Shown here piece after piece: positions 1 to 64,000 of a stretch of 64,000 nt of DNA. A program made the translations under genes and the position numbers. This DNA is from Gemmatimonadota bacterium (GTDB lineage: Bacteria > Gemmatimonadota > Gemmatimonadetes > Gemmatimonadales > GWC2-71-9). The DNA is taken from contig JAZDCZ010000419.1 of the NCBI GenBank assembly GCA_036679605.1, positions 192,001-256,000 on the forward strand, written 5' to 3'. How positions within the stretch are numbered: position 1 is the first letter of the stretch; every line of letters starts with the position of its first letter. The notes below the pieces were generated by a model, which was not told the origin of the DNA, ran no database searches, and worked only from the letters and a program-made list of their open reading frames with translations.

Positions 1-2
1 TC

Positions 3-389
3 GCGGTATTCGTCGCCGGCATCGCCGTCGGTGGTGGAACCACCGCAGCATTGGGAGACAGCAAGACCATGACCGGAGAGGCCCGTGATGGCACCTCCGG
101 TAGAGACCGTGAACACCGGAAGAGCTACAGCGAACGGCTACAAGACGAGTTGACCCTTTCAGCAAGCCAGCGTTCCTCGATCGACACGATCATTCAACGG
201 CGTCAGGTCGAGATGCGTAACCTTTGGAAGGAAGTCGGTCCGCGCTTCGATACCCTGCGCAATGAAATTCGAGGCCAGGTCTTGGACGTCTTGGACGAGT
301 CACAGCAAGAAAAATTTCGCGAACTCATCGCGAGTAGTGATAAGAACAGGGAGAAGAGAGAACGTGACCGTAAGAATCACCGAAAATAG
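3..389 (+). CDS. 5'-truncated membrane-anchored helical periplasmic protein (Spy/CpxP or heavy-metal-sensor-like)
   Basis: Frame open from window edge (AVFVAGIAVGGG hydrophobic stretch), then LxLSxxQ and LDESQQEKF repeats; stop overlaps the TolC start. Confidence 0.6.
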   Translation, partial: AVFVAGIAVGGGTTAALGDSKTMTGEARDGTSGRDREHRKSYSERLQDELTLSASQRSSIDTIIQRRQVEMRNLWKEVGPRFDTLRNEIRGQVLDVLDESQQEKFRELIASSDKNREKRERDRKNHRK

Positions 390-1665
390 CATTTGTAGAT
401 TAATAGCAGCGGCAGCTGCAACAATCGCAACCGCTACATCCCTCGGCGCACAGACGAGATCAGTCATGCTAGATGAAGCCATTGATATGGCAACCAGGAT
501 CCAGCCGGCCATGGTCCAGGCGCGCGGCCAGATCACGAACGCCAGAATGTCACGACTCCAGGCATACGGCAACTGGATGCCTTCACTGACTTTCAATTCC
601 TCCACTAGCAAGAGTTCCTCGCAGCGCTTCGATGCGGCGACACAAAGGACCGTCTCGGGATCAGCCGTGTCGTATTCAAGCAGCCTCAACGCCTCGTTGA
701 CGCTTTTTGACGGATTCAGCCGGGCGGCACAGAATCGTGCGGCCAACGCCGATTACGACAATGCAGATGCGGCCTTCGTGAATCAGAGTTTCCAAATCAT
801 GTTGCAAACCAAACAGGTGTATTACAGTGCCTTGGCCGCTGACGAGTTGGTTCGAGTGGCCAACACCCGTATCGAGCGTTCTAGCGAGCAACTCAAGATC
901 TCTAAGGACAAACTTGCAGCGGGAACGGCGACTCGTTCAGATACTCTGCGATCGCGCGTCGAACTCGCCAACGCCCAGCTCCAACTCGTGAATGCCGAGA
1001 CACAACTTGCCACTGCAGAGGCCAACCTTGCGCGCCTCGTTGGCATAGATGGCTCTGTAGGAACCGTGAACGAGGACCGATTCGCAGAGCGCGTTGAACT
1101 GGATACGGCTATGCTTCGAGATGAGGCACTCAACAATTCACCCGAGATACACACAGCGAGAACGGCCTCCAGGGCCGCTCAGGCTCAGGTAGGAGTCTCG
1201 CGCTCCCAGTACTTTCCAACCATCTCGACCTCGTACCAAAGGTCCTGGGCAGGATCCGAGTTGAGTAACTTGCGTCCTAGTTGGTCACTGCGCTTGAGTG
1301 CCGCGTGGCCGATATTCAACGGATTCAGTAGAGAGTTGGCCCAAACTCGCAATGTGGTCGCCCGTGATGCTGCCCGCGCACAGGCGGCAGATGCAGTCCG
1401 CGGCGTTCATGCTCAATTGACGCAATACCTGACCGCCTTAACATCTGCACGCAAACGAATCGATATTGCTGAGGTAACCGAGGCTGCATCTGACGAGGAC
1501 TTGAGAGTGCAGCGCGAGCGCTACCGAGTGGGAGCAGCTACAATCGTAGAGGTACTGGACTCGCAGATTAATCTCGATCAGGCAGAAGTCGATATCGTGC
1601 AGGCCCGATTCGATTACCTGGTTGCTAAAGCGCAGATCGAAGCGCTCATTGGGAGAGAACTATGA
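364..1665 (+). CDS. TolC-family outer membrane efflux protein
   Basis: Signal peptide from GTG 364; two OEP repeats; [16 protein letters not shown]-terminal motif. Confidence 0.9.
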
Positions 1666-2405
1666 CCGCCGCACAAGCAATGGGATTTCAAACCGGTGAG
1701 ACGCCGGCAGAGGATGTGATCATCCTGACCCACAAACTCACAAGGGACTACATACTAGGCGCAGAGACGGTGCACGCATTGAGGCAGGTCGATCTCCAAA
1801 TTCGGCGCAACGAGTTCACCGCCATCATGGGGCCCTCTGGGTCCGGCAAGTCAACATTGATGAACCTGATTGGATGCCTGGATACGCCAACCTCCGGTGA
1901 GTACTGGCTCAACGGCCAAAAGGTGAGTGAACTTAACGACGACCAACTGGCCCATATCAGAAATAAGGAAATCGGGTTCGTATTCCAGACGTTCAACTTG
2001 CTCCCGAGAGCGACGTCGTTACACAATGTCGAGCTGCCGCTCATCTATGCTGGAGTTTCGGCAAAGGAACGGCGCGAACTAGCAGAGATCGCCATGAAGA
2101 AGGTCGGACTCGCCGACCGGATGAAGCACAAGCCAACCGAACTCTCGGGCGGACAGCGCCAGCGGGTTGCAATAGCCCGTGCGCTAGTTAACCAGCCAAG
2201 CATCATTCTAGCTGACGAGCCGACCGGAAACTTGGACAGCGTGACTAGTGGGGAGATCATGAAGGTCCTCGAGGATCTGCATGATGCTGGCCAGACAATC
2301 ATTCTGATTACGCACGAGCGTGACATCGCTGCCCATTCAGACCGGCAGATCCAACTGCGGGACGGGCAGATTGAGAACGATTTAACGACTGAGAGAACTG
2401 CATGA
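1662..2405 (+). CDS. ABC transporter ATP-binding protein (MacB/LolD type)
   Basis: Walker [18 protein letters not shown] signature, [11 protein letters not shown]. Confidence 0.95.
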
Positions 2406-3973
2406 AAAAGATAGTATTAATTCTGGGAGTTCTTGCGATAGCCGGTGTCGGGTATGCCAGGTTCTATGAGCCCGTCGAAGAAACCGAGGCACCTGTATAT
2501 CAGCTGATCCCAATCACCGAGCGCGATATCGTTGTTTCCGCGAATGCGGCGGGCGAAATCGAACCGATAAAGACGGTCGAGGTCAAGTCAAAGGCGTCTG
2601 GAGAGATATTCGAGATGCGCGTTGAGACCGGTGACCAGGTACAGGCGGGAGCGCTGCTGCTGAGGGTGGATCCCCGCATACCTCGGAATACACAGCGACA
2701 AGCTGAGGCCGACTTGGTCCTTGCGGAAGCACAGCTGGAGAATGCACAGTCACAGTTGCGACGCTCGGAGGAACTCCACAAGACACAGTCGATCACCGAG
2801 CAGGAGTGGGAGTCGGCAAAGCTCGCAGTAGCAAACGCAAATGCCGGATTGGTTCGGGCACAGCGTCAGCTCGAAGACGCCAAGATAGCCTACGAGGACA
2901 CCGACGTCAGATCGCCGATCTCGGGCATAGTAATTCAGAAGAACGTCGAGGAGGGAACTGTTATCTCGTCGGCAACTGGCAACGTGAGTGGCGGTGCTGT
3001 GCTGCTCCAGATGGCCAACCTCGACACAGTACAGGTTCGCGCCATGGTAGACGAGACCGACGTAGGGAAAATCCAAGCCGGTCTGGAGGTGACAATTGTT
3101 GTTGATGCATACCCCAACCGGCCGTTCCAGGGGCGAGTCCTCAAGATCGAGCCACAGGCCACCGTTGAGCAAAACGTTACGATGTTCCCGGTTCTGGTAC
3201 GGATCCCTAATTTCGATGGTTTGCTGCGGCCTGGCATGAACACCGAGGTCGACATTCACATAGGGTCACGCCAGGGCACCATAGCTGTACCGAATCCAGC
3301 GCTCCGCACCGAAAGGGACGTGGCATCGGCAGCCAACGTCCTCGGGTTGGACGTTGAGAGCGTTCGCCAGCAAATCGCCGACGCCAGACGCGCAGCAGAT
3401 ACTACTGGTGGAAGGGCCTCTCTTGGCGGCACGGCAGCCGATCACTCCAACGACGGAAGGACAATCACCACGCGTGACGGCCGCGAGGTCAAGCTCCCCG
3501 AAGGAGTGGACGCCAAACAAGCCGAAGAGCTGATGGCCAAGCTCGGCGGTGGCGGCGGGTTCCAGAATCTGAGTTCCGAGGAACGCACACTGGCGCGACA
3601 GATCTTCCAACGTGGCGGAGGTGGCGCACGTGGAGGCGGCGGTCGAGCGGGATCAGGCGGTGATCGTGGCTTTGGCGGGGGCAGTGGACAACCTGGTGGC
3701 GGCCGCGGTGGAGGCCGGCGCAGCTCTAACATCGACGAGAGTCTCTTCGGCGGCAGCTTCATCGTGTTTGTACTGCGCGATGGAGTTGTAGCGGCTGTGC
3801 CGATCCGAACCGGCCTAACCGATCTCGACTACTCCGAGGTCGTGTCCGGGCTCAGTGTCGGCGATACTGTTCTGGTGTTGCCTAGCGCAAGCTTGCTGGC
3901 AAGTCAACAACGATTCCAAGAACGAATCAACCGGATAACTGGTGGCGGATTGCCGGGCGTACAGCGCCGGTAG
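2402..3973 (+). CDS. Efflux periplasmic adaptor (MacA-like) with Gly/Arg-rich insert
   Basis: N-terminal anchor, VEVKSKASG lipoyl half-motif, helical hairpin, LLRPGM motif. Confidence 0.9.
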
Positions 3974-4009
3974 TGAGAACAGAGACTTTACGTAAGGGAA
4001 GGAACTATC

Positions 4010-5221
4010 ATGCTCTTAGGTGAAATTATTGGGGTTGCGCTCGCTTCCATTCGGGCCAACAAGTTGCGCTCTCTTCTCACGATGCTGGGCATCGTGATCG
4101 GCGTAGGAGCCGTCATCACGATGGTAGCCTTGGGCAGCGGTGCACAGAAGGCGGTCCAAGACCAGATAGCGTCATTGGGCACCAATCTGCTACAAATTCG
4201 TGCAGGCCAGTCCATGAGACATGGAATAGCCAGCGCACAGCGGGTCAGCTTGACGACCGCTGACGCCGAGGCGCTCAGAGAGGCACGAGGTCTGACGGCG
4301 ATAATTCCCGAACTGTCGCAGAGTCAACAGGTCAAGTTTGGCAACCAAAATATCAACGTGAGCATCAACGGGACAGTTTCCGCGTTTGTACCTGTCAACA
4401 ACTATAAGATCCAATCCGGGCGTGTATTCACGACTGGAGATGGTAAAGCACGCAAACGCGTTGCTGTATTGGGATACGCTGTTCCCGATATGCTCGGCTC
4501 CAACGGCGCGGCGATGATCGGTCAAGACATCTCGATCCGCGGCATTCCCTTTGAGATCATCGGTGTGTTGCAGGAAAAGGGCTCTACCAATAGCTGGAAT
4601 AACCCTGACGAGCAAATCCTGATACCACTAGAGACCGCACAGCATAGGATATTCGGGACCGACCGCGTGCGTGCAATAACGGTTCAAGTTGCGCACCCCG
4701 ATTCCATAACGGTAGCGATGATCGAAATCGAGCGTGTTTTGAGGCGCGAGCACGCCGTCGCACCCGGTAGGGACAACGACTTCAACATCACCAACCGTGG
4801 GGAGTTCCTGGCTACGTTCGAGGAAACGACCCAGACGTTCACGTTCCTGTTGGGCGGCATCGCAGCCGTGAGCCTCCTTGTAGGGGGAATCGGAATCATG
4901 AACATCATGTTGGTTTCCGTTACCGAGCGCACACGCGAGATTGGAATACGCAAGGCACTCGGAGCCACGCGAAGCAACATCCTGCTTCAGTTCTTGGTTG
5001 AGGCACTCGTGCTCTGCATGATGGGTGGCACGGTCGGTATTATCGTGGGCTCTGGTGGGGCTGTGGCACTCTCCAAGTTGGCAAATTGGAACACGCTCGT
5101 GTCGCCACAGGCGGTAGTAGTGGCATTCATCTTCAGTGCGGTGATAGGAATTTTCTTTGGGCTCTGGCCTGCGCGGCGTGCAGCTATACTGGATCCGATC
5201 GAGGCGCTGCGGTATGAGTAA
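4010..5221 (+). CDS. ABC transporter permease (MacB/FtsX type)
   Basis: RSLLTMLGIVIGV; GGIGIMNIMLVSVTERTREIGIRKALGA; ends LDPIEALRYE. Confidence 0.95.
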   Translation: MLLGEIIGVALASIRANKLRSLLTMLGIVIGVGAVITMVALGSGAQKAVQDQIASLGTNLLQIRAGQSMRHGIASAQRVSLTTADAEALREARGLTAIIPELSQSQQVKFGNQNINVSINGTVSAFVPVNNYKIQSGRVFTTGDGKARKRVAVLGYAVPDMLGSNGAAMIGQDISIRGIPFEIIGVLQEKGSTNSWNNPDEQILIPLETAQHRIFGTDRVRAITVQVAHPDSITVAMIEIERVLRREHAVAPGRDNDFNITNRGEFLATFEETTQTFTFLLGGIAAVSLLVGGIGIMNIMLVSVTERTREIGIRKALGATRSNILLQFLVEALVLCMMGGTVGIIVGSGGAVALSKLANWNTLVSPQAVVVAFIFSAVIGIFFGLWPARRAAILDPIEALRYE

Positions 5222-5291
5222 TGTCCTGAATAGAACACGCCGAGAAGGAGCAGGGAATGTGATTGTAACATCGCATAAGGCTTGCACCGTC

Positions 5292-5897
5292 TTGAAACGT
5301 GTTGCGATAGCCATACTGCCCGGCTTGAGTGCCATCGTAATGCTGTCAGCTACCGCAGGGGGCAATCACCTTGCGGCACAGACGGCAGGCATTACCGGTA
5401 AATGGCGACTCAACGAGGCAATGAGTGACGACGCCCAGCAAAAAATGCAGGAAATGTTTCAGAGCGCCGGCGGTAGTCGAGGCGGACGACGCGGTGGGGG
5501 CGGTGGACAACGCGGTGGGGGTGGGGGTGGGTTCGGAGATGGAGACCAACAACGAACGAATCCCATGCGGGCCGCTATGAACGCTGCCAAGCTGTTGGAT
5601 ATTTCGCAAGACGATAATGTCCTCGAGATCGGCTACGGCGGCGATAGCGTGCGCACACTCCAGACCAACGGTCAAAAGATCACCTTCGGCGAAGGCCGCA
5701 GGAAGAGCGAAATCAAGTCGCAGTGGAAGGGCGAGAAGCTGGTGGTCGAGACCAAGATGGACGGCGGCACAAAGGTAACAGAGACCTATGAACTAAGAGA
5801 TGAGGGGACGCGCCTCCAACTCAAGGTGCGAATCGAAAACCTCCGGTTCCCACGCCCACTAGAAATCAAGCGCATATACGAAAAGGTCACATACTAG
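5292..5897 (+). CDS. Secreted hypothetical protein (lipocalin-like GKW start, Gly-rich linker)
   Basis: Signal peptide ending LAAQ, ITGKWRLN, beta-rich C-terminus; start uncertain (5214 or 5292). Confidence 0.6.
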   Translation: MKRVAIAILPGLSAIVMLSATAGGNHLAAQTAGITGKWRLNEAMSDDAQQKMQEMFQSAGGSRGGRRGGGGGQRGGGGGGFGDGDQQRTNPMRAAMNAAKLLDISQDDNVLEIGYGGDSVRTLQTNGQKITFGEGRRKSEIKSQWKGEKLVVETKMDGGTKVTETYELRDEGTRLQLKVRIENLRFPRPLEIKRIYEKVTY

Positions 5898-5950
5898 CCG
5901 ATCAGATTCCCCACGAGGATTCGACGGCACCTGATGGGGTGTCCTGACAG

Positions 5951-5979
5951 CGGGGACTTCGATACTTTCGGAGTCCCCG
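5951..5979 (+). terminator. 12-bp hairpin, candidate terminator of the efflux operon
   Basis: cggggacttcga-tactt-tcggagtccccg (one G-U pair); only a weak U tract follows. Confidence 0.5.
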
Positions 5980-5996
5980 TACTATCTTATTCGACT

Positions 5997-6854
5997 GTGC
6001 CGCCAACTTGCGTTCGCGTACCCGCCTCTGTGTCCAATCTGGGCGCTGGTTTCGATTGTCTAGGCCTTGCCCTGGATATTCGACTCGATGCCCGAGTCGT
6101 GCCCGGCTCCGGACCCGCCGTATACACGGGGACGCTCAGTGAGTTGCAACAAGAGAGCGATCTCATACTGAAGGCGATGGGAACCGCAATGGTGGATAGC
6201 CACCATCTCGAAGCACACTCTGATATCCCGATAAGTCGCGGACTTGGCTCGTCCGCCAGTGCGACGGTAGCCGGACTAGCATTGGCGCGGGCGATGACCG
6301 GACAGTCAATGGATAACGAATCCTTGTTTGGTGTCGCACGGGACATAGAGGGACATCCCGACAACGTTGGACCGGCGGTATACGGAAATCTGTTCCTAGC
6401 AGCCGCACGGCCGACTAAACTTCAGTTACACGATTCATTGGGTGTCGCGCTGGCCATTCCGGAGCAGAGGCTCGACACTGCACATGCACGATCCATCCTA
6501 CCGGAACGTCTCACTCGCGAGGACACTATCGCTCAAGCGGCCGCAGCGGCGGCACTGGTATTGGGACTCACAACGGGAGATGGAGATTTGATCAGCCAAG
6601 GCATGATCGACCGCATCGCAGTCCCCCTCAGAAAACAGCTCATCCCTGGATTGGAGAGTGCAGCGCAGGCAGCGACCAGCGTGGGGGCTTACGGAGTGAC
6701 GATCTCCGGATCCGGATCTACGGTGGTAGCTGTGTGCGCCGCAGCTTCGGCCCAAGATGTCGCAACGGCAATGGCAGAGACTCTGACTAGCAAGGGTAAT
6801 CTCGCCACTCCGATGGCACCGGCCGTGGCACAAGAAGGATTTGAGATGTTCTAG
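5997..6854 (+). CDS. thrB: Homoserine kinase
   Basis: VPASVSNLGAGFDCLGLAL, GHMP motif PISRGLGSSAS, EGHPDN, ISGSGST; start approximate. Confidence 0.9.
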   Translation: MPPTCVRVPASVSNLGAGFDCLGLALDIRLDARVVPGSGPAVYTGTLSELQQESDLILKAMGTAMVDSHHLEAHSDIPISRGLGSSASATVAGLALARAMTGQSMDNESLFGVARDIEGHPDNVGPAVYGNLFLAAARPTKLQLHDSLGVALAIPEQRLDTAHARSILPERLTREDTIAQAAAAAALVLGLTTGDGDLISQGMIDRIAVPLRKQLIPGLESAAQAATSVGAYGVTISGSGSTVVAVCAAASAQDVATAMAETLTSKGNLATPMAPAVAQEGFEMF

Positions 6855-6869
6855 AAGGGGGAGAGGCGG

Positions 6870-7385
6870 CTATTCTTTTTCCAACCACTGCAGCAACCGT
6901 TCGATCTGCTGTCCATGATGCTTGCAGTGTACGTAGTGAAATCTGACCCACTCCGGCAAATTGAGATCTCCCATGATCGGGTGCCGGAGAAACACTTCCA
7001 GCTTTCTTTCCTCCGGCCACTCTTCGAGAAGTGCACGCGTACGTTCCACCCCCATTCGGAAGCGCGCCGAGATCTCCTGACGATCTGATTCCTCGCTCGG
7101 CATAGTGTAATCCGGTGCCTCAATATTCTCAGGAAGCTTGCCGGGTCCCAGCAGCATATGCCGCACCACTGACTGCGCGGGCGTAGCCCTGCGCTCCATG
7201 CCGGCCTTCTCGGCCCGCATCTCGAATCCCGTCGCCACCAGATCGACCGATATCGCGAGGTGCTCGATAACCTTGGCCACGCTCCATTTTCCGTTAGGTG
7301 CACGGCGCCAGTCAGGGTCACCCAAATCGGCTACGGGATCGAGCACTATAGATTCTAGGCTGGAAAGTTGTCTTTGAACTTTCAC
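6870..7385 (-). CDS. DinB-family protein
   Basis: WSVAKVIEHL and HCKHHGQQ His motifs. Confidence 0.8.
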   Translation of the reverse strand: MKVQRQLSSLESIVLDPVADLGDPDWRRAPNGKWSVAKVIEHLAISVDLVATGFEMRAEKAGMERRATPAQSVVRHMLLGPGKLPENIEAPDYTMPSEESDRQEISARFRMGVERTRALLEEWPEERKLEVFLRHPIMGDLNLPEWVRFHYVHCKHHGQQIERLLQWLEKE

Positions 7386-7433
7386 TTTTCCACCCCCATC
7401 TCGTGGAACACCTGCGTAATATACATCGCTAGC

Positions 7434-7910
7434 TCAACCTACCTGACTATCATCGATGGCGTCGATGATCGAGCTAAACAACTTGGCCTTGTCTGTGAGT
7501 TCACCTGTCGCCGGATCGGACTTGATATACCATTGACACATCTCACCCATTGCCATGGCATCATCATCGGTCATGCCTACCAGAAACACGTCCCCGTCCT
7601 CCCGCGCGCCGTTGACCGCGTTGGTCAGATTCTGCGGCATCTCTGGAGTTTTCCGTAGAACCTCTACCATCGCACTCGTCATGCGGACCTCCACACGCAA
7701 CCTCCCTATCGAGTCATCGCATTCCCTCTGCCGGCTTGAATTGTACCCACTACACACGGTTACCGGCAGTCGCGGGTACTTTGAGAATCGAGAGTCCCTC
7801 TGTGACATCTTGCAGAGTCGGAAGGCCGAACCCTTGCCGCTAGTTATCAAGCGACTGTGCAAACAGTCTGCACAGAGTCCAACGGAGGGCTTCGTATCCG
7901 AACTTGGCAC
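7434..7910 (-). CDS. Hypothetical; Cys-rich N-terminal domain in frame with a separately initiable 86-aa protein (GTG 7694)
   Basis: CADC..C..C then GGGAGG RBS 6 nt before in-frame GTG 7694. Confidence 0.55.
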   Translation of the reverse strand: MPSSDTKPSVGLCADCLHSRLITSGKGSAFRLCKMSQRDSRFSKYPRLPVTVCSGYNSSRQRECDDSIGRLRVEVRMTSAMVEVLRKTPEMPQNLTNAVNGAREDGDVFLVGMTDDDAMAMGEMCQWYIKSDPATGELTDKAKLFSSIIDAIDDSQVG

Positions 7911-7961
7911 ATTAGAAACGTGCTGTCGCGTCCGTTAAGTCGCAAGGTTAGATTCTATGAC

Positions 7962-8201
7962 ATGAGCGACATCAACTGTGTACGATGCCAGAAAACAGGA
8001 GCGCAGCTTGCAGCGCCGCCATTGCCCAACGATCTCGGTAACAAGATCTATGACTCTATCTGCCAGCCTTGTTGGGACGAATGGCTCAAGCAGCAGACAG
8101 CGGTCATCAACCACTATGCATTGGATCTGCGCAACCCCGAAGCCCGGCAGATGCTGATGGAACAGACGGAGACCTTTCTGTTTGGCCAGCCAACAGCCTG
8201 A
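7962..8201 (+). CDS. Fe(II)-trafficking / oxidative damage protection protein (YggX-like)
   Basis: PPLPNDLGNKIYDSICQPCWDEWLKQQTAVIN matches the YggX family pattern. Confidence 0.85.
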   Translation: MSDINCVRCQKTGAQLAAPPLPNDLGNKIYDSICQPCWDEWLKQQTAVINHYALDLRNPEARQMLMEQTETFLFGQPTA

Positions 8202-8721
8202 CACCTCCAGCCGCCGCTCCATCAGTCTTGTTGTAAACGACGAGCGAACAGAAATCGCGTTCGCTCCACACAAGACATTGCTCGAACTCCTGCGTGAAGA
8301 TTTGGAGCTAACAGGAACGAAGCACGGCTGCGAGCTGGGTGAGTGTGGAACGTGTACGGTGATTCTAAACGGACAACCCGTCCTCAGCTGTTTGGTTCTT
8401 GCACTCGCATGCGACGGCATGAGAGTGGACACAGTAGAGGGCATGGCGCAGGGCCCCACCCTGCATCCATTACAGGAAGCGTTCGCCGAGATGGGCGCTG
8501 CACAGTGCGGCTACTGCACTCCCGGCATTCTGCTCACCGCACAGACGCTGCTCGACGATAACCCATCGCCCGAACGTGATGAGATCAAAGACGCTCTCGC
8601 GGGCAACCTTTGTCGCTGTACCGGATACATCAAGATTTACGAGGCAGTCGAACTCGCCGCAGCGCGCATACGAGGTGAACCAGCCGAGCCGACTCACGAG
8701 TCCATGTATGGCAAAAGATAA
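8182..8721 (+). CDS. [2Fe-2S] subunit of xanthine-oxidase-family enzyme (HcrC/CoxS-like)
   Basis: GCELGECGTC, QCGYCTPG, NLCRCTGY. Confidence 0.95.
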   Translation: MASQQPDTSSRRSISLVVNDERTEIAFAPHKTLLELLREDLELTGTKHGCELGECGTCTVILNGQPVLSCLVLALACDGMRVDTVEGMAQGPTLHPLQEAFAEMGAAQCGYCTPGILLTAQTLLDDNPSPERDEIKDALAGNLCRCTGYIKIYEAVELAAARIRGEPAEPTHESMYGKR

Positions 8722-11137
8722 CGGAGACTCATTCCGCGTAATTGGCCGCGCACAACGCAAGGTCGACGCGACGGACAAGGTGATGGGTCGGACGATGTTC
8801 GTCGACGATCTTACGTTACCGCGAATGTTATTCGCTCGGTTGCTGCGCAGTCCGCATCCCCATGCGAAGATCTTGCAAATCGATACCTCCAGGGCAGAGA
8901 ACCTGGACGGCGTGAGACGGGTGCTGATCGGCAAGGAGCTGCCGATTCCTTTCGGGATACTGCCAGTCAGTGAGGATGAACATGCGTTAGCACTGAACAA
9001 GGTTCGCTTCATTGGAGATCCCGTTGCAGCAGTAGCCGCTGTCACGGAAGAAATTGCTACTGCGGCATCGGAGTTGATCGATGTCGAATACGAGATTCTC
9101 GATCACATCGCCTCAGCACAGCAGGCGGTCAAGACTTCAGAACCATTGATCCATGAATACGGCGACAACGGTAACCTCCACAAGGTGGTCGACCTGGAGT
9201 TCGGCGACGTGGGCGAAGGATTCGCCGCCGCTGATCTGGTGCGCGAGGACATCTTCTTCTACGAGGGCAGCACCCACCTCTCGTTAGAACAGCACGCTGC
9301 GTTGGCAAATTGGTCTCCCGACGGAAAACTCACGCTGTGGAGTTCGACGCAGACACCGCACTACGTTCACCGCGCTCTCGCCAAGGTACTGGAACTACCG
9401 GCTGCCCGCATCAGAGTGATAGCATGTCCCAACGGCGGTGGCTTCGGCGGGAAGAGCGATCCGTTCAGTCATGAAATCGCCGTCGCCAAGCTCGCAATGC
9501 TGACGGGCAGGCCCGTCAAGGTCACACTCACCCGAGAAGAGGTCTTCTACTGTCATCGTGGCCGTCACCCAACCCTCATGTGGGTCAAGACCGGCGTTAC
9601 AAACGATGGTGCCATCAAAGCGATGCACTTCAAGAGCTTGCTGGACGGCGGTGGCTATGGTTCATACGGTGTGGCAAGCACCTACTACACGGGTGCGTTG
9701 CAGACGGTTACCTACAACGTGGAGCGCTACAAATTTCAGGGAGCGCGGGCTTTCACCAACAAGCCGCCGTGTGGCCCCAAGCGCGGACACGGTACTCCGC
9801 AGCCACGTTTTGCGCTCGAGGTGCAGCTCGACAAGATCGCTGAGGATCTAGGACTCGATCCCGCCGAATTACGACTCAACCATCTTGTACCGCCGGACTC
9901 CCTAACGGCTAATTATCTGCGTGTAGGAACAATGGGGCTGGGCGCGTGCATTCGTAAGGTCACTGCCGCAGCCGGTTGGAAGAAGAAGTACGGCAAGCTT
10001 CCGCATGGCAGCGGAGTGGGGGTGGCGTGCTCCAGCTACATCTGCGGCGCCGGCCTACCGATCTACTGGAATAACATGTCGCAGTCCGGTGTACAGCTTA
10101 AACTCGACCGGAGTGGCGGAGTCACCGTGTTTTGTGGTTCCACAGATATCGGCCAGGGTTCCGATTCTGTCCTCGCATACATTGTCGCCGAAGTGTTGGG
10201 ACTCGATCCCCAAGAACTTCAGATCGTAACAGCCGACACAGACCTCACACCGGTGGACCTCGGTAGTTACTCCAGTCGCGTCACATTGATGAGCGGCAAC
10301 GCGGCACTCCAGGCGGCCGAGCGAGCGCGGGATATCTTGGCCGAACATGCAGCAGCAAAGCTGAATGTGCCCGTGTCCCGTTTGGTATTCGCGGACGGCC
10401 GCGTATTTGACGCACAGAACACCGAAACTGGTATGAGCTTCGCAGAATCGGTACAGTTCGCCGAAACCGCACAGGGCATTGTCGGTACGGTGGGATCATA
10501 CAAACCTCCCAGGAGCACCGGTCGTTATCGTGGGGCGGGGGTAGGGCCATCACCGGCATATTCGTACAGTGCAGCCGTTGCAAGTGTAGAGGTAGATCCT
10601 ACCAGCGGAATCTTCACGGTTCCTAAGATCTGGATCGCCCACGATATCGGACGCTGTATCAATCCGGCCGCGGTGATCGGACAAGTAGAGGGCGGTGTCT
10701 ACATGGGATTGGGCGAAGCCTTGATGGAGGAGATGGCGTATCGCGGCAAACGCAAGGTCGTCCACAAGATCCCCAGCATGTTGGAATACAAGAGTCCTAC
10801 TACGCTCGAGATGTGCGACGTCGAGACCTACTTGATCGAAGATCCCGATCCCAACGGACCGTTCGGTGCCAAGGAAGTGGGCCAGGGCCCCTTGTTACCG
10901 ATTATGCCCGCCGTGGCAAACGCCGTATACGATGCAGTGGGCGTTCGCATAGACGAGGTGCCCATCACTCCCGAGAAAGTATTGCGCGCACTAGGACTCA
11001 AGGCAAAGGGTGAGGAAGCGCGCGTCGGTCCGAGAGCGTTTCCCGAGATCGCATGGCCTAGGCCCACGCGCGTCGTGCCGCCGTGGGAGGGTGGCGACGG
11101 CAAGGCAACAGAGGCGGCCGAGGAGCGGCAGAACTGA
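8708..11137 (+). CDS. Molybdopterin-binding subunit, 4-hydroxybenzoyl-CoA reductase alpha-like
   Basis: GGGFGGK, RGHG, DIGQG, GSYSSRVT, GPFGAKE motifs; likely ATG 8708. Confidence 0.9.
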   Translation: MAKDNGDSFRVIGRAQRKVDATDKVMGRTMFVDDLTLPRMLFARLLRSPHPHAKILQIDTSRAENLDGVRRVLIGKELPIPFGILPVSEDEHALALNKVRFIGDPVAAVAAVTEEIATAASELIDVEYEILDHIASAQQAVKTSEPLIHEYGDNGNLHKVVDLEFGDVGEGFAAADLVREDIFFYEGSTHLSLEQHAALANWSPDGKLTLWSSTQTPHYVHRALAKVLELPAARIRVIACPNGGGFGGKSDPFSHEIAVAKLAMLTGRPVKVTLTREEVFYCHRGRHPTLMWVKTGVTNDGAIKAMHFKSLLDGGGYGSYGVASTYYTGALQTVTYNVERYKFQGARAFTNKPPCGPKRGHGTPQPRFALEVQLDKIAEDLGLDPAELRLNHLVPPDSLTANYLRVGTMGLGACIRKVTAAAGWKKKYGKLPHGSGVGVACSSYICGAGLPIYWNNMSQSGVQLKLDRSGGVTVFCGSTDIGQGSDSVLAYIVAEVLGLDPQELQIVTADTDLTPVDLGSYSSRVTLMSGNAALQAAERARDILAEHAAAKLNVPVSRLVFADGRVFDAQNTETGMSFAESVQFAETAQGIVGTVGSYKPPRSTGRYRGAGVGPSPAYSYSAAVASVEVDPTSGIFTVPKIWIAHDIGRCINPAAVIGQVEGGVYMGLGEALMEEMAYRGKRKVVHKIPSMLEYKSPTTLEMCDVETYLIEDPDPNGPFGAKEVGQGPLLPIMPAVANAVYDAVGVRIDEVPITPEKVLRALGLKAKGEEARVGPRAFPEIAWPRPTRVVPPWEGGDGKATEAAEERQN

Positions 11138-11140
11138 TTC

Positions 11141-12151
11141 ATGTTACGGTTACCTGAATTCACCTACTTCGAGCCCGAGACGATCGAGCAGGCATTACAA
11201 ATGAAATCGGATGCGGGACCGAGCGGCATGTACGTAGCCGGCGGGACCGATCTATATCCGAACATGAAAAGAAGGCATCAGGAGCCCCGAACGGTCATCT
11301 CTTTGGGACGGATAGAGGGGTTGCGTCATGTTCGAGAATGGGGAGTAGGGAGTTCGGGAAACGGAAAGCAAAAAACGAAAAGCGCCGTCGGAGCGATGGT
11401 TACGCTCACCGAGCTTGCCTCCAATGCAGTCATCCGAAATAACTACCCAGTAGTAGCCCGGGCGGCGAAGCTGATAAGTACTCCGTTGCTTCGCAACATG
11501 GGAACATTGGGTGGGAACCTGTGTCTCGATACGCGTTGCAACTATTACAATCAGAGTTACGAGTGGCGCAAGGCGATCGACTTCTGTATGAAGAAAGACG
11601 GTGACATCTGTTGGGTGGCGCCCAAGAGCCCGCGATGTTGGGCCGTGCAATCGTCCGACATAGCTCCAATTGCCGTGGCACTCGGCGCGGAATTGTCGCT
11701 CGTCGGACCGAGTGGTGAGCGCGTGGTTTCAGCAGCCAAGTTTTACAAAGACGACGGCATCGAATATCTCACTAAGCGTTCCGACGAGATCTTGACCGAG
11801 ATGCGCCTTCCAACCCCCAATGGCTGGAACGCCACCTATTGGAAATTGAGACGCAGAGGGTCATTTGACTTTCCGGTTTTGGGTGTGGCAGTTTGGATTG
11901 AGTGGCACGGCGACGTGGTGGCGGACGCCCGCATAGTGCTGGGTGCCGTGGCCAGCCATCCGCACGATTTGGCTGCTGCTGCACAACTCATTATTGGCAC
12001 GCGGCTGGAGGATGGTGCCATTGCTGCCGCAGCGGCCGCCGCATTCAAGCCGTCAAAGCCGATGGACAACACCGACTTCGGGTTGGCGTGGCGCAAGGCA
12101 ATGACGCGAAACTATGTAAACGGGGCGTTGAGGGAGTTAAGAGAAAAATAG
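11141..12151 (+). CDS. FAD subunit with [4Fe-4S] insert (HcrB-like)
   Basis: AGGTDL, RNMGTLGGN, C-X15-C-X7-C-X8-C insert. Confidence 0.9.
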   Translation: MLRLPEFTYFEPETIEQALQMKSDAGPSGMYVAGGTDLYPNMKRRHQEPRTVISLGRIEGLRHVREWGVGSSGNGKQKTKSAVGAMVTLTELASNAVIRNNYPVVARAAKLISTPLLRNMGTLGGNLCLDTRCNYYNQSYEWRKAIDFCMKKDGDICWVAPKSPRCWAVQSSDIAPIAVALGAELSLVGPSGERVVSAAKFYKDDGIEYLTKRSDEILTEMRLPTPNGWNATYWKLRRRGSFDFPVLGVAVWIEWHGDVVADARIVLGAVASHPHDLAAAAQLIIGTRLEDGAIAAAAAAAFKPSKPMDNTDFGLAWRKAMTRNYVNGALRELREK

Positions 12152-12160
12152 GAAACCGCC

Positions 12161-12547
12161 GTGTCACAGATCCATCAAGAAATGACCTTTGAGGCCACAC
12201 CCGGTCGAGTTTATCGGGCTCTGACAGACTCCCGTGAGTTCGCAACATTTACGGGGGTCGATGCCGAAATTAGCGCTGAAGAAGGCGGTGAGTTTTTGTG
12301 TTTTGGCACATTCGTGCTTGGACGCAACGTGCAGCTCGTCACTGACACACTGATCGTTCAGGCCTGGCGTGTTTTCAACTGGCCAGAGGGAGTTTACTCG
12401 ATCGTTCGCATTGGACTAAGCGCCGAAGGCGGGCAAACGAAACTCGTTCTGGACCAAGATGGGGTTCCTGATGATGCCGTGAAACACGTTGACGGTGGTT
12501 GGGAGCACAAATACTGGGCACCGCTTCGTAAGTACCTCGAGTCCTGA
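12161..12547 (+). CDS. SRPBCC/AHSA1 domain protein
   Basis: ATPGRVYRALTD, IVQAWR, GWEHKYW. Confidence 0.85.
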   Translation: MSQIHQEMTFEATPGRVYRALTDSREFATFTGVDAEISAEEGGEFLCFGTFVLGRNVQLVTDTLIVQAWRVFNWPEGVYSIVRIGLSAEGGQTKLVLDQDGVPDDAVKHVDGGWEHKYWAPLRKYLES

Positions 12548-13071
12548 TGGCCAAACTTACGATAGAACTGAAAAAGAAAACGGACGGCGCAACCTCATTG
12601 AGCTGCAGGCGCTCCGATGGTTCTGTCACGTGGCAAAATTACAAGGGTCAACAAGGCCGGTTTTTTCCACTGCACGACCTCACTCACTATGCCGTGGAGA
12701 CGGTCCTCGACCACCGCCAGGGGTTTTTTGGTCTGGTGGCCGACGGGTGGAACGTCACTGACTTCGGGGAGCCCTCGCCGAGAGGGCCGCTCCCGCCGGA
12801 AGCAATGACTACCGAACTGATCGTCGGCTTCCTGGACACCGAGCGCGCCTCTCGAGAACGATCGGCGGCGGCTGACTTCAACACATATATGGCCACATCC
12901 CATTCCCGGCACCAAATAGATGCTGTGTGCGAACTCAGCGACGATGACCTTGACAAGATTCGGGATGTTCGAAGCAAGTTGTTTGCTCGGTGGGCGGCCC
13001 TCGCCGACGGAGACACGATGAGTCTCGAGTTCTCGCGCGATGATGCACCAGGTTCGAGTGAGAAAGCTTGA
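12547..13071 (+). CDS. Hypothetical protein (HDLTHYAVE motif)
   Basis: Start overlaps previous stop; protein-like composition. Confidence 0.7.
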   Translation: MAKLTIELKKKTDGATSLSCRRSDGSVTWQNYKGQQGRFFPLHDLTHYAVETVLDHRQGFFGLVADGWNVTDFGEPSPRGPLPPEAMTTELIVGFLDTERASRERSAAADFNTYMATSHSRHQIDAVCELSDDDLDKIRDVRSKLFARWAALADGDTMSLEFSRDDAPGSSEKA

Positions 13072-13244
13072 TATCAAGTTTGAAGTGCAACAATGAGGAT
13101 TACGGTTCATAGCATACACAACGAGTACCGTCGCTACAAGCAACTTTGTTGCGGCCTTTTTCGCCGGGCAGTTTATTGGTGGAAGGCTGCGTACCATAAA
13201 AAAATAACACGGCGTTCACAGGGTCACGCTGAGGTGTTGCAAAC

Positions 13245-14168
13245 ATGCGCGTTCTCAAGAACCTTCGAGTTGCAGTCCTAATGGCTGGTGCATCTATGCC
13301 AGCCGGTGCTGCCGACGCACAAACGACCTACGATCTTTATTTCCTAGGCGGTCAGTCGAACATGGACGGCTACGGCTATGTGGCTGACCTGCCCAAGAAT
13401 CTCCGCACAGAAAAAATCGGCGTGATGATCTTCCAAGGCAACCCCGCCCCCGACGACGGTCAGCCGGACGGCAGAGGAATCTGGGCCGCACTGAGGCCAG
13501 GACACGGCGTCGGGTTTTCTTCCGACGGATCGGCCAATACTTACTCGGATCGGTTCGGCGTAGAACTCACTTTTGCACAGCACCTGCGCCAATCGAGGCC
13601 TGGCACCAAGATTGCCCTCATCAAGTACTCTCGAGGCGGAACGTCGATCGATACCGCTGCTGCTGGGGAATATGGTTCATGGGAACCCGACTACAGAGAC
13701 TTCCAAGGAATCAACCAATACGATCACTTCCTGGCGACAGTCAGATATGCCATGGCGGTCAAGGACATCAATGGGGACGGGACACCGGATCGACTCGTTC
13801 CCAAGGGGATCGTGTGGATGCAAGGGGAAAGCGACGCGGCCGTTACGGAGGACGTTGCTAGGCGATACCAGCACAACCTCACGCGATTGATTGACCTGAT
13901 CCGGTCCACTCTCCGAGTGGAGGACCTTCCAGTTGTTATCGGTCGGATTTCCGACTCGGGCCGCGACTCAGATGGCAAGATGTGGGACCACGCTGACCTC
14001 GTTCGCGCCGCCCAAGCTAGCTTCGTCGAGCGCGACGGTGCTGCGGCTCTAGTGACCGCAACCGATAACTACGAGTATTCAGATCCTTGGCATTACGACA
14101 GCAAAGGCTACATAGATCTTGGTCGGCGGTTTGCGGATGCGATGATCCGGCTGACCCGAGGGCGTTGA
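13245..14168 (+). CDS. Sialate O-acetylesterase (SASA/SGNH) family, secreted
   Basis: GQSNM, QGESD, DPWH catalytic motifs; signal peptide. Confidence 0.85.
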   Translation: MRVLKNLRVAVLMAGASMPAGAADAQTTYDLYFLGGQSNMDGYGYVADLPKNLRTEKIGVMIFQGNPAPDDGQPDGRGIWAALRPGHGVGFSSDGSANTYSDRFGVELTFAQHLRQSRPGTKIALIKYSRGGTSIDTAAAGEYGSWEPDYRDFQGINQYDHFLATVRYAMAVKDINGDGTPDRLVPKGIVWMQGESDAAVTEDVARRYQHNLTRLIDLIRSTLRVEDLPVVIGRISDSGRDSDGKMWDHADLVRAAQASFVERDGAAALVTATDNYEYSDPWHYDSKGYIDLGRRFADAMIRLTRGR

Positions 14169-14199
14169 TAGCCGGCTGACAGGAACGTTACTTATTCCA

Positions 14200-15417
14200 A
14201 TGGAAACAATCGGTGTCCGAGAGGCTCGCCGCCTTGCCCTGGCACTTGCAGGTCTGCTGAAACCCGAGTGGACCGGGCTTCCTACGAGTGCGAGGGGCTC
14301 GGAACTCAACAAACGCAAAGCAGCTCACCAGGTCATTCGGCACTTTGGGTATCTGCAGCTCGACACTGTTTCGATCGCTGGAGCGCGGAGCCACGCCATA
14401 GTCCTCCTTTCGCGTCTCAAGGGCATTGATCCGTCACTCGTAGAGGATCTGCTCCAGCCGGCTGAGCCATTGTTCGAGTACTGGGCGCACGAGGCGAGTT
14501 GGCTACCGATCGAACTGTATCCGGTATTCGACTTTCGGCGCAAGGCTTTCAAGCATCACCCTTGGTGGGGCGATGTAATCGGTAAGCATCCCAAGGTTGC
14601 TAAGAATCTTCGTCGACGCATTCGTGAAGAGGGACCACTGCGCTCAGTAGACATGGAGGGGCGTGGCAGCCGCGGGTGGTGGGATCTAAAAGCGGCGAAG
14701 CGGGTCGCGAGTGCACTTTGGTGCTCGGGAGAGCTTGCCATTCGAGAACGGCGCAACTTTCAGCGCACGTACGATCTCGCCGAGCGTGTGATTCCAGAAC
14801 ACTGGCTGCGTGGTCGTGTCTCGAAACTGGAGGCACTCGAACGGCTCCTTCTCTTGTCGCTGCAGGGACACGGGTGGGCCACCTCCAGCACTCTTCTCCA
14901 AACTTGGAGACTTCTCAAGAGAGACAAGATCAACACCGCGTTCAACAACCTCATCGATAGAGGGGAGATATTACCCTGTACGCTCATACTCGACGACCGC
15001 AGCAATAAAGCGGGCTGGATACGACCTCAGGATTTGGAATTCGCTGCCCGGTTGCAGCGCGTGCGGCCTCGCTCCGATACAGGAGTTCTTCTCTCTCCCT
15101 TCGACCCGATCCTCTGGGACCGCCGTCGCGTTCAGCAGCTCTTCGACTTTCATCAAGTTTTGGAGATTTTCAAACCGGCCGCGAAGCGTCTTTACGGTTA
15201 CTATTGTCTGCCGGTGCTCGCTGGAGAGCGACTAATCTCTCGCTTTGACCTCAAGGCCGATCGAAAAAGCAAGAAATTGCACGTGCTCTCGCACCGATTC
15301 GAAGAAAAGAACGGTGTGCGTACAGCAACGTCCGAAGATCGCGAAGCAGCGCGAGCCGCCCTCGATCGCTACAGTTCCTCTGTTGGCTTGAAGCCCGTGG
15401 GTTGGAGAGTGAGGTAG
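14200..15417 (+). CDS. YcaQ/AlkZ-family winged-helix DNA crosslink glycosylase
   Basis: LQLDTVSI (QxD), LFEYWAHEA, LLSPFDP, YGYYCLPVL. Confidence 0.85.
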   Translation: METIGVREARRLALALAGLLKPEWTGLPTSARGSELNKRKAAHQVIRHFGYLQLDTVSIAGARSHAIVLLSRLKGIDPSLVEDLLQPAEPLFEYWAHEASWLPIELYPVFDFRRKAFKHHPWWGDVIGKHPKVAKNLRRRIREEGPLRSVDMEGRGSRGWWDLKAAKRVASALWCSGELAIRERRNFQRTYDLAERVIPEHWLRGRVSKLEALERLLLLSLQGHGWATSSTLLQTWRLLKRDKINTAFNNLIDRGEILPCTLILDDRSNKAGWIRPQDLEFAARLQRVRPRSDTGVLLSPFDPILWDRRRVQQLFDFHQVLEIFKPAAKRLYGYYCLPVLAGERLISRFDLKADRKSKKLHVLSHRFEEKNGVRTATSEDREAARAALDRYSSSVGLKPVGWRVR

Positions 15418-15424
15418 CGACCAT

Positions 15425-15913
15425 ATGGTTGAACGCTTTAAACGTTGGCTCGAATATGAGAAGGATTCACACGAGAAGGTCCTGCGATCCCTTCAAACCG
15501 TGCCCGACCACAAACAATCGGAAATACCGTTCCAAAAGGCCGTCGATTTGTTTGCTCATCTGGTGGCTGCCCGACGGCTTTGGTTGTTCCGGCTAGACGT
15601 GTTCGATACGGCCCCCGACGATCTCTTCCCCGCAAACGTGCGACTCGAGTCGCTCGAATCGGCAGTTTCCGGCACACACATGGCCTGGAGTGATTATCTC
15701 GACAGCTTGAGCGAAGCCGAATTGGAACGCGACTTTGAGTACACGAGCTATGAGGGTGATCGATGCCGCAATACCATTGTCGATATCCTAACACAACTAT
15801 TCGGTCACTCGTGGTATCACCGTGGCCAAATTGCATCGCTCTTGAGATCGATGGACTGTGAGCCGGCGATCACCGATTTTGTGTTCTGGAGCCGGCAGAC
15901 TGTGACTGGGTGA
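15425..15913 (+). CDS. DinB-family protein
   Basis: AHLVAA, HSWYHRGQI. Confidence 0.85.
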   Translation: MVERFKRWLEYEKDSHEKVLRSLQTVPDHKQSEIPFQKAVDLFAHLVAARRLWLFRLDVFDTAPDDLFPANVRLESLESAVSGTHMAWSDYLDSLSEAELERDFEYTSYEGDRCRNTIVDILTQLFGHSWYHRGQIASLLRSMDCEPAITDFVFWSRQTVTG

Positions 15914-16722
15914 TGACGACTGTTCGAAGGAAATCGAGACGGCACATCCGGTTGATCCACTGCAACACCGCCGAGGCCGAAGATCGTGCTAGAAAACTGC
16001 GCGGCGCCGGCTACGACGTCACCTATGATGCACTCGAGGCGGGCTTCCTACGCGAACTTCGAGCGTGCCTGCCAAGCGCTGTGATCGTAGACCTCTCGAG
16101 ACTGCCGTCACAAGGACGAGACGTAGCAATTGCAATAAGACACGCTAAGGCCTTGCGACATGTACCTCTTGTATTTGTGGGGGGGCATCCAGACAAGCTA
16201 CCTGCGATAAAGAAACACTTGCCCGACGCAGTCTACACCAATTGGAGCAGCATTCGAACCGCACTCAAGAAAGCCATCGCGAGTCCAATCAGCGATCCCG
16301 TCGTGCCCAAGTCGGGCCTAGCGGGGTATTCAGGTACACCGCTGCCCAAGAAACTGGGTTTCAAGGCCAACTCGGTTGTTGTAATCCTTGGTGCTCCACC
16401 CAACTTCGAAAAAACTCTAGGCGAGCTGCCCTCAGGGGTGACACTGCGCAAACGAGCGAGTAGCAAGCGCGATCTCACGATCTGGTTTGTGAAATCGGGC
16501 ACTCAACTCAGAAAGCGGATCGACCGCCTGGCCGGAGAGGTCCGAGACGGAGGACTTTGGATAGCATGGCCGAAGAAGGCTTCGGGAGTCTCAACTGATC
16601 TATCCGGTAATTCAGTTCGCAAGATAGGACTGGAATCAGGTCTGGTTGATTACAAGATCTGCGCTATCGACGACACCTGGTCGGGTCTCAAGTTTGCGCG
16701 TCGCAAGGCCGACCGTGGCTGA
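15910..16722 (+). CDS. Receiver-like domain fused to DUF3052-like domain
   Basis: PSAVIVDL..G..VPLVFV receiver pattern; GYSGTPLPKKLG, WIAWPKKASG, DDTWSGLKF. Confidence 0.7.
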   Translation: MMTTVRRKSRRHIRLIHCNTAEAEDRARKLRGAGYDVTYDALEAGFLRELRACLPSAVIVDLSRLPSQGRDVAIAIRHAKALRHVPLVFVGGHPDKLPAIKKHLPDAVYTNWSSIRTALKKAIASPISDPVVPKSGLAGYSGTPLPKKLGFKANSVVVILGAPPNFEKTLGELPSGVTLRKRASSKRDLTIWFVKSGTQLRKRIDRLAGEVRDGGLWIAWPKKASGVSTDLSGNSVRKIGLESGLVDYKICAIDDTWSGLKFARRKADRG

Positions 16723-16800
16723 GCGGCAACGCCCATGTCACTTCGGGCGTCTTAGAATACCGGCGCCCCCAAGATCAAAGAGATCTACATCGGAGGAATC

Positions 16801-17325
16801 GTGGAGTATAGCCTAGATGATGCTCTTGCCGTCCTGGAGCGAACGCCAACTGTGATCTCTGCGATGCTCCATGAACTACCTGAGGGCTGGACATCCGGAA
16901 ATGAGGGCGGGGAAAGTTGGAACCCCGTAGAGGTACTCGGTCACCTCATTCATGGCGAACGCGGAGACTGGGTGACTCGGGCGAGGACGATACTCGATAG
17001 CGGTGAGACTGAAACGTTTCATCCTTTCGACCGCTCCGCCCACCTGGAAGAATCGCGAACGACACCTCTGCAAGAACTTCTCGACAAGTTCACCCAACTG
17101 AGGTGCGAGAACATCGAAGAGGTGAAAGGCTGGAGCTTGACGGACGATGATCTCGATCGCCGGGGCAGACATCCGGATTTTGGTCCTGTCACGCTACGGG
17201 AGCTTTTCGCTACGTGGGTCGTACACGACTTGGGACACGTTGCACAAATCGCACGAGTTATGGCGAAGCAATACACGACAGAGGTTGGATCCTGGGCTGC
17301 CTACCTCCCTGTACTCGGCCGGTGA
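16801..17325 (+). CDS. DinB-family protein
   Basis: LGHLIHGE, HPDFG, WVVHDLGHVAQI. Confidence 0.85.
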   Translation: MEYSLDDALAVLERTPTVISAMLHELPEGWTSGNEGGESWNPVEVLGHLIHGERGDWVTRARTILDSGETETFHPFDRSAHLEESRTTPLQELLDKFTQLRCENIEEVKGWSLTDDDLDRRGRHPDFGPVTLRELFATWVVHDLGHVAQIARVMAKQYTTEVGSWAAYLPVLGR

Positions 17326-18566
17326 TGTCAATCTGCCACACCGCTAGAGTCTTAGTCGTCGAACTGCTCAGTGTTGCTCTGATGGCATGCAGCGGCGATC
17401 GCCGCCCGGGAGTGATCGTGACCGACAGTGCAGGCGTGATGATCATCGAAAACCAAGAACCCATGTGGCAAGGCGAAGATTGGCGCATAGGAAACGACCC
17501 CGTACTCGAGATCGGTACCAGAGACAGCCCTTCTCATTATCAGTTTGACCGGATTGAACACGTTCTGCGGCTCGATGACGGCGTCATCGTGGTTGCAGAT
17601 GGTGGCTCCGCGGAACTACGCTTCTTTGACTCGTCCGGACACTTCGTCACCTCCTCGGGTGGACGAGGAAACGCTCCGGGCGAGTACCAGATGATCGAAT
17701 CGATCGGCGCAGGACCGGGTGACTCCATCTGGGTCTACGACTTTGGTGCTCGTCGCTTCACCGTGCTCACCTCCAACGGAATAGTCTCGAGAACGATGAC
17801 CCTCGATGGTACTCTGTCCAACGTCGGAGCGGTCGGACGACTCGACGATGGCAGTTTCGTGGTACGGGAGTATTGGTCAAGTCGCAGACGCGACATGGAA
17901 CTCGTGACCGGCCTTCGTCGCGACCCCGCAGCCATCGCGCGTTACTCTCCCGACGGCCTCACAATCGATACTATCGGACTCTTTCCCGGACGAGAGGTCT
18001 TCATCGGGAGCGAGAATGGCCGTGCAGTGATGAGCGCCCCCTTGTTTGCTCACAGCACCAGCGCGGCGGTAGCCAACAACACAGTGATTATTGGAGATCA
18101 GAACACTTTCCAGATCGGGCTCTACAGCTCCGATGGAGTCCTGACACGCCTAGTTCGCTTGCTCGATATCGATCTGCGCTTGACTGAACAAGACATAGCA
18201 CAGCTGAAGCAACAACGTTTGGCCGCACAGCCACCCGCTACTCGTCCAAGCTTGAGCAACCACATGGACAGAATGGACGTTCCAGCAAACAGACCTGCAT
18301 ACCGGGAGATCGTCGTAGACGAACTAGGCAACCTTTGGGTCGAAGATTACCAACCCGAGCCACGCAAGTCTTCTCGTTGGACAATTGTCGCAAGTGACGG
18401 GCGCTTGCTAGGTACCATCGGAACACCGCCAACATTCAAACTTCTGGAGGTTGGAGACACGTGGGTTCTGGGAGTGGGCTTGGATGAGGTGGATGTCGAG
18501 TACGTTAGACTGTACAAGCTAGACAAGAGCACACTCGACTCCGAGGATCAAGACCAGCTTAGATGA
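17325..18566 (+). CDS. 6-bladed beta-propeller lipoprotein
   Basis: Lipobox LMAC; GGRGNAPGEY; VDELGNLWV; ATG overlaps previous stop. Confidence 0.75.
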   Translation: MSICHTARVLVVELLSVALMACSGDRRPGVIVTDSAGVMIIENQEPMWQGEDWRIGNDPVLEIGTRDSPSHYQFDRIEHVLRLDDGVIVVADGGSAELRFFDSSGHFVTSSGGRGNAPGEYQMIESIGAGPGDSIWVYDFGARRFTVLTSNGIVSRTMTLDGTLSNVGAVGRLDDGSFVVREYWSSRRRDMELVTGLRRDPAAIARYSPDGLTIDTIGLFPGREVFIGSENGRAVMSAPLFAHSTSAAVANNTVIIGDQNTFQIGLYSSDGVLTRLVRLLDIDLRLTEQDIAQLKQQRLAAQPPATRPSLSNHMDRMDVPANRPAYREIVVDELGNLWVEDYQPEPRKSSRWTIVASDGRLLGTIGTPPTFKLLEVGDTWVLGVGLDEVDVEYVRLYKLDKSTLDSEDQDQLR

Positions 18567-18633
18567 CACAAGCCGAGCAATTCTGCTGGAAAGACTGGAC
18601 TCCCGATCGCTGACATGGACGGAACCTGACAAA

Positions 18634-19911
18634 TTGAACCCCCAGGAAAGTGAGATCAGATCGCAGCAGGTTGGCAAGTTCGCGGCAATGATGAAAGTCG
18701 TTCTTGAACAGAATCAATTCTATCAGAACAAAATGAGCGCGGCGGGGTTCAGCAGCGGACAGATTCCGACCCTGGACTGCATCAGCGACATCCCGTACAC
18801 GACGAAGCAAGACCTTGTTACGGATCAGGCGATCACGCCGCCGTTCGGCACGAACTTCACGTTCCCCATAGGTCAATACACGAGGATACATCAGACCTCC
18901 GGAACAACCGGTCGACCTATCTACTGGCTGGACACGCCCGACAGCTGGGACTGGTGGCTCAGATGTTGGATGGAGGTCTATGACGCCGCCGGTGTCACAC
19001 CCGAAGATAGAATCTTCCTTGCGTTCTCGTTCGGCCCCTTCATTGGATTCTGGAGCGCCTTTGGCGCGGGTCAGAAAATCGGGGCTCTAATGATCTCGGG
19101 AGGTGGCCTGAGTTCCAAACAGCGCTTGGAAACCATGCATGAACTACAGGCGACCGTGTTGGTATGCACTCCCACTTACGCACTAAGACTCGCTGAGATC
19201 GCGCGCGACGACGGACTGTCGCTCGAAGACATTCCAATCCGGATTTCCATCCATGCTGGTGAGCCCGGCGCCAGCATTCCCAACGTCAAGGCTCGGATCG
19301 AATCCGCTTGGAGTGCTCCTTGCTTGGATCATGCCGGATCCACCGAGGTGGGTGCTTGGGGATACGGCTGTGGAATTGATAATCGCATGCACATCAACGA
19401 GCATGAGTTTTTTGTTGAAGTCATCGATCCTGAGACCCTCGGCTCGGCAACGGTGACCGACGGCGGAATCCAACGTGGTGAACTAGTTCTCACCAATCTC
19501 GGTAGAATCGGTAGCCCGCTCATCCGCTATCGCACCGGAGACTTGGTGGAAATGGTAAGGGATTCGTGCGAATGCGATCGCCATACTGCTTACTTGTTGG
19601 GAGCAGTACTTGGACGCGTCGACTCAATGATAATAGTCCGCGGTATCAACATTTTTCCAAGTGCGCTCGAGAACATCATTCGCGAATTCGAGGAAATTGT
19701 CGAGTTCGAGGTAGCGATTCAAGAGAAACTACAGATGGCCGACCTCTTGATTAAGGTTGAAATTTCTGCGCACGATCCACAGCAAATTGTCACAGCGCTT
19801 GCCGGCCGAGTCCACCAGAGACTAAATCTAAAGCCGAACGTCAAACTTGTGGACCCAATGAGTCTGCCGCGATACGAACTCAAGTCGCGGCGGTTCAGAA
19901 TCGATTACTAG
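18634..19911 (+). CDS. Phenylacetate-CoA ligase family (PaaK-like)
   Basis: TSGTTGRP, CTPTYA, AGEPG, IRYRTGD, GRVDSMIIVRGINIFPS. Confidence 0.9.
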   Translation: MNPQESEIRSQQVGKFAAMMKVVLEQNQFYQNKMSAAGFSSGQIPTLDCISDIPYTTKQDLVTDQAITPPFGTNFTFPIGQYTRIHQTSGTTGRPIYWLDTPDSWDWWLRCWMEVYDAAGVTPEDRIFLAFSFGPFIGFWSAFGAGQKIGALMISGGGLSSKQRLETMHELQATVLVCTPTYALRLAEIARDDGLSLEDIPIRISIHAGEPGASIPNVKARIESAWSAPCLDHAGSTEVGAWGYGCGIDNRMHINEHEFFVEVIDPETLGSATVTDGGIQRGELVLTNLGRIGSPLIRYRTGDLVEMVRDSCECDRHTAYLLGAVLGRVDSMIIVRGINIFPSALENIIREFEEIVEFEVAIQEKLQMADLLIKVEISAHDPQQIVTALAGRVHQRLNLKPNVKLVDPMSLPRYELKSRRFRIDY

Positions 19912-19921
19912 GAGCACCCAG

Positions 19922-20470
19922 ATGCCCTTTCTCAAATCGCTCCCGGAAGACGGAGTTCTGCTCGACGTCTTCAAGAGTTTTCCAACTACAGCCTTGCCGC
20001 TAATACAATTCCACGAAGCATTGATGCGCGGACCATCGCAATTCTCCGTCGCTGAGCGGGAGTTGATAGCAGCGTATGTTTCAGGCCTGAATGCCTGCGA
20101 CTACTGTCACGGAGTTCATACAGCTACAGCCGAAGCATTTGGAATCACAGAGGGTATCTTGTCAGATCTATTGAGTGATCTCGAATCCGCAGACATTGAC
20201 CAGAAGCTCAAACCGGTGCTCCGATACGCAGAGAAGCTTACAAAGACTCCGAGCCGCGTTACACAGGATGATGCCGATGCTGTGGTCGCCGCCGGTTGGA
20301 GCGATCAAGCTCTGTACGAAGCAGTGTCGGTATGCGCATTATTCAATTTCATGAATCGACTGGTCGACGGACTCGGCATCAAGGCCGAGTCTGACTATTT
20401 CAAATTCGCTGCACAGCGACTTTCGGAGGGTGGATACGCAGCACTGGAGAAGCTCATCGAGAGTCAGTGA
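19922..20470 (+). CDS. AhpD/CMD-family peroxidase-related enzyme
   Basis: ERELIAAYVSGLNACDYCHGVH; FNFMNRLVDGLG. Confidence 0.85.
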   Translation: MPFLKSLPEDGVLLDVFKSFPTTALPLIQFHEALMRGPSQFSVAERELIAAYVSGLNACDYCHGVHTATAEAFGITEGILSDLLSDLESADIDQKLKPVLRYAEKLTKTPSRVTQDDADAVVAAGWSDQALYEAVSVCALFNFMNRLVDGLGIKAESDYFKFAAQRLSEGGYAALEKLIESQ

Positions 20471-20515
20471 CGGAGTGAGTAGCACCAAACCATACGGGAA
20501 TCTGGGAGACAGACC

Positions 20516-22579
20516 ATGAAGGTGAAACGAAATATCCTGATAGGAGTTTGCACCACACTAGCCCTCCAGTTCTCGGCGGGTAATGTATTGGCCCAAGACG
20601 ACGGCGCATCTCGCTTCCAACTCGCCGACGTGTTCGAACTCGAATACGCCTCTGACCCACAGATCTCTCCCGATGGAAGCAAGGTAGTGTTCGTCCGCAA
20701 TTTCATGGATATCATGACCGATCGAGGGCGATCAAACCTGTGGATCATCGATTCGGATGGTACCGGAGAGCGCCCCCTAACAACAGGTAACAAGAACTAC
20801 TCATCACCCAGGTGGTCGCCCAACGGAACGCGCTTGCTATACGTCTCCAATGTAGATGGGGCGAGCCAGCTTTACGCCCGATGGATGGACGACGGGCAAA
20901 CGGCGAAGCTCACCAACTTGACTGAGTCGCCTGCTGGACTCGCTTGGTCTCCGGACGGCAAGTGGATCGCCTTCTCCATGATGGTAACGCAACCGCAGCA
21001 GCCGTTCATCAACATGCCTCCCAAACCGGCCGGTGCGGAGTGGGCCGCCCCTGCAAAGGTCATTCAAAAACTGCAGTATCGGGCTGATGGTGCCGGGTAT
21101 CTGGAAGATGGATTCAGACAGCTCTTCGTGTTACCCGCGGAAGGCGGCACACCACGTCAAATCACCGACGGCGAATTCAATCACGGCGGCAGACTCTCAT
21201 GGACCCCAGACAGCAAGTCCTTGGTCTTCTCGGCAAATCGGCACGCCGATTGGCAGTATGATCCGATGAACTCGGAGATCTACGCTATCTCGGTGAATGA
21301 CGCGGCCATCACCGAACTGACCAGCCGTCAGGGACCCGATGCTTCACCGACGGTTTCACCTGACGGCAGGCGAATCGCATATCTGGGATTCGATGACCGC
21401 CTCCAGGGCTATCAAGTAACTCATCTTTACGTGATGAACAGGGACGGCTCCGGAAGAATTGCCGTCGCCGAAGATTTTGACCGCGATGTGCAACAACCGA
21501 GATGGGACAGATCGGGCAGAGGTGTCTATTTCCAGTACGATGACGCGGGCGACACCAAGATTGGCTACATGACGTTGGATGGAAAAGTGACGACTCTGGT
21601 AGGCGACGTCGGAGGCCTCTCTCTCGGGCGGCCCTACTCGGGGGGTTCATTCTCCGTGACACGAGACGGCCGGTTCGCGTTCACCCACTCCCGCCCGGAT
21701 CGTCCAGCAGATGTAGCCGTAGGACGCAGAGGAACGTCCGACATCAAGCGCATCACTGCGCTCAACGACGATCTCTTCGGCCATAAGGAATTGGGAAGAG
21801 TGGAAGAGATATGGTATGAATCGTCGTACGACAAGCGAAAGATCCAAGGCTGGATCGTAACACCTCCGGGATTCAGCTCGTCCCGCAAGTACCCCTTGCT
21901 ACTGGAAATCCATGGCGGCCCGTTCGCCAACTACGGAGCCCGCTTCTCTACCGAGATACAACTCTATGCAGCCGCCGGCTACGTGGTGCTGTACACGAAT
22001 CCACGCGGCAGTACCAGTTACGGTGAAGAGTTCGGCAACCTGATTCACCATGCGTATCCCGGTTACGACTACGACGACCTCATGTCAGGTGTAGATGCCG
22101 TTCTCGAGCGAGGCTACATCGACGAAGAAAACATGTTCGTTACAGGTGGAAGCGGTGGAGGAGTCTTGACCAGTTGGATAGTGGGAAAGACTGGCCGATT
22201 CAAGGCAGCGGTCGCAGCAAAGCCCGTCATCAATTGGTACAGTTGGGCATTGACCGCTGACTCATACAATTTCTTCTACAAGTATTGGTTTCCCGGCTTG
22301 CCTTGGGACGAGCCCGAGAACTACATGAAGCGCTCTCCGCTGACCTACGTGGGCAACGTCACGACACCGACAATGCTGCTGACTGGCGAAGTCGACTACC
22401 GAACACCCATCTCGGAGTCGGAACAGTTTTATCAAGCACTCAAGTTACGTAAGGTGGACGCGGCCCTGGTCCGGATCCCAGGAGCGTCACATGGCATCGC
22501 TTCCCGCCCTAGTAATCTGATTGCAAAGGTGGCCCACATACTGAAGTGGTTTGCGAAGTACCGGACCTCTACAACGTAG
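20516..22579 (+). CDS. S9-family peptidase with PD40/TolB-like propeller
   Basis: Signal peptide, WSPDG repeats, IHGGP, GGSGGG nucleophile, D and H of the triad. Confidence 0.92.
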   Translation: MKVKRNILIGVCTTLALQFSAGNVLAQDDGASRFQLADVFELEYASDPQISPDGSKVVFVRNFMDIMTDRGRSNLWIIDSDGTGERPLTTGNKNYSSPRWSPNGTRLLYVSNVDGASQLYARWMDDGQTAKLTNLTESPAGLAWSPDGKWIAFSMMVTQPQQPFINMPPKPAGAEWAAPAKVIQKLQYRADGAGYLEDGFRQLFVLPAEGGTPRQITDGEFNHGGRLSWTPDSKSLVFSANRHADWQYDPMNSEIYAISVNDAAITELTSRQGPDASPTVSPDGRRIAYLGFDDRLQGYQVTHLYVMNRDGSGRIAVAEDFDRDVQQPRWDRSGRGVYFQYDDAGDTKIGYMTLDGKVTTLVGDVGGLSLGRPYSGGSFSVTRDGRFAFTHSRPDRPADVAVGRRGTSDIKRITALNDDLFGHKELGRVEEIWYESSYDKRKIQGWIVTPPGFSSSRKYPLLLEIHGGPFANYGARFSTEIQLYAAAGYVVLYTNPRGSTSYGEEFGNLIHHAYPGYDYDDLMSGVDAVLERGYIDEENMFVTGGSGGGVLTSWIVGKTGRFKAAVAAKPVINWYSWALTADSYNFFYKYWFPGLPWDEPENYMKRSPLTYVGNVTTPTMLLTGEVDYRTPISESEQFYQALKLRKVDAALVRIPGASHGIASRPSNLIAKVAHILKWFAKYRTSTT

Positions 22580-22628
22580 CTAGGGAACTCGTATCAGCCA
22601 CGGACTGTTTGTACTGCATAGCCATCAT

Positions 22629-23717
22629 ATGCCGCAAACGGGGTTGATAGAGATGAACAGTCGGCTGGAACATGGAAGGTTGGTAACACTGAGAGGACAG
22701 ACCCGCAAAGGTGCTGTCCTCTCAGTAATCGCACTGACGTTTGCACTGGCGTCGGAGGCGGCAGGTCAGGTAAATCCGACAACACCACCCCCAATAAGCG
22801 GTCACTCTCTCACGTTCGAAGATATATCTTCTGCCGACGTTCTTGCACGTGCGCACCTGATCCGTGATGAGATAGAACTCATTCGATTCGAGATGGGGAG
22901 ACCGACCGCGGGACCATCTGAGTTCGACGTGCGTAATGCATCGCCCCGTGAAGTCATGTTTCAGGCTTTCACTCTGTTCTTGAAAGCGAGTGAACTTCAG
23001 TTCGAGCTGGCGGGTACCTCGCCAGTGCCGCTGCAGTTGGAGTTGCCGCAAGAGGTGAGGCAGTTACATGTGTGGAGGGTGCTGGAAGTCGCTTACCAGC
23101 GAATCCTCACCGTGCGGAGGGAACTCGACATATCCGACCCCGTTGTCGAGCGGAGGCAGCCGCCATCTGCTGCTCCGACTGATGTCTTTCTAGCTATTGC
23201 CCAGGCAAACCGCCAATTGGACCAGTTGCTCAGCGAGCGCCTGGCGCCACGGGATGTGTTCTATCAGGTAAAGCTGGCTTCAAATTATGCCGTCCGCCTC
23301 CTTCAGCAATTTCCGGGAGCCCGAGTGATCCCTCCAGCACCCATGTTCGAACGTGGCAAACGACCTGTCGACGTGTTCAACCTACTACTCGCTAACTACG
23401 AGAAACTTCAGGGGGTCGCCATGTACTCCAGGATCGAGACTTTGAGCCTGGAGGTGACTAATCACGATACAGAGTGGGCAGGTCAAAACGAGGTCTCGCC
23501 GAGCGAGGTATACAACATTGCCATATTACTCGTCTCGGAGCTTGCCTACCTACACGCGCAGCTCGACTATTCCGATGCTCCGACCCCTGCCCGTGATTCC
23601 GGGGTGAAGGTGCCTGCGCACGTATATCAGCAGGCCCGGATTCTCCAACTTCAGCTGCAGGAACTCGAAAAGTTGGTGCACAAGAACCCCGATTGGCTCG
23701 CCGGAAGACTGAACTAG
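22629..23717 (+). CDS. Secreted helical-repeat hypothetical protein
   Basis: Signal-like segment; about eight P-x-[DEH]-V-[FY] helical units; start uncertain. Confidence 0.65.
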   Translation: MPQTGLIEMNSRLEHGRLVTLRGQTRKGAVLSVIALTFALASEAAGQVNPTTPPPISGHSLTFEDISSADVLARAHLIRDEIELIRFEMGRPTAGPSEFDVRNASPREVMFQAFTLFLKASELQFELAGTSPVPLQLELPQEVRQLHVWRVLEVAYQRILTVRRELDISDPVVERRQPPSAAPTDVFLAIAQANRQLDQLLSERLAPRDVFYQVKLASNYAVRLLQQFPGARVIPPAPMFERGKRPVDVFNLLLANYEKLQGVAMYSRIETLSLEVTNHDTEWAGQNEVSPSEVYNIAILLVSELAYLHAQLDYSDAPTPARDSGVKVPAHVYQQARILQLQLQELEKLVHKNPDWLAGRLN

Positions 23718-23726
23718 GCGTGTAGC

Positions 23727-24266
23727 CTAACCGGAGAGCGCCTCCAGCTCATTCCGGGCGTCATCTAGTATCTGAACTACCCGCTCTCTCTTCTCAGGGT
23801 CTTCTCTGAGCCTCCAGGACATCTTGTAGGCCAGGGTGACGAGCTTGCCCACTCGCTTGGTCAACTCCGGCACAGGGTCGTTTAGAAGACCGTCGATCAT
23901 CTCGTCGAGGCGATCGAAGATCTCGTCCACCGTGCTCTTGTGCTCGCTGAGAAACGCCCGGCCATCGTCGGTAATCGAATAGATCTTCTTTCCCTCCACC
24001 TTTTCACAGCTGACCAGGCCTTCGTCCTCAAGCCACTGGAGCGTGGGGTAGACCGACCCGGGTGACGGTTTGTAACAGCCGCGCGTGTGCTGTTCCAAGT
24101 CCTTCATCACCTCGTAGCCGTGCATCGGCTTGTCCCGGAGCAGCTTGAGGATGACATATTTCATGTCACCCGACTCGAACCAATGGCGCCGACTTCGGCG
24201 ACGTGCACCCTGTCTCGCCCAAAAGAACCAGGGCTCGAACCCAAGATTCCATGGCTTATCTCTCAT
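23727..24266 (-). CDS. PadR-family transcriptional regulator
   Basis: HGYEVMK, PSPGSVYPTL, YSITDDG; AGGAGG RBS before ATG 24266. Confidence 0.92.
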   Translation of the reverse strand: MRDKPWNLGFEPWFFWARQGARRRSRRHWFESGDMKYVILKLLRDKPMHGYEVMKDLEQHTRGCYKPSPGSVYPTLQWLEDEGLVSCEKVEGKKIYSITDDGRAFLSEHKSTVDEIFDRLDEMIDGLLNDPVPELTKRVGKLVTLAYKMSWRLREDPEKRERVVQILDDARNELEALSG

Positions 24267-24306
24267 GATTCCCACCTCCTACTGACAATATTCGATATTA
24301 CGCGTC

Positions 24307-24338
24307 GATATTACGTACGATATATCGTACGTAATATC
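24307..24338. promoter_or_regulatory. Perfect 32-bp palindrome, probable PadR operator
   Basis: gatattacgtacgata|tatcgtacgtaatatc, 40 bp upstream of the padR start. Confidence 0.75.
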
Positions 24339-24379
24339 TTACAAAAAGTCAACGGCTGGTAAGTGGTGGGTACAGCTAG

Positions 24380-24781
24380 TTAGTTAGCGAGGCTATGCGG
24401 CCACGGTCCTGCGGCATAGTAGGCAAATAGAAGGGCGGCACCCGCTAAGCCCAAAGTTTTCATGAAATGCGCCATCTCGTTCATCCGCTTGGCCGGATCG
24501 GTCTCGGTCCAGAAAGAATGGAGCGCCCAGGCCCCGGGAAAAAGCACCAGGAACAGCAGGCCGGCCCCTACGAAGCGTCGCCAGCCAAGCAGCACGAACA
24601 CACCGCCGACGAGCAGCATGAGCCCTGTAACCAACGCAACGGGCTTGGGCCCGGGTACGGCCTTGCTCTCGAAGAATGCTGCTGTGACCCGCATCCCCAG
24701 CAGATGGCGCAGCCCAAAGAAAATGGCGAATGACGCAAATAGGATGCGCCCGGTCAGGTGCATCCAGACATACTCAGGCAT
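24380..24781 (-). CDS. DoxX-family membrane protein
   Basis: GRILF..H..GVP..HSFW..HFMKTLGLAG. Confidence 0.88.
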   Translation of the reverse strand: MPEYVWMHLTGRILFASFAIFFGLRHLLGMRVTAAFFESKAVPGPKPVALVTGLMLLVGGVFVLLGWRRFVGAGLLFLVLFPGAWALHSFWTETDPAKRMNEMAHFMKTLGLAGAALLFAYYAAGPWPHSLAN

Positions 24782-24791
24782 CAGGATTCCC

Positions 24792-25199
24792 TCAGTTACC
24801 CAGACTCATGGGCCAGTAGAAGCCCGCGTGATAAACGATGAAAAGCGCGGCGCCAGCGAGCCCGAGAGTTTTCATGAAGTGAGCCATCTCGTTCTGCTTC
24901 GCCATTGGATCGGTCTCCTTCCAGAACGGATGCATCATGAAGGCGGTCGGTATGAGGAAAATCACCAGCAGCCCCGCACCGATGAAACGATGCCATCCCA
25001 ACAGCACCGACAGTCCGCCGAGCACGATCATGAGGCCGGTCACCGGAACAGCAACCTTTGCTGCGGGTACTCCCCTGCTCTCGGCGAAGCCCGCCATCTC
25101 CTTCATGTTCATGAAGTGGCCCATGCCGCCCCCAATAAACATCATGCTGAATAGGATTCTGCCCATGAGGTGGATCCAGGGGTAAGCTTCTTCTGGCAT
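24792..25199 (-). CDS. DoxX-family membrane protein (tandem paralog)
   Basis: GRILF..GHF..GVP..HPFW..HFMKTLGLAG. Confidence 0.88.
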   Translation of the reverse strand: MPEEAYPWIHLMGRILFSMMFIGGGMGHFMNMKEMAGFAESRGVPAAKVAVPVTGLMIVLGGLSVLLGWHRFIGAGLLVIFLIPTAFMMHPFWKETDPMAKQNEMAHFMKTLGLAGAALFIVYHAGFYWPMSLGN

Positions 25200-25328
25200 T
25201 TTTTGCTCCCGTTTGCAAGAATCGCTGCATGATGCCGTAGCTTGAGCTAAATAGCAAGCGCCCTTGCGGTCAGACGCGGGAGAGAATACCGGATGGTCTT
25301 GGAAACTCGAGATGCTGCGGAGTACTGC

Positions 25329-25357
25329 TTGCGGCGCGCCCTTCTGGCGCGCCGCAA
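25329..25357 (-). terminator. 12-bp GC hairpin after the PDZ gene
   Basis: ttgcggcgcgcc-cttct-ggcgcgccgcaa just beyond stop at 25366; no clear U tract. Confidence 0.55.
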
Positions 25358-25365
25358 TATGTTCC

Positions 25366-26433
25366 CTACTGTCGCCTCTCTCTGAAGAACGAGCCCCCTG
25401 ACCTATTCCTGCGGCGGAAGGAACTGTCGCTCTCCGGCAGCTCGGCTGTGACCGTCATGCGGCTCTTCTTCCGCATGATAGTAAACGCGATCGTCTCACC
25501 AGCGTCGTAGGACCGGATCATTCGAAGCGCGTGAGCCGCGCTAGTCGGCTTTCGATCGCCGATGTTCAGAATGACGTCGCCGGTCTTCAGGTTGAGGGAC
25601 GATTCCCTTGGAGCCCGGACGATCAGCAACCCCTCATCGGTTCCGAAATAGTCACCCAACTCTTCGTCCAGACTAACCAGTTCGATGTCGAGCCATTGCA
25701 GTGGCACGGACCCGAAAGGAAGTCCCCGCACGGAATATGGTTGCGGGCCTACTCGCACGCGCGGAGCTAATTCTTCGAGAAGTCGAAGACTCGGATCGCC
25801 TGAGAAGCTGAAAGAATAGGACTCGGATTCCAGTTTCCGCAGAATGACGTCGGCGTCGTGGTTCTCCGCGCCGCGGCGGTATTCCACGTGTAGAGTGTCA
25901 CCTTCCTCGAGTTCGTTCTTGATCCGGACGAGCTTGTTTCCCGGCGATATGCTCCATCGATCGGCTCGCCCAAGAGTCTCTCCGTTCGCCTTGGTAATAA
26001 CGTCTCCTGCCTCGAGGCCTGCTTCGTCGGCTGGCCCACCTTCGACCACGCTCTCCAAGCCTGCACCGACGGAGTCGTTGTCGTCATCGCTACTAGTACT
26101 CAAGTAGACACCCATCTGGATCCGGTTGCCGCCGACGAACGACAACGTGCGAAAGGCATCACCTGTTGAGACGAACAAGCGATTCCTATTCAGTTCATTG
26201 ATTGCGGAGCGCAAACCGGATACGAGTCGCTCCATTTCCCGCCGCGCCTCCCTGCTGTCATCTTCACGCAGCAGTCGCAGAGCCTCTTCTAACTGTCCTC
26301 GGGCTTTATCGAGCTGCTGCTCCGCTCGCTCGCGTCTGGCCTCTTCACTGCTCTGCTGAGCGTAGGCCACACCACTACCTCCTACGGCCAACAGAAACAG
26401 GGAAGCAAGAACTGCTCTTGTCTTCACTTTCAT
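25366..26433 (-). CDS. Secreted tandem-PDZ protein
   Basis: Signal peptide, coiled coil, VVEGGPADEAGLEAGDVI and LKTGDVILNI PDZ motifs. Confidence 0.85.
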   Translation of the reverse strand: MKVKTRAVLASLFLLAVGGSGVAYAQQSSEEARRERAEQQLDKARGQLEEALRLLREDDSREARREMERLVSGLRSAINELNRNRLFVSTGDAFRTLSFVGGNRIQMGVYLSTSSDDDNDSVGAGLESVVEGGPADEAGLEAGDVITKANGETLGRADRWSISPGNKLVRIKNELEEGDTLHVEYRRGAENHDADVILRKLESESYSFSFSGDPSLRLLEELAPRVRVGPQPYSVRGLPFGSVPLQWLDIELVSLDEELGDYFGTDEGLLIVRAPRESSLNLKTGDVILNIGDRKPTSAAHALRMIRSYDAGETIAFTIMRKKSRMTVTAELPESDSSFRRRNRSGGSFFRERRQ

Positions 26434-26478
26434 TGTACACTCACTCCTTACTTGATCCGGCATTCCAGCCCGGACCTA

Positions 26479-27066
26479 CTAGAATCCGACGTATGCTGCC
26501 CGTCGGACCTGTGTATTAATCAACGCATCCATCAACAACAGACGTTGACGGAACAAACCTGTGAGTTGTTCTCGGGATACAACCACCTGTCGAGCTGCCG
26601 AGAGGTGTGTATCAATCATGGTTATGCGATCTTCGAGATCGGCGATCGCAAGTGCCGTCATTCCATTCACGACTCGCCCATCCATTCGAACGTCATGAAG
26701 CACACTATCCAATTGTCGTGATTGGCTGGCCAGCATCTGCAACTCGGTAACCGAATTGGGAACCGCTGCCGTTCTATGCACAAAACCATTCACGCCAACC
26801 AGCAACGCAAATGACGCCGCAGCAGCCCAGCCGGCTCTGAGCCAACCAGCTCTGCGTCGCTCTTTTTGAATGGCACGACCAACCTCCGACCAACGATCCC
26901 GCGGTGCACTGATACTCGGTAGCGCCTTGAGCGCCGCAACCCGCTGGTGGATCCGGTCTAGCTCATCTCGGCATTCAGCGCATTCGTCCACATGAGTTCG
27001 AGCGCCCAACAAGCCGTCCCCATTTCGTACATCGAGTAGCTCTTGAATTGTACAATGTCTCAACAT
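26479..27066 (-). CDS. zf-HC2 anti-sigma factor
   Basis: HVDECAEC (HxxxCxxC), TM helix; ATG overlaps the sigma stop. Confidence 0.8.
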   Translation of the reverse strand: MLRHCTIQELLDVRNGDGLLGARTHVDECAECRDELDRIHQRVAALKALPSISAPRDRWSEVGRAIQKERRRAGWLRAGWAAAASFALLVGVNGFVHRTAAVPNSVTELQMLASQSRQLDSVLHDVRMDGRVVNGMTALAIADLEDRITMIDTHLSAARQVVVSREQLTGLFRQRLLLMDALINTQVRRAAYVGF

Positions 27067-27611
27067 CACGCCTCCTCGCCGAGCATCGTTCTCAACCGCG
27101 CATGAGCACGCGAAAGTTGCGATTTCGAGAAACTCACTGTTTTCCCCATTAGCTCGGCTATCTCCTCGTGTGTGTAGCCCTCTACGTCGTGCAACCACAC
27201 CACCGCCCTGCTCGTGTCCGACAGACACTTCAATGCGTCCTCCAGATCGAGCCGGAGGCCGGATTGTCCCTCCAGCGACCATCTCCCAGCAAACTCCTCG
27301 TGCAGTTCCTCAGTATTCCGGTACTTCTCATACCTCACACGCATCAGTGCTTTGCTGGCAGCTATGCGCTTGATCCATGATGTCATGCTCCCGGCCTGGT
27401 CACCACGGAATTTTTTTATGCTGCGGCAGACCTCCAGGAAAGTTTCCTGAAGCACATCTTCCGCATCTTCCGCGGTGCGGCATATTCTCCGAGCCATTGT
27501 GTAGACCAGACCCTGATAGCTCCGATACAAGCCTTCGAGAGCTGCAAGGTCGCCGGTCTTGGCCCGGCGAATCGCCATGTCGTCGACTGCAACCAAGGAC
27601 ATTTGCGTCAT
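27066..27611 (-). CDS. ECF RNA polymerase sigma factor
   Basis: DAEDVLQETF, WIKRIA, LHDVEGYTHEEIA. Confidence 0.92.
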   Translation of the reverse strand: MTQMSLVAVDDMAIRRAKTGDLAALEGLYRSYQGLVYTMARRICRTAEDAEDVLQETFLEVCRSIKKFRGDQAGSMTSWIKRIAASKALMRVRYEKYRNTEELHEEFAGRWSLEGQSGLRLDLEDALKCLSDTSRAVVWLHDVEGYTHEEIAELMGKTVSFSKSQLSRAHARLRTMLGEEA

Positions 27612-27622
27612 GCTCGTTAAGA

Positions 27623-27651
27623 TAGATGCCTCGACCGAAAGAATAGTCGCA
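27623..27651 (-). promoter_or_regulatory. Candidate autoregulatory ECF promoter TGCGAC-N17-CATCT
   Basis: Lies directly upstream of the ECF start; single copy only. Confidence 0.3.
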
Positions 27652-27755
27652 GTTATCGCGCTACTCTGACCGGCCGTTCGAAAGCTACATAACTATATGA
27701 TAGACATACAGTTACGGTCGAATATTTGCAAGCATACGCGGGAAGTAGGCTCAAT

Positions 27756-28868
27756 TTGAAGAGAACGGACGCAAGCGACCTTTGGCGTCACCACCTCCAG
27801 GATGAGGCCGACGCCGCGTTCCTATACCGAATTCTGGCTGACGCGGAACCCACCGACAAGAGGAGTGATCTGTACCGTCGTCTGGCCGATGTCGAGGACC
27901 GGCATTCAAAGCTCTGGTGCGAGGTTCTGGAACAACATGGCCATGAGGCGCCCGTGCCAGGTCCCTCGTTCAGAGCGAGGCTGCTCGCCAAGATAGCAAC
28001 AATGTTCGGTCCCACTCTGCTGCTACCACTGCTGCTGAGAGAAGAAGGTCTCGAGGTTAAGGGATACCTCGACATGTACCGACAAAGTGAACCCGGCACT
28101 GCGCGCGACACCGCTCTCACCTTGGCAAAGGAATCAGCCGAACATGCGACGGCGCTGGGCCAGCTTTCAGATGCGGTGGGTGAGCCGTGGCACAGCACTG
28201 GGTCGGGTGGTTTTCTCCGCAACGTCATCTATGGGTTCAATGACGGGTTGACGGCTAACTTCGGCTTGGTTGCGGGTGTTATCGGAGCGGCGTTCGAGTC
28301 TCACATCGTGCTCGTGTCGGGCTTGGCAGGAATGATTGCGGATGCTCTATCGATGGGTTCCTCGGGATACTTGGCTGCGAAAACCGAACGCGAGGTTTAT
28401 GCAAACGAGATCGCGATGGAGCGCGAAGAGATTCGGCTCATGCCCGAACTCGAGGAAGAGGAACTTGCACTGCTGTACGAGGCCAAGGGTGTCGAGACCC
28501 AGCGCGCCCACGAGATGGCACACGACATTATGCGAGACCCTGAGCGCGCGCTAGCCGAAAAGGTGCGCGAAGAACTCAAAATAGGTGATGCACACACTAC
28601 ACCTGTCAACGAAGGTCTCATTACCGGTATCGCTACTGCGGTTGGAGCGTTCATACCCTTCGCTCCGTTTCTCTTCATGGAGGGTCAGGCCGCAGCGCTC
28701 ACTGCTTTCTTGCTTGCGATGACCTCGCACTTTGCCGTGGGTGCGGCAAGGAGTTTCTTCACCGGGCGCGGACTATTCAAGAGCGGCTTAGATATGTTTG
28801 TGGTCGGACTCGGCGTTGCCGTGGTGGGCTACCTGGTTGGTGACCTTGTCGCCAAGGCGTTGACCTGA
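27756..28868 (+). CDS. Rubrerythrin-like + VIT1/CCC1 iron/manganese transporter
   Basis: ExxH motifs N-terminal; RNVIYGFNDGL, ADALSMG; start approximate (27726 or 27756). Confidence 0.88.
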   Translation: MKRTDASDLWRHHLQDEADAAFLYRILADAEPTDKRSDLYRRLADVEDRHSKLWCEVLEQHGHEAPVPGPSFRARLLAKIATMFGPTLLLPLLLREEGLEVKGYLDMYRQSEPGTARDTALTLAKESAEHATALGQLSDAVGEPWHSTGSGGFLRNVIYGFNDGLTANFGLVAGVIGAAFESHIVLVSGLAGMIADALSMGSSGYLAAKTEREVYANEIAMEREEIRLMPELEEEELALLYEAKGVETQRAHEMAHDIMRDPERALAEKVREELKIGDAHTTPVNEGLITGIATAVGAFIPFAPFLFMEGQAAALTAFLLAMTSHFAVGAARSFFTGRGLFKSGLDMFVVGLGVAVVGYLVGDLVAKALT

Positions 28869-28952
28869 CTAGACCACGAGATTAACCAACCGGTCCTGAA
28901 CGTAAATCGATTTTTTCACGTCGCGACCATCCAAGGACCGGCGCACCGCATC
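28869..28952 (-). pseudogene. leuS: Displaced 3' end of leuS (84 nt, att-like direct repeat)
   Basis: 72/84 nt identical to 38248-38331; encodes DAVRRSLDGRDVKKSIYVQDRLVNLVV* vs DAVLRALDGREVRKSIYVQDRLVNLVV*. Confidence 0.9.
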
Positions 28953-28989
28953 GTGCAGTCGATCCGAAGATTGGGTTCGCTTGGTACGG

Positions 28990-29085
28990 TCACTGGAAGC
29001 AGAAGCCGAACTCAGTAACAGTATATGTGTATTGGTCACTTGCCGTACTTTCACCATCGTTTACTTCAACCTTTATCTCGGGCAC
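28990..29085 (-). pseudogene. Orphan C-terminal fragment of an Ig/PKD-like domain
   Basis: EIKVEVNDGESTASDQYTYTVTEFGFCFQ* resembles the LRLNVLDSGGADGFDQLSATVNSQAPPCLN* tail at 31782-31943. Confidence 0.4.
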
Positions 29086-29137
29086 CGCGGCCATCATGGT
29101 CCTGTCGCTGTGCAGAACGGCGGGTAGTGCGACGGCG

Positions 29138-30394
29138 TTAACCAGTGGGATCCACCACTTTCCCGATAAAGAGAATGGTCCCCGAAATCCGCTCGCGCAG
29201 CACGAAGAGGAACGGCTGGTCGATGACGAACGGCGGCGGCTCACTGATCATGCCGAAGCTGACGGACGTCACCGCCGCCGCTTCCGTGCCCACCTCGTCC
29301 ACCTTGACAAACGTCTTGTGTTGGACCGTACGGATGAAGAGCCCAGCGCCGGGAGTGATGTTGCTGAAGTCTGCCAGCGCTGCGTCGAATGCAATCCCCA
29401 TCCCCAGCGCCGAGAGCACGTCGTTCATTGTGATCTTGTACTCGAACTGGAACTTGGGCATCACCACGATCTTGTTTGCGCTGTCGACCTCGAGCCCGGC
29501 GGTCCACGCCTGCCAGCGATCGCGATCGAACGCGGCGATCACTTCGTCTAGCGTGACACCCGCTGCTGGCACCGCCGCCACCATCGTGAACGCCCCACCG
29601 CCGTACGGCATCTCGATCACGTTCGCCAGTTGGTCGCCGCTGATCCGAACGGGTACCGGGTCCGCATGCGACATGGTGGGGACCGACCTCTCCGTGCCAT
29701 CTCTTAACGTGAACGGCCGGTCGCTGGTGAGCGACTTGTCGAACTGGTTGGTCCAGTCACCCTTGAAGAACACGGCGTTGATCACGAACAGCATGGTTGA
29801 GCGATCGATGGGCCTCGGCGCGATCGAATCGATCCGTCCGTTGGTGTGATCCCTTACCCATCCATCGATAATGTCGGGCGCGTTGGGGGCGCCGAAATCC
29901 AGGGCCTCCACCTGAGCATCGAAAAAGGTGGTGGCCGCGTCCAAGAAGGTGGGGAGCACGGGGGCCTCGGGCCGATGCCATATGGAGTTGGCGAGATTGA
30001 ACGTCACCCGGCGATCCAGATTGACCAACAGGTCGATCAAGCCGCGGTAGCCGTCATTGACCTGGTCGATGGCAAGCCCCTCGAATCCCAAGGTCTTGGC
30101 CATCGAGTCTCTCGTCGCTCCGGCGGCGCCATTGTACGTCATGCCGAGCGCCATGCTCACGCTCAACGGCGAGATAAAGAGGTTTTCGTCGGGATTGGCC
30201 TGGGCATCCACCGCGCGGAACAGACGCATGGCGAAGGAATTGTCGGACTCCACCAACGCCAGCTCCGCCGCGGTCAGCTCCCGGGGCAACACTTCGATGG
30301 GTCCCATGGGTCCTAAGGAGTTGCCACCACCACCGCAGGCAACGGCGAAACCGATGACGGGCACGAACGCGATACGTTTACAGACACGCTTCAT
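29138..30394 (-). CDS. Serpin, lipoprotein
   Basis: Lipobox AVAC; NLFISPLS, NAVFFKGDW, hinge EVGTEAAAVT, FVIDQPFLF..ILFIG. Confidence 0.95.
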   Translation of the reverse strand: MKRVCKRIAFVPVIGFAVACGGGGNSLGPMGPIEVLPRELTAAELALVESDNSFAMRLFRAVDAQANPDENLFISPLSVSMALGMTYNGAAGATRDSMAKTLGFEGLAIDQVNDGYRGLIDLLVNLDRRVTFNLANSIWHRPEAPVLPTFLDAATTFFDAQVEALDFGAPNAPDIIDGWVRDHTNGRIDSIAPRPIDRSTMLFVINAVFFKGDWTNQFDKSLTSDRPFTLRDGTERSVPTMSHADPVPVRISGDQLANVIEMPYGGGAFTMVAAVPAAGVTLDEVIAAFDRDRWQAWTAGLEVDSANKIVVMPKFQFEYKITMNDVLSALGMGIAFDAALADFSNITPGAGLFIRTVQHKTFVKVDEVGTEAAAVTSVSFGMISEPPPFVIDQPFLFVLRERISGTILFIGKVVDPTG

Positions 30395-30457
30395 GATTGG
30401 GTACCTCCGTTATCAAGACAATACACACAGTCACGTAGACCTGTCGCGGTTGGCCGG

Positions 30458-31618
30458 CTATGGTGGCGTCACGGCCCACAGCCCCGCGCGGGTCCCGACG
30501 AGCAGCCGACCGTGGGCCGCATCGACCGCCGTCGCCGTCCCCGTCGCGCCCAAGGCCCCCCGGGGCACGGCGAGCGAGTCCCAACTCGCGCCGCCATTCG
30601 TCGTCCGGTACCACCCCAGGTCCGTCAGTTCCCGGAAGGTGCCGTCGGGATTCTTTTCGAATTCAAGGAACACGGTGGCCGCATAGAGCACATCGTTGAG
30701 CTCGGCGAAACCCGCCACCGCACCACGCGGACCCGCGGCACAGTCCCACGAGCCCCTTGCACCCGCCTCGTCAGATTGCATCAGCCCTAACTCGGCCCCG
30801 AGGAACAGTCGGTCTGGCACGTTGGGGGCCAGGGCGAGTGCGTTGGTCGGCGTCTCGACGACCACGCTGTTGCATGTGGGAACTCCTGCGTCCCAGGTCT
30901 CGCCCCAGTCTGTGCTAAAAACGACAAACGGAACGAAGATGTTGCCCTGCCCCGCCACCCAGAGCAGGCCTGTGCGCGCCGGATCGATCAGGATGTCCAC
31001 GTGCCACGCGCAAATGTTGAAGCTTCCGAACACGAACTGCCACGTCTCTCCGGCATCGAGCGAGCGCAGCACGCCGTGGCAGTTGCTCATGAACACCCGC
31101 TGCGCGTTGCCGGGGTCGACCTCCAGGTCGTCAACGAAGACGCGGTACGGGTTGCGGGACTCCGTCGCCAGCCCCCCGTCAAACGGCACCCACGACTCCC
31201 CCCGGTCGAAGCTGGCGAAGACCGCGGCGCTCGTTGTGTCTTCCTTGGAGCCGTTGCGAAACGTCACGCCCGCGAGGAGGCGCGGCGGGTCGGCCGGAAC
31301 ATAGAGCAGCGCCTTCGGGATGAGGTGGTTGTGCCAGGCTTGCGGACCCAGCGCCGTCCACCCGCCGTCCGACTCGAGCCGGAAGATCCCGTGGTCGTTC
31401 GTGCCCGCGAACAGTCCCCAGGGCGTTACGGCGACCTCGGCTATCCACTCCGACTCGAGCCCCAGCAACGTCCAGCAGCCGCTGTCGAGTTCCAGCGGGC
31501 ATACCTGCGAAGAAGATAGGCTATCCGAGCAGGCGGCGAACATGCCCGCCACAGAAACGACGACGACGGAGCGAACCAGCCAATCCGCCACACGGCCGGA
31601 AATGTGTTGCCGTGCCAT
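30458..31618 (-). CDS. Asp-box (BNR) beta-propeller lipoprotein
   Basis: AAGGAG RBS; lipobox FAAC; SFDRGESW, SLDAGETW, STDWGETW, TTNGGASW. Confidence 0.8.
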   Translation of the reverse strand: MARQHISGRVADWLVRSVVVVSVAGMFAACSDSLSSSQVCPLELDSGCWTLLGLESEWIAEVAVTPWGLFAGTNDHGIFRLESDGGWTALGPQAWHNHLIPKALLYVPADPPRLLAGVTFRNGSKEDTTSAAVFASFDRGESWVPFDGGLATESRNPYRVFVDDLEVDPGNAQRVFMSNCHGVLRSLDAGETWQFVFGSFNICAWHVDILIDPARTGLLWVAGQGNIFVPFVVFSTDWGETWDAGVPTCNSVVVETPTNALALAPNVPDRLFLGAELGLMQSDEAGARGSWDCAAGPRGAVAGFAELNDVLYAATVFLEFEKNPDGTFRELTDLGWYRTTNGGASWDSLAVPRGALGATGTATAVDAAHGRLLVGTRAGLWAVTPP

Positions 31619-31781
31619 ATGAGCGCTCCTTTGATGTTTAAGGATTACCGAAGCCTCACCCGCGACGGCCCGCCACCGTGCCGCCGGGGTCAACCGCCCG
31701 CACACGAACGCACCTCCTCTGTTTGAACTAACCCCATGCCCGATGGAAAGTTGCAGGGGTCCGGCGGCACCGCGGGCCGGT

Positions 31782-33489
31782 TCAGTTCAGACACGGCGGG
31801 GCCTGAGAGTTGACGGTAGCAGACAACTGATCGAACCCGTCGGCACCACCGCTATCCAACACGTTGAGCCTCAAGGTGTAACGCGACAGATCTCCCGTCC
31901 AGACGGTGACGTAACTGTCGCTCCCTATCGGAACGCCATTCCTGCCACTGATATGAGTACATTCCCGTGCCACCAGATACCGCCGAGTCATAGAAGCAGT
32001 ATTCATCCGGTGGGACCATCGTGGAACCAAAGATCGTAACATTCAGGGAAGGGGGTGGCGGGGGGTCCGGGACGCCAACGGCGCGCGCCGCGTCGAGCAC
32101 ACCGTGGCCGAGGTAATCGTCCCGCCCGCCCGCGCCCAGACCATCCGCGGTGTTGAACAGCCGATCCACGATCTGCTGATTCGTCCAGGTTGGATTCTGC
32201 TCTCGAAGCAGGGCGGCCGCGCCCGAAACGTGCGGTGTCGCCATCGAGGTGCCGCACCAACCCGAGGTTTCGTCCTCGTAGCTGTTATTGCCGACCGTGC
32301 TCAGGGCCCAAAACGGCGCCGCAAGGTCCACGTAAACGCCCTTGTTCGAAGCGACCGTTTGGGATGGATCGTTTGGATATGTGCAGGGACTGCTGCCGGC
32401 GAAGCTGCCGTCGGTTTTCACTCCCGAGACGCCGATGACATTCGTGTACTCGGCAGGGTAAAAGTTGGTGGGAGATGACTGGGCGCTGCCCCTGTTTCCG
32501 GCTGCCGCCACGAGCACGACCCCGTCGCTCCACGCCTGGGCGACAGCATTCGCCATCCCGGCGTCGAAAACAGTACCCCCCAGGCTCATGCTCAGCACAT
32601 CGAAAAAAACGCTCGCCTGGATACCAGAGATAATGTCAGTGGTGGGGCACCCGAACTGAATCGGTCCAGAAAAACAGGCGCCGTAAACGAAGACGTCGGA
32701 GGGCGCAACCCCGGGCGCGGCGCCTACCGCTCCGATGCTGTTGTTGCGCGCGGTGAAGATGCCTAGAACGTGGGAGCCGTGCCAGAACGGACCGTCATCG
32801 CAGCCGCCCTCGTTTCCCGCGCAATTGGCGAGTGGCACAAGCGGAAGGTCCTGGTGGCCCCGGTCGTGCCCGGTGTCGATGATCTGAATCTTGGCGGTGG
32901 CACCGGTCGCGCTGTCCCACGCCTCTGGGGCGCGCACGAGATCCATGCCCCATGGTATCGTCTGACCGTTCAGCGATGCCCTCCCGAACGCCTTGATAGG
33001 CGCCTCCACGCCCTGCACAGACAACCGCTGGAGCGGTTCGATATAGTCCACCAGCGGATGGTCGCGCAGAAGCGTAGCCGTCCCAGCCGGCAACAGAACG
33101 TGCGCAGCCCCCATGAACCAGTAGAACTCAATGACCGTGACGCCCCGCTGGGCCAGGACCGCAAGGGCAGCGTCGATCGTGCCCCGGGGAATCGCCTCGC
33201 GCCGCCCGGTCTCGAGCGCACGCGGTGAGGCCGGGGTTTTGAACGCGATCACGGCATGGCCGTCTTCCTCGGCGATCGCCTGCTCCAGTGCGACCGCACT
33301 GGTGTCCCAGGGGCGGGGCTCGGGTGGCAGGTCGATCGTGACGGCCGGGACATCCTGTACCTGAGCTGCTGGCATGCCGGAGAGTCGTGCCGCTACGTCG
33401 CTGTCCGCAATAGGCGGATTCGGCAGATCGGAACATGCCGTCAGTACACTGAGCGCCATGAGCGTGGCGCAGGCGGAACTCCTTACCAT
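31782..33489 (-). CDS. S8 subtilisin-like lipoprotein protease with frameshifted C-terminal Ig/PKD-like domain (as sequenced, ORF stops at 31852)
   Basis: GGAGG RBS, lipobox LTAC, IDTG, HGSHV, AAAGN, GTSMATPHV, poly-Pro linker; frame change at ~31944. Confidence 0.9.
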
Positions 33490-33570
33490 AGTACACCTCC
33501 TTGTGATGAAAGGCACCCGAATCGCCATAATGCTCGGTCAGATGGGCGACGACGATTCTCATGCCTAGCA

Positions 33571-33601
33571 TACAGGGGTCCTGAACACGCCAAAGGTTAC
33601 A
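33571..33601 (-). promoter_or_regulatory. Island ECF promoter motif, copy in front of the S8 gene
   Basis: TGTAACCTTT-ggcgtgttcagga-CCCCTGTA on minus strand. Confidence 0.8.
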
Positions 33602-33792
33602 CGCCAAATACGATCACTTTTGCACACACGACTCAAGTTGTTGCTTTGCAGCAAGTTACGTGTCATGTTCGCGAACTCGAATAGCTCCTCGGCCACGGAA
33701 CGGTCAGCTGAACGCCCGCTCGAGATCGAAGAGACCAGGAACCTGGCCGGCGGCTCACAATCGCACCGCGCACCATCAACTGGATCTTCGCA

Positions 33793-33823
33793 TGTAACCT
33801 TTGCCGTGTTGAACGCCCCTGTA
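33793..33823 (+). promoter_or_regulatory. Island ECF promoter motif, copy in front of the peptide gene
   Basis: TGTAACCTTT-gccgtgttgaacg-CCCCTGTA. Confidence 0.8.
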
Positions 33824-33870
33824 CTGAAGACAGGTGGTTGACGAGAGGCACTCAACACGGAGGATTCCTC

Positions 33871-34089
33871 ATGCAAGTTCCACTACGTAGACTGATACTT
33901 GTCGCTGGTGCCGCGGTCGCTCTGACGGCCATACCCTTGGCGGTCACAGAGTCTGAAAACCGGGTCTCGCTCGGTGTCAGTGACGCATGCGCTCAGGGTG
34001 GTTTCTGCTGTCGCCACGAACAGGGTTCGCTGTGCCCCAGTAGCATACCGGACGGGCAGCCCAAGGGTGACTACACGCCTTGTGGCTAG
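33871..34089 (+). CDS. Small secreted Cys-rich peptide (72 aa)
   Basis: GGAGG RBS; hydrophobic leader; C-terminal DACAQGGFCCRHEQGSLC..TPCG; own promoter motif. Confidence 0.8.
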   Translation: MQVPLRRLILVAGAAVALTAIPLAVTESENRVSLGVSDACAQGGFCCRHEQGSLCPSSIPDGQPKGDYTPCG

Positions 34090-34149
34090 TTAGCTACACT
34101 GATCCGACGTTGAGTTCGGGTACGATAAAAGCTGAGTATCACCAATCGC

Positions 34150-35265
34150 ATGGGGGCAGTTTTCATGCAATGTAGGTGCACTCTCCGCCGGGTCGGTCTC
34201 GCGTGGAGCCTTTCATTGTTAGCGCTGCTCACCCATGCGTGCGGCAGCGAGTCAACCAGCGGGCTACGGTACGGACCGGCTGAACTCGATCACGCGGCCG
34301 TTGGGGTCATTGATGTGAAGAGTAGGACCCTCTTCGAGTCGGACACCCTCGCGCTTCCCTCTGACATAGCGCTCGTAGGCGACAACGTGGTCGTCATAGA
34401 CAATGCCAACGAACCCGCCCTATTCGTTGTAGACAGAACGAGTGGAGAACTGCTGCGTGCGATCGGGAGGCGTGGAGACGGCCCTGGCGAGTTCCGGCAG
34501 CCCTGGACTCTCGACGCTGTTTCGGGTAGCACATCGGAGGTGTGGGTCTACGACTTGGGATTGGGTAGGCTCACAAAGTTGGATGTAACCACCTCTGAGG
34601 ACGCCGCAAGCAGCCGGATCGTTAACCTTGGGAGCAACGGCGCTACAACGGGTCCGATATGGACCGATGCCAACACGATCGTGAGCCTGGGACTCTTTGC
34701 GACCGGACGCCTGGCCGTGTTCAACGTGGACGGCGAGCGGACGGGCACCTTTGGAGTCGTCCCGCTCGGCCCGTCGACGGTCCCGGCAACGGTGAAGCAG
34801 CACGCCTATCAGGCAACACTGGTTCCACATCCCGAGCGACACCTAATGGCAGCGGTCACGAGACACGCCGGCCGCATCGAGTTATATCGGTCCGACGGCT
34901 CGACCGTCGCCATGCTCGACGGCCCGCTGCCCTTCGAGCCCCGCTACACCGTTGGTTCGAATGCGCGCGCAGCGGTGCTGCGAACCGGAGACGACCTGCG
35001 ATTTGGTTATATCGACGGAGCGGGCTCTAACAAATACATCTTCGCACTGTTCTCCGGCAGGACACGGGAGGGATTCCCCGGGCGTGCAAACTTCGCTAGG
35101 TTCGTACACGTATTCGATTGGAAAGGAACCTTCCAGAAAGCGCTGCGCCTGGACCACGACGTGCTGAGCATCGCCATAGACAGGGGGTCAACGACTCTGT
35201 ACGCCGTTACGCACGATCCGACACCGGCAATACTGAGCTACTCGTTATCCATGTTCGTACCGTAG
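34150..35265 (+). CDS. 6-bladed beta-propeller lipoprotein (BF3164/TolB-like)
   Basis: Lipobox THAC; IGRRGDGPGEF; YIFALFSG; VHVFDWKG. Confidence 0.8.
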   Translation: MGAVFMQCRCTLRRVGLAWSLSLLALLTHACGSESTSGLRYGPAELDHAAVGVIDVKSRTLFESDTLALPSDIALVGDNVVVIDNANEPALFVVDRTSGELLRAIGRRGDGPGEFRQPWTLDAVSGSTSEVWVYDLGLGRLTKLDVTTSEDAASSRIVNLGSNGATTGPIWTDANTIVSLGLFATGRLAVFNVDGERTGTFGVVPLGPSTVPATVKQHAYQATLVPHPERHLMAAVTRHAGRIELYRSDGSTVAMLDGPLPFEPRYTVGSNARAAVLRTGDDLRFGYIDGAGSNKYIFALFSGRTREGFPGRANFARFVHVFDWKGTFQKALRLDHDVLSIAIDRGSTTLYAVTHDPTPAILSYSLSMFVP

Positions 35266-35290
35266 GGTTTTCTGGGTACATGCAGCTCGT

Positions 35291-37453
35291 TTAGGAACCG
35301 TCGTCTGCCACATTCACAGCGGTAGGCGCGGTTAGAGCCTCGAGCACGCGCACGATTTCGTCCAAAGAGTTCTCGGACAGCCGTATGCGACTCGACTTGT
35401 CCAGCACCAGGTAAAGCGGTGTCTCCCACAGACCGAGCGCGTCGCGTGCCTTCCCATCCACATGAAAGACTCTCGGTGCGGACGGGTGCTCCTGAACGAA
35501 ACGGTTGAGAGCTAGGGACTGTGACTCCGCCGTTAATATCAACACGCGAACGCCGCGCGGTTCATAACGGGCAGTGACTTGCTGTAAGCGCGGCAGTTCA
35601 CTCAGACACGGGGCGCACAACCAGGACCAGAACGCCACGAGCGTAACTTGGCCACCCGTGAGTTCGTCAAGTCGATGACTGGCACCCGCCGAGTCGGTCA
35701 ACTCCACACCACCACGCACAAAGGTGTTACTCGTGCCGCCGAGAACGCGCTCGTACATCTCGTCTCGTGCGACCCTTGTCAGCTCTGTCCATCGAGCGCC
35801 GTTCACGAGGCCGGTCGCCAGCGCCGCAAGCGAATCCCGGGCAGTAGTCGTGGTATTCGGGTCGACCGCCAGTCTGGCCAACATGCCAACCGCACCGGCC
35901 GTATCGGCAATGCCGAGCCTTACCTCGGCCGATACTCCAAAGACCTCCGTATCCCATCCGGTCGCCGCCGCCTGGTCCAGAGCGTCGAGACCGGCCTCGG
36001 TATCGCCCAACTGCACGAGCGCCCTACCTAGCGGTGCGAGGACTCGGCCACCCTCCGCCTCGTCGTAGCGCCGCTGCTCGCCGATGGTGCGAGTCAGAGG
36101 CCGTCTCCAACCGGCATCGGTGTCAGTGCGTGCCAGCTCATCACGCAGCCGCTCTACAGCGACCCTTCTCAATTCCGGCAGCTCGGCCAGTTGCTTCGCT
36201 ACGGCAAGTGCCGCCCACGGTTTCAGCGCCACGCGGCGGTCGGCCCATCGCAGTATCGCGTCTGGGTCTCCCGCCCGCAGTGCCACAGAAAGTCCCATCC
36301 GAGGCAGTTGAAAGGAGACTGCGCCAACTTCTTGCCACAGACCCTCCAGTTCCCGCAGCGCTCCATCGCGATCGCTCCCATGCGCCGCGATGATCCGAAA
36401 GACACGTTGTTGCACTGCCTGAGGATGGCCCGGTGCTTCAGTTAGCAGCCGATCGCGCCAATAATCGACCCTCCCCGGATCTTGCTCTGCGATGAATCCC
36501 AGCCAGTATAGTCCCGCCAACGTGTCGCCGCTAAGCGAAATGTCATTGGCAAACCGGCTATGCAACTCCTCATAGCGCGCGCTCCAACGTCCGGAGAAAT
36601 CGGTCATGCCGCGCGATCGGGATAAACTTTTCTCAAACCCCGCTAGTCGCGACCAGGCATCGGGATCGTCGGGATATACCTCGGTGGCCCGCCTCGCAGC
36701 TTCCAGACCTCCTTGCCAGTTTCGTCCGCTCAAATCGTTTTGTTGCTGCACCAACGCCCGATAATCCGGCTCGTCGCCATTGAAGACCAGAAGCTCCCAC
36801 AACGCACCACGGTTGCTGTCAACGCGCGCACCCAGCGTATCCTCCACCGCGAATACCGCGTACACCACCGAGTCGGGAAGCTGAACGCTGCCCTCGAATC
36901 TCCTGCGTCCGACTTTCTCCAGTTGAGCCACCACAATCTGTCGGGCGCCGGGATCGTACTCCCGATCGGCAGCCGTCCTGTAGCGAGCGCGGAGTACCAG
37001 GCGAGCTTCGCCCGCGAGCATCGAGGTACTGCGGTACTCCACAGCAATCAGATCGCCGCGCTCGGGCTTCTCGGGTGTCAAGATCAACTCTCCCGACACC
37101 CGCTCGGCCCCCAAGTCCGGAAGCGAGCGAACCAGGAGAGCGCCTGCGCCCACCAGGGCAACCAGCGCGGCGGCTATCATGCCCAGTCGTTTGGGCAGCG
37201 CCGGAAACGGGTCGGACAGCGGCAAAATCACCCGCTCCCCGGCCGCGCGTCTCGCCAGCACGCGTTGCAGGATTGCGGCAGGCGGTTTCTGTGTTGGAAT
37301 TGATCGGGCCTGCTCATCCAGAGCCTGAATCGATGCCACCGTGTTGCGGCACGGCAGGCAAGCGGCCAAATGCTCGGCTACCCGACTACGTCTCTTGGTG
37401 GATAATTCGCCGTCGACGAAACCATGCAGTTCTGAACGAGAGAGGTGTCTCAT
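35291..37453 (-). CDS. zf-HC2 anti-sigma fused to TPR-like region and TlpA-type thioredoxin domain
   Basis: MRHLSRSELHGFVDGEL..HLAACLPC, TM, helical repeats, C-terminal FWSWLCAPCLSELP..ETPLYLVLD. Confidence 0.8.
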   Translation of the reverse strand: MRHLSRSELHGFVDGELSTKRRSRVAEHLAACLPCRNTVASIQALDEQARSIPTQKPPAAILQRVLARRAAGERVILPLSDPFPALPKRLGMIAAALVALVGAGALLVRSLPDLGAERVSGELILTPEKPERGDLIAVEYRSTSMLAGEARLVLRARYRTAADREYDPGARQIVVAQLEKVGRRRFEGSVQLPDSVVYAVFAVEDTLGARVDSNRGALWELLVFNGDEPDYRALVQQQNDLSGRNWQGGLEAARRATEVYPDDPDAWSRLAGFEKSLSRSRGMTDFSGRWSARYEELHSRFANDISLSGDTLAGLYWLGFIAEQDPGRVDYWRDRLLTEAPGHPQAVQQRVFRIIAAHGSDRDGALRELEGLWQEVGAVSFQLPRMGLSVALRAGDPDAILRWADRRVALKPWAALAVAKQLAELPELRRVAVERLRDELARTDTDAGWRRPLTRTIGEQRRYDEAEGGRVLAPLGRALVQLGDTEAGLDALDQAAATGWDTEVFGVSAEVRLGIADTAGAVGMLARLAVDPNTTTTARDSLAALATGLVNGARWTELTRVARDEMYERVLGGTSNTFVRGGVELTDSAGASHRLDELTGGQVTLVAFWSWLCAPCLSELPRLQQVTARYEPRGVRVLILTAESQSLALNRFVQEHPSAPRVFHVDGKARDALGLWETPLYLVLDKSSRIRLSENSLDEIVRVLEALTAPTAVNVADDGS

Positions 37454-37458
37454 CACCA

Positions 37459-38013
37459 CTAGTCTCCTATGATCCTTCGGAGCATGTCTTTGGCGCGGTA
37501 CAGCCTGACCTTGGACGTTCCGGTGGTTATACCAACCATTCTTGCGATCTCCGAATGTGCATAGCCTCCGATCACCCTCATCACAAAGACAATACGCAGG
37601 GATTCCGGAAGATTCGCGATTGCTTCCTCGATCATCATGCGGTCCACGTGCCCCGGAGGCTCCTCTGCGGTTTCGCTCGGCGAGAGAACTTCCAGAGGAA
37701 CCTCGGCTCGCCGCTTTGACGAGCGATTTCTCCGATACGCGGTTCTGAATGCCACCGTCTTGATCCACCCTTCCAGACTGCCATGTCCTTTGTATCCGTG
37801 CAAAGCCTCCGCCAGGTCCATGAACACATCTTGAACGACATCCATGGCGTCTTCGTGCGATTTCGTCAGTCGCACCGCTATACCAAAAACCATTGCTCCA
37901 AACCGCTCAAACAGCTCCGCGATGGCCTCCGGCTCGCCCGACCGCGCCCGGCTCAGGAAAGCGGGTGATTCGAACCGGTCGTTCGCGTCGGTCACCGACA
38001 GCGACGCCCCCAT
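37459..38013 (-). CDS. ECF RNA polymerase sigma factor (island)
   Basis: DAMDVVQDVF, WIKTVA, GYAHSEIA, SKVRLYRA. Confidence 0.92.
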   Translation of the reverse strand: MGASLSVTDANDRFESPAFLSRARSGEPEAIAELFERFGAMVFGIAVRLTKSHEDAMDVVQDVFMDLAEALHGYKGHGSLEGWIKTVAFRTAYRRNRSSKRRAEVPLEVLSPSETAEEPPGHVDRMMIEEAIANLPESLRIVFVMRVIGGYAHSEIARMVGITTGTSKVRLYRAKDMLRRIIGD

Positions 38014-38035
38014 GGAGGCAACGCGGGCCCTATAC

Positions 38036-38066
38036 TACAGGGGCCACGAAGGAGCAAAAGGTTACA
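38036..38066 (-). promoter_or_regulatory. Island ECF promoter motif, autoregulatory copy
   Basis: TGTAACCTTT-tgctccttcgtgg-CCCCTGTA, 22 bp upstream of the sigma ATG. Confidence 0.8.
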
Positions 38067-38247
38067 TGACGTCAATTTCATCGACCGGCTAGAATACGCA
38101 TAAGTCCCCTGTCTTCAAGTCTTTAGCCGCATTGTACCGGCGATCGGCGATCGACAGAACCAACGCCATTTCGTATGCGACTATCAGATTGGGACAGGTT
38201 GAGATTTCCGGCTCCCTCTGGCGAGAAAACCGCTGGCTACTCTAGTA

Positions 38248-40692
38248 CTAGACTACGAGATTAACCAACCGATCTTGCACGTAGATCGATTTTCTTACTT
38301 CCCGACCATCCAATGCCCGGAGCACCGCATCATCTTCCAAAGCGAACTCGAGCACCTGGTTCTCGGGTAGTCCACGTGTTACGTGAAGTCGAGACCTAAC
38401 CTTACCGTTAACCTGAACCACCACCACCACATCCTCCGCATCGGCAAGCGCGGCGTCAGATACAGGCCATTTTGCGTCGAACACGCTGTCGTCATGCCCC
38501 AAGCGCTCCCAGGATTCCTCAGAGAAATGTGGAGCAAACGGTGCCAACATCACGATCAGCGGTTCCACCATATCGCGATCTACAGAAGCATCGGAATTGT
38601 CTTTCGCACCGCTAACGTCACGCAGCAAATTCAGGTATTCCATGAGGCCGGCGATCGCGGTGTTGTAGCGCAACTCCTCTGTTGCATCCGTCACCTTGCG
38701 GATCGTTTGATGCAATTTCTGTAGCGCTCGACCACTCTTCGCCTCGGGACGTGGCGAGGCCTGCGACACCAAGCCCCATACTTTGTCCAGAAAGCGACGC
38801 ATTCCCGAAATTCCGTCGTCTCTGAAATCGCCGCCTTCCAAGTAGGGTCCGAGGAACATCAGGTACATCCGGAACGTGTCCGCTCCCCATTTCGACAGAT
38901 AATCATCAGGGATGACGGTGTTGCCGCGGGATTTCGACATCTTGGCCCCATCCTTAACGATGGTTCCGTGGGCCCGAAATTTAGGGAATGGTTCTTCGAA
39001 CGTTATGTGTCCGAGATCGTGCAGCGCCATCGTTATGAATCGCGAGTACATGAGATGGAGCACCGCGTGTTCGTTACCACCTATATACGATTGTACGGGC
39101 AGCCATTTTTTCGTCAACTCCGTGTCGAATGGCCGATCCCGAAATTCCGTCGACGGATACCGCAAGAAATACCAAGAGCTATCGAGAAACGTGTCCGAAA
39201 CGTCGGTTTCGCGCGTGGCTTCTTCTCCACAACTAGGACACGGTACCTTGTACCACTCTTCGTGCCGCGCAAGTGGTGATTCGCCCGTCTCGTCGGGTTT
39301 GAAATCTTCGATCAACGGTAGCAGCACTGGAAGTTCTGAGTCGGGAACCGGTACCGTACCACATTCCTTGCAATAGATTACCGGAATGGGCGGTCCCCAG
39401 TAACGCTGCCGTGAGATGCACCAGTCGTGTAGCCTATACTGAATCTTAGCCTTGCCAAGTTGCTTTTCCTCCAGCCACTCGCTGACTGATTTCACGGCCT
39501 CGCTACATGCCATTCCATCGAACCGTCCACTATTCACGATCGTGCCGTCCCAGCCACTGAAGGGAAGGTCCGTGGGTTCCTTAGGCTCTACAACCTGCCT
39601 TATCTCCAGGCCAAAGCCCTTGGCAAATTCGTAGTCGCGTTCGTCATGTGCCGGCACTGCCATGATGGCGCCCGTTCCGTACTCCATTAGCACATAGTCC
39701 GCGATCCATATCGGAACGGATTCACCTGTCGCCGGATTCCTGGCGTACGTGCCCGTAAAAACCCCGGTCTTGATCTTGTCCCCAACCCTTCGCGACACCA
39801 GGTCTTTCTGTATTGCGCTTCGGCGGTATTCGTTGACTTCTCTCTGCTGCTCTGCCGCCGTCACCACGTCCACCATCGAATGCTCCGGTGCAAGAACTAG
39901 GTATGTAGCACCAAACACCGTATCCGGCCGAGTCGTATAGACCCGGATCGGCGTTCCGGATGGAGTCTCGAACACAAGTTCAGCACCTTCGGAGCGTCCA
40001 ATCCAGTTCTGTTGCATCCTCCGGGTCGACTCGGACCAATCGAGCCTGCTGAGACTGTCTAGCAGGCGCTGCGCGTACTTGGTAATGGTGAAGAACCATT
40101 GATCGAGCATGCGCTGATGTACACGCGTTTCCAAATGACGCTCACAATATCCGTCAATCACCTGTTCGTTGGCCAGCACGGTTTTGCACTCCGGACACCA
40201 GTTGACCGGCGCTTTTTTCTTCACCGCCAAGCCGGCTTTGAAAAGCTGCAGAAAGATCCACTGTGTCCAGCAATAGTACTCGGGATCAGTGGTGGTCAGC
40301 TCATGGTCCCAGTCGAACATGAGACCCATTCGCTTCAACTGCTGCCGGAACCGTGAGATGTTGTCCGGTATCAGTTTGTTGGGGTGAGTGTTCACCTTCA
40401 GGGCGAAATTCTCCGAGTGAATCCCGAAGGCATCGAATCCTATCGGCTCGAACACATCCCACCCTTGAAGCCGCTTGAACCGGCCGTGGATGTCCACACC
40501 TACAAACGCAAAGACATTGCCAACGTGAAGTCCCTCCGCCGATGGGTAGGGAAACATCATGAGGTTGTAGTATGGCCGCTCGGCTTTACGTAGGTCTACC
40601 GAATGCGTGCGGTGCTCCTCCCACCGACCGCGCCATTTCTCCTCAACGGCCTGGGGGTCGTAGTCAGCTGTCAATTCTTCCCTATCGGACAT
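38248..40692 (-). CDS. leuS: Leucine--tRNA ligase
   Basis: MFPYPS..LHVGN (HIGH), TTRPDT editing domain, SRQRYWG, KMSKS, VQVNGKVR. Confidence 0.98.
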   Translation of the reverse strand: MSDREELTADYDPQAVEEKWRGRWEEHRTHSVDLRKAERPYYNLMMFPYPSAEGLHVGNVFAFVGVDIHGRFKRLQGWDVFEPIGFDAFGIHSENFALKVNTHPNKLIPDNISRFRQQLKRMGLMFDWDHELTTTDPEYYCWTQWIFLQLFKAGLAVKKKAPVNWCPECKTVLANEQVIDGYCERHLETRVHQRMLDQWFFTITKYAQRLLDSLSRLDWSESTRRMQQNWIGRSEGAELVFETPSGTPIRVYTTRPDTVFGATYLVLAPEHSMVDVVTAAEQQREVNEYRRSAIQKDLVSRRVGDKIKTGVFTGTYARNPATGESVPIWIADYVLMEYGTGAIMAVPAHDERDYEFAKGFGLEIRQVVEPKEPTDLPFSGWDGTIVNSGRFDGMACSEAVKSVSEWLEEKQLGKAKIQYRLHDWCISRQRYWGPPIPVIYCKECGTVPVPDSELPVLLPLIEDFKPDETGESPLARHEEWYKVPCPSCGEEATRETDVSDTFLDSSWYFLRYPSTEFRDRPFDTELTKKWLPVQSYIGGNEHAVLHLMYSRFITMALHDLGHITFEEPFPKFRAHGTIVKDGAKMSKSRGNTVIPDDYLSKWGADTFRMYLMFLGPYLEGGDFRDDGISGMRRFLDKVWGLVSQASPRPEAKSGRALQKLHQTIRKVTDATEELRYNTAIAGLMEYLNLLRDVSGAKDNSDASVDRDMVEPLIVMLAPFAPHFSEESWERLGHDDSVFDAKWPVSDAALADAEDVVVVVQVNGKVRSRLHVTRGLPENQVLEFALEDDAVLRALDGREVRKSIYVQDRLVNLVV

Positions 40693-40752
40693 AGTGCGCG
40701 AAATCTAGCACGGCTTGCTCCTCCAGGAAGGCTCACCTACTTTGCCCTACGA

Positions 40753-42819
40753 ATGTCTGGCGGATCGATAGAACTCCGGAAGCGGGTCATTGTTGTTGGT
40801 GTCCCGATCGCCATCGTTGCAACCGTCCTCGGTGCATACATGACGAGCCGGGCTGTTGCGCGCGAGTTCGACAGGACTATTGAGACCAACTTGCTGGAGA
40901 CCGCCGACCGGGCGGCGCGGACTGTAGAGGCATATATGACCGAGCGGCTCTCTGACATGAGAGACCTCGCAACATTGCCTGCAGTTATCGCAGCCACAGG
41001 GACAGGCGGGGACATGGCGGAACGACTCAGACTCGATCGGCTCACGACCACTGCGTTAGAAGAGCGTTTCGCAGAAACTTCGGGTCTTGTCCCCGACCCA
41101 CGACTCCAGAGTTACTTCACACAGTTTGCCGATTCCGGTGATTTTTCTGAGATCACAGTGACGGAGAAACGTGGCTTCACCGTACTGCGTACGAATCCGG
41201 GCTCGCAGTTTGTGCGTTCAGGTGAGCAGTGGTGGGAACGGCTCATCGAAGCCGGCGACTACCAGAGTCCACCAACGTACGACCAATCATCGGGGCGCGT
41301 TCAACTCATCCTTGCCCGAGCCATCGCGGACCCCCAGTCGGGAGATCTGGTCGGGACCGTACAGTCGATACTCGATCTATCAGGGCTCACCAGGCTGCTT
41401 GGGGCAGATAGCAAGACGGTCGGCTCCAGTGTTCAGGTTGTTGACTCGTCGGGCAAGGTTGTGATCTCCACCGATGCGGCGGTAGCCTTTGGCTCAGTCA
41501 TTCAGTCAACGGCGATCGTGAGCGACCAAATTCAAGTGGCTCGCACCGCTTCGGTAACTGGAATCGTCGTTTCCGCGCCAGTCGGCACGAATCCGTGGTC
41601 AGTCGTGGTAGAGAGACGTCGAGAGGTAGCACTGGCAGCGGCCAGATCAGTCCGTGATGCCATCTACCTGACAGCGGGTGCGGGTCTCATCGTCGCGATA
41701 ATATTGATCGCCTGGCTCACAGACTGGCTATCCCGTCGAGTGACCAGGCCAATTCGCCTGGCGGGCATCGTGGCCGGGCGCGTGGCTGACGGAGATCTCT
41801 CGATTTCTCCCCAAGCAAGTGGCGCCGGCTCCGAAGAGGTGAACAAGCTACTAGAGTCCATCCACGAAATGGTCGGCGCTCTCCAGCGCTTGGTGGGAGA
41901 AATACGTTCATCGTCTCACGAGTCAGCCGCTATGGCTCAGCAGATTTCCGCTAGCACCGAGGAAATGTCTGCTTCGACTCAGCAAATGGCGGACACCTGC
42001 CAGGATTTGTCTGAGCAGGCCACTGTACAGGCAGACCTTGCGCGGCGCTCCGCCGACGACGCCAACCGAATCTTGAGCATCTCGAGTACTCTAGCGGATG
42101 GATCGAACGTCGCCGCCGAGCGTAGTACCGCGATCAATCGCACGGCTGATGAGCACCGAGAGCACCTCATCGAAGGAAGTGCAAAACTGGCTCAGTTGGC
42201 CAGTGACCTCGAGCGTGGTGCAGCCGATGCGGAGAAGCTTGCGGAGCTGTCGGAACACGTTCAACGGTTCGTGACTCAGGCCAAGGCAACGGCAGCTCAA
42301 ACCAATATGTTGGCGTTGAATGCGGCCATCGAGGCTTCACGTGCATCGCACGGGGAGGAGCGGGGATTCGCGGTCGTGGCCGACGAGGTACGCAAGCTCG
42401 CCTCTCAGGCGGCACAAGCGGCGACTGACACATCCCAGATCGTTCACAAGGTACAAGGGACCGTTCAGGATATCCGCGAGCGACTGACGCGTCTCGCCGA
42501 GGCAAGCTCCGCTGTACGAGAAGTAGCCGAGGCTGCTGCTAGAGCCCTCGAGGAGGTGGCTGGAGCCACCGCGGAATCGAGTGCCTGGAGCGATGAGATC
42601 TCGCACGCGGCAGGCGACGTCAAGAAACTAGTGGAGGAGATTACTGGACGGCTCGAGTCGATCGCCTTGGGAACGGAATCCATCGTGGCGGCATCACAGC
42701 AAATCGCCGCATCGGCAGAAGAGCAAAGCGCATCCACTGAGGAAATCGCCGGCTCTGCAGCACAACTCGCCAGTGTTTCCGATCACCTCACACTAACCGT
42801 GAACTCGTTTCGCCTGTAG
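40753..42819 (+). CDS. Methyl-accepting chemotaxis protein (Cache-HAMP-MA)
   Basis: Two TMs, HAMP, QTNMLALNAAIEA..RGFAVVADEVRKLA. Confidence 0.92.
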   Translation: MSGGSIELRKRVIVVGVPIAIVATVLGAYMTSRAVAREFDRTIETNLLETADRAARTVEAYMTERLSDMRDLATLPAVIAATGTGGDMAERLRLDRLTTTALEERFAETSGLVPDPRLQSYFTQFADSGDFSEITVTEKRGFTVLRTNPGSQFVRSGEQWWERLIEAGDYQSPPTYDQSSGRVQLILARAIADPQSGDLVGTVQSILDLSGLTRLLGADSKTVGSSVQVVDSSGKVVISTDAAVAFGSVIQSTAIVSDQIQVARTASVTGIVVSAPVGTNPWSVVVERRREVALAAARSVRDAIYLTAGAGLIVAIILIAWLTDWLSRRVTRPIRLAGIVAGRVADGDLSISPQASGAGSEEVNKLLESIHEMVGALQRLVGEIRSSSHESAAMAQQISASTEEMSASTQQMADTCQDLSEQATVQADLARRSADDANRILSISSTLADGSNVAAERSTAINRTADEHREHLIEGSAKLAQLASDLERGAADAEKLAELSEHVQRFVTQAKATAAQTNMLALNAAIEASRASHGEERGFAVVADEVRKLASQAAQAATDTSQIVHKVQGTVQDIRERLTRLAEASSAVREVAEAAARALEEVAGATAESSAWSDEISHAAGDVKKLVEEITGRLESIALGTESIVAASQQIAASAEEQSASTEEIAGSAAQLASVSDHLTLTVNSFRL

Positions 42820-42880
42820 GACCAACATGGGGATCCCTCCCGCAGGACCTTACTGACCTCACCCAGACTGGTTGGCCGAA

Positions 42881-44470
42881 CTAACTCAGATCCACCAGGC
42901 TCACGTCCAAGACATCGGCGTGCGCTTTCAGTTTCTCCATCACAGTTTGAGACGGTGCTCGATCTATCAAAATGGTCGCTAGCGCCTCGCCCTTCCCAAC
43001 TTCGCTGCGCGACTTGTGATAGGTGGCAATATTGATCTTAGCTTCGCCCAACACTGTCCCTACACGCCCGATGACACCGGGAACGTCGCGATTCCACAAC
43101 AATAAAATGAGTCCTTCCGGCACTATATCTACGGGGAACACACCGATACGAGTGATTCGGCTAGTTTGCTCGGAGAGCTGGGCCCCCCTTACCGTAACCT
43201 GCCCGTCCGTGGTCCCGAGTTCTACCCCTACAGCGGCTAACAGTCCCGGTTCCGGTGCGAAAACCCGACGTGTCATCGAGATGTTGTTCTGCTCCGCCAG
43301 CACCGCTGCGTTCACGATACTGACCGGACCGATTCCCAGTGCAATGAGCACACCTTCCATCGCCGCCAGCATTACGGCCTTGGGCGCACCATCTTCTTCA
43401 CCACCGTATTGCACCTCGACAGATCGTATCGAACCAGCCGAGATCGATGCGGCTAGCCGCCCAAGCGCGCGCGCAAGCTCTAGTGTGGGCCGGGATCGTG
43501 ACAGTGTCTCGCTCGAGATGCCTGGGACGTTGACCGCACCTCCGATCTCACCGGCTCGAAGCGCTTGGCGCACCGATTGGCAAATTTCTAGCGCCACTCG
43601 CTCTTGAGCCTCAGCCGTTGATGCGGCCAGATGGGGCGTAAGCAGCAGTTTGGACGACGACCGAAGGGGAGAATCCTCGGGTAGTGGCTCAGGATCGAAG
43701 ACGTCGATCGCCGCGCCTGCCAGTTGATCCTTCTCCAATGCTTCCAGTAGTGCGGTGCCGTCCACTAGCCCACCCCGTGCCGTATTGACTATGACGGCAG
43801 TGGGCTTCATGAGGGCCAGACGCTCGGCATTAATGATGTGCCTGGTCTCGTCGGTCATTGGAAGATGGAGGGTCACTACGTCGGCCTCGCCCAGTGTCTC
43901 CTCCACCGAACCAGGCTCAATTTTGAGTTCGCGCATCAGTTCGTCCGATACGAACAGATCGTGTGCGATCACCTTCATCCCAAAGGCCTGCGCGATCTTC
44001 GCCACATGTTGGCCTATTCGCCCCATTCCGATGCACCCCAGCGTCTTGCCGCGAAGTTCGGTACCACCAAATCGCTTGCGCTCCCACTTCCCCTGCCACA
44101 TGCTCTCAACCGCCCAGGGGATCCTCCGCAGCAATGCCAGCAACATGGCTATCGTATGCTCTGCCGCGCTTACCGTGTTCGCGCCCGGTGCATTTAGCAC
44201 GGCTACTCCACGCCTGGTCGCCGCGGCGAGATCTATGTTATCGACACCAATGCCGGCACGCGCAATCACCATGAGAGCTGGGGCGGCTACCATCAGGTCC
44301 TCGGTTACCTGTGTATCCGATCTGACTATTAGTGCGTGGGCCCGCGTCATGGCATCCTTGAGTTGTTCGGGCCGCCCCACGGTCGAGATGACTTCGAATC
44401 CCGGCGTATCCCTCAGCAACTCCAGACCGCACTCGCTCAGTTTGTCTGCGACAACAACCACGCAACTCAT
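42881..44470 (-). CDS. serA: D-3-phosphoglycerate dehydrogenase
   Basis: RAGIGVDN, GMGRIG, NTARG, TPHLAAST, C-terminal ACT (DVPGVIG). Confidence 0.95.
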   Translation of the reverse strand: MSCVVVVADKLSECGLELLRDTPGFEVISTVGRPEQLKDAMTRAHALIVRSDTQVTEDLMVAAPALMVIARAGIGVDNIDLAAATRRGVAVLNAPGANTVSAAEHTIAMLLALLRRIPWAVESMWQGKWERKRFGGTELRGKTLGCIGMGRIGQHVAKIAQAFGMKVIAHDLFVSDELMRELKIEPGSVEETLGEADVVTLHLPMTDETRHIINAERLALMKPTAVIVNTARGGLVDGTALLEALEKDQLAGAAIDVFDPEPLPEDSPLRSSSKLLLTPHLAASTAEAQERVALEICQSVRQALRAGEIGGAVNVPGISSETLSRSRPTLELARALGRLAASISAGSIRSVEVQYGGEEDGAPKAVMLAAMEGVLIALGIGPVSIVNAAVLAEQNNISMTRRVFAPEPGLLAAVGVELGTTDGQVTVRGAQLSEQTSRITRIGVFPVDIVPEGLILLLWNRDVPGVIGRVGTVLGEAKINIATYHKSRSEVGKGEALATILIDRAPSQTVMEKLKAHADVLDVSLVDLS

Positions 44471-45558
44471 GCTGCCACCTGTTCAATGTTGCCCAGCAAT
44501 TCGACCACGCTCTCCACCGAGTGATCTCCCATATGACCGATGCGGATCGTCTGTTCCTTCAGTTCACCATAACCTGAGCCGACTACCCAACCCTTGCGCG
44601 CAAGCATTCTTGCCAAGTCGCGGCCGCTATGGCCTTCTGGGACGTTCAGGCACGATACCGTCCATGACCTTCTATCGACACGCGGCAGGTATGAGAACCC
44701 CAATTCCCCGCCCTGTCCGTCCACCCAGGTTTCTACCGCCCGGCGCATCGCGTCGTGGCGAGACCATCGTTCCTCCACACCGCCGGCGGCCTCGATGCGC
44801 TCCAGCTGTCGAGACAGGGCATAGAGAAGTGAGATAGCAGGGGTGTTCGTGGGTTGAAACTTCTCCGCTGCATCGGCATAGGCCACTAGGTCCAGATAAG
44901 CACCGCGGTCAGGCAGCGTTTTGGCCCGTTCGATCATCTTTTCGGATGCGGCGGCTAACGCAAGTCCCGGCGGTAGTGCTAACGCTTTCTGTGCTCCAGT
45001 GAGGACAAAATCGAGGGACCATTGGTCCGTCTCGACTGGGGATCCCGCCATCGAAGTTACCGCGTCGACGAGGAACACGACGTCATCAAACCCGCGCATC
45101 ACCTCCGCAAGTTCCTCGAGCGGCGCCAAGGCACCAGTTGAGGTCTCGGAATGCACCAGCGTTACCGCATCGACGTCTGAGCGCTCGACTGCATCTTCGA
45201 GCATATCCGCTTCGAACGTGCATCCAAGGGGGACGTTCAGCCTAACCACCTCCTTGCCCGTGGCGGCTACAATTCCAGCAAACCGCTCGCCGAATGCACC
45301 TCCTACCAAGCTGAGAGCCCGGTGCCGCACACCCGATCGGACAGCCATTTCCATGAAACCAGTCGCCGCGCAGGTTCCAATCATGACAGGCCTCCGTGTG
45401 CGGAACAGCTTGCGGAGATGTGTGTCTGCTCGCTCCAACAGATCGACCATCTCCAAGCCACGGTGGGGAATCATGGGTCGCACCATTGATTCCAGCACCT
45501 CCGGATGGACTTCCGTAGGCCCAGGAAGAAAAAAACGCCCAAATTGAGGCGTGCTCAA
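44467..45558 (-). CDS. Class V PLP aminotransferase (serine-pyruvate/phosphoserine type)
   Basis: FLPGPT, HSETSTG, DAVTS, GAQKAL, IRIGHMG; coupled to serA. Confidence 0.9.
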   Translation of the reverse strand: MSTPQFGRFFLPGPTEVHPEVLESMVRPMIPHRGLEMVDLLERADTHLRKLFRTRRPVMIGTCAATGFMEMAVRSGVRHRALSLVGGAFGERFAGIVAATGKEVVRLNVPLGCTFEADMLEDAVERSDVDAVTLVHSETSTGALAPLEELAEVMRGFDDVVFLVDAVTSMAGSPVETDQWSLDFVLTGAQKALALPPGLALAAASEKMIERAKTLPDRGAYLDLVAYADAAEKFQPTNTPAISLLYALSRQLERIEAAGGVEERWSRHDAMRRAVETWVDGQGGELGFSYLPRVDRRSWTVSCLNVPEGHSGRDLARMLARKGWVVGSGYGELKEQTIRIGHMGDHSVESVVELLGNIEQVAA

Positions 45559-46220
45559 CTCACAGCAACTTTCTCTCTCGGTTCACCATTCATTTTGAGA
45601 GCGTCATCCGTTGTGATCACCTCTACTCCCAGCTTCATCCATTTGTCTAGCAGAGAGGCTGCCTTCTCCGCAACGATCGGCTTCGTGGCATCTCTGACCA
45701 GGTAAATCTGAGTTTCAGGATATCTGGTGAGCAGTCCTTCAATTACATACCTATTGCACACATCGAGCGCAACTCCGTAGACAACCACTGCCTCGGGGGC
45801 CAGCTCGTCCAACACATGATCGACGTTGGCGTTGCTGAACACATCCACAGAGTGCTTGTGGAAAACAATGTCTCCCTTGTGCGCCCGGATCGTCTCTCGT
45901 AGCGATACCGCGTCCAAAGGTTCTGGTTCGATGAGGAGAGATCCTGCGAGTTCTGTCTCGGGAATCTTTCTCTGGCCCGATGTACCGCGCATGCAGTGGG
46001 GCGGAAACGTCTCGCAGAAATCGGGCTCGGCTGATATCTCCGGATGCTGGGACAAGTGGTCGTCCGCACTCGCAATGATCCTTATGTCCCTAGCACGGGC
46101 GTGCTGGGTCAAGCGCGACAGATTCGGAATCAACTCCTGCGCTCCGGGGACATAGAGTTTGCCCTCGGCATGCATGAAGTCGACCTGCGTGTCCACATCC
46201 CAGAAAATCAAGCGAGCCAT
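45555..46220 (-). CDS. pncA: Nicotinamidase (isochorismatase family)
   Basis: DVDTQVDF, D-x-H, FPPHC, GVALDVC; adjacent to NAPRTase. Confidence 0.8.
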   Translation of the reverse strand: MARLIFWDVDTQVDFMHAEGKLYVPGAQELIPNLSRLTQHARARDIRIIASADDHLSQHPEISAEPDFCETFPPHCMRGTSGQRKIPETELAGSLLIEPEPLDAVSLRETIRAHKGDIVFHKHSVDVFSNANVDHVLDELAPEAVVVYGVALDVCNRYVIEGLLTRYPETQIYLVRDATKPIVAEKAASLLDKWMKLGVEVITTDDALKMNGEPREKVAVS

Positions 46221-47284
46221 CAGTCCACGGACTCGAGTCTCTGATTGTCGGCGTATTGACGACCCACCTTCGCGCAGGGTTTCCCATCCACCATCACCAC
46301 ATCAGCCGTAAAGTCGAATTCCCCTCTGCCTCGAAACAGAGATGATCCAACGCCATAGGTATCTACGGGCACAGCTGCTTCCTCGAAGGTACGAATCTTC
46401 TCGACCGAGAATCCACCCGACACGATGATCTTAACTTGGCCAAACCCTTCTCTGTCGAGCGCATTGCGCACGTTCCAAACTAACTGGGGATTGACGCCGG
46501 TCGGATTGAAATTTCCCATGTCTGCGACTACTGACGAATCAACTACGGTGCTTGCTGTATCGAGGCGTACACCGTACAGTTTTGGCCCGAGTGCCTTCGC
46601 TATAGCCAAAGAAGTGCCAACAGAGTCGTTTTCGAAATCAACCAGGCACACCAGTCTCACGTGATCCGGCATGTGTTCGGCGAACCTCACAGACGCCAGC
46701 ACACTGTCACCGCCATAAGCGGCAATGAGCCCGTGCGGAACCGTACCGACGCCCTCGCTGCCCCACCATGACGCCTGCGCATCGGTGGAAACACCGATGG
46801 CGCCCGCTATGTGCGCAGCGTAGCCGTCTCCCGTCTGAACCAACCAGTGATCATGCCGGGCCGGAAAAAACATGACGTCTTTCGGCCGCGCTGCGTCCAC
46901 CACCCGGCGCGTGTTCGTGCCAACCCGAGTGCGGCGGGCGAGCACGCCGAGAAAGAGGGTCTCTAGGTGAGCAAAGACGTCGTACGGACCTTCGATCGTC
47001 ATCACTGTCTCGTACGGTTCGATGTGTTCTCCGTCGTACAGGGCCCTGACTTCGAGATCGTCCCACTCGACCGAACAGAGCCTGAGTATTGCCACTGCCT
47101 CGTCGATCCCGCCCAGATAGGCGTCCGATCGCCCAAAGACCTGCATCAAGACGTGGGGGTGGTGATCGTCCGAGATCAGCACCTCTCTCGCGCGCACGAA
47201 GTATTTGTCGCTATAGTAACCTGATCGCATGCGATCGACGGGTAGATTGAAGATCGATGGGTCGAGCCGCTCTCTTCGCGGCAT
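46220..47284 (-). CDS. Nicotinate phosphoribosyltransferase family
   Basis: YYSDKYF, GTVPH, GVRLDT, IIVSGG, YGVGS, DFTADVV..KVGR. Confidence 0.85.
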   Translation of the reverse strand: MPRRERLDPSIFNLPVDRMRSGYYSDKYFVRAREVLISDDHHPHVLMQVFGRSDAYLGGIDEAVAILRLCSVEWDDLEVRALYDGEHIEPYETVMTIEGPYDVFAHLETLFLGVLARRTRVGTNTRRVVDAARPKDVMFFPARHDHWLVQTGDGYAAHIAGAIGVSTDAQASWWGSEGVGTVPHGLIAAYGGDSVLASVRFAEHMPDHVRLVCLVDFENDSVGTSLAIAKALGPKLYGVRLDTASTVVDSSVVADMGNFNPTGVNPQLVWNVRNALDREGFGQVKIIVSGGFSVEKIRTFEEAAVPVDTYGVGSSLFRGRGEFDFTADVVMVDGKPCAKVGRQYADNQRLESVD

Positions 47285-47285
47285 C

Positions 47286-48002
47286 TTAGTTGACCTCTTT
47301 ACGGATTCTGTACCGTAAAGCACGCCGACTGAGCCACCGGACTCCCATCGCATCGTATAGGCCCACAAACAACCGATCCCACATGCCGTATTTGGTCTTG
47401 CCGCTTATGCGCGGGCGATGCACGACAGGCACTTCCAACACGCGGCCGCCCTGCAACCTGATCAGCGTAGGATAAAAGCGATGCATTCCGTTGAACCGGG
47501 GAATGGTTTTGAGGATGTCTCTCCGCATGGCCTTGAGCGAGCATCCCGTGTCTCGCACATTGTCGCGCGTAAGCCAGTTCCGGACCGAGTTGGCCACAGC
47601 ACTCTGGACTCTCTTCCATCTCGAATCCGTGCGGCGGCTCCTAAACCCGACGACTGCTGCTAAGTTGGGATCTCGCCGTAACATGTCCACCATGCCCGGA
47701 ATGTCGCAAGGGCTATTTTGACCGTCGGCATCCATCGTGACCATCAAGTCGCCGCTAGCCATCTGGAATCCCGCCGCGAAGGCCGCACTCTGGCCGGCAT
47801 GGGTTTCCAGCGTTACGATGCGGAGAAAACAATATTGGGTTTCGAGCCGCTTCAACTCCTGGAGAGAGCCATCAGTTGACCCATCGTCCACTGCAACGAC
47901 CTCATACTCACCGGGCTCCATCACCCCACTTAGCTCGCTCAAGAGGGGTGCTAGGCTATCCCTTTCGTTGAAGACCGGCAGTACTACAGAGACCATTGGC
48001 AT
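47286..48002 (-). CDS. Glycosyltransferase family 2 (DPM1-like)
   Basis: PVFNE, VDDGSTD, MDADGQ, DTGCSLK. Confidence 0.92.
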   Translation of the reverse strand: MPMVSVVLPVFNERDSLAPLLSELSGVMEPGEYEVVAVDDGSTDGSLQELKRLETQYCFLRIVTLETHAGQSAAFAAGFQMASGDLMVTMDADGQNSPCDIPGMVDMLRRDPNLAAVVGFRSRRTDSRWKRVQSAVANSVRNWLTRDNVRDTGCSLKAMRRDILKTIPRFNGMHRFYPTLIRLQGGRVLEVPVVHRPRISGKTKYGMWDRLFVGLYDAMGVRWLSRRALRYRIRKEVN

Positions 48003-48233
48003 GCGTCCCGGGTATCTGACGCGGGAACGTACGTAGTCCTCGTGGACGAATCAAGTTGACATTCGTGGGCATATTCTGGTTAATTCGCCGTGCTTTGCAG
48101 TTTGCTGACTATCTCGAGGAGGCGCTACAGTGACCGATTTCCTCTCGCGCGGCGAAATCGTGGAGTCGGCTTTTGGCTTCCATGTTAATGCCGGAGCTAG
48201 TTTGGGTTCGATAATCATACGGCAATCGGATGA

Positions 48234-49430
48234 GTGCTCCGGGTGAGAATAGCGCTCGGAATCGCCTGCGCCATTCTAATCTCCGTCGAATCGGCGGCGG
48301 CACAGTTCCCGAATTTGCCGAAGCTAGGCGAAAACTGGGTAGACGTGGCTTACCCTATCGTCTTCTACGAGCCTCGCAACGGGCTTGTGGCCGGGTTTTA
48401 CTACGCCCAGATCCGGCCCCCGGGTTTCGACGACTTCGACGAACCATCACCACACCGCGCTTCGGTTTCTCTGCAGGGGAAAATAGCGACGTCGGGATCC
48501 AAGTCTATCAAGCTGAATGCGCAATTTCCGAATTTCTTCCGAGGGTGGAAGTTGGGCTTCACCCTTTCGGCTCTTCGGGACGCTCGGCGAAACTATTTTG
48601 GGATTGGAAATGGCACAAAATTCGACGGAGATCTAATAACCGATTCACAGCCTCGTTTCTTTCAATCCGACAACCGCCGTCTCTTCCTGCGCACCGAGGT
48701 CCAAAAACGCATACTTCCCTGGTTGCGGATTGTGAGCGGGTTCCACGCAGAGCGCTGGAGAATTGACACGCTCAAGGGGCCTAGCGTCCTTGGATCGGAT
48801 GCGGCAGCCGGTATCGATCCCACGATCGGCCGCACCCAGGACGATGTCAGTGCCAGAATCGGAATCGTGATCGACCGCCGCGACGACGAACGCTCCCCGA
48901 CACGTGGCTTCCTCATCGAAGGTATTGTCGGGGCGGCTGATTCAGGCGTGGCGGGTGATCTCAGCTACACCCGTGCCACCGTGTCTGTCTCAGGATATCG
49001 CATGGTCAGCGAACGAGTGTTGCTTGCAGCCAGGATAGTAGGACAGGGGATGAGTGGATCTGCTCCTATTGGCACCTACTACTTCGTCGAGGCCTCCGAC
49101 AGGCCGCTGCAAGCACTAGGAGGCGGACAGTCCCACCGTGCTCTGTCCACTAACCGCTTCCTTGGAGAAGACAAGCTGTTCGCAAATATGGATATCCGCT
49201 ATCTATGGATGGGAGAGCGCCACGTACTAACCGTAAGCCTTCTCGGATTCTTAGACGTAGGTCGTGTGTTCCACGACCCGGACGGCTTCCGTTTGACCAT
49301 GAACGGGCTTCACGTTGGCGGTGGCGCAGGGCCCATCATTACGATCGGAAGAGCCGGCGTGATTGGATTCACTGTCGGCCAGGGCGCCGACGGGACCAAG
49401 ATCGTGGTCCATTCGCAGTGGACTTTCTAA
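48234..49430 (+). CDS. Omp85/BamA-TamA-like outer membrane beta-barrel without POTRA
   Basis: Signal peptide, DRRDDERSPTRG, LGGGQSHRA..RF, FLDVGRV, terminal WTF. Confidence 0.7.
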   Translation: MLRVRIALGIACAILISVESAAAQFPNLPKLGENWVDVAYPIVFYEPRNGLVAGFYYAQIRPPGFDDFDEPSPHRASVSLQGKIATSGSKSIKLNAQFPNFFRGWKLGFTLSALRDARRNYFGIGNGTKFDGDLITDSQPRFFQSDNRRLFLRTEVQKRILPWLRIVSGFHAERWRIDTLKGPSVLGSDAAAGIDPTIGRTQDDVSARIGIVIDRRDDERSPTRGFLIEGIVGAADSGVAGDLSYTRATVSVSGYRMVSERVLLAARIVGQGMSGSAPIGTYYFVEASDRPLQALGGGQSHRALSTNRFLGEDKLFANMDIRYLWMGERHVLTVSLLGFLDVGRVFHDPDGFRLTMNGLHVGGGAGPIITIGRAGVIGFTVGQGADGTKIVVHSQWTF

Positions 49431-49454
49431 ACAGTTCGACGAGCATGCACTCTT

Positions 49455-49982
49455 CTAAAGAATAACCAACACTTCCTTGAGAGTCGTGTTGCCCTTGTCC
49501 TTCGCATACCACCGACGCACGTACTTATATCGTTCATCCTTCGGCATGGTGTCCTTGTGGGCCATCACCCATTCCTGCAACTCGGTCGGCCGTGGACCCC
49601 AATGACCCAGTTCCTTAAAATCGCAATCGAGCACGATCACAATCGGAATCGACCTAGATCCATTCGTAAGGTATCGGTCCATTATTTCCGGGCGGTCATC
49701 TCGCTTTAGCAGCCGGACGTTCAGACAATGGGCCTCATCGCCCAACTTGGCCAAGATTGGTACGGTGTTGCTCGCGTCGCCACACCAGTCCTCGGCTATA
49801 ACAAGGAATCGCCTGCCTATTCCTTTCTCGCACGCCTCGTCTAACGCCCACTGGGGTATCTGCGCCAGACGATACACTCCTTCCCAAAGGGATCGGTTTT
49901 CCTTTGCTTCCTCCAAGAACTGCGTATACGGAATGGCCTCACCCCACAGGTTCTCAAAGTCGAGTTCATTCTCAATCGCCAT
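49455..49982 (-). CDS. Thioredoxin-family protein (WCGD type)
   Basis: AEDWCGDA, GSRSIP, WGPRP; GGAG RBS. Confidence 0.85.
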   Translation of the reverse strand: MAIENELDFENLWGEAIPYTQFLEEAKENRSLWEGVYRLAQIPQWALDEACEKGIGRRFLVIAEDWCGDASNTVPILAKLGDEAHCLNVRLLKRDDRPEIMDRYLTNGSRSIPIVIVLDCDFKELGHWGPRPTELQEWVMAHKDTMPKDERYKYVRRWYAKDKGNTTLKEVLVIL

Positions 49983-51129
49983 AGTTCTCCACTGGGCGCT
50001 CTTCAATCTCGATGCCCCGTTTCCCTAGTTCCGCCACATAGTCACGATACGGGGTCGCTTCGTACCCAGTTCGAACACCGTGTGCCGAGATCCGTCCATC
50101 CACCTGCATCTGCCCAGTAATGGACAGCGAGAACCCCGTGGTCCGCATCATTGCACTCATTTCGGTTTCCGCGTCGGCAAAGTCCAATAGCTCGAAGATT
50201 GCGGTAACCGGCACGGAGTCGGTCGTTCCTGTGACTACCACCTTGAGCGCGACTACATCCTCGGAGTCTGGATTTCTGAGCTTGGGGTCGGCGACAGCGA
50301 TGAACACGTCTCGCGGCGACACTTCCAGGTCGTTGACGGTTACCGGTTCCACATCCAACAGACCTAGCTCACGGATCGCCCTCATTATCGTGGCGTGACC
50401 CGGATAGCGCAGTGTCTTGTACTCCATCGACTGCACTCCGCCCCAATCGTTCCAGGGCATAGTCGAGATGCCACCACCGGTATGAAACGCTTCAAGGGTG
50501 CCAAGTTCTTGAAACTCGACCGACTCTAAATCGGATAGGGCATCGACCTGAACCGGCTTCCCGTTCCTAACTACCCAGGACGGCGTCGTGTAGTAGTCCA
50601 GAGCACCTTCCAGCGAATACACGACCTTATAGTTGAGTGGTGGTTCCGGATGCCGCGGGAGACCTCCTACGAACATTTTCACCGAATCGACGTTTTCTAC
50701 CCGCCGTATCCCCTCCGCTGCCAAGATGTTCACCATGCCCGGAGCGAGCCCACAATCCGGAACGATCGATAGGCCCTTAGCCCTGGCAGCCGCATCCAGG
50801 GTCTGTTGTTCTCGGACGATTTCCGTGTTGCCACCGAGATCACAGAAGTGGACCCCTGCCTCTACGGCCAGCCGAGCCAGTGGGTGGTTGAAATAATAGG
50901 GGATGGCGCTCATGACGGCATCATGTTCTCGCATGACTCTTGAGACAGCTGGTTCCTCTCGCACATCGAGGGTGATAAGACTGAGACGCTGATTGAGAAA
51001 AGGCAGCAGGGTCCGAGGCAGATCTATCGACTGCGCATCCGCAATCGTGACGCTGGCGTCGGTACACCTAAGTAGATCAAAGGCACAGGCCGTCCCTTGG
51101 AGCCCTGCACCTAACACTAGCATTCGCAT
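49972..51129 (-). CDS. Saccharopine dehydrogenase family (lysine 6-dehydrogenase-like)
   Basis: LGAGLQG, DLGGN, DCGLAPG, YKTLRYPGH, AMMRTTG. Confidence 0.88.
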   Translation of the reverse strand: MRMLVLGAGLQGTACAFDLLRCTDASVTIADAQSIDLPRTLLPFLNQRLSLITLDVREEPAVSRVMREHDAVMSAIPYYFNHPLARLAVEAGVHFCDLGGNTEIVREQQTLDAAARAKGLSIVPDCGLAPGMVNILAAEGIRRVENVDSVKMFVGGLPRHPEPPLNYKVVYSLEGALDYYTTPSWVVRNGKPVQVDALSDLESVEFQELGTLEAFHTGGGISTMPWNDWGGVQSMEYKTLRYPGHATIMRAIRELGLLDVEPVTVNDLEVSPRDVFIAVADPKLRNPDSEDVVALKVVVTGTTDSVPVTAIFELLDFADAETEMSAMMRTTGFSLSITGQMQVDGRISAHGVRTGYEATPYRDYVAELGKRGIEIEERPVENYGD

Positions 51130-51233
51130 TGAGTTACTCCATGTCTGCTATAACGTGCGGACGCGAAAGATAGACTGGCCCACGCCACGTTGGAATGGGG
51201 CAGTTGGCAAACCTGTCCAAACCGTATACCGTT

Positions 51234-51249
51234 GTGAGTGATGACTCAC
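51234..51249. promoter_or_regulatory. Inverted repeat overlapping the TetR start, likely operator
   Basis: gtgagt-gatg-actcac. Confidence 0.55.
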
Positions 51250-51849
51250 GTTGACGGTACCAGGAGATCAGGCCGGACGAAACGGGATCCCAAGGGGACC
51301 AGGGATCGACTGGTCCGCGCAGCGCTCGAACTCTTTACCTCCAAGGGATACCACGCCAGCACCACCCCACAGATCGCGGCCATGGCAGGAATTGCCGAAG
51401 GGACGATCTACCGTCATTTCCAAAGCAAAGAGCATTTGCTGAACGAGATCTACCGGGCAGCGGTTCGACTACTTGCCAAACCTCTCCAAGATGCTCCAGG
51501 AGAAGCAACCTGCGCGGAACGCCTAGCGAGAATTGCCCACGAGTGGTGCAGCCTGGCCAGCACTACGCCGGCTTTGGTGACCATTGTCTTCGGAGACGAC
51601 GCGGCTCTTCATCTCGACTCAAAGAGTCGCGAGAGCTATTCGGAGCTGCGTAACGCGCTCGAAAAAATCGTGGCAGTAGGGAAGGGCTCTGGGGATGTGA
51701 GAGCCGGCTCTGTAGACGTATTGACTGATGTTTGGCTCGCGCTGGTGGTGCTTGGCCTCAAGCGTTCCGCGACACAAGACGACAGTTTTCATAGTGGTGC
51801 CGTGGAGCAGGTGCTCGATTGTGCCTGGTGGGCAATTCGGGAACGGTAG
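51238..51849 (+). CDS. TetR/AcrR-family regulator
   Basis: AALELF..GY..IAAMAGIAEGTIYRHFQSKE. Confidence 0.92.
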   Translation: MMTHVDGTRRSGRTKRDPKGTRDRLVRAALELFTSKGYHASTTPQIAAMAGIAEGTIYRHFQSKEHLLNEIYRAAVRLLAKPLQDAPGEATCAERLARIAHEWCSLASTTPALVTIVFGDDAALHLDSKSRESYSELRNALEKIVAVGKGSGDVRAGSVDVLTDVWLALVVLGLKRSATQDDSFHSGAVEQVLDCAWWAIRER

Positions 51850-52009
51850 CGCTAGCGACCCTCGGAGATTCGTCCTACCTCAACGAGCCACGACCCCTCG
51901 GGATCGGCCACTACAGACCTAGGCCGCATAGCAACATTCAAGAAGGGTAGCTTCTAGACAAGTTTCGTTAATTGCTTAACGTACTGGCACCTTTGCCCGG
52001 AGATCGTAC

Positions 52010-53377
52010 ATGGCTGCACCCACAACTTCACCCCAGCGCGGTTCGTGGGGGAGTCACCTCGGATTCTTGATGGCTGCGGTTGGATCTGCCGTGGGCCTCG
52101 GCAACATGTGGCGCTTTTCATACGTGGCTGCCGAGGGCGGCGGAGCGACGTTTGTACTCCTGTATCTGGTGTTCGTGGCCGCCATCGGCATTCCTCTCAT
52201 GACCTGCGAGCTGGTCGTGGGCCGGATGACTCAAGTATCCCCGGTCGAGGCCCTGAAGCGACTCGGCGGATCGGCGTGGACGCCTGTCGCATGGTTGTTC
52301 GTCTTCTGCGGCTTCGGGATCCTGTCTTACTACTCGGTCATCGCGGGCTGGACCATGCGTTTCGCCTTTGACGGAATCCGGGGTGCAATTCCCCAGGACA
52401 CGGCGGCGTATTTCGGGGCGGTCGGAACCGGTGTACCCGCCGTTGTAGGGCTTGTCCTGTTCATGGCGATAACGATCGTAATCGTGCTCGGGGGTGTTAA
52501 GAAAGGCCTGGAACGGGCGGCTATCGTCCTCATGCCGATGCTATTCGTGCTGCTCGTAGGGCTCGCTATCTGGGCATCCACTCTTTCTGGTGGCGGAGCC
52601 GGCTACGCTTACTACTTGAAGCCACAGTTGAACGAACTTCTCGACCCGACGATAATCACGAGTGCCGCGGGCCAGGCCTTCTTTTCCTTGAGCCTCGGCA
52701 TGGGCGCCCTCATGACATACGCGTCTTACATGCGCAACCAGCGGAATCTTGCCAAGGAGGCAGCGACGATCGCCATCGCCGATTTTGGGGTGGCGTTTGT
52801 GGCTGGTCTGATAGTCTTCCCCATCATCTTCCACTTCGACTTGGGTAACGCTGTAGGTCTGGGTGGGGCACTGCAGGACAACACGGTCGGTACCCTGTTC
52901 ATCACGATTCCGCCCGCCCTACAAACTCTGGGTGACAAGGGCAACCTGATAGTAGGCGCATTTTTCGTGATGCTTTTCTTTGCCGCGTTAACCTCTTCCA
53001 TCTCGCTCCTGGAGGTCGTAGTTGCCGCAATAATCGATGGATGGGGATGGACTCGCAGGAAGGCCACGCTCACTTTCGGAATCCTCATCACGTTAATGGG
53101 AATCCCGTCTGCCCTCAGTCTCAACTTCCTTGGAGCGACGGACAAGTTCGTCGGAACATTCCTCCTAATGTTCGGCGGGCTGCTGACGAGCTTGCTGGTC
53201 GGCTACAAGATTCTGCCCCAGGCGCAAGCAGAACTGAAAATAGGACTGGAAAACCCATTTGCACTGCGGGCCTTTACTGTTTTCGTGCGGTACGTTGCAC
53301 CGCCAGTTCTGTTCGTTGTGCTGTTATTTGCGATTCCATCTGTGCTCGCCGCATTCGGGACGCTGTTCGGTGGATAA
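52010..53377 (+). CDS. Sodium-dependent transporter (NSS/SNF family)
   Basis: GSAVGLGNMWRF, QAFFSLSLG, AALTSSISLLE. Confidence 0.93.
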   Translation: MAAPTTSPQRGSWGSHLGFLMAAVGSAVGLGNMWRFSYVAAEGGGATFVLLYLVFVAAIGIPLMTCELVVGRMTQVSPVEALKRLGGSAWTPVAWLFVFCGFGILSYYSVIAGWTMRFAFDGIRGAIPQDTAAYFGAVGTGVPAVVGLVLFMAITIVIVLGGVKKGLERAAIVLMPMLFVLLVGLAIWASTLSGGGAGYAYYLKPQLNELLDPTIITSAAGQAFFSLSLGMGALMTYASYMRNQRNLAKEAATIAIADFGVAFVAGLIVFPIIFHFDLGNAVGLGGALQDNTVGTLFITIPPALQTLGDKGNLIVGAFFVMLFFAALTSSISLLEVVVAAIIDGWGWTRRKATLTFGILITLMGIPSALSLNFLGATDKFVGTFLLMFGGLLTSLLVGYKILPQAQAELKIGLENPFALRAFTVFVRYVAPPVLFVVLLFAIPSVLAAFGTLFGG

Positions 53378-53399
53378 TCGGCAATATCGGGGAGCTTGA

Positions 53400-54494
53400 T
53401 TACGTAGCGGTCGCGTAGACCCCGTCCAAGGCGCTCTCTCCCGGCGGAAGATTTGTCGTGCGGCTGGCCAGTGCCTCTTCGGCTGCTCGATCGACCTGCG
53501 CAGCAATCTCGTCTTCGACTCTCTCTAGTTCCTCGGCCGGTATGCCGTCACCTTTCAGGTACTCCTCGTAGAGGCCGATCGGATCGCGGGCACCCCAATG
53601 TTTGAACTCCTCCGCAGGGATCACGTTCCGCGCTTCCTGTTCATCGTGTGTGGCGTGTCCGCCCATCCGGAAGGTCTCTGCGGTTAGAAACACAGGTCCC
53701 TCGCCACCCCTACATTTGTCGGCTGCCAGGGTTGTCGCCGCGTACGCATCCAATACGTTATTGCCGTCGAACTGCCACCCCGCAGCTCCATATGCTTCGT
53801 GCAGCGCCTCAAAGGTCTCGTCGAGGTGACTCACAGATACTCTAGTGCCCAAGGCGATCTGATTGTTCTGTATGATGAAGATGACAGGCAAGCGCTGGAC
53901 CGCCGCAAAGTTGAACGCTTCATGGGTACCGCCGTGTTTCACCGATCCGTCGCCCACCCATGTAAGCGCTACACCTCTCTCGCCGCGCAACTTGAATGAC
54001 AGCGCTATGCCTGAAGCGACCGGCGGCATGTTACCAATATTAGATATCGGCTGAAGAACTCGGTGGGAGATGTCGCCCACGTGTCCGTCCCGCCCCTTTG
54101 ACGGCGAGTCAAATGTACCCAAGTAGCCGCGCAGCATATCTGCGATCGACATCCCCATTTCGCAACACGCACCTGCGTTGCGGATCATTGGCGCTACGAC
54201 GTCTGTGCCGCGATCCAGCGCATGGACCGGCCCGATTGTCGTGGCTTCCTCGCCCGTACCAAGCCAGGCTTTGGAGATGACTCCCTGTCTGACCCACCTC
54301 TTGAGCGTAATGTCGTGCAGACGAGTGCGTAGCATACCGCTGTAGAGTTCCAGCTTGGCGTTACGGCTGAGCGACTCAACGATTGCAAACCGTTCGGGCT
54401 GGCTCGACAATGTTTCCTTGAAGTCGGTTACTAAAGTCGGGTCTGGTTCCCAACTCACATACTCCGCCGGATCTAAAACCGCTAGCCGTTTCAT
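53400..54494 (-). CDS. TPP-dependent dehydrogenase E1 alpha-like subunit
   Basis: GDG..NNQ TPP motif, DGNN, RMGGHATHD, DPI. Confidence 0.88.
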   Translation of the reverse strand: MKRLAVLDPAEYVSWEPDPTLVTDFKETLSSQPERFAIVESLSRNAKLELYSGMLRTRLHDITLKRWVRQGVISKAWLGTGEEATTIGPVHALDRGTDVVAPMIRNAGACCEMGMSIADMLRGYLGTFDSPSKGRDGHVGDISHRVLQPISNIGNMPPVASGIALSFKLRGERGVALTWVGDGSVKHGGTHEAFNFAAVQRLPVIFIIQNNQIALGTRVSVSHLDETFEALHEAYGAAGWQFDGNNVLDAYAATTLAADKCRGGEGPVFLTAETFRMGGHATHDEQEARNVIPAEEFKHWGARDPIGLYEEYLKGDGIPAEELERVEDEIAAQVDRAAEEALASRTTNLPPGESALDGVYATAT

Positions 54495-54564
54495 CGCTTT
54501 ACAGGGTTCCTCTTGAGTGGTTCTCTGTCTAATATCCGACAATCGACACATGGGGAGCAAGTGC

Positions 54565-55431
54565 ATGCTTCAGATTCATCCATCGCGTCACAAAAACCCG
54601 GCATGGTACACCGCTCTGGCAGCTGTGATTTGGTTTGGCCTGCAACCGAAAGTGGACCAATCATATCACATTCAAAGCGCAAACGACGCTGTTGCCGATT
54701 CGCTCATTTCGGTCTGGATTGACTCGGTTGGCGGAATGCAGACGTACGAGAATTTCATTTCCGCATCGTACACCGTGACCACCGTACTCTACGATACGGT
54801 TTCCGGACGGGAAAAGCGCAGTCGGCCGCGTTATGTGTGGATCAAGAAAGGCCCCTACGGCGAACAGAGCCGAGTGGAGCGGTGGGAATCGGGTGGCCTC
54901 ATACAACAGGGGTTCAACGGTCGCGATCCCGCTTGGGCGGCAGAAGCGGGCACCATCCTTCCGGACACCGCAAAGGATTCGCGTGAGTCACTCTATGTAG
55001 CACGCGATCTGTTTTATTGGATTGGCCTGCCGTACAAATTGAGAGATCCCGGAGTTTTTCTCAATTACCTCGGCCTCAAGCGGCGTCCAGGCGCCGAGTT
55101 ACGTGGCGGCGGTGTTCCAGCCGAACCTCACGACGGGCTCTACCATGCCGTCGGCGTCAGCTTCGGCGAAGGCGTTGGCGAGCATTCCGATGTGTTCGTC
55201 TACTACTTTGTGCCGGGACGTGGATTCCCCACTGAGGTTACATACGTCGAAGAGGGAAAAACCAGCTTGAATCGTGTACTTTGGGGTGAGACCAAGACGG
55301 TGGGCGATCTCAGCTATCCGTACGTGGTCGCTCGCACGACGATCACTGAGTCAGGTAAGCGCTCCAAAATACTCGTCATTTCCGACTTGGTGATCAATCC
55401 CACGATCTCTCAGGCGTCCAGCAACGCCTGA
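54565..55431 (+). CDS. Secreted/membrane-anchored hypothetical protein
   Basis: GGGGAG RBS, hydrophobic N-terminus, GLPYKLRDPG; overlaps kinase 3' end by 22 nt. Confidence 0.65.
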   Translation: MLQIHPSRHKNPAWYTALAAVIWFGLQPKVDQSYHIQSANDAVADSLISVWIDSVGGMQTYENFISASYTVTTVLYDTVSGREKRSRPRYVWIKKGPYGEQSRVERWESGGLIQQGFNGRDPAWAAEAGTILPDTAKDSRESLYVARDLFYWIGLPYKLRDPGVFLNYLGLKRRPGAELRGGGVPAEPHDGLYHAVGVSFGEGVGEHSDVFVYYFVPGRGFPTEVTYVEEGKTSLNRVLWGETKTVGDLSYPYVVARTTITESGKRSKILVISDLVINPTISQASSNA

Positions 55432-56432
55432 CCCAACTCCAGTGCCGTAGAGTACCTATCCTTCGGCTCGGTTTCGAGTGACTTCATCAGCACCGCTTCG
55501 AGCTTCTCTGGGAAGTCAGGCCGGTACTTCCGGAGCTTTGTTGGTTTACCTCGGAGCCGCATGATCATCATCTCCTGCGGCGAGCGTCCTTCAAAAGGTA
55601 ACCGAGTCGTAAACATCTCAAAGGCAACGATCCCCAAAGCGTACACGTCACTCCGCGCATCGATATCTTTGCCCCTGATCTGCTCGGGGCTCATGAACTC
55701 CGGTGTTCCAAGAATGATCCCGGTGGCCGTCAGCTTCGCAACGCCAGGTTCTGGTCTGTTCTGCTTGGCCAAGCCAAAATCCATGACGACAGGGATATCG
55801 TTACCGCCTTCAGTCGAAAACATGATGTTTTCCGGCTTGAGGTCGCGATGAATAATGTTGTGCTGATGAGCGTAGTGGAGGCCTGAGCATATTTGGACGA
55901 GGTACTCAATCCCAATATCAACGTCCATGGGGCCGACCTTCGCTTCACGATCCGAAAGGAGTTCGCCCCTTAGATACGGCATGACCAAGTAGATCAGACC
56001 ATCTTCAGTCTCACCCAGCTGCAGGATGCGACAGATATTTGGGTGCTCGAGTCGCATCGCCAAACCGGCTTCTCGGCGTAATCGCTGCACTGAATTGGCG
56101 TCGCGGCTCAGCTTTGGACTCAGGACCTTCACGGCCAGCGATGCGCCGGTATGCATGTCCTTTGCTTCGTAGACGAATGACATTCCGCCCTCGCCCAACC
56201 GTCGCACCACCTTATAGCGGTGATCCAAAACCTCGTCCGTCAGTGATGCCGCCCGATCGAGTGTGGCACCGCCTCTAGGTACGATCTTACGAGCTATGGT
56301 CGCCGATTCGTTGGGTACCACCGATGGTTGCCCGCCGCTGCCGGCAACATCCACCAGCGGACTTCCGTCCTTGGGACAGAAACGGGCCTCACCCTCATAC
56401 ACGTTCTTGCATCTCGGACAACGCCGACTCAT
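55410..56432 (-). CDS. Hanks-type Ser/Thr kinase with N-terminal zinc-ribbon-like motif
   Basis: CPRC..CPKDG; GEGGMS, AVK, HRDLKPEN, DFG, GTPEFMSPE. Confidence 0.93.
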   Translation of the reverse strand: MSRRCPRCKNVYEGEARFCPKDGSPLVDVAGSGGQPSVVPNESATIARKIVPRGGATLDRAASLTDEVLDHRYKVVRRLGEGGMSFVYEAKDMHTGASLAVKVLSPKLSRDANSVQRLRREAGLAMRLEHPNICRILQLGETEDGLIYLVMPYLRGELLSDREAKVGPMDVDIGIEYLVQICSGLHYAHQHNIIHRDLKPENIMFSTEGGNDIPVVMDFGLAKQNRPEPGVAKLTATGIILGTPEFMSPEQIRGKDIDARSDVYALGIVAFEMFTTRLPFEGRSPQEMMIMRLRGKPTKLRKYRPDFPEKLEAVLMKSLETEPKDRYSTALELGQALLDA

Positions 56433-57907
56433 GGTCTTACCCTATTGCGCCCATCGTGCTTCGCACGATAGAGCGCCTCATCCGCAAGGGCGATCAATGT
56501 TTCGGGCGTGGACTCACTCTCACGATCTACACTGGCTACCCCGATAGAAACGGTCACTGTGAGTTCATCTCCGGTATCTGTGAACTCCGTGGTCGCCACG
56601 GCCTGTCGGACGCGCTCGGCAAAAATCAGCGCGCCCTCGGGTTCCGTATCCGGAAGCACGATCACGAATTCTTCTCCACCGTAACGAGCCGCCAAGTCAA
56701 CAGAACGCGCCTCCGTGCGCAGTAGATCTCCAAGCTGTCGCAGAACACTGTCTCCGGCAAGGTGTCCCATCGTGTCATTGAATCTCTTGAAGCGATCTAC
56801 ATCGATCATTAGGATGCTCAGTTCGACATTGTACCTTCCAACGCGCTCGAGTTCCCGCTCGAGCTTCTCCATAAAAGCGCGGCGATTAAGACATCCCGTT
56901 AGTGCATCGATATTGGCGAGCCAACGGTATCGCTCGCGATCCGATTGGACCGTCTCCAACTGATACGCCTTCTCGATAGCGTTAACTGCTGTCTTGATGA
57001 CCTCACCTGCAAACGATACGTCTGACCGTGTCAGGATCGGCCCTTCACCCAGGGTTCGCAGAAAGAAAATTCCCGACCTGGTACCCTGGAGAGAGAATGG
57101 AATCGCAATTGCAGACTTGGTCGGCACCTTGATACCCTCTCTACGCCACTTTTCGCGAACCTCGGCGTAAAGAGGATCGGTTTGTATGTCTGGGACCAAC
57201 ACCGGTTGATTTGTATCGAGCGCCTTCCTAATCTCCGGATAACCATCCAGATGTATCTCTAAGTTTCTGAGAGCGGGGTTATCGGACGCAACCACAATGA
57301 GTCCGACCTCATTCCCCGGCTGCGGGATCACCAACGAACACTTTGCGATCTTCAGGACATGCGCAACGCGGCGAGCTAAGATGTGATAGATCTCGTCAGG
57401 CTTGAGAGCGTCGGTGACCTCATGGAGGATATCGACCATCTCTCCCCGAATCGTCGCCTCTTCTCCTCTCGCCTTCGCCTCTGCAGCGCGCTCGCGCGCC
57501 TCCTGTCGGGCTTGTCTTAGCGCCTTGCCCGTTCTCAGGTGCGCATCTACACGCGCCAACAATTCTTTGACTCGGAAAGGCTTCGAAATAAAGTCGCACG
57601 CGCCCATCCCCAAGGACTTTACGGTCCCTTCCTCCGGGGCCATGGACGAAATCATGAGGACCGGCAAATCCTGCCACCGTGCGTCTCGCTTCACCTGCTC
57701 CAGCAGCTGCAAGCCGTCTACTCGGGGCATCATGATGTCCAGCATCAGGAGATCTGGGGAGATTTCCTCGAGCTGGCACAGCAATTCGCCACCTTCAGAC
57801 ACTGTGCTCACCTCGTAGCCCCGGTCTTTCAGAATCCACATGAGGGTGCTAAGAAGCGCCTCGTCGTCATCGGCGACTAGGATCTTGGCCTGTTCGACCT
57901 CGGTCAT
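56429..57907 (-). CDS. Diguanylate cyclase (REC-GAF-GGDEF)
   Basis: ADDD, LDIMMP, KPF; RSVD I-site; RYGGEEF. Confidence 0.93.
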   Translation of the reverse strand: MTEVEQAKILVADDDEALLSTLMWILKDRGYEVSTVSEGGELLCQLEEISPDLLMLDIMMPRVDGLQLLEQVKRDARWQDLPVLMISSMAPEEGTVKSLGMGACDFISKPFRVKELLARVDAHLRTGKALRQARQEARERAAEAKARGEEATIRGEMVDILHEVTDALKPDEIYHILARRVAHVLKIAKCSLVIPQPGNEVGLIVVASDNPALRNLEIHLDGYPEIRKALDTNQPVLVPDIQTDPLYAEVREKWRREGIKVPTKSAIAIPFSLQGTRSGIFFLRTLGEGPILTRSDVSFAGEVIKTAVNAIEKAYQLETVQSDRERYRWLANIDALTGCLNRRAFMEKLERELERVGRYNVELSILMIDVDRFKRFNDTMGHLAGDSVLRQLGDLLRTEARSVDLAARYGGEEFVIVLPDTEPEGALIFAERVRQAVATTEFTDTGDELTVTVSIGVASVDRESESTPETLIALADEALYRAKHDGRNRVRP

Positions 57908-57914
57908 TGGCTGA

Positions 57915-58880
57915 TCAGCGATCGAATCCCTCCAGTGCGGCGATTATCTCCGGGTCCGCATTGCCTCCGCTAACCACCAGCACAATCGGCCCCGTGGGCC
58001 GCAGAGCACTGGACCGAACGGCAGCCGTTGTGACGGCGCCTGAGGGCTCCGCCATCACCGCCTGTTCGGATCGCAACCATAAGGTCGCCTCGGCTATCGC
58101 CGCATCCGAGACGACAACGGAATCCACTCGTCCTCTGAGATGGTTGAAGGTAACTGTGCCAACAGAAAGAGGAAGTAAACCGTCGGCTATGCTCTCGCAA
58201 GTACTTAGACGCACTGGGCGCCCGGCCTCGACTGCAGCCTTGAACGCGGCGGCCGATTCGGGTTCAACCCCGGTTATTCGGACCTCGGGACGTAACGCGC
58301 TCACTGCCGTTGTGACTCCTGCCGCCAACCCGCCGCCGCCCACCGGCACCGCCACATGGGCCACTTCCGGAAGCTGCTCGACAATCTCGAGACCAACCGT
58401 AGCCTGGCCGGCTATCACATCCGGATGGTCGAACGGCGGCACGATGGCGAGCCCCTCCCGCTCAGCAATTTCCTTGCCCTTGAGCAATCGATCTTCCGAC
58501 GTGGTTCCGGCGTACACCACCTCGCCTCCCCACCGCAACACGCCCTCAACTTTCAGAGCAGGAGCCGTCTCGGGCATGACAATGACGGCCCGAATACCCA
58601 CCCGTTGTGCTGCATAGGCTACTGCCTGTCCGTGATTTCCGCTCGAATAGGTCAGCACGCCGTGAGCCCGACGCTCAGGTGACAAGCGGCTGACTGCCGT
58701 CCAGGCCCCACGTAGCTTAAACGCTCCGGTTGGATGCGTATTTTCTAGTTTGAGATATACGGGAAACCCGGTCAAATGCTCGAGACCGTCCGCCCGAACC
58801 AGTGGAGTGCGCTCGACCACTCCCCTCATACCGCGCGCGGCTTCGCGCACATCCTCGATGGAGACCCGTTCGTCCTCCAT
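57915..58880 (-). CDS. Threonine/serine dehydratase (PLP, no regulatory domain)
   Basis: GAFKLRGA, SSGNHG, VGGGGL, EPSGA, VSGGN. Confidence 0.9.
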   Translation of the reverse strand: MEDERVSIEDVREAARGMRGVVERTPLVRADGLEHLTGFPVYLKLENTHPTGAFKLRGAWTAVSRLSPERRAHGVLTYSSGNHGQAVAYAAQRVGIRAVIVMPETAPALKVEGVLRWGGEVVYAGTTSEDRLLKGKEIAEREGLAIVPPFDHPDVIAGQATVGLEIVEQLPEVAHVAVPVGGGGLAAGVTTAVSALRPEVRITGVEPESAAAFKAAVEAGRPVRLSTCESIADGLLPLSVGTVTFNHLRGRVDSVVVSDAAIAEATLWLRSEQAVMAEPSGAVTTAAVRSSALRPTGPIVLVVSGGNADPEIIAALEGFDR

Positions 58881-58902
58881 CAGTGGTAGAATGCTCTCGT
58901 CG

Positions 58903-61401
58903 TTACTGCTGACTCTCGGCCACTGGTTCAGCGCTGCTTTCTTCGTCCGACGGTGGCACCTCCGGTGCGTCTTCCTCAACCACGCGGGCCACGTCTACAA
59001 CAGTGTCACCAGAATCGAGGTTCATTACCCTAACGCCTTGAGTGTTGCGTCCAATTATCCCGATACCCCGGACCGGAACACGGATGATTACGCCGTTGCG
59101 CGTTATCATCATCAATTCATCGTTGGGAACGACTTCCTTTAGCGCCACTATCCGTCCGGTCTTTTCTGTGCGCTTGAGGGTAATAATGCCCTTACCACCC
59201 CTCTTCTGTACCCGGTAGTCCGAAACCTGCGACCGCTTTCCCATACCCCTTTCACTTACTACCAGCAGTGTTGCTTCGCGCTTGACAACTACCATCTCGA
59301 TCACCCAGTCGTCGCCAGCCAATTGAATGCCTCGCACACCGGCGGTCGTACGCCCCATCTCCCTGGCATCCTTCTCACTAAACCGGATGCTCATGCCTTC
59401 GCTCGTAGCCAACACTACGTCGTTCGTGCCGTCGGTAAGCTGGACGTCTATGAGGCGGTCACCCTCATCGATATTGATAGCGTTGATCCCGGTAGCACGC
59501 GGATGTCCATATGCAGACAGAACCGTCTTCTTGACCGTGCCGTTCGATGTGGCAAACATCAAATAGTGCAAGTCGCTGAACTCGCGCACCGCCACAAACG
59601 CAGCGATCCTTTCGTCCGGACGGATTCCCAATAGGTTGATTATCGGCTTCCCGCGGGCTGCCCTACCTCCTTGGGGAATGTCGTACACCTTGAGCCAATA
59701 GACCCGGCCGGATTCGGTAAACGTCAGCACGTAGTCGTGCGTCGAAGCAACGAAGAGGTGCTCTACCCAGTCGTCTTCCTTCGTGCCCATGCCGTTTAGA
59801 CCTCGACCGCCGCGACGCTGGCGCCGGTAGGTCGTCACGGGAATTCGTTTGATGTATCCGGTATGTGAGATCGTGATCACCATATCCTCTTCGGCGATCA
59901 AGTCCTCGATTGCAAAATCACCCTCGTCTGCTATTATCTCGGTCTGCCTCTTGTCCCCGAACCGCTTTAGAATTTCGTCCAACTCGGATTTCAGAATCGC
60001 TAGACGCTTAGGCTTAGAAGCGAGTATCCCCTTGAGTTCCTTGATGAGGTTACGAAGCTCGGCCAACTCGGTCTCGATTTTGTCGGTTTCGAGAGCAGTG
60101 AGCCGCGCGAGCCTCATGTTGAGGATCGCTTCGCTCTGCAGTTCGCTGAGTTCAAACTCTTTCCTGAGGGCAGCATCCGCGGCAGGGACGTCCTTGGCCT
60201 TGCGAATGATTTCGATTACACGGTCGATGTTGTCGACCGCTATCTTGAGTCCCTCGAGAATGTGCTCTCGCGCCCGGGCATGGTCGAGATCGAACTGCGT
60301 ACGTCGAGTGATCACTTCGAGCCTGTGGTCGACGAAGGGCTGCAACATCTCCTTGAGGTTCAGCACCTTCGGGACGCCATCGACCAAAGCGAGCATGATT
60401 GCCCCGAAGGTGGTTTGCATCTGCGTGCGCTTATAGAGTTGATTCAGCACCACGTTCGGATTGGCATCACGCTTCAACTCGATAACGACACGCATCCCGT
60501 CACGATCCGATTCGTCACGGAGATCCGAGATCATGGTGATCTTCTTGCTTCGCACAGTGTCGGCTATCTGCTCGAGCAGACGTGACTTATTGACTTGAAA
60601 CGGGATTTCGGTCACCACTATCTGGAACCTGCCGGACGATTCCTTCTCTTCCACCTGGGCACGCGCTCGCATGATGATCCGACCGCGGCCGCTCTCGTAA
60701 CACTCAGCTATGCCATCCCGGCCATAGATGAAACCACCGGTAGGAAAATCCGGACCCTTGATATGCTGATGGAGATCGCGCGTGCTGCACCCCGGTTCGT
60801 CGATCAGGTGCTTCAGAGCGGCCACAACTTCGCCCAGGTTGTGAGGCGGAATGTTTGTCGCCATTCCGACCGCAATGCCAGTAGATCCGTTGACCAGCAG
60901 ATTGGGAAGTTTGCTCGGCAAAACAGTAGGTTCTTCGAGCCGGTCGTCGAAGTTCGGCGTGAACTCGACGGTGTTCTTATCGATGTCGTCCAGCATCGAT
61001 ACAGCGGTATGAGTGAGACGCACCTCAGTGTAGCGATACGCCGCAGCCCTATCTCCGTCTACGGAACCGAAGTTCCCCTGACCATCTACCAGCGGATATC
61101 GTAGTGAGAAAGTTTGGACCATCCGCACCATTGAGTCATACACTGCCATATCGCCGTGTGGGTGGTACTTGCCGAGTACGTCGCCAACAACGGTGGCGCT
61201 CTTCTTGTACGGCCTGCCGGGCTGGAGACCCAGCTCGTTCATGGCGTAGAGAATCCGGCGATGGACCGGCTTGAGACCGTCCCGCACGTCGGGGAGCGCG
61301 CGTTGGACGATCACACTCATCGAGTAATCGATGAAAGATTCTTTCAGCTCGTCTTCGATCAGCCGGCTGAGGATACGTTCGCGTTGATTGGGGCCTGTCA
61401 T
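58903..61401 (-). CDS. gyrA: DNA gyrase subunit A
   Basis: [25 protein letters not shown], GyrA-box QRRGGRG. Confidence 0.97.
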
Positions 61402-61423
61402 TTTATCCTGATCGGTATACAGA

Positions 61424-61447
61424 AAAGGGGCCGCTAGCGACCCCTTT
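61424..61447 (-). terminator. Terminator-like hairpin in the gyrA leader
   Basis: Minus strand GGGGTCG-CTAG-CGGCCCC followed by TTTTCT. Confidence 0.5.
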
Positions 61448-61459
61448 GAAGGTCCTCAA

Positions 61460-61488
61460 AGTATACCGATTTCGGGACCGAAAATCAA
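61460..61488 (-). promoter_or_regulatory. Sigma70-type promoter of gyrA
   Basis: TTGATT-N17-TATACT on minus strand. Confidence 0.7.
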
Positions 61489-61597
61489 TCGGTGAAACTC
61501 GGGATAAACCATTCATTTACAGGCAGTTAGGATAGTGCCTCAAAGCGGCCAGTCAACGTCCCGGAACCGGGGCCAACAGGGTAGGCGAACCCCGTGG

Positions 61598-62812
61598 CTA
61601 GAAGGGTACCACCTTAAGCTTCTTGGCGCTCGTGCCCGGTTTACGAGTCGTGATGCTAACGACGCCGTCCGCAGCGCGCTCACCGTAGAGTTTGCGGGCC
61701 GCTTCACCTTTGATCACCTCGATGTGGTCGATGTCAAGCGCGTCGATGTCGATGGTGCCGGCACTCACGATCACGCCATCCACTACGTAGAGTGGCTGCT
61801 TTCTTCCCGTCCGATCATTCCTCAACACGATCGTGGTAGGCTGAAAATAGACCAGTGCGGTGTCTTGGACCAACCGCGCGTTTAACTCTGCCACATCACT
61901 TGTAGTCGGCGGTGTCGGCGCCTCGCACGCGAGGAATCCGGACGCGGCGGCAATTGCGAGCGCCCCTGCCACCCGTGACACGCGGCGACGTGGTTCTGAA
62001 ATCATGATGTTTATTCTCCGTGAGAGGGACGATTGACGTTCCGTTAGCGCAAGAGCCGGCAGAGACCGGCGCCGCACACGGCGATGCATTTCTAGCAGCA
62101 GCAAACCATATTCGCGCGCGCCCACACCGCCCCGGATCATGCGCAGGTCGCAGTCGGCTTCCATGGCCAGTCTCAGGCGGGCCATTTGCCACCAGAGCGC
62201 CACGTTCCAGGGCATTAGCACCAGAGCCACTAATCCGAGCAACAGCAGCCACGGATCGCCCCCTCGAATGTGCTCGCGCTCATGGAGGGCAATGATACGC
62301 TGTACTCTCTTTTCCAATCCGAGTACCCAGTTCGGCAGAACCACGGTCGCCCTCGCGACACCGAAGACCGCGGGCCCGACATCGTCGGACACCAAGACAG
62401 ACGTCCCCCCGACAGTACCGTGTTTCCACTCGTGGCGCTCCCGATTGAGTCGCCAAAATGACCAGAGCAACGAGAGCAGAAGAAGTGTCGAAGACAGAAT
62501 CCAAACGAGGACCAGTGAACCATCCAAAGCCGCAAGTTTCGGCTGCGTCGACACGAGTGTCTCGAACGGGTTGGGCCAGGCAGGAAGAACGGAGAGTGAT
62601 TGTGGATCAACTGGATCGGCAGGGACTTCAAGTGAACCCGCCCCAAGGGAGAACCAGCGCACGGCAGGCAAGCTCAGCGTTCCCAAGAGCGCGAATAACC
62701 AGACCAGCCGGGCCGGGTGCCCGAACGCGCGGAACAATTTCTCCACAAAGGTCGCAGTGATCGTCAGAAGGGCACCTATGGCAAGACCGTAAACCATCCA
62801 AACAGCGATCAT
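61598..62812 (-). CDS. BlaR1/M56 peptidase with C-terminal TonB-plug-like domain
   Basis: GPAVFG, HEREH, WN..EADCD; PLYVVDG..DIDHIEVIKG..YGERAADGVVSITT. Confidence 0.88.
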   Translation of the reverse strand: MIAVWMVYGLAIGALLTITATFVEKLFRAFGHPARLVWLFALLGTLSLPAVRWFSLGAGSLEVPADPVDPQSLSVLPAWPNPFETLVSTQPKLAALDGSLVLVWILSSTLLLLSLLWSFWRLNRERHEWKHGTVGGTSVLVSDDVGPAVFGVARATVVLPNWVLGLEKRVQRIIALHEREHIRGGDPWLLLLGLVALVLMPWNVALWWQMARLRLAMEADCDLRMIRGGVGAREYGLLLLEMHRRVRRRSLPALALTERQSSLSRRINIMISEPRRRVSRVAGALAIAAASGFLACEAPTPPTTSDVAELNARLVQDTALVYFQPTTIVLRNDRTGRKQPLYVVDGVIVSAGTIDIDALDIDHIEVIKGEAARKLYGERAADGVVSITTRKPGTSAKKLKVVPF

Positions 62813-63183
62813 CGGTCCACCTCACTTATCCGTTTGTCGAGCAATTCCCTAATCCGCACCAGTTCCTGCTCTGAAATGTTCTCGTCGGCCACGAGCCGCG
62901 AGATAAGCATCTCGCGCGATCCGCTGTAGATCTTGTCCAGCAACCGGTCGAGCGCACCTTCACCCACCTCGGAGGCCGCGATCAGGGGGTGGTAGCGAAA
63001 CGCCTTGCCATGAGTCTCGTGTCTTACATGGCCCTTCGCTTCCAAGCCCCGGAGCACCGTCAGCACCGTGGTGTAAGCGAGGTCCTCACGCAATCCGCTG
63101 CGCACCTCGGCGACAGTGGCCGAGCCCAGTTGCCATACCACCGACATGACATCCAGCTCGCGGTTCGTCAGATGCACTGCCAT
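62809..63183 (-). CDS. BlaI/MecI/CopY-family repressor
   Basis: LTNRELDVMSVVW, LAYTTVLTVL..LEAKG. Confidence 0.92.
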   Translation of the reverse strand: MAVHLTNRELDVMSVVWQLGSATVAEVRSGLREDLAYTTVLTVLRGLEAKGHVRHETHGKAFRYHPLIAASEVGEGALDRLLDKIYSGSREMLISRLVADENISEQELVRIRELLDKRISEVDR

Positions 63184-63268
63184 GGCATACCACCTAAGGT
63201 ATTGATTTGATGTCAGTTACGATACGCGGCGTGCGCCGCGCAACCCGCAACGCAGCTCACCAGCGATA

Positions 63269-63284
63269 TACTAAGTACTTAGTA
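63269..63284. promoter_or_regulatory. Perfect 16-bp palindrome, probable BlaI operator
   Basis: tactaagt|acttagta upstream of the blaI-like gene. Confidence 0.65.
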
Positions 63285-63307
63285 CATCGTAGAAAGTTCC
63301 ATCGATG

Positions 63308-64000
63308 TCAAGACTGAGGGATGGTCCGTCGCAAACGGTACATGACCAGGTACGGTTCGCCTCCGTCGTCATCGTAGGCTCCGAGGATGTGGTCCTGACC
63401 GATCTCATACACGCTCATGTATCGTGGCAAGGAAACATCCCCGACAACCTGACCGTCCGAGCGAATGGCGCGCAGCCGAGTCTCGGCGTCGCCCGCTAGC
63501 GAAAGCTGCACCCACAACAACCCCGAAGGATCGGCCAGCAATGACGCGTAGGGTGGCAAATACTCCGGCATCGGACGTTGCAGCATGATTTGCTTCAGAG
63601 CTTCGCGATCGGCTACGAGGCCCAGGCCCACCACTATTGCATCAACCGATCGCTCGAAGTGCTCCATAGTCGGCGGCCGCAACGCCACATCCACAGACAA
63701 CACTGCCACATCATTTCCATCAATACTGTACGCATCGATGAACGCCGAGTCCTTGGTGCCGACATACAGGATGTCGTCGGTGACGGCAATACTGGTGACC
63801 TTGCCGAGCGGCCCGCCTTCGTAAGCCGGTACCTCTGCGAACTCTCGCGTGACCACGCCGCCTGCATCAGCCAGGAACATCCGGGCGCCATAGCGATCCC
63901 AGGCACTGCTCGTGTGCTGCGGTGTCTCGATGAACACGAGCGTACCTTGTCGCGAGCAACTGACAAGCCATGCAGGAGCAGATGACGGATCGACCGGCAG
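63308..64000 (-). CDS. 6-bladed beta-propeller protein (5' end outside window)
   Basis: PPYASLLADPSGLLWV, YEIGQDHILG; C-terminus resembles 17325-18566. Confidence 0.7.
   Translation of the reverse strand: MPVDPSSAPAWLVSCSRQGTLVFIETPQHTSSAWDRYGARMFLADAGGVVTREFAEVPAYEGGPLGKVTSIAVTDDILYVGTKDSAFIDAYSIDGNDVAVLSVDVALRPPTMEHFERSVDAIVVGLGLVADREALKQIMLQRPMPEYLPPYASLLADPSGLLWVQLSLAGDAETRLRAIRSDGQVVGDVSLPRYMSVYEIGQDHILGAYDDDGGEPYLVMYRLRRTIPQS

Follow-up and report, generated by a model that had tools for sequence, protein, structure and literature searches.

How did the 3′ end of leuS, an essential gene, come to be present twice in one genome, with a block of six genes between the two copies? The question is raised by a 64,000-nt stretch of DNA from a Gemmatimonadota bacterium, hereafter the window. 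A repeat search of the window returned a direct repeat of 85 nt (28868-28952 and 38247-38331; 86% identical) with a start-to-start spacing of 9379 nt, within which 28869-28952 and 38248-38331 each hold a version of the final 27 codons and the stop codon of leuS. Translated from the minus strand, the orphan copy reads DAVRRSLDGRDVKKSIYVQDRLVNLVV and the current copy DAVLRALDGREVRKSIYVQDRLVNLVV, each recognizable as the C terminus of LeuS. A chance repeat is excluded, a blastn match of this kind having an E value of 4e-20 within the genome. No third copy of the 84-nt end was found in the 6.7-Mb assembly, nor was a second leuS found in the genome. The nearest named LeuS fragments carry the label Gemmatimonadota, and the lineage is poorly studied. 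Between the copies lie 9,295 bp, whose features are collected in Table 1 together with those of the flanks.

Table 1. Features of the leuS locus, in window coordinates
Feature	Position	Strand	Basis or remark
VIT1-family gene, native convergent neighbor of leuS	27726..28868	+	Pfam VIT1, E 8e-58
Orphan copy, last 27 codons and stop of leuS; displaced native end	28869..28952	-	Matches G001; abuts VIT1 stop
Noncoding left end of block	28953..29137		No similarity to G001 or rest of genome
Serpin gene	29138..30394	-	Pfam Serpin, E 7e-103; GC3 0.81
BNR/Asp-box repeat protein gene	30458..31705	-	Weak BNR match, below cutoff; GC3 0.82
Subtilase (peptidase S8) gene, first of S8-BNR-serpin operon	31852..33528	-	Pfam Peptidase_S8, E 4e-30
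Putative ECF-type promoter motif GTAACCTTT-N13-CCCCTGTA upstream of S8 operon	33571..33600	-	Position and repetition only
Putative ECF-type promoter motif facing propeller gene	33794..33823	+	Position and repetition only
TolB-like six-bladed beta-propeller gene	34150..35265	+	Pfam TolB_like, E 6e-17
Anti-sigma factor gene (zf-HC2, TPR, AhpC/redoxin domains)	35291..37768	-	Pfam
ECF sigma factor gene	37459..38013	-	Pfam Sigma70_r2, r4_2; NCBIfam sigma70-ECF
Putative ECF-type promoter motif upstream of sigma gene	38036..38065	-	Position and repetition only
Hairpin-bearing element of ~50 nt just downstream of current leuS stop; block right end	38184..38235		Copies on contigs C212 and C178
Current last 27 codons and stop of leuS, came with block	38248..38331	-	8 private bases, 4 private residues versus orphan and G001
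leuS body, sole copy in genome	38332..40692	-	NCBIfam leuS_bact, E 4e-275; collinear with G001

The initial annotation had described the last 84 nt of leuS as duplicated with 72 of 84 bases identical, and our recount, made from the stop codon inward, agreed, giving 12 differing bases of 84. These fall at codon positions 1, 2, and 3 in the numbers 1, 2, and 9 (P = 0.004 for 9 or more of the 12 at third positions if all three positions were used equally), so the earlier count of nine third-position differences stood. The accompanying figure of seven synonymous differences did not: Nei-Gojobori path counting yielded 8 synonymous and 4 nonsynonymous ones. The two copies are 14% apart overall, and 38% of synonymous sites carry synonymous differences, so both evolved as coding sequence. 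Their longest exact match is 17 nt, at 86% identity.

To tell which end is native, we used a genome of the same genus (G001) as the reference. The copies differ at 4 amino acids, and at each of them the orphan has the G001 residue; at the 12 differing bases, G001 agrees with the orphan at 8 and with the current copy at 3. Each of the orphan's 27 residues equals that of the current copy or of G001, leaving it with no private amino acid change and with 3 private nucleotide changes, all at third positions; this bears out the view that the copies are two alleles, not a gene end and its decayed duplicate. The current copy has 8 private changes, which include all 4 amino acid replacements, and the 4 private residues all fall at positions variable in the family. 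The stop codon of the orphan (CTA on the plus strand, 28869-28871) follows the VIT1 stop codon (TGA, 28866-28868) with zero gap, just as had been noted at first (28868/28869). Since the orphan occupies the very place of the leuS end in G001 and in many members of the family and carries the ancestral states, the copy beside VIT1 is the native leuS end, the status that the initial annotation had proposed for it. The imported end, with 86% identity to its native counterpart and with residues that were seen only in genus g1 (e.g., DAV, LDGR, and SIYVQDRL), is congeneric.

The locus without the block is found in relatives. G001 is collinear with the window on both sides of the block, its VIT1 and leuS genes being convergent and 13 nt apart, and its single leuS end maps to both copies; third-position identity between G001 and leuS is 47%, i.e., saturated. 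VIT1 adjoins leuS in 7 of the 19 other genomes anchored on VIT1, with one gene between them in an eighth, and in 16 of the 40 family genomes anchored on leuS. In run X1, from another study, a ~90% identical empty-site contig joins 28953 to 38333; it differs from the window at 103 of 832 bases of leuS upstream of the repeat and at 140 of 1,389 bases on the VIT1 side. Relatives free of the cargo thus do have leuS beside VIT1, as G001 and the X1 contig show, which was the empty site that the first reading had called for. A contig of run X2, ~91% identical to leuS, also holds the 64-nt segment lying here just past the current stop codon (38184-38247). Within 12 kb, a second leuS end was seen in none of the 40 family genomes, and no sampled genome has the block beside leuS, the 40 family loci giving only a distant sigma factor near leuS (30 to 38% amino acid identity). 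These data demonstrated that, in the ancestry of this genome, the single leuS gene took up 9,295 bp (28953-38247), the point of insertion being 84 nt short of its stop codon. The displaced 84 nt now lie 9.4 kb further downstream and have kept their contact with VIT1. The incoming DNA brought its own 84-nt leuS end, from the same genus-level lineage, so that LeuS stayed full length.

The cargo is a coherent, self-contained predicted ECF sigma regulon, composed of a sigma factor, an anti-sigma factor, a beta-propeller, and an S8 protease-BNR-serpin operon. It resembles known ECF sigma/anti-sigma modules with autoregulated promoters in its Sigma70_r2/r4 sigma factor with a neighboring zf-HC2 anti-sigma factor and in a motif common to the sigma gene and two target transcription units, a likeness that concerns the cargo of the block, not its insertion, and in which promoters are assigned by position and repetition only. 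The putative promoter motif has 3 matches in the 6.7-Mb genome, all within the block, and its occurrence upstream of the sigma gene suggests autoregulation. The anti-sigma open reading frame (ORF) as listed overlaps the sigma gene; only its residues 106 to 825 align to a 719-amino-acid paralogue on contig C422, and its true start is probably near 37453. The beta-propeller is 89% identical at the amino acid level to a paralogue that also lies on contig C422. More generally, the nearest relatives of the cargo are paralogues in the same genome and ~90% identical contigs from related sediment populations, a kinship that fits exchange among congeners as well as a mobile element. Serpin homologues are patchy in the order, being present in 14 of 41 genomes (this one included) and absent from G001. 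The GC content of the block (0.616) lies in the top 3.4% of the 9.3-kb windows of the genome, and GC3 is 0.81 in the serpin gene and 0.82 in the BNR gene versus about 0.63 in the flanks. The element at the right end of the block has a 10-bp stem in the sense of leuS, with a fold no better than that of shuffled sequences.

No ORF of the block matched a recombinase or transposase family, in line with the initial annotation, and the same is true of all 55 ORFs in the 64-kb window. Neither a recombinase gene nor a remnant was found in the block, whose unassigned stretches (185, 63, 146, 620, 25, and 234 nt) leave no room for one. The genome has 35 matches to the tyrosine recombinase family PF00589, able in principle to act in trans, 0 of which lie on the contig of the window. 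Other features resembling those of mobile elements were not seen in the block; it had no match in phage records, and its sole match in plasmid records was a 49-nt S8 motif. The genome contains no sibling element with the same leuS-end mimic, and in the reconstructed attP arms, including the left end of the block, no arm-type words were repeated above chance. The block may be regarded as a putative mobile "island."

By what route did the block enter? An artifact and a local event were weighed along with true acquisition. A chimera of two strains or organisms could be suspected in a metagenome bin of 434 contigs and 6.7 Mb, which has 6.3% estimated contamination and about twice the size of its relatives. 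We regard this as very improbable: independently built contigs of run X3, which is probably the source sample so that their independence is one of assembler and not of sample, cross 27000-31818 and 37189-38884 with 0 differences, and thus span both junctions, the place where misassembly had been feared. Depth is even, at ~18 for the flanks as well as for that part of the block which has no paralogues; G001 is collinear with either flank; and, with no exact match longer than 17 nt between the copies, a chimera could have formed only through two joins lacking shared words. Hardly more credible is duplication of the leuS end in place upon insertion, for example as a very long target duplication, with the unused copy decaying afterwards. 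Direct repeats exactly flanking the inserted DNA are what such an event would leave, but the unused copy shows no decay, having 0 private amino acid changes and 3 private bases, all at third positions, while all 4 replacements sit in the working copy and the copies are 14% apart. The pattern of private changes in the orphan contradicts this candidate.

For the two remaining routes, the evidence is divided. We tentatively favor, as the most likely, att-type site-specific recombination with an integrase that was lost or acted in trans. A circular form of the block would have carried an attP built from the leuS-end mimic and recombined with leuS within GCACCGCATC, 10 nt that are identical in both copies where the repeat has its inner edge (28943-28952/38322-38331), an exchange that would make the orphan attL and the working gene end attR; with the recombinase supplied in trans or since lost, a CIME-like integrase-less element would result. 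The extent of the homology, from these 10 identical bases exactly to the stop codon plus 1 nt, favors this route, and the high GC of the block, the 35 tyrosine recombinase matches, the e14-like layout, and the existence of integrase-less elements as a described class (CIMEs) were also counted for it. At 86% identity, a 17-nt match would be too short and too divergent to sustain a single crossover of the RecA type, which likewise favors att-type integration. Counted against it were the lack of a recombinase in block and window, of a sibling element, of a second leuS end in the family genomes, of a phage match, of a plasmid match beyond the 49-nt S8 motif, and of arm-type words, and also the chance expectation of about 0.2, one in five, for 10 matching bases at the border of a repeat with 86% identity. 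The block may instead have come from a congener by homology-facilitated illegitimate recombination ("C-terminal displacement"), a route that needs no recombinase and that we consider possible if somewhat doubtful. A linear congener fragment with the block directly after leuS would be taken up, its leuS part pairing as an anchor with the resident gene and its nonhomologous far end joining illegitimately 84 nt before the resident stop codon, the length of the duplicate being accidental. This would account for the complete absence of recombinase genes, and it agrees with an imported leuS end that is congeneric and with cargo most closely related to sequences in this very genome and in ~90% identical populations; the X2 contig means that DNA like 38184-38247 follows leuS in at least one relative. 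As a rule, illegitimate recombination of this kind removes DNA of the recipient instead of duplicating it, which was counted against this route, as was the fact that the block adjoins leuS in no sampled genome. The X1 comparison shows no clear excess of the divergence expected of a long donor tract, a weak objection that is silent on a short tract. Both the mechanism and orphaned 3′ ends are described in the available part of PMC5361080, which also puts displacement events at orders of magnitude rarer than ordinary homologous recombination.

Comparison with known systems places the locus between several classes. Phage 21 in the icd 3′ end of Escherichia coli has the same layout. So does e14, which had been named at the outset as a precedent: in the portion of PMC13626634 at hand, e14/icd/icdC likewise features an element inside the 3′ end of a housekeeping gene, an alternative end that differs mostly synonymously and conservatively, and the original end kept at the far side as the icdC pseudogene. 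At leuS, too, there are flanking repeats, one completing the gene and one orphaned, and an empty site in relatives, but no integrase next to the putative att site was found in the block or the window. In contrast to the leuS block, which lacks a recombinase and anything phage-like, e14 has its own integrase and excises upon SOS induction; the target here is leuS and the cargo a sigma factor regulon. The CIME class, as defined in the available part of PMC5704250, comprises elements that keep attL and attR and have lost their integration genes. Like them, the block lacks genes for integration and transfer and lies between two direct repeats, with the target gene completed by one of the pair; the leuS-end repeats would by this analogy be att sites. 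A CIME is recognized, however, through a related ICE or IME that shares its att site, and no such autonomous element was found, either as a third 84-nt copy in the genome or as a duplicated leuS end in the 40 family genomes. At rhs and T6SS effector loci, the accessible text of PMC5361080, citing Jackson et al. 2009 for rhs, proposes C-terminal displacement via homology-facilitated illegitimate recombination: a new 3′ end and downstream genes are inserted without a recombinase, and the old end is shifted downstream as an orphan. Those loci encode polymorphic toxins under diversifying selection, with arrays of tips, whereas here a single-copy aminoacyl-tRNA synthetase has one orphan and a new tip that is a near-equivalent allele.

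The layout itself has long been known from prophages, and the organism is uncultured. The locus is a clean, polarized natural case of a gene block entering via the end of an essential gene, because the old end is preserved, the empty site exists in relatives, and the imported end is traced to a congener. Since no recombinase is present, it provides a useful test case for the frequency of integrase-less islands, which may come from decayed integrative elements or from homology-anchored illegitimate recombination, and it warns of a pitfall in island finders that depend on the presence of an integrase. Should recombinase-free displacement prove right, a prospect to which we give a fair hearing without preferring it, leuS-anchored congener DNA would have brought in a 9.3-kb sigma factor regulon and swapped the last 27 residues of LeuS, and the process proposed for rhs and T6SS loci would also be a general way for related species to gain genes, with housekeeping genes as the landing pads.

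A repeat search of the window returned a direct repeat whose right copy forms the end of an 814-amino-acid (aa) ORF on the minus strand. Both Pfam and NCBIfam identify this ORF as leuS (leuS_bact, E value of 4e-275), and leuS is single-copy in this Gemmatimonadota genome (G000). The duplicated gene end described in the initial annotation was thereby recovered: the two copies differ at 12 of 84 coding bases, with 1, 2, and 9 of the differences at the first, second, and third codon positions, and path counting yields 8 synonymous and 4 nonsynonymous changes. Divergence amounts to 38% of the synonymous and 7% of the nonsynonymous sites, and the longest exact match between the two copies is 17 nucleotides (nt). 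As had also been stated, the left copy (the orphan) abuts VIT1 with zero gap, since the last base of the VIT1 stop is 28868 and the first base of the orphan stop is 28869. The palindrome listed in the table lies across the junction between the right end of the inserted block and the leuS stop; the orphan copy has no such palindrome.

Coordinates of the leuS-VIT1 locus and of related features (window positions unless a contig or genome is named)
Feature	Location	Strand	Remark
Direct repeat	28868-28952; 38247-38331		85 nt, 86% identical, spacing 9379 nt
Orphan leuS end	28869-28952	-	DAVRRSLDGRDVKKSIYVQDRLVNLVV, then stop
Current leuS end	38248-38331	-	DAVLRALDGREVRKSIYVQDRLVNLVV, then stop
Inserted block	28953-38247		9,295 bp
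Palindrome	38241-38252		TCTAGTACTAGA, perfect, 12 nt
Collinear with G001, left	19102-28954; G001 3-9981
Collinear with G001, right	38248-46357; G001 9896-18000
Module with paralogue (L031)	33854-38182; C422:7819-12133
Dispersed element, ~50 nt	38184-38235; C212:132993-133037; C178:40533-40584
ECF sigma gene outside the block	27066-27611	-
Repeated end of AAA_16 gene	C276:81957-82004; C276:92179-92226		48-nt copies

The two ends were compared with that of G001, another species of the same genus (g1), whose leuS end reads DAVRRSLGGRDIKKSIYVQDRLMNLVV. The orphan equals G001 at all four residues that differ between the window copies, and at the 12 differing bases G001 sides with the orphan at 8, with the current copy at 3, and with neither at 1. 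These data confirm the earlier proposal that the orphan is the ancestral end; the derived states are those of the working leuS end. The orphan carries no private amino acid change and three private base changes, all at third positions, indicating that it evolved within a functional gene until not long ago and has undergone almost no decay afterward. The four replaced residues fall at positions that vary among 27 family LeuS tails, and the invariant V18, L22, and V26 as well as the near-invariant K14, D20, and R21 are intact in both copies. Moreover, the imported end keeps DAV, LDGR, and SIYVQDRL, which among the tails examined were seen only in genus g1; thus, its source was a congener, not a distant donor. 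Third-position identity of leuS to G001 is 47% throughout, a saturated level at which comparison with G001 does not locate the donor tract. No closer leuS was found in 200 family genomes, where G001 was the best match (69% aa identity across the C-terminal 100 residues), or in metagenome contigs (best, 68% aa identity), and a search with the C-terminal 280 aa of LeuS (protein lengths of 154 to 490) yielded no closer protein (best, 71%).

Collinearity between G001 and the window extends to either side of the block, and since the two G001 matches overlap, the single leuS end of G001 maps to both window copies; 9.3 kb of the window has no G001 counterpart, and the VIT1 and leuS stops of G001 are 13 nt apart. 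A 2191-nt contig from X1, a sediment sequencing run of a different study, is ~90% identical to the window and runs from 38333 straight into 28953, an empty site in a relative much closer than G001. The leuS end of this contig was aligned to the orphan copy, a placement that may reflect the aligner extending its longer piece and is given no weight. Contigs from X1 and from a further run, X2, match portions of the cargo at ~90% identity, and one X2 contig carries leuS plus the 64 nt found here after the current stop, followed by 150 letters off the window. In a VIT1-anchored survey of 19 other genomes with 1.5-kb flanks, leuS was directly convergent in 7 and separated by one intervening gene in 1; the remaining 11 had no leuS inside the flank or reached a contig edge. 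When 40 further family genomes were surveyed from leuS up to 12 kb downstream, VIT1 was found within 100 nt in 16 and behind 1.9 to 2.9 kb of unrelated genes in 4, one genome showed a weak distant VIT1 match only, and 19 had no VIT1 in the stretch. Another ECF sigma gene, with 30 to 38% aa identity to that of the block, is conserved beside VIT1/leuS across the family (L121 to L160), and in family loci without VIT1 it directly follows leuS on the same strand. At L020 and L023, loci of the relatives G004 and G012, the VIT1 and leuS stops are separated by 85- to 95-nt spacers in which 7-nt tandem units (GCGGATT and GGGGGAC types) are arranged as inverted arrays, which would be predicted to fold into long hairpins separating the two convergent genes.

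The block encodes a serpin, a BNR-repeat protein, an S8 subtilase, a TolB-like propeller, an anti-sigma factor (zf-HC2, TPR, redoxin), and an ECF sigma factor. The motif GTAACCTTT-N13-CCCCTGTA matches three sites genome-wide, all in the block: one precedes the sigma gene, one precedes the S8 operon, and one is directed toward the propeller gene. Given this shared motif, the block looks like a self-contained regulon that, from motif position, is probably autoregulated. Its GC content is 0.616 versus a genome mean of 0.582 (standard deviation of 0.017 for same-size windows), placing it in the top 3.4%, and the serpin and BNR genes have a GC3 of 0.81, compared with 0.66 to 0.70 in the sigma module. 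The right half, comprising the propeller/anti-sigma/sigma module, has a paralogue on C422, a contig sharing a 114-nt overlap with the end of the contig on which the window lies. The two modules are ~90% identical for 33916 to 37214, and identity falls abruptly to 62 to 74% beyond 37215, a step that suggests that paralogous modules have recombined with one another; C294, C13, and C212 carry weaker paralogues. Serpin homologues of 39 to 59% aa identity occur sporadically across the order, none was found in G001, and no BNR or S8 homologue lay within 1.5 kb of the serpin gene in five relatives. The ~50-nt dispersed element contains a conserved 10-bp hairpin beginning 18 nt past the current leuS stop, which might act as a terminator; the element has no U tract, and its folding is no better than that of shuffled sequences.

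How the block came to lie between the two ends was then weighed. An assembly chimera is very improbable: independently built contigs from X3, a run in which 97% of the sampled words occur and which probably represents the source sample, cover 27000 to 31818 and 37189 to 38884 with 0 differences and therefore cross both junctions, and word depth is ~18 at VIT1, at the leuS end, and in the left portion of the block, which lacks paralogues. Among the X3 contigs, none connects 28953 with 38333, which has no bearing on excision, since contigs drop rare variants. The G000 bin comprises 434 contigs and 6.7 Mb with an estimated contamination of 6.3%; most relatives are about half this size (2 to 4.4 Mb). 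The way in which the copies differ contradicts a duplication of the leuS end in place followed by decay, to which we give hardly any credence.

Site-specific (att-type) integration and homology-facilitated illegitimate recombination (HFIR) predict the same structure. We lean, tentatively and at somewhat short of an even chance, toward the former, in which the block would enter by a crossover at the 10-nt identical edge of the repeat; this route accounts for homology whose limits are exactly the 10 identical nt and the stop codon. The same homology layout is described for e14 in icd, with icdC, in PMC13626634, and integrase-less descendants of integrative elements form a described class, CIMEs, according to PMC5704250. 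Against att-type integration, Pfam and NCBIfam searches of the block revealed no recombinase, as the initial annotation had noted, and no remnant of one, and the unassigned stretches are too short for a further gene of recombinase size. A sibling element is also absent, with the 84-nt sequence occurring only twice in the G000 assembly and a nucleotide self-search detecting no duplicate of the own leuS end in the 40 family genomes (14-nt chance matches only). Furthermore, arm-type repeats in the reconstructed attP arms were not above shuffles, and neither a phage nor a plasmid link was seen, the phage collection giving no match to the block and the plasmid collection only a 49-nt S8 motif in six records (five Streptomyces and one Embleya). 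HFIR from a congener, which we consider somewhat less likely, needs no recombinase and agrees with a congeneric source for both the imported end and the relatives of the cargo; PMC5361080 proposes it to explain 3' ends left as orphans at rhs and T6SS loci, and, counting against it, rates such events rare. A share of the probability is assigned to no mechanism. It also needs a donor with the block after leuS, an arrangement seen at none of the 40 family loci. RecA-dependent exchange needs identity longer than 17 nt, so a single crossover of this type looks unlikely given the longest exact match between the copies.

Other gene-end duplicates flanking 1.5 to 80 kb were sought in 135 G000 contigs of at least 8 kb, which gave four further loci and no clear second case. 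Three were rejected as displaced gene ends: C282 has tandem DUF4876 paralogues, C419 has paralogous PD40/kinase genes, and C296 has a short copy upstream of the gene. On C276, a 1009-codon AAA_16 gene has its final 48 nt repeated 10.2 kb downstream, the copies being 85% identical and in frame to a stop, with no recombinase between them; judged from these copies, it may be a second displaced gene end, for which G001 has no orthologue for comparison. G000 also contains 35 tyrosine-recombinase matches, with runs of three adjacent on C340, C271, and C381.

Replacement of a gene end by an inserted block is a known kind of event. Unusual here are the target, the recombinase-free block, and a tidy regulon as cargo; a limited literature search found no mention of leuS, which does not show leuS to be unreported as a target. 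At five family loci (L124, L136, L140, L159, and L027), VIT1 and leuS are separated by 1.2 to 2.9 kb of unrelated ordinary genes (prfC-like [RF3-like], alpha/beta hydrolase, part of a TonB receptor, ThiF with PNPOx, and beta-lactamase family), with neither a duplicated gene end nor a recombinase. These loci indicate that the gap between VIT1 and leuS is a recurrent place of gene gain.

Follow-up and report, generated by a model that had tools for sequence, protein, structure and literature searches.

What kind of circuit is formed when an ECF sigma factor, an anti-sigma factor ending in a thioredoxin domain, a small secreted Cys-rich peptide, a beta-propeller, a subtilase, a BNR protein and a serpin are encoded side by side? 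The original prediction, made from a 64,000-nucleotide stretch of a Gemmatimonadota genome (the window), saw a single module in these seven genes. We find that, judged by gene neighbourhoods, the core is the ECF sigma factor, the anti-sigma factor, the Cys peptide and the propeller, the protease and serpin genes being local add-ons. As an explanation of the whole we favour, at a little better than even chances, a self-contained, autoregulated ECF sigma switch on an inserted island, with feedback from the peptide and propeller onto the anti-sigma factor. ECF sigma factors are among the main means by which bacteria transduce signals, and the inducing signal of most groups is still to be found.

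An inserted island with a private promoter

All seven genes are carried by a 9.4-kb island inserted into the Gemmatimonadota genome. GC content is 0.60–0.67 within the island, compared with 0.55–0.57 in the surrounding DNA, and the genes on either side, VIT1 and LeuRS, are separated by only 12 nt in a congeneric genome (G001). A direct repeat of about 72 nt, duplicated from the LeuRS 3′ end, lies at both island ends; the left, duplicate copy is at 28868..28940 (+ strand) and the right copy, at 38247..38320 (+), belongs to the LeuRS gene itself, as its true 3′ end. The GC step, the G001 junction and the repeat, together with the domain hits given below, bear out the claim that the seven genes form one island.

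The island has three transcription units, and a 31-nt ECF-type motif, TGTAACCTTT-N14-CCCCTGTA, stands ahead of each. Copy 1 (38036..38066, − strand) lies 23 nt 5′ of the sigma ATG, copy 2 (33793..33823, +) 48 nt 5′ of the peptide ATG and copy 3 (33571..33601, −) 43 nt 5′ of the S8 ATG. The motif consists of the blocks TGTAACC..CCTGTA, with AAC within the −35, and its three matches in the window compare with 0.00 expected (100 shuffles). Scanning the 6,724,626-base genome returned exactly these three copies, and the reversed control returned none. The shared promoter motif proposed at the outset is thus present before all three units and is unique in the genome. Because it is common to all three operons, its distribution supports a single ECF sigma regulon across the island (sigma, peptide–propeller and S8 operons) and, with it, the earlier suggestion that the sigma factor would drive both peptide and protease.

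Paralogous loci C422 and C294 have promoter variants of their own, TGTGACCTTT..GCCACTGTA and TGTRACCTTT..GGCACC.GTA, respectively, each occurring five times ahead of like kinds of genes. Both loci also have in common with the island a conserved element, CTCAAGTTGwTGCTTTGCAnCAAGTTACGTGTCA (33632..33665, no strand assigned), which lies 30–65 nt 5′ of the −35 of the divergent-arm promoter.

The sigma factor and its anti-sigma factor

The sigma factor (184 aa; 37459..38013, −) belongs to the ECF class (group IV): it has Sigma70_r2 (E 1.6e-13) and Sigma70_r4_2 (E 7.8e-14) without region 3, and scores 83.9 bits against the sigma70-ECF model TIGR02937 (cut-off 42.9). The anti-sigma gene starts 6 nt past the sigma stop codon, and this putative cognate partner, with an apparently autoregulatory promoter containing AAC, is in keeping with the class.

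The anti-sigma factor is a single-pass ZAS protein of 720 aa (35291..37453, −; Pfam zf-HC2, TPR_14, Redoxin, AhpC-TSA). Its cytoplasmic ZAS domain (zf-HC2, E 5e-7) carries HxxxCxxC as H28-x3-C32-x2-C35, in which, among 37 sequences, H28 and C32 never vary and C35 hardly does, and is followed by one TM helix, at 93–110 in the AF2 model. The architecture is confidently modelled (pLDDT 88.7, pTM 0.79), and the periplasmic part is predicted to comprise a beta-sandwich (122–222), a TPR superhelix (231–572) and a ResA/TlpA-like thioredoxin fold (584–716). Foldseek matched the model to TPR proteins and to ResA/TlpA/DsbE, and the C-terminal domain superposes on ResA, TlpA, DsbE and DsbF with TM 0.7–0.8 (on target); the whole architecture of the ~600-aa ectodomain was unmatched in the PDB by Foldseek.

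The CxxC thioredoxin domain expected of this protein is indeed present. Redoxin and AhpC-TSA score above cut-off, and C613-A-P-C616 with a cis-Pro loop (ETP) suggests a TlpA/ResA-like domain; Cys residues are confined to this CAPC and to positions 32 and 35 of HxxxCxxC. Within the anti-sigma family, CxxC is intact in four members (the window copy, C422, C294 and L082), while Cxx[S/A/N] takes its place in about 18; a further 24 or so, mostly in peptide-bearing loci, are Cys-less. As judged from these sequences, redox catalysis is not a conserved function of the family, because CxxC is degenerate or lost in most relatives; and as most loci with a peptide have it in degenerate form, the conserved mechanism cannot be a thiol exchange of the peptide with the anti-sigma factor.

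The peptide and its probable partner

The peptide precursor (72 aa; 33871..34089, +), with GGAGG 7 nt ahead of its ATG, has a Sec-type signal peptide and a linker of 12–14 residues before the conserved pattern DAC-x5-CC-x7-C-x16-C-G. Because 33 small-protein clusters, among 1.84 billion representatives, match the mature part, a real, conserved gene is supported by sequence, and what had been noticed as one small secreted Cys-rich peptide proves to be a member of a conserved family. Among 35 members, 29 have five Cys, one has seven and five have three; in all five three-Cys peptides the C-terminal Cys and the second residue of the CC pair are missing together, and none of the 35 has lost just one of these two. 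Three Cys, an odd number, are invariant. Neither Pfam nor NCBIfam has a family that matches the peptide, and no credible Pfam family was matched by any of 36 members. The suggested likeness to NVEALA-type loci fails at the peptide, as 0 of 36 members match PF14055, the NVEALA peptide family, even at E ≤ 5.

The propeller (371 aa; 34150..35265, +) is of the six-bladed NHL/TolB-like kind and probably a lipoprotein. It matches PF15869 (BF3164/TolB_like; E 6e-17, 62.3 bits against a gathering score of 29.2) and PF17170 (E 3e-7); its relatives carry the database name 'BF3164 family lipoprotein' and number 81 at E ≤ 1e-10, every named one being from Gemmatimonadota. The AF2 model (pLDDT 90.6) has six four-stranded sheets, with NHL domains as the best Foldseek matches. 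Of the four lipoboxes that had been predicted, those of the serpin, BNR and S8 proteins are strict by a PROSITE-style pattern, and that of the propeller is only a near miss, its 'LLTHAC' being one residue off the pattern, with a Cys that is conserved across the family.

Modelling of the peptide with the propeller, a check proposed at the outset, gave predicted complexes with ipSAE 0.87, 0.88 and 0.86 in three runs from shallow alignments (33 and 36 rows), against 0.43 for the best control, an unrelated one; the mark was attained by 116 of 157 solved complexes, as well as by 2 of 215 mismatched pairs. Contacts agreed to at least 67% between runs, with a modest partner pLDDT of 58–62, and the predicted interface takes in peptide residues 50–54, the invariant R238 of the propeller and neighbours of D135, R140 and Y287. 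On these models, the propeller probably binds the peptide. The idea that the peptide is folded or sensed via thioredoxin and propeller thus gains on the propeller side, from linkage and the predicted complex, and is weakened on the thioredoxin side by the mostly degenerate CxxC.

Four genes that recur together

The genome itself has three loci with all four core genes (the window's and two more) and one with sigma and anti-sigma only. For other Gemmatimonadota genomes, the comparison took in the surroundings of the closest relatives of the propeller, 26 loci in all; sigma and anti-sigma genes are adjacent in 19, and one more has the anti-sigma gene at a contig edge. A neighbourhood search had been suggested for co-occurrence of the island's genes, and the four core genes do recur together elsewhere (19–20 of 26 loci), usually in the order sigma, anti-sigma, peptide, propeller. 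In the window, the peptide–propeller pair lies on the strand opposite sigma and anti-sigma, with its own promoter copy. Fourteen of the 26 loci have a peptide match at E ≤ 1e-3, a divergent 3-Cys secreted peptide takes the same position in 8 more, and three loci hold tandem copies (L084, L086, L088).

These neighbourhoods bear on the alternative that survives best, namely that the island is a plain envelope-stress regulon, in which the ectodomain, acting like a chaperedoxin, senses its own cue (such as envelope proteins that have misfolded or suffered thiol damage), and peptide, propeller, protease and serpin are mere outputs. The anti-sigma family is broader than its link to the pair: among 20 loci seeded with the anti-sigma factor, only four have peptide and propeller, so the ectodomain does not generally need them. 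Relatives without the pair retain Cxx[S/A] and cis-Pro, one relative (L030) adjoins CcdA/DsbD, several redoxins and cytochrome c, and the accessory arms contain envelope maintenance genes (DsbA, S41 and S8 proteases, TonB-dependent receptors). However, two or more families of the phylum retain the pair in the operon, and tandem arrays show it duplicated along with sigma and anti-sigma, a pattern more typical of switch parts, such as RseB, than of outputs. We thus regard a plain regulon as improbable.

The protease and serpin arm

The subtilase (S8) lipoprotein (31852..33528, −; PF00082, E 4e-30) has a lipobox and the catalytic triad Asp218, His250 and Ser428, within DTG at 218, HGSH at 250 and GTSMA at 426. 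A 2-nt deletion near 31943 puts its non-catalytic C-terminal beta-sandwich domain out of frame, the lost frame continuing to 31782; this is based on a DNA alignment with the C311 copy, and the deletion is also present in one contig of run X1. The BNR/Asp-box, sortilin-like propeller lipoprotein (30458..31621, −; lipobox) has weak hits to BNR (E 1.4e-5) and Sortilin-Vps10 (E 5e-3), both under the Pfam cut-offs, and a 32% paralog in C311, behind another protease. The serpin lipoprotein (29138..30394, −; lipobox) matches PF00079 over positions 2–370 of 370 (E 7e-103) and has the hinge GTEAAAVT at 369–376, the full-length fold and hinge suggesting an inhibitory serpin; its P1 would presumably be Ile and its P4 Phe, by alignment to alpha-1-antitrypsin. 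A motif and terminator scan of this stretch revealed no promoter motif or terminator separating or joining the three genes, so it is their strand and spacing that suggest co-transcription.

In the original prediction, these genes complete a closed peptide/redox loop: the CxxC thioredoxin and propeller oxidise or sense the peptide, the S8 protease matures it and the serpin damps the protease. One promoter type ahead of all three units speaks for such a loop, as do the CxxC and cis-Pro, intact in the window copy and both in-genome paralogs. Furthermore, the odd number of invariant Cys could leave one thiol free for a mixed disulfide, the linker could be a propeptide, the inhibitory hinge and hydrophobic P1 and P4 fit a subtilase (on that alignment), and the paralogous loci likewise have DsbA or an S41 processing protease at the equivalent promoter-driven position. 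The seven-gene composition, on the other hand, is where the proposal falls short, because beyond the recurring four-gene core the S8, BNR and serpin genes turn up in 0 of the 65 other loci that have the anti-sigma factor or propeller, and the 11 nearest serpin loci (±1.5 kb) contain no S8, BNR or sigma gene. The DsbA or S41 gene of the paralogous loci stands there in place of this arm, which also counts against a conserved design. Most peptide-bearing relatives, moreover, have a Cys-less thioredoxin domain with no cis-Pro, and the linker is not needed for the predicted propeller interface. A place for S8, BNR and serpin in the conserved design is not supported by these comparisons, and the closed loop appears quite improbable.

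Least probable, and in our view very unlikely, is a bacteriocin-like peptide with the propeller as immunity or carrier lipoprotein and an ECF pair that just turns on production under envelope stress: the small, secreted peptide is rich in disulfides, keeps its Cys scaffold while the rest of its sequence varies, has several diverged copies per genome as well as the tandem arrays, is predicted to bind the neighbouring lipoprotein tightly and in some loci (L076, L097, L104) is paired with the propeller without sigma or anti-sigma within 8–9 kb, but it has a Sec signal alone and would stay in the producer's own periplasm, the island is without double-glycine leader, C39/ABC exporter, modification enzyme or outer-membrane export gene, and the pair lies mostly within the sigma/anti-sigma operon, which is unusual for toxin and immunity.

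Known cluster types were rejected as well. None of the seven island genes has a domain of a RiPP or class II bacteriocin cluster, and the peptide has a Sec-type signal. For quinohemoprotein amine dehydrogenase maturation, the S8 protein scores 44.9 bits against a QhpE cut-off of 165, and the island has no radical SAM gene (QhpD). For FecI–FecR–FecA signalling, there is no FecR domain, and TonB-dependent receptor genes are found in the paralogous loci and not in the island.

A proposed mechanism

We thus return to the autoregulated switch with peptide–propeller feedback. Gene content, the promoter triplet, island status, the linkage of four genes across the phylum and the covariation of Cys are direct observations; the steps between them are proposed as follows. 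The anti-sigma factor would keep the sigma factor at the membrane through its N-terminal zinc-type domain, and release would most likely be by regulated proteolysis, by analogy with other single-pass anti-sigma factors. Once freed, the sigma factor would transcribe the sigma/anti-sigma, peptide–propeller and S8–BNR–serpin operons from the private promoter type. The peptide would be exported by Sec to the periplasm, form a disulfide from the second Cys of the CC pair to the C-terminal Cys, with the three invariant Cys besides, and is predicted to dock via its conserved ExGSxC loop on the top face of the propeller lipoprotein. We infer that the peptide-loaded propeller would then be read by the beta-sandwich/TPR/thioredoxin ectodomain, thus feeding back, and that the intact CxxC in the window's lineage may contribute a thiol-redox input. 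S8, BNR and serpin would be lineage-specific outputs outside the core mechanism, secreted as a set of protease and inhibitor and recruited to the sigma promoter.

A bolder form of this switch, which we rate as possible though unlikely, is a diderm bacterium that signals to itself with a periplasmic peptide of its own making. The complex of the peptide with the propeller, as its receptor, would gate the anti-sigma factor through the TPR/thioredoxin ectodomain and, in the CxxC lineage, an unpaired invariant Cys of the peptide would exchange a disulfide with the anti-sigma factor. The paralogous modules would then be orthogonal mobile circuits, several per genome, each with its own peptide, propeller and promoter variant and movable as islands.

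The island is a compact portable circuit of one sigma factor, one private promoter and three units, and offers two candidate periplasmic ligands that can be produced for tests, a disulfide peptide of ~45 residues and a propeller lipoprotein. The sensor-domain variants (CxxC, CxxS/A and no Cys) are a natural mutational series for asking if a thioredoxin enzyme was converted to a sensor, and the paralog-specific promoter variants could serve as orthogonal parts for synthetic circuits.

Comparison with known systems

The literature searched contained no description of the peptide family or of the anti-sigma architecture. A candidate anti-sigma factor with a thioredoxin-fold domain has been noted in the 2021 ECF re-classification, where ECF284, from Actinobacteria, has a putative anti-sigma factor with AhpC-TSA homology (PMC7826278). 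Unlike the protein in the window, this one has two TM helices and is described from Actinobacteria only, and the passage on ECF284 gives no conserved context past the anti-sigma factor and describes no TPR, peptide or propeller (PMC7826278).

First of all, the C-terminal fold of the window's anti-sigma factor, with CxxC and cis-Pro, is that of the TlpA/ResA/DsbE oxidoreductases; unlike in these, the fold forms part of an anti-sigma factor, and the catalytic motif is not conserved in the family. Second, RpoE–RseA–RseB is the E. coli sigma-E envelope-stress operon, and SigW–RsiW is an ECF/class I (ZAS) single-pass anti-sigma pair. The island resembles both in having an ECF sigma gene followed by a co-transcribed single-pass anti-sigma factor with an N-terminal sigma-binding domain, here HxxxCxxC, and in probably autoregulating through an ECF-type promoter whose −35 contains AAC. 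Like RpoE–RseA–RseB, it encodes a periplasmic accessory protein in the unit, yet the ectodomain is of ~600 aa, and the place of RseB is taken by a secreted Cys peptide together with a six-bladed propeller. Third, CnoX (YbbN) is a chaperedoxin of thioredoxin and TPR, and the anti-sigma factor likewise joins a thioredoxin fold to TPR repeats; compared with CnoX, the domain order is reversed and the whole is fused to an anti-sigma factor. Finally, loci of Bacteroidota have NVEALA peptides beside BF3164/DUF5128 six-bladed propeller lipoproteins, for which no paper was found in the literature searched. There, as here, a small secreted peptide gene adjoins a PF15869/PF17170 propeller lipoprotein, whereas the Gemmatimonadota peptide is of another family and its pair is tied to an ECF sigma factor and anti-sigma factor.

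The island and its genes

The best-supported reading of the island is an autoregulated ECF sigma factor switch, which is borne on an inserted segment, would act through a private promoter and would have two conserved periplasmic components: a propeller lipoprotein loaded with the peptide, and a sensor domain of TPR/thioredoxin type. Gene calling and domain searches recovered all seven genes of the original prediction, confined to 29138-38066 and with the domains ascribed to them. The minus strand carries the ECF sigma factor gene (37459-38013) and, directly behind it, the gene for a 720-residue anti-sigma factor (35291-37453), as well as an S8 subtilase gene (31852-33528), a BNR/sortilin-like gene (30458-31621), whose Pfam matches lie below the gathering scores, and a full-length serpin gene (29138-30394). 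On the plus strand, an ORF of 72 codons (33871-34089), with GGAGG 7 nt before its ATG, encodes the anticipated small secreted Cys peptide, with a Sec-type signal peptide and five Cys; a gene for a TolB_like/DUF5128 six-bladed propeller starts 60 nt after it (34150-35265), and both converge on the anti-sigma gene. Of the four lipoboxes that had been proposed, those of the serpin, BNR and S8 proteins pass the pattern, while that of the propeller departs from it at one residue. The immediate left neighbour of the island is another ECF sigma gene (27066-27611, minus strand), unrelated to the first; a 267-aa ORF with no Pfam family overlaps it, and a PDZ-domain protein (25366-26463) comes next, the whole region spanning 25366-27611.

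The description of this segment as an island is borne out by its composition and its borders. GC content is 0.60-0.67 inside versus 0.55-0.57 outside, and the flanking genes are VIT1 and leucyl-tRNA synthetase (LeuRS). In a congeneric genome (G001, 97% complete), 12 nt separate the matches to VIT1 and LeuRS, which share a contig; the 9.4 kb between them in the window are thus extra. Furthermore, alignment revealed a direct repeat of ~72 nt, about 85% identical, that brackets the island, its right copy (38247-38320) being the true 3' end of LeuRS and its left copy (28868-28940) a duplicate of that end placed just after the VIT1 stop. No recombinase gene was found within the island. A "goes back" joint and loose read ends at 38247 were considered as an empty site or circle and not counted, since the flanking repeat accounts for them.

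A private promoter motif

The motif TGTAACCTTT-N14-CCCCTGTA occurs at 38036-38066 (minus), 33793-33823 (plus) and 33571-33601 (minus), 23, 48 and 43 nt ahead of the start codons of the sigma, peptide and S8 genes, respectively, so that the common promoter motif expected ahead of the three transcription units is present at all three. These matches compare with 0.00 expected in the window, and the whole 6.7-Mb assembly holds exactly these three copies and none of the reversed control. The propeller, BNR and serpin genes have no copy of their own ahead of them, and we infer each to be co-transcribed with the preceding gene because of their shared strand and short gaps. A scan of 28800-38300 for sigma-70 promoters and terminators yielded nothing above chance (2 promoter-like and 5 terminator-like matches versus 2.0 and 6.9 expected).

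Two related loci of the same genome carry motif variants of their own, each five times: TGTGACCTTT..GCCACTGTA on contig C422 and TGTRACCTTT..GGCACC.GTA on contig C294, where the divergent arm is in each case preceded by the variant of its own locus. The sigma genes of fetched loci from other clades (L072-L097) showed no exact copy of the window motif nearby; L075 has a similar GTAACTTT site. A further 34-nt element, CTCAAGTTGwTGCTTTGCAnCAAGTTACGTGTCA, with CAAGTT repeated ~18 nt apart, lies upstream of the divergent-arm promoter in the window (33632-33665) and in loci L019 (~8170-8205) and L018 (~7560-7600). It is kept across these three paralogous loci though their proteins share only 47-86% identity, and may be the site of a second regulator.

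A conserved core of four genes

The window's own genome contains three further full-length relatives of the anti-sigma factor, on C422 (86% identity), C294 (47%) and a third contig, C13 (35%). C422 and C294 also carry sigma, peptide and propeller genes arranged as in the window, and C13 has the sigma and anti-sigma genes only. At 6.7 Mb the assembly exceeds most relatives (3-4 Mb), and its contamination is 6.3%; the C422 module (12-kb contig, 86% identical) may thus come from a second binned strain; whichever strain it comes from, its divergent arm is unlike that of the window. A remnant on contig C212 comprises two C422-type promoters, a broken (frameshifted) sigma gene, a DUF5128 propeller and a DsbA-like gene.

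In the species-genome collection, a search seeded with the anti-sigma factor returned 20 loci, all from Gemmatimonadota MAGs, with the peptide and propeller beside it in only four, two of these being genomes G036 and G002 again; this neighbourhood scan covered 135 of the 165 called ORFs, omitting 27 ORFs of two duplicate loci and 3 long ORFs. The propeller profile matched in 56 of 401 phylum genomes, including 20/30 in family f6 and 18/166 in the window's family. We fetched ~19 kb around 40 of the best propeller places outside the window's genome and scanned them with our own profiles, 26 loci having close propellers (E<=1e-59) and 14 more distant ones. Adjacent sigma and anti-sigma genes accompany 19 of the 26 close propellers, one more has an anti-sigma gene at the contig edge, and both genes are missing from the other six, one of which is cut off by a contig end 115 nt beyond the peptide. 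Most often the four genes share a strand and run sigma, anti-sigma, peptide, propeller. Three of the 26 hold two or three whole sigma/anti-sigma(/peptide)/propeller modules in tandem (L084 in G267, L086 in G420, L088 in G134), which suggests that the whole circuit was duplicated as a unit. A peptide match at E<=1e-3 is present in 14 loci of the 26, and in eight more, with weaker scores, a divergent three-Cys secreted peptide ("LSTASC-x4-CG-x7-DC") occupies that position; in L079, two three-Cys peptide ORFs overlap or lie just beyond the propeller 3' end. Around the 14 more distant propellers, the sigma pair is never present and the peptide only once. The conserved core is thus four genes, not seven: the expected co-occurrence holds for these four, as on C422 and C294, but not for the protease and serpin, since no S8 or serpin relative, and only one distant BNR protein, was found in 65 other loci.

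The peptide and its propeller

Among 1.84 billion representatives, the mature-peptide profile matched 37 proteins at E<=1e-3, 33 of them 67-108 aa long and matching at residues ~25-70. In these proteins a signal peptide ending in LP[LIV] is followed by a linker and then (N/S)DAC-A-x-G-x-CC-x-E-x-GS-x-C ... C. Five Cys are present in 29 of 35 members, seven in one and three in five. All five three-Cys members have lost the second Cys of CC together with the C-terminal one, and none of the 35 has lost one singly; a disulfide is therefore taken to join these two, which leaves three invariant Cys, an odd number. None of 36 members gave an NVEALA or other credible Pfam match, and the peptide represents a new family. 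A look-up in the protein atlas gave a best score of 0.82, below the useful range. The C-terminal Gly was also considered as an amidation signal for a PAL-like propeller, a reading rejected because this Gly is not conserved.

Complex prediction supports binding of the peptide to the propeller. With propeller residues 33-371, peptide residues 26-72 and an own alignment supplied for each, three runs scored 0.87, 0.88 and 0.86 versus 0.43 for the best of three controls. Among solved complexes, 116 of 157 attain the score mark, and among mismatched pairs 2 of 215. The runs share at least 67% of contacts, with a partner pLDDT of 58-62. In the predicted interface, the ExGSxC loop (50-54) and residues 56-72 of the peptide lie on one propeller face, spanning all six blades, and contact R238, which does not vary among 33 propellers, as well as residues neighbouring D135, R140 and Y287. 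Foldseek with the propeller returned generic NHL and WD40 propellers only, with no functional lead and no similar solved complex.

The anti-sigma factor

The confident AlphaFold2 model of the anti-sigma factor (37 sequences, pLDDT 88.7, pTM 0.79) comprises the anti-sigma domain (1-70), a TM helix (93-110), a beta-sandwich (122-222), about 17 TPR-type helices (231-572) and a thioredoxin fold (584-716). Foldseek matched it to TPR proteins and to ResA/TlpA/DsbE-type oxidoreductases, with no match to the whole architecture. Its only Cys are at 32 and 35, in an HxxxCxxC zinc motif, and at 613 and 616, the CAPC of the Redoxin domain, in keeping with the predicted CxxC. This active-site motif is not kept across the family: CxxC is confined to the window, C422, C294 and locus L082; about 18 loci, most without peptide and propeller, have Cxx[S/A/N] and a cis-Pro; and about 24, most of them peptide-bearing and of family f6, are Cys-less, often without the cis-Pro. 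The fold is thus conserved as a module, probably one for binding, and redox chemistry would be a lineage feature at most. A relative without the peptide-propeller pair (L030, JBDTAZ010000256.1) is surrounded by genes for a CcdA/DsbD membrane protein, a SoxA-like cytochrome c, a cupredoxin and three redoxins/peroxiredoxins, a neighbourhood that may be a periplasmic thiol-redox regulon and that hints at thiol redox as the older theme.

The variable arm

The arm of S8, BNR and serpin genes is a local one. Serpins occur in many genomes of the phylum (153 of 401, one unpublished genome counted in), and none of the 11 closest serpin loci has S8, BNR or sigma genes within 1.5 kb on either side. The divergent arm of C422 contains DsbA, a DUF5128 propeller, an unknown protein and a CarboxypepD_reg/Plug protein, and that of C294 an S41/PDZ protease, an unknown protein, a DUF5128 propeller and a CarboxypepD_reg/Plug protein. 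Since the contents differ by locus, each behind its own motif variant, the arm is a variable slot for envelope proteins under the sigma factor's promoter. CarboxypepD_reg/Plug TonB-dependent receptor genes and DUF5128 propellers recur beside modules of this family (L018 3432-4238, L019 2709-3671, L024 6557-8869, L039 7049-9361 and L124 7585-8331).

The S8 gene is damaged: a 2-nt deletion near 31943, present also in a contig of run X1, shifts the frame in its last domain. Over the last ~85 codons (31782-32042), its DNA shares 96% identity with the end of an unrelated gene on contig C311 (L021 7195-8457), protease-like and without a Pfam family, which is followed by a BNR paralog; the S8 C-terminus looks like a recently exchanged C-terminal domain module. 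The serpin hinge motif is of the inhibitory type, and by alignment to alpha-1-antitrypsin P1 and P4 are presumably hydrophobic. Processing of the peptide by the subtilisin and damping by the serpin would be steps without comparative support.

The proposed circuit and known systems

The original prediction was of a closed loop in which the sigma factor drives peptide and protease, with the peptide folded or sensed via thioredoxin or propeller. Its observations stand overall, and its interpretation is supported in part only. The window copy is a CxxC-intact, island-borne version of the four-gene unit with a protease/serpin arm. From operon membership and joint duplication, we infer a feedback of the peptide-propeller complex on the anti-sigma factor; against this counts that each partner also occurs without the other.

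We found no paper on the four-gene unit, the peptide or the propeller family, and nothing on NVEALA or on a thioredoxin-bearing anti-sigma factor with an ECF sigma factor in Gemmatimonadetes. Among the papers searched, a "thioredoxin-like domain" stands with anti-sigma factors only in unrelated work, and those on BF3164/DUF5128/PF15869/PF17170 hold no functional data. The main text of the ECF re-classification (PMC7826278) does not mention thioredoxin, TPR, propeller or Gemmatimonadetes. A matching group may stand elsewhere in its supplement; among the passages covered, only the actinobacterial group ECF284 has an AhpC-like anti-sigma factor.

Follow-up and report, generated by a model that had tools for sequence, protein, structure and literature searches.

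Three copies of a 31-bp motif as predicted promoters of an ECF sigma factor regulon in a genomic island of an uncultured Gemmatimonadota bacterium

The analysis of a 64,000-nt DNA stretch from a Gemmatimonadota bacterium (the window) has indicated that three 31-bp motifs located in a genomic island are, with a probability of about 0.8, promoters used by RNA polymerase together with the ECF sigma factor that the island itself encodes (37459-38013). This island ECF regulon, already proposed in the first-pass annotation, is supported by comparison with related sequences, including the geometry of the motif, its conservation at 20 of 22 orthologous loci, the module-specific -10 boxes, its rarity in the genome and the fact that no sigma-70-like promoter serving the island genes was found. 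We infer from sequence the binding of the sigma factor to the motif, the start sites, the extents of the operons and the signal. Regulation of this kind is ordinary, and the island is a new and tidy example in uncultured Gemmatimonadota, which provides a clean promoter model and a complete, predicted three-operon regulon for an ECF sigma factor of this phylum.

The pattern TGTAACCTTT-N13-CCCCTGTA was found with 0 mismatches at 33571-33601 (minus strand), 33793-33823 (plus strand) and 38036-38066 (minus strand), as initially annotated in copy number, coordinates, strands and spacing, and no fourth match appeared in the window even when up to 3 mismatches were allowed, in line with what had been judged by eye. 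The 18 fixed bases are identical in the three copies and the 13-nt spacers vary, whereas chance would give a mean of 0.01 match in the window, as determined with 100 dinucleotide shuffles, none of which (0/100) produced three. A scan of the whole assembly (6.72 Mb) revealed 3 sites with 0 mismatches, 6 with 2 and 1 with 3, versus 0, 0 and 4 in the reversed-sequence control. The exact form, for which a genome-wide scan had been suggested, was confined to the three island copies, and all 7 sites with 2-3 mismatches were in sister modules on other contigs. Sites with 4 mismatches were considered noise because 13 were observed versus 33 in the reversed-sequence control. A relaxed family pattern gave 21 matches in the genome, of which 15 fell on contigs with modules, versus 10 matches in the control. 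These data support that the motif is rare in the genome and is not one of its general promoters. Among 40 other genomes of the family or order, the pattern was present in one, G001, from the same genus. As a signature of the regulon, the exact motif is unique to the island within the assembly, but it is a form particular to this lineage, the motif of the family being wider. A metagenome scan with a degenerate pattern matched at least 119 stretches; none of the 80 loci retrieved from the matches listed had a gene related to those of the island, only distant ECF sigma factors (26-30% identity) being present in 3 of these 80, and these matches were taken as chance or unrelated promoters.

The sigma factor (37459-38013, minus strand, 184 aa) contains only the sigma2 and sigma4 domains (PF04542, residues 34-102; PF08281, residues 126-177), as corresponds to an ECF (group 4) sigma-70 protein, and it scored 83.9 bits with TIGR02937 (cut-off 42.9), with no NCBIfam equivalog model reaching its cut-off. 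By sequence, an AAC-type -35 element precedes its gene. The sigma stop codon abuts the start of a gene for a 720-aa anti-sigma factor (35291-37453, minus strand), as in operons in which an ECF sigma factor is co-transcribed with its cognate anti-sigma factor. This protein includes an N-terminal ZAS domain (H-x3-C-x2-C), which matches zf-HC2 (PF13490) and is invariant in the four paralogues (4/4), one TM helix (a single hydrophobic segment judged by eye), a TPR region in the periplasmic part and, at the C terminus, a thioredoxin-fold domain (AhpC/TSA, redoxin) with a CAPC sequence. A literature search yielded no paper on ECF zinc-finger anti-sigma factors with a periplasmic thioredoxin-like part.

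On the plus strand, the island encodes a secreted Cys-rich peptide of 72 aa (33871-34089), with a signal peptide, 5 Cys in the mature part and no Pfam or NCBIfam match, followed by a TolB-like 6-bladed beta-propeller lipoprotein of 371 aa (34150-35265; PF15869, PF17170, lipobox). On the minus strand are located a subtilase (peptidase S8) lipoprotein (31852-33489), which probably starts at the ATG at 33489, just after an AAGGAGG Shine-Dalgarno sequence, a BNR/Asp-box protein of 415 aa (30458-31705) and a serpin of 418 aa (29138-30394; PF00079, E 7e-103). The BNR and serpin genes are probably co-transcribed with the S8 gene, judging from intergenic gaps of 146 nt between S8 and BNR, with no terminator-like site, and 63 nt between BNR and serpin. 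The sigma factor, S8 peptidase and small peptide gene calls made at first hold by Pfam/NCBIfam domains and signal peptide. The encoded products, namely a protease accompanied by a serpin, a secreted peptide rich in Cys, a propeller lipoprotein and a thioredoxin-fold sensor, suggest a so far unstudied function related to the envelope or to secreted proteins.

The term island, also used in the first-pass annotation, is justified by its borders. The 9.4-kb segment is inserted at the 3' end of leuS, and in the sister genome G001, which lacks it, VIT1 and leuS are adjacent. On both sides the island is bounded by an imperfect direct repeat of about 85 bp that corresponds to the 3' end of leuS, the left copy (28868-28950) being a duplicated leuS fragment and the right one (38248-38330) the true 3' end of the gene. 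The GC content also deviates (0.616 in the island versus 0.574 in the contig). None of the 7 island ORFs showed a recombinase domain, and thus no integrase of its own was recognized among them.

The motif has the geometry of ECF-type promoters, in that a TGTAAC -35 element and a GCCCC -10 element are 16 nt apart. The copy at the sigma gene, predicted to be the autoregulatory promoter of the sigma/anti-sigma operon, has its -35 at 38066-38061 and its -10 at 38044-38040 and is separated by 22 nt from the sigma ATG (38013); that no Shine-Dalgarno sequence was found ahead of this ATG counts against the model. The predicted promoter of the peptide-propeller operon (-35 at 33793-33798, -10 GCCCC at 33815-33819), with counterparts in the sister modules C422 and C294, is 47 nt away from the peptide ATG (33871). 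The predicted promoter of the S8-BNR-serpin unit (-35 at 33601-33596, -10 ACCCC at 33579-33575) is followed after 42 nt by the first ATG in frame (33528) and after 81 nt by the likely S8 start codon (33489). Each copy therefore points into a gene start, as had been noted, at distances of 22-81 nt, and the last two form a divergent pair separated by 191 bp, close to the initial estimate of about 190 bp. The -10 element required a revision: it had been assigned to CCCCTGTA, with starts about 6-8 nt downstream, but conservation within the family places it at motif positions 23-27 (GCCCC), the CTGTA being weakly conserved, and therefore starts are predicted about 1-5 nt after the motif.

According to the proposed mechanism, the membrane-bound ZAS anti-sigma factor would sequester the sigma factor in the resting state, and a periplasmic cue, sensed through the TPR and thioredoxin-fold parts of the anti-sigma factor, would release it. 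The free sigma factor would then recognize promoters with a TGTAAC(C) -35 and, after a spacer of 16 nt, a C-rich -10, (G/A)CCCC, with a trailing TGTA between the -10 and the start. One copy would drive the sigma/anti-sigma operon, resulting in a positive autoregulation checked by the anti-sigma factor made at the same time, and the divergent pair would direct expression of the Cys-rich secreted peptide and the 6-bladed propeller lipoprotein on one side and of the S8 protease-BNR-serpin unit on the other.

It is unlikely that these ECF-type promoters are read mainly by another sigma factor of the same family, such as the C422 or C294 paralogue, so that the island sigma factor would not define the regulon. 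The assembly does contain sister sigma factors with 47-64% identity and very similar promoters, and the C294 module includes both TGTAAC and TGTGAC as -35 forms, so position 4 of this element seems to be tolerant. However, each module has a private -10 box, which is CCCC in 3/3 promoters of the window, CCAC in 5/5 of C422 and CACC in 4/4 of C294 (CATC in C13), and the exact CCCC version exists only on the island that encodes the island sigma factor. A point against reading by the island sigma factor is that G001 retains a promoter pair of the window type, yet the sigma gene was found there only as a frameshifted relic and a complete anti-sigma gene was not found. Contamination of the assembly seems to exceed 5%, considering the scan tallies and a size of 6.7 Mb versus 2-4.4 Mb in relatives, and thus the sister modules need not all share one cell; leuS is single-copy in the assembly.

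Reading by the island's own sigma factor is also consistent with the orthologous loci. The anti-sigma alignment comprised 28 loci, all from Gemmatimonadota, 24 of which contain the sigma gene, 22 with upstream DNA. In 20 of these 22, the motif TGTAA(C/G)NTT-N13(14)-(G/A)C(A/G)T(C/T) was located at most 40 nt before the predicted sigma start, a motif summarized as TGTAA(C/G)NTT-N13-GCAT(C/T) in relatives, and the family regular expression gave 31 matches in the 28 loci versus 4 in the reversed control. In sigma region 4.2, the recognition helix has a conserved Ser, and the position that follows it is occupied by K/R in 12/12 sigma factors with TGTAAC and by E/A in 12/12 with TGTAAG. The tree needs about 3 switches to account for this covariation, and possibly no more than one well-supported switch underlies it.

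These observations weigh against the motifs being operators of a non-sigma DNA-binding protein, which is very improbable: the motif accompanies the sigma gene and covaries with the 4.2 residue, its half-sites are asymmetric with a fixed, promoter-like spacing of 16 nt, and it always faces a gene start. What speaks for an operator is a separate conserved 34-bp dyad element (33632-33665) between the two divergent promoters, present in the four divergent promoter regions of the genus (4/4) and absent elsewhere in the assembly. The dyad may itself be an operator for a dimeric regulator and, because it lies so near, other regulators probably act at the divergent region. A sigma-54 promoter was discarded for this element, since of the sigma-54 consensus (-24 GG, -12 TTGC) the GG of the -24 box is missing in all copies and TTGC is present in one only. 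An Rfam search of positions 28500-38500 gave no match at E up to 1. The least probable explanation is that the copies are inert remnants of sequence duplication in a repeat-rich island, as the modules were duplicated, rearranged and partly decayed (relics in C212 and G001) and the upstream flanks of the sigma-gene copies are homologous between modules, but the window copies are alike only at the 18 box positions, with dissimilar spacers and flanks, and the boxes were preserved although the intergenic DNA is 41-57% identical between modules.

The three-promoter arrangement seems to be lineage-specific, because 18 of the 22 orthologous loci have only the sigma-proximal copy within ±7 kb and no copy was detected at the peptide-propeller genes of locus L029. 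A PWM search for extra copies in the orthologous loci gave 7 matches beyond the training sites versus 5 in the control, and only the divergent copies of L028 and L031, which face the propeller gene, and L029:12531 looked credible; the match L017:11333 sits inside an ORF. Propeller homologues were found in both sister and orthologous loci, and peptide homologues adjoin the propeller gene in C422, C294 and L017, where both genes follow those of sigma and anti-sigma on the same strand.

The system was also compared with described ECF groups. ECF16 promoters (PMC3420878, PMC8315932) have the form (T/C)GTAAC-N16/17-GCGAA, with starts mapped by primer extension or 5'RACE, which agrees with the early reading of the AAC in the upstream element as part of an ECF -35. 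ECF16 (SigF/EcfF of Caulobacter and Bradyrhizobium, BcrS of Brucella melitensis) shares with the island motif the -35 and its spacing to the -10, the -35 of BcrS being TGTAACCTTT, identical to the island element, and also autoregulation together with a divergently oriented target operon encoding a small peptide, two features that in the island are predicted from sequence. However, the group is proteobacterial, its -10 is CGAA versus GCCCC in the island and GCAT in relatives, and its anti-sigma factor is a six-TM DUF1109 protein (PMC7826278 supplement) versus the single-TM ZAS protein with TPR and thioredoxin fold. Membership of ECF16 was consequently rejected on the anti-sigma type and the -10, and the island system can be considered ECF16-like at the -35 only.

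The ECF Hub supplement (PMC7826278) lists TGTAACCTT or GTAACCTT as predicted -35 of ECF231 and ECF264. The likeness to ECF231 (Casas-Pastor et al. 2021, PMC7826278), compared by its description only, comprises the predicted -35 TGTAACCTT, a -10 that is conserved to a lesser degree, an anti-sigma factor encoded at position +1 with one TM helix and a cytoplasmic zinc finger, and nearby MacB/FtsX genes, as around the C13 paralogue. The island -35 and zinc finger match this description, whereas Pfam shows TPR and AhpC/TSA domains and not HEAT repeats; the description of ECF231 refers to Bacteroidetes and Solibacterales and includes adhesins as well as HEAT repeats in the periplasm, unlike the peptide/propeller/protease context of the island. 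No matching ECF group for Gemmatimonadota was found in the part of the supplement that was searched, in which Gemmatimonadetes are a minor share of six groups.

Between sister modules, the peptide, the propeller and the anti-sigma sensor show 85-96% DNA identity (dS about 0.2-0.3), whereas the sigma factor, the sigma-binding domain of the anti-sigma factor and the promoters have diverged to dS 0.8-1.6. It is possible, although this proposal is tentative, that the sister modules sense the same periplasmic cue and yet stay insulated through the covariation of these three components, with a two-base -10 code (CC, CA, AC; ancestral AT) that would assign each promoter to its own sigma factor. If so, one signal would give separate outputs, one per module: S8/BNR/serpin, DsbA/propeller/TonB-type genes and an S41 protease. 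As a natural experiment, the sister modules could reveal how cross-talk is avoided once a sigma system has been duplicated. Orthogonal sets of ECF sigma factors, promoters and anti-sigma factors were reportedly described by Rhodius et al. in 2013; promoter boxes, sigma factor and the sigma-binding domain of the anti-sigma factor differ together in those sets, likewise among the sister modules, which are in contrast natural and recent, with sensory parts still highly similar at the DNA level. The recognition of the -10 by a sigma2 loop is said to have been addressed by Campagne et al. in 2014. The -10 box GCCCC of the island is devoid of the CGT or CAT core typical of its relatives and of most described ECF promoters, which counts against the promoter reading, and its all-C core is unusual.

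A pattern search with TGTAACCTTT-N13-CCCCTGTA carried out over the whole source assembly (6.72 Mb, 434 contigs) has revealed that its only exact copies are the three identically spaced ones reported in the first-pass annotation, at 33571-33601 (-), 33793-33823 (+) and 38036-38066 (-) of the window (C357:192001-256000 in the assembly), each with 0 mismatches. The 18 box positions are the same in all three, with different spacers and unrelated flanks, and 0.01 occurrences were expected by chance in the window (shuffle mean). As previously judged by eye, no further copy was found in the window with up to 3 mismatches. Near-matches in the assembly (6 sites at 2 mismatches and 1 at 3) were all located on C212, C294 and C422, contigs with sister or decayed sigma/anti-sigma modules; in a reversed-sequence control there was no site at 0 or 2 mismatches and there were 4 at 3 mismatches. 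At 4 mismatches the matches were noise (13 vs 33 in the control). A relaxed family pattern matched 21 times, 15 of them on module contigs, vs 10 in the control, and therefore the motif is not a general promoter.

Gene calls from Pfam, NCBIfam and translations confirmed that the copies point into gene starts. The third ends 22 nt before the ATG of the ECF sigma gene (37459-38013, -, 184 aa), which is accompanied by an anti-sigma gene (35291-37453, -, 720 aa). The second lies 47 nt from the ATG of a secreted peptide (33871-34089, +, 72 aa, with 5 Cys in the mature part), next to a TolB-like six-bladed propeller lipoprotein (34150-35265, +), and the first lies 81 nt from the ATG of an S8 subtilase lipoprotein (31852-33489, -, AAGGAGG ahead of the ATG), followed by a BNR/Asp-box protein (30458-31705, -) and a serpin (29138-30394, -). 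These last three genes (29138-33489) appear to form one transcription unit, and the subtilase and the serpin, a protease inhibitor, may be a protease-inhibitor pair. Neither a sigma-70-like site in the right orientation for the island genes nor a terminator-like site in the S8/BNR/serpin gaps was found, and the Rfam search gave no match. The anti-sigma displays a ZAS motif (H-x3-C-x2-C), one hydrophobic segment, TPR and a C-terminal AhpC/TSA-redoxin fold with CAPC. From its sequence, the system is predicted to be a classical case of an autoregulated ECF sigma whose regulon is small and local.

The proposal that the AAC of the upstream element fits an ECF -35 box was borne out by alignment with mapped ECF16 promoters, which gave a -35 TGTAAC, a 16-nt spacer and a -10 GCCCC (motif positions 23-27). 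For EcfF, the published promoter reads GTAAC(g,a)-N14-15-(c,t)CG(t,a), and transcription starts 6 bp past the -10 box (PMC3420878); the BcrS promoter has a -35 TGTAAC and a -10 GCGAAA, its listed sites opening with TGTAACCTTT (PMC8315932). The anti-sigma alignment comprised 28 loci, all from Gemmatimonadota MAGs, 24 of them with a sigma gene. Upstream DNA was examined in 22 loci, leaving out L039 and L040 (no upstream DNA) and L035, L041, L043 and L044 (which begin within the anti-sigma). TGTAA(C/G)NTT-N13(14)-(G/A)C(A/G)T(C/T) was present just upstream of the predicted sigma start in 20 of them, the other two (L021 and L025) keeping GCATCT with a diverged -35; in most loci only this sigma-proximal copy was detectable. 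Positions 1-5, 8-9 and 23-27 carried much information and positions 28-31 little, so that CTGTA is not the -10 box. With the -10 at positions 23-27, transcription should start about 1-5 nt past the motif, instead of the 6-8 nt expected earlier.

The assembly contains three more sigma/anti-sigma pairs of this family, on C422 (identity to the window: sigma 64%, anti-sigma 86%, propeller 89%, peptide 77%), C294 (47, 45, 56 and 38%, respectively) and C13 (sigma 41%, anti-sigma 34%, with no value for propeller and peptide), together with decayed pieces on C212. Target genes encode a DsbA-like protein, a propeller and a CarboxypepD_reg/Plug protein in C422, and an S41 protease and a propeller in C294; MacB/FtsX genes surround the C13 pair. 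The most interesting aspect is the -10 code among these modules, private to each in every copy: (G/A)CCCC in the window (3/3), GCCAC in C422 (5/5), GCACC in C294 (4/4) and GCATC in C13. On the sigma tree, the sigma of locus L029, whose promoter retains CATC, falls in one clade with those of the window, C422 and C294. In addition, across 24 sigma/promoter pairs, the sixth -35 base varies with the residue that follows the conserved Ser in the region 4.2 helix: C goes with K/R in 12/12 and G with E/A in 12/12. The maximum-likelihood sigma tree requires about 3 residue/base switches (bootstrap range 3-4), only one being forced by well-supported branches on their own; the covariation is supportive, not proof.

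The window and C422 modules form a mosaic. Mature peptide, propeller and periplasmic anti-sigma (33959-37257) share 82-96% DNA identity (dS 0.19-0.30), vs 61-75% in the sigma gene and the first ~62 anti-sigma codons (dS 1.25 and 0.82, respectively) and 41-57% in the divergent promoter region and signal-peptide codons (dS 1.6 in the latter), with dN/dS of 0.2-0.4 in all regions compared. The specificity parts are therefore old and the sensory core young. This contrast suggests either gene conversion or the swapping of a cassette; a single conversion tract of ~3.3 kb would explain it, and selection holding the regulons apart, added to gene conversion, is attractive but unproven.

A 34-bp dyad-symmetric element lies between the divergent promoters (33632-33665), with other copies in L013 (the C422 module, 7567-7600), L014 (8170-8203) and L011 (432-465), and none elsewhere in the assembly. 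It is kept in 4/4 divergent promoter regions, in surrounding DNA only 41-57% identical. The copy of the sister genome G001 forms a perfect 11-bp inverted repeat around a 3-nt centre. The element may be an operator for a dimeric regulator.

The system shares the -35 and spacing with ECF16 but not its anti-sigma and -10 features, and among the described groups ECF231 is the nearest by predicted -35 and anti-sigma type. In the accessible part of the ECF Hub supplement, no group was found whose anti-sigma is described as ZAS-TPR-AhpC/TSA, nor one with Gemmatimonadetes at its centre.

The island itself is real. G001 belongs to the same genus and is 97% complete with 1% contamination; its DNA stays collinear with that of the window as far as the VIT1 gene and then runs directly into leuS, and therefore 28869-38247 is a 9.4-kb insertion. 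Imperfect direct repeats of ~85 bp bound the insertion at 28868-28950 and 38248-38330, the latter being the true leuS 3' end. The insertion has a GC content of 0.616 vs 0.574 in the contig, and encodes no recombinase or integrase by Pfam and NCBIfam. The assembly seems more than 5% contaminated, as inferred from scan tallies and its size; leuS is single-copy in it. G001 retains a divergent promoter pair of the window type, on a 2-kb contig, and a copy of the C422 type ahead of a frameshifted sigma relic; neither an intact sigma nor an intact anti-sigma of this family was found in it. The ECF modules undergo duplication and decay. Sigma-type promoter copies on C212 (L016 7263-7293 and 11310-11340) and on contig C43 of G001 (L009, L056) precede truncated or frameshifted sigma remnants and scattered thioredoxin-fold, propeller and DsbA-like genes of the modules.

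The thioredoxin-fold CxxC near residue 613 of the window anti-sigma is present by alignment in the window, C422 and C294 proteins, and the first Cys alone is retained in C13 and, by eye in the translation, in L017; given these incomplete motifs, oxidoreductase activity may not be universal among these anti-sigmas. In L017, from one Gemmatimonadaceae MAG, a Cys-rich peptide, a propeller and a second propeller-like gene follow the sigma and anti-sigma genes on one strand (9200-11762), in an apparent operon. A distant second ECF sigma (27075-27566, -), which matches the island sigma at 32% identity in tblastn, adjoins the VIT1 gene just outside the island, and has a counterpart in G001.
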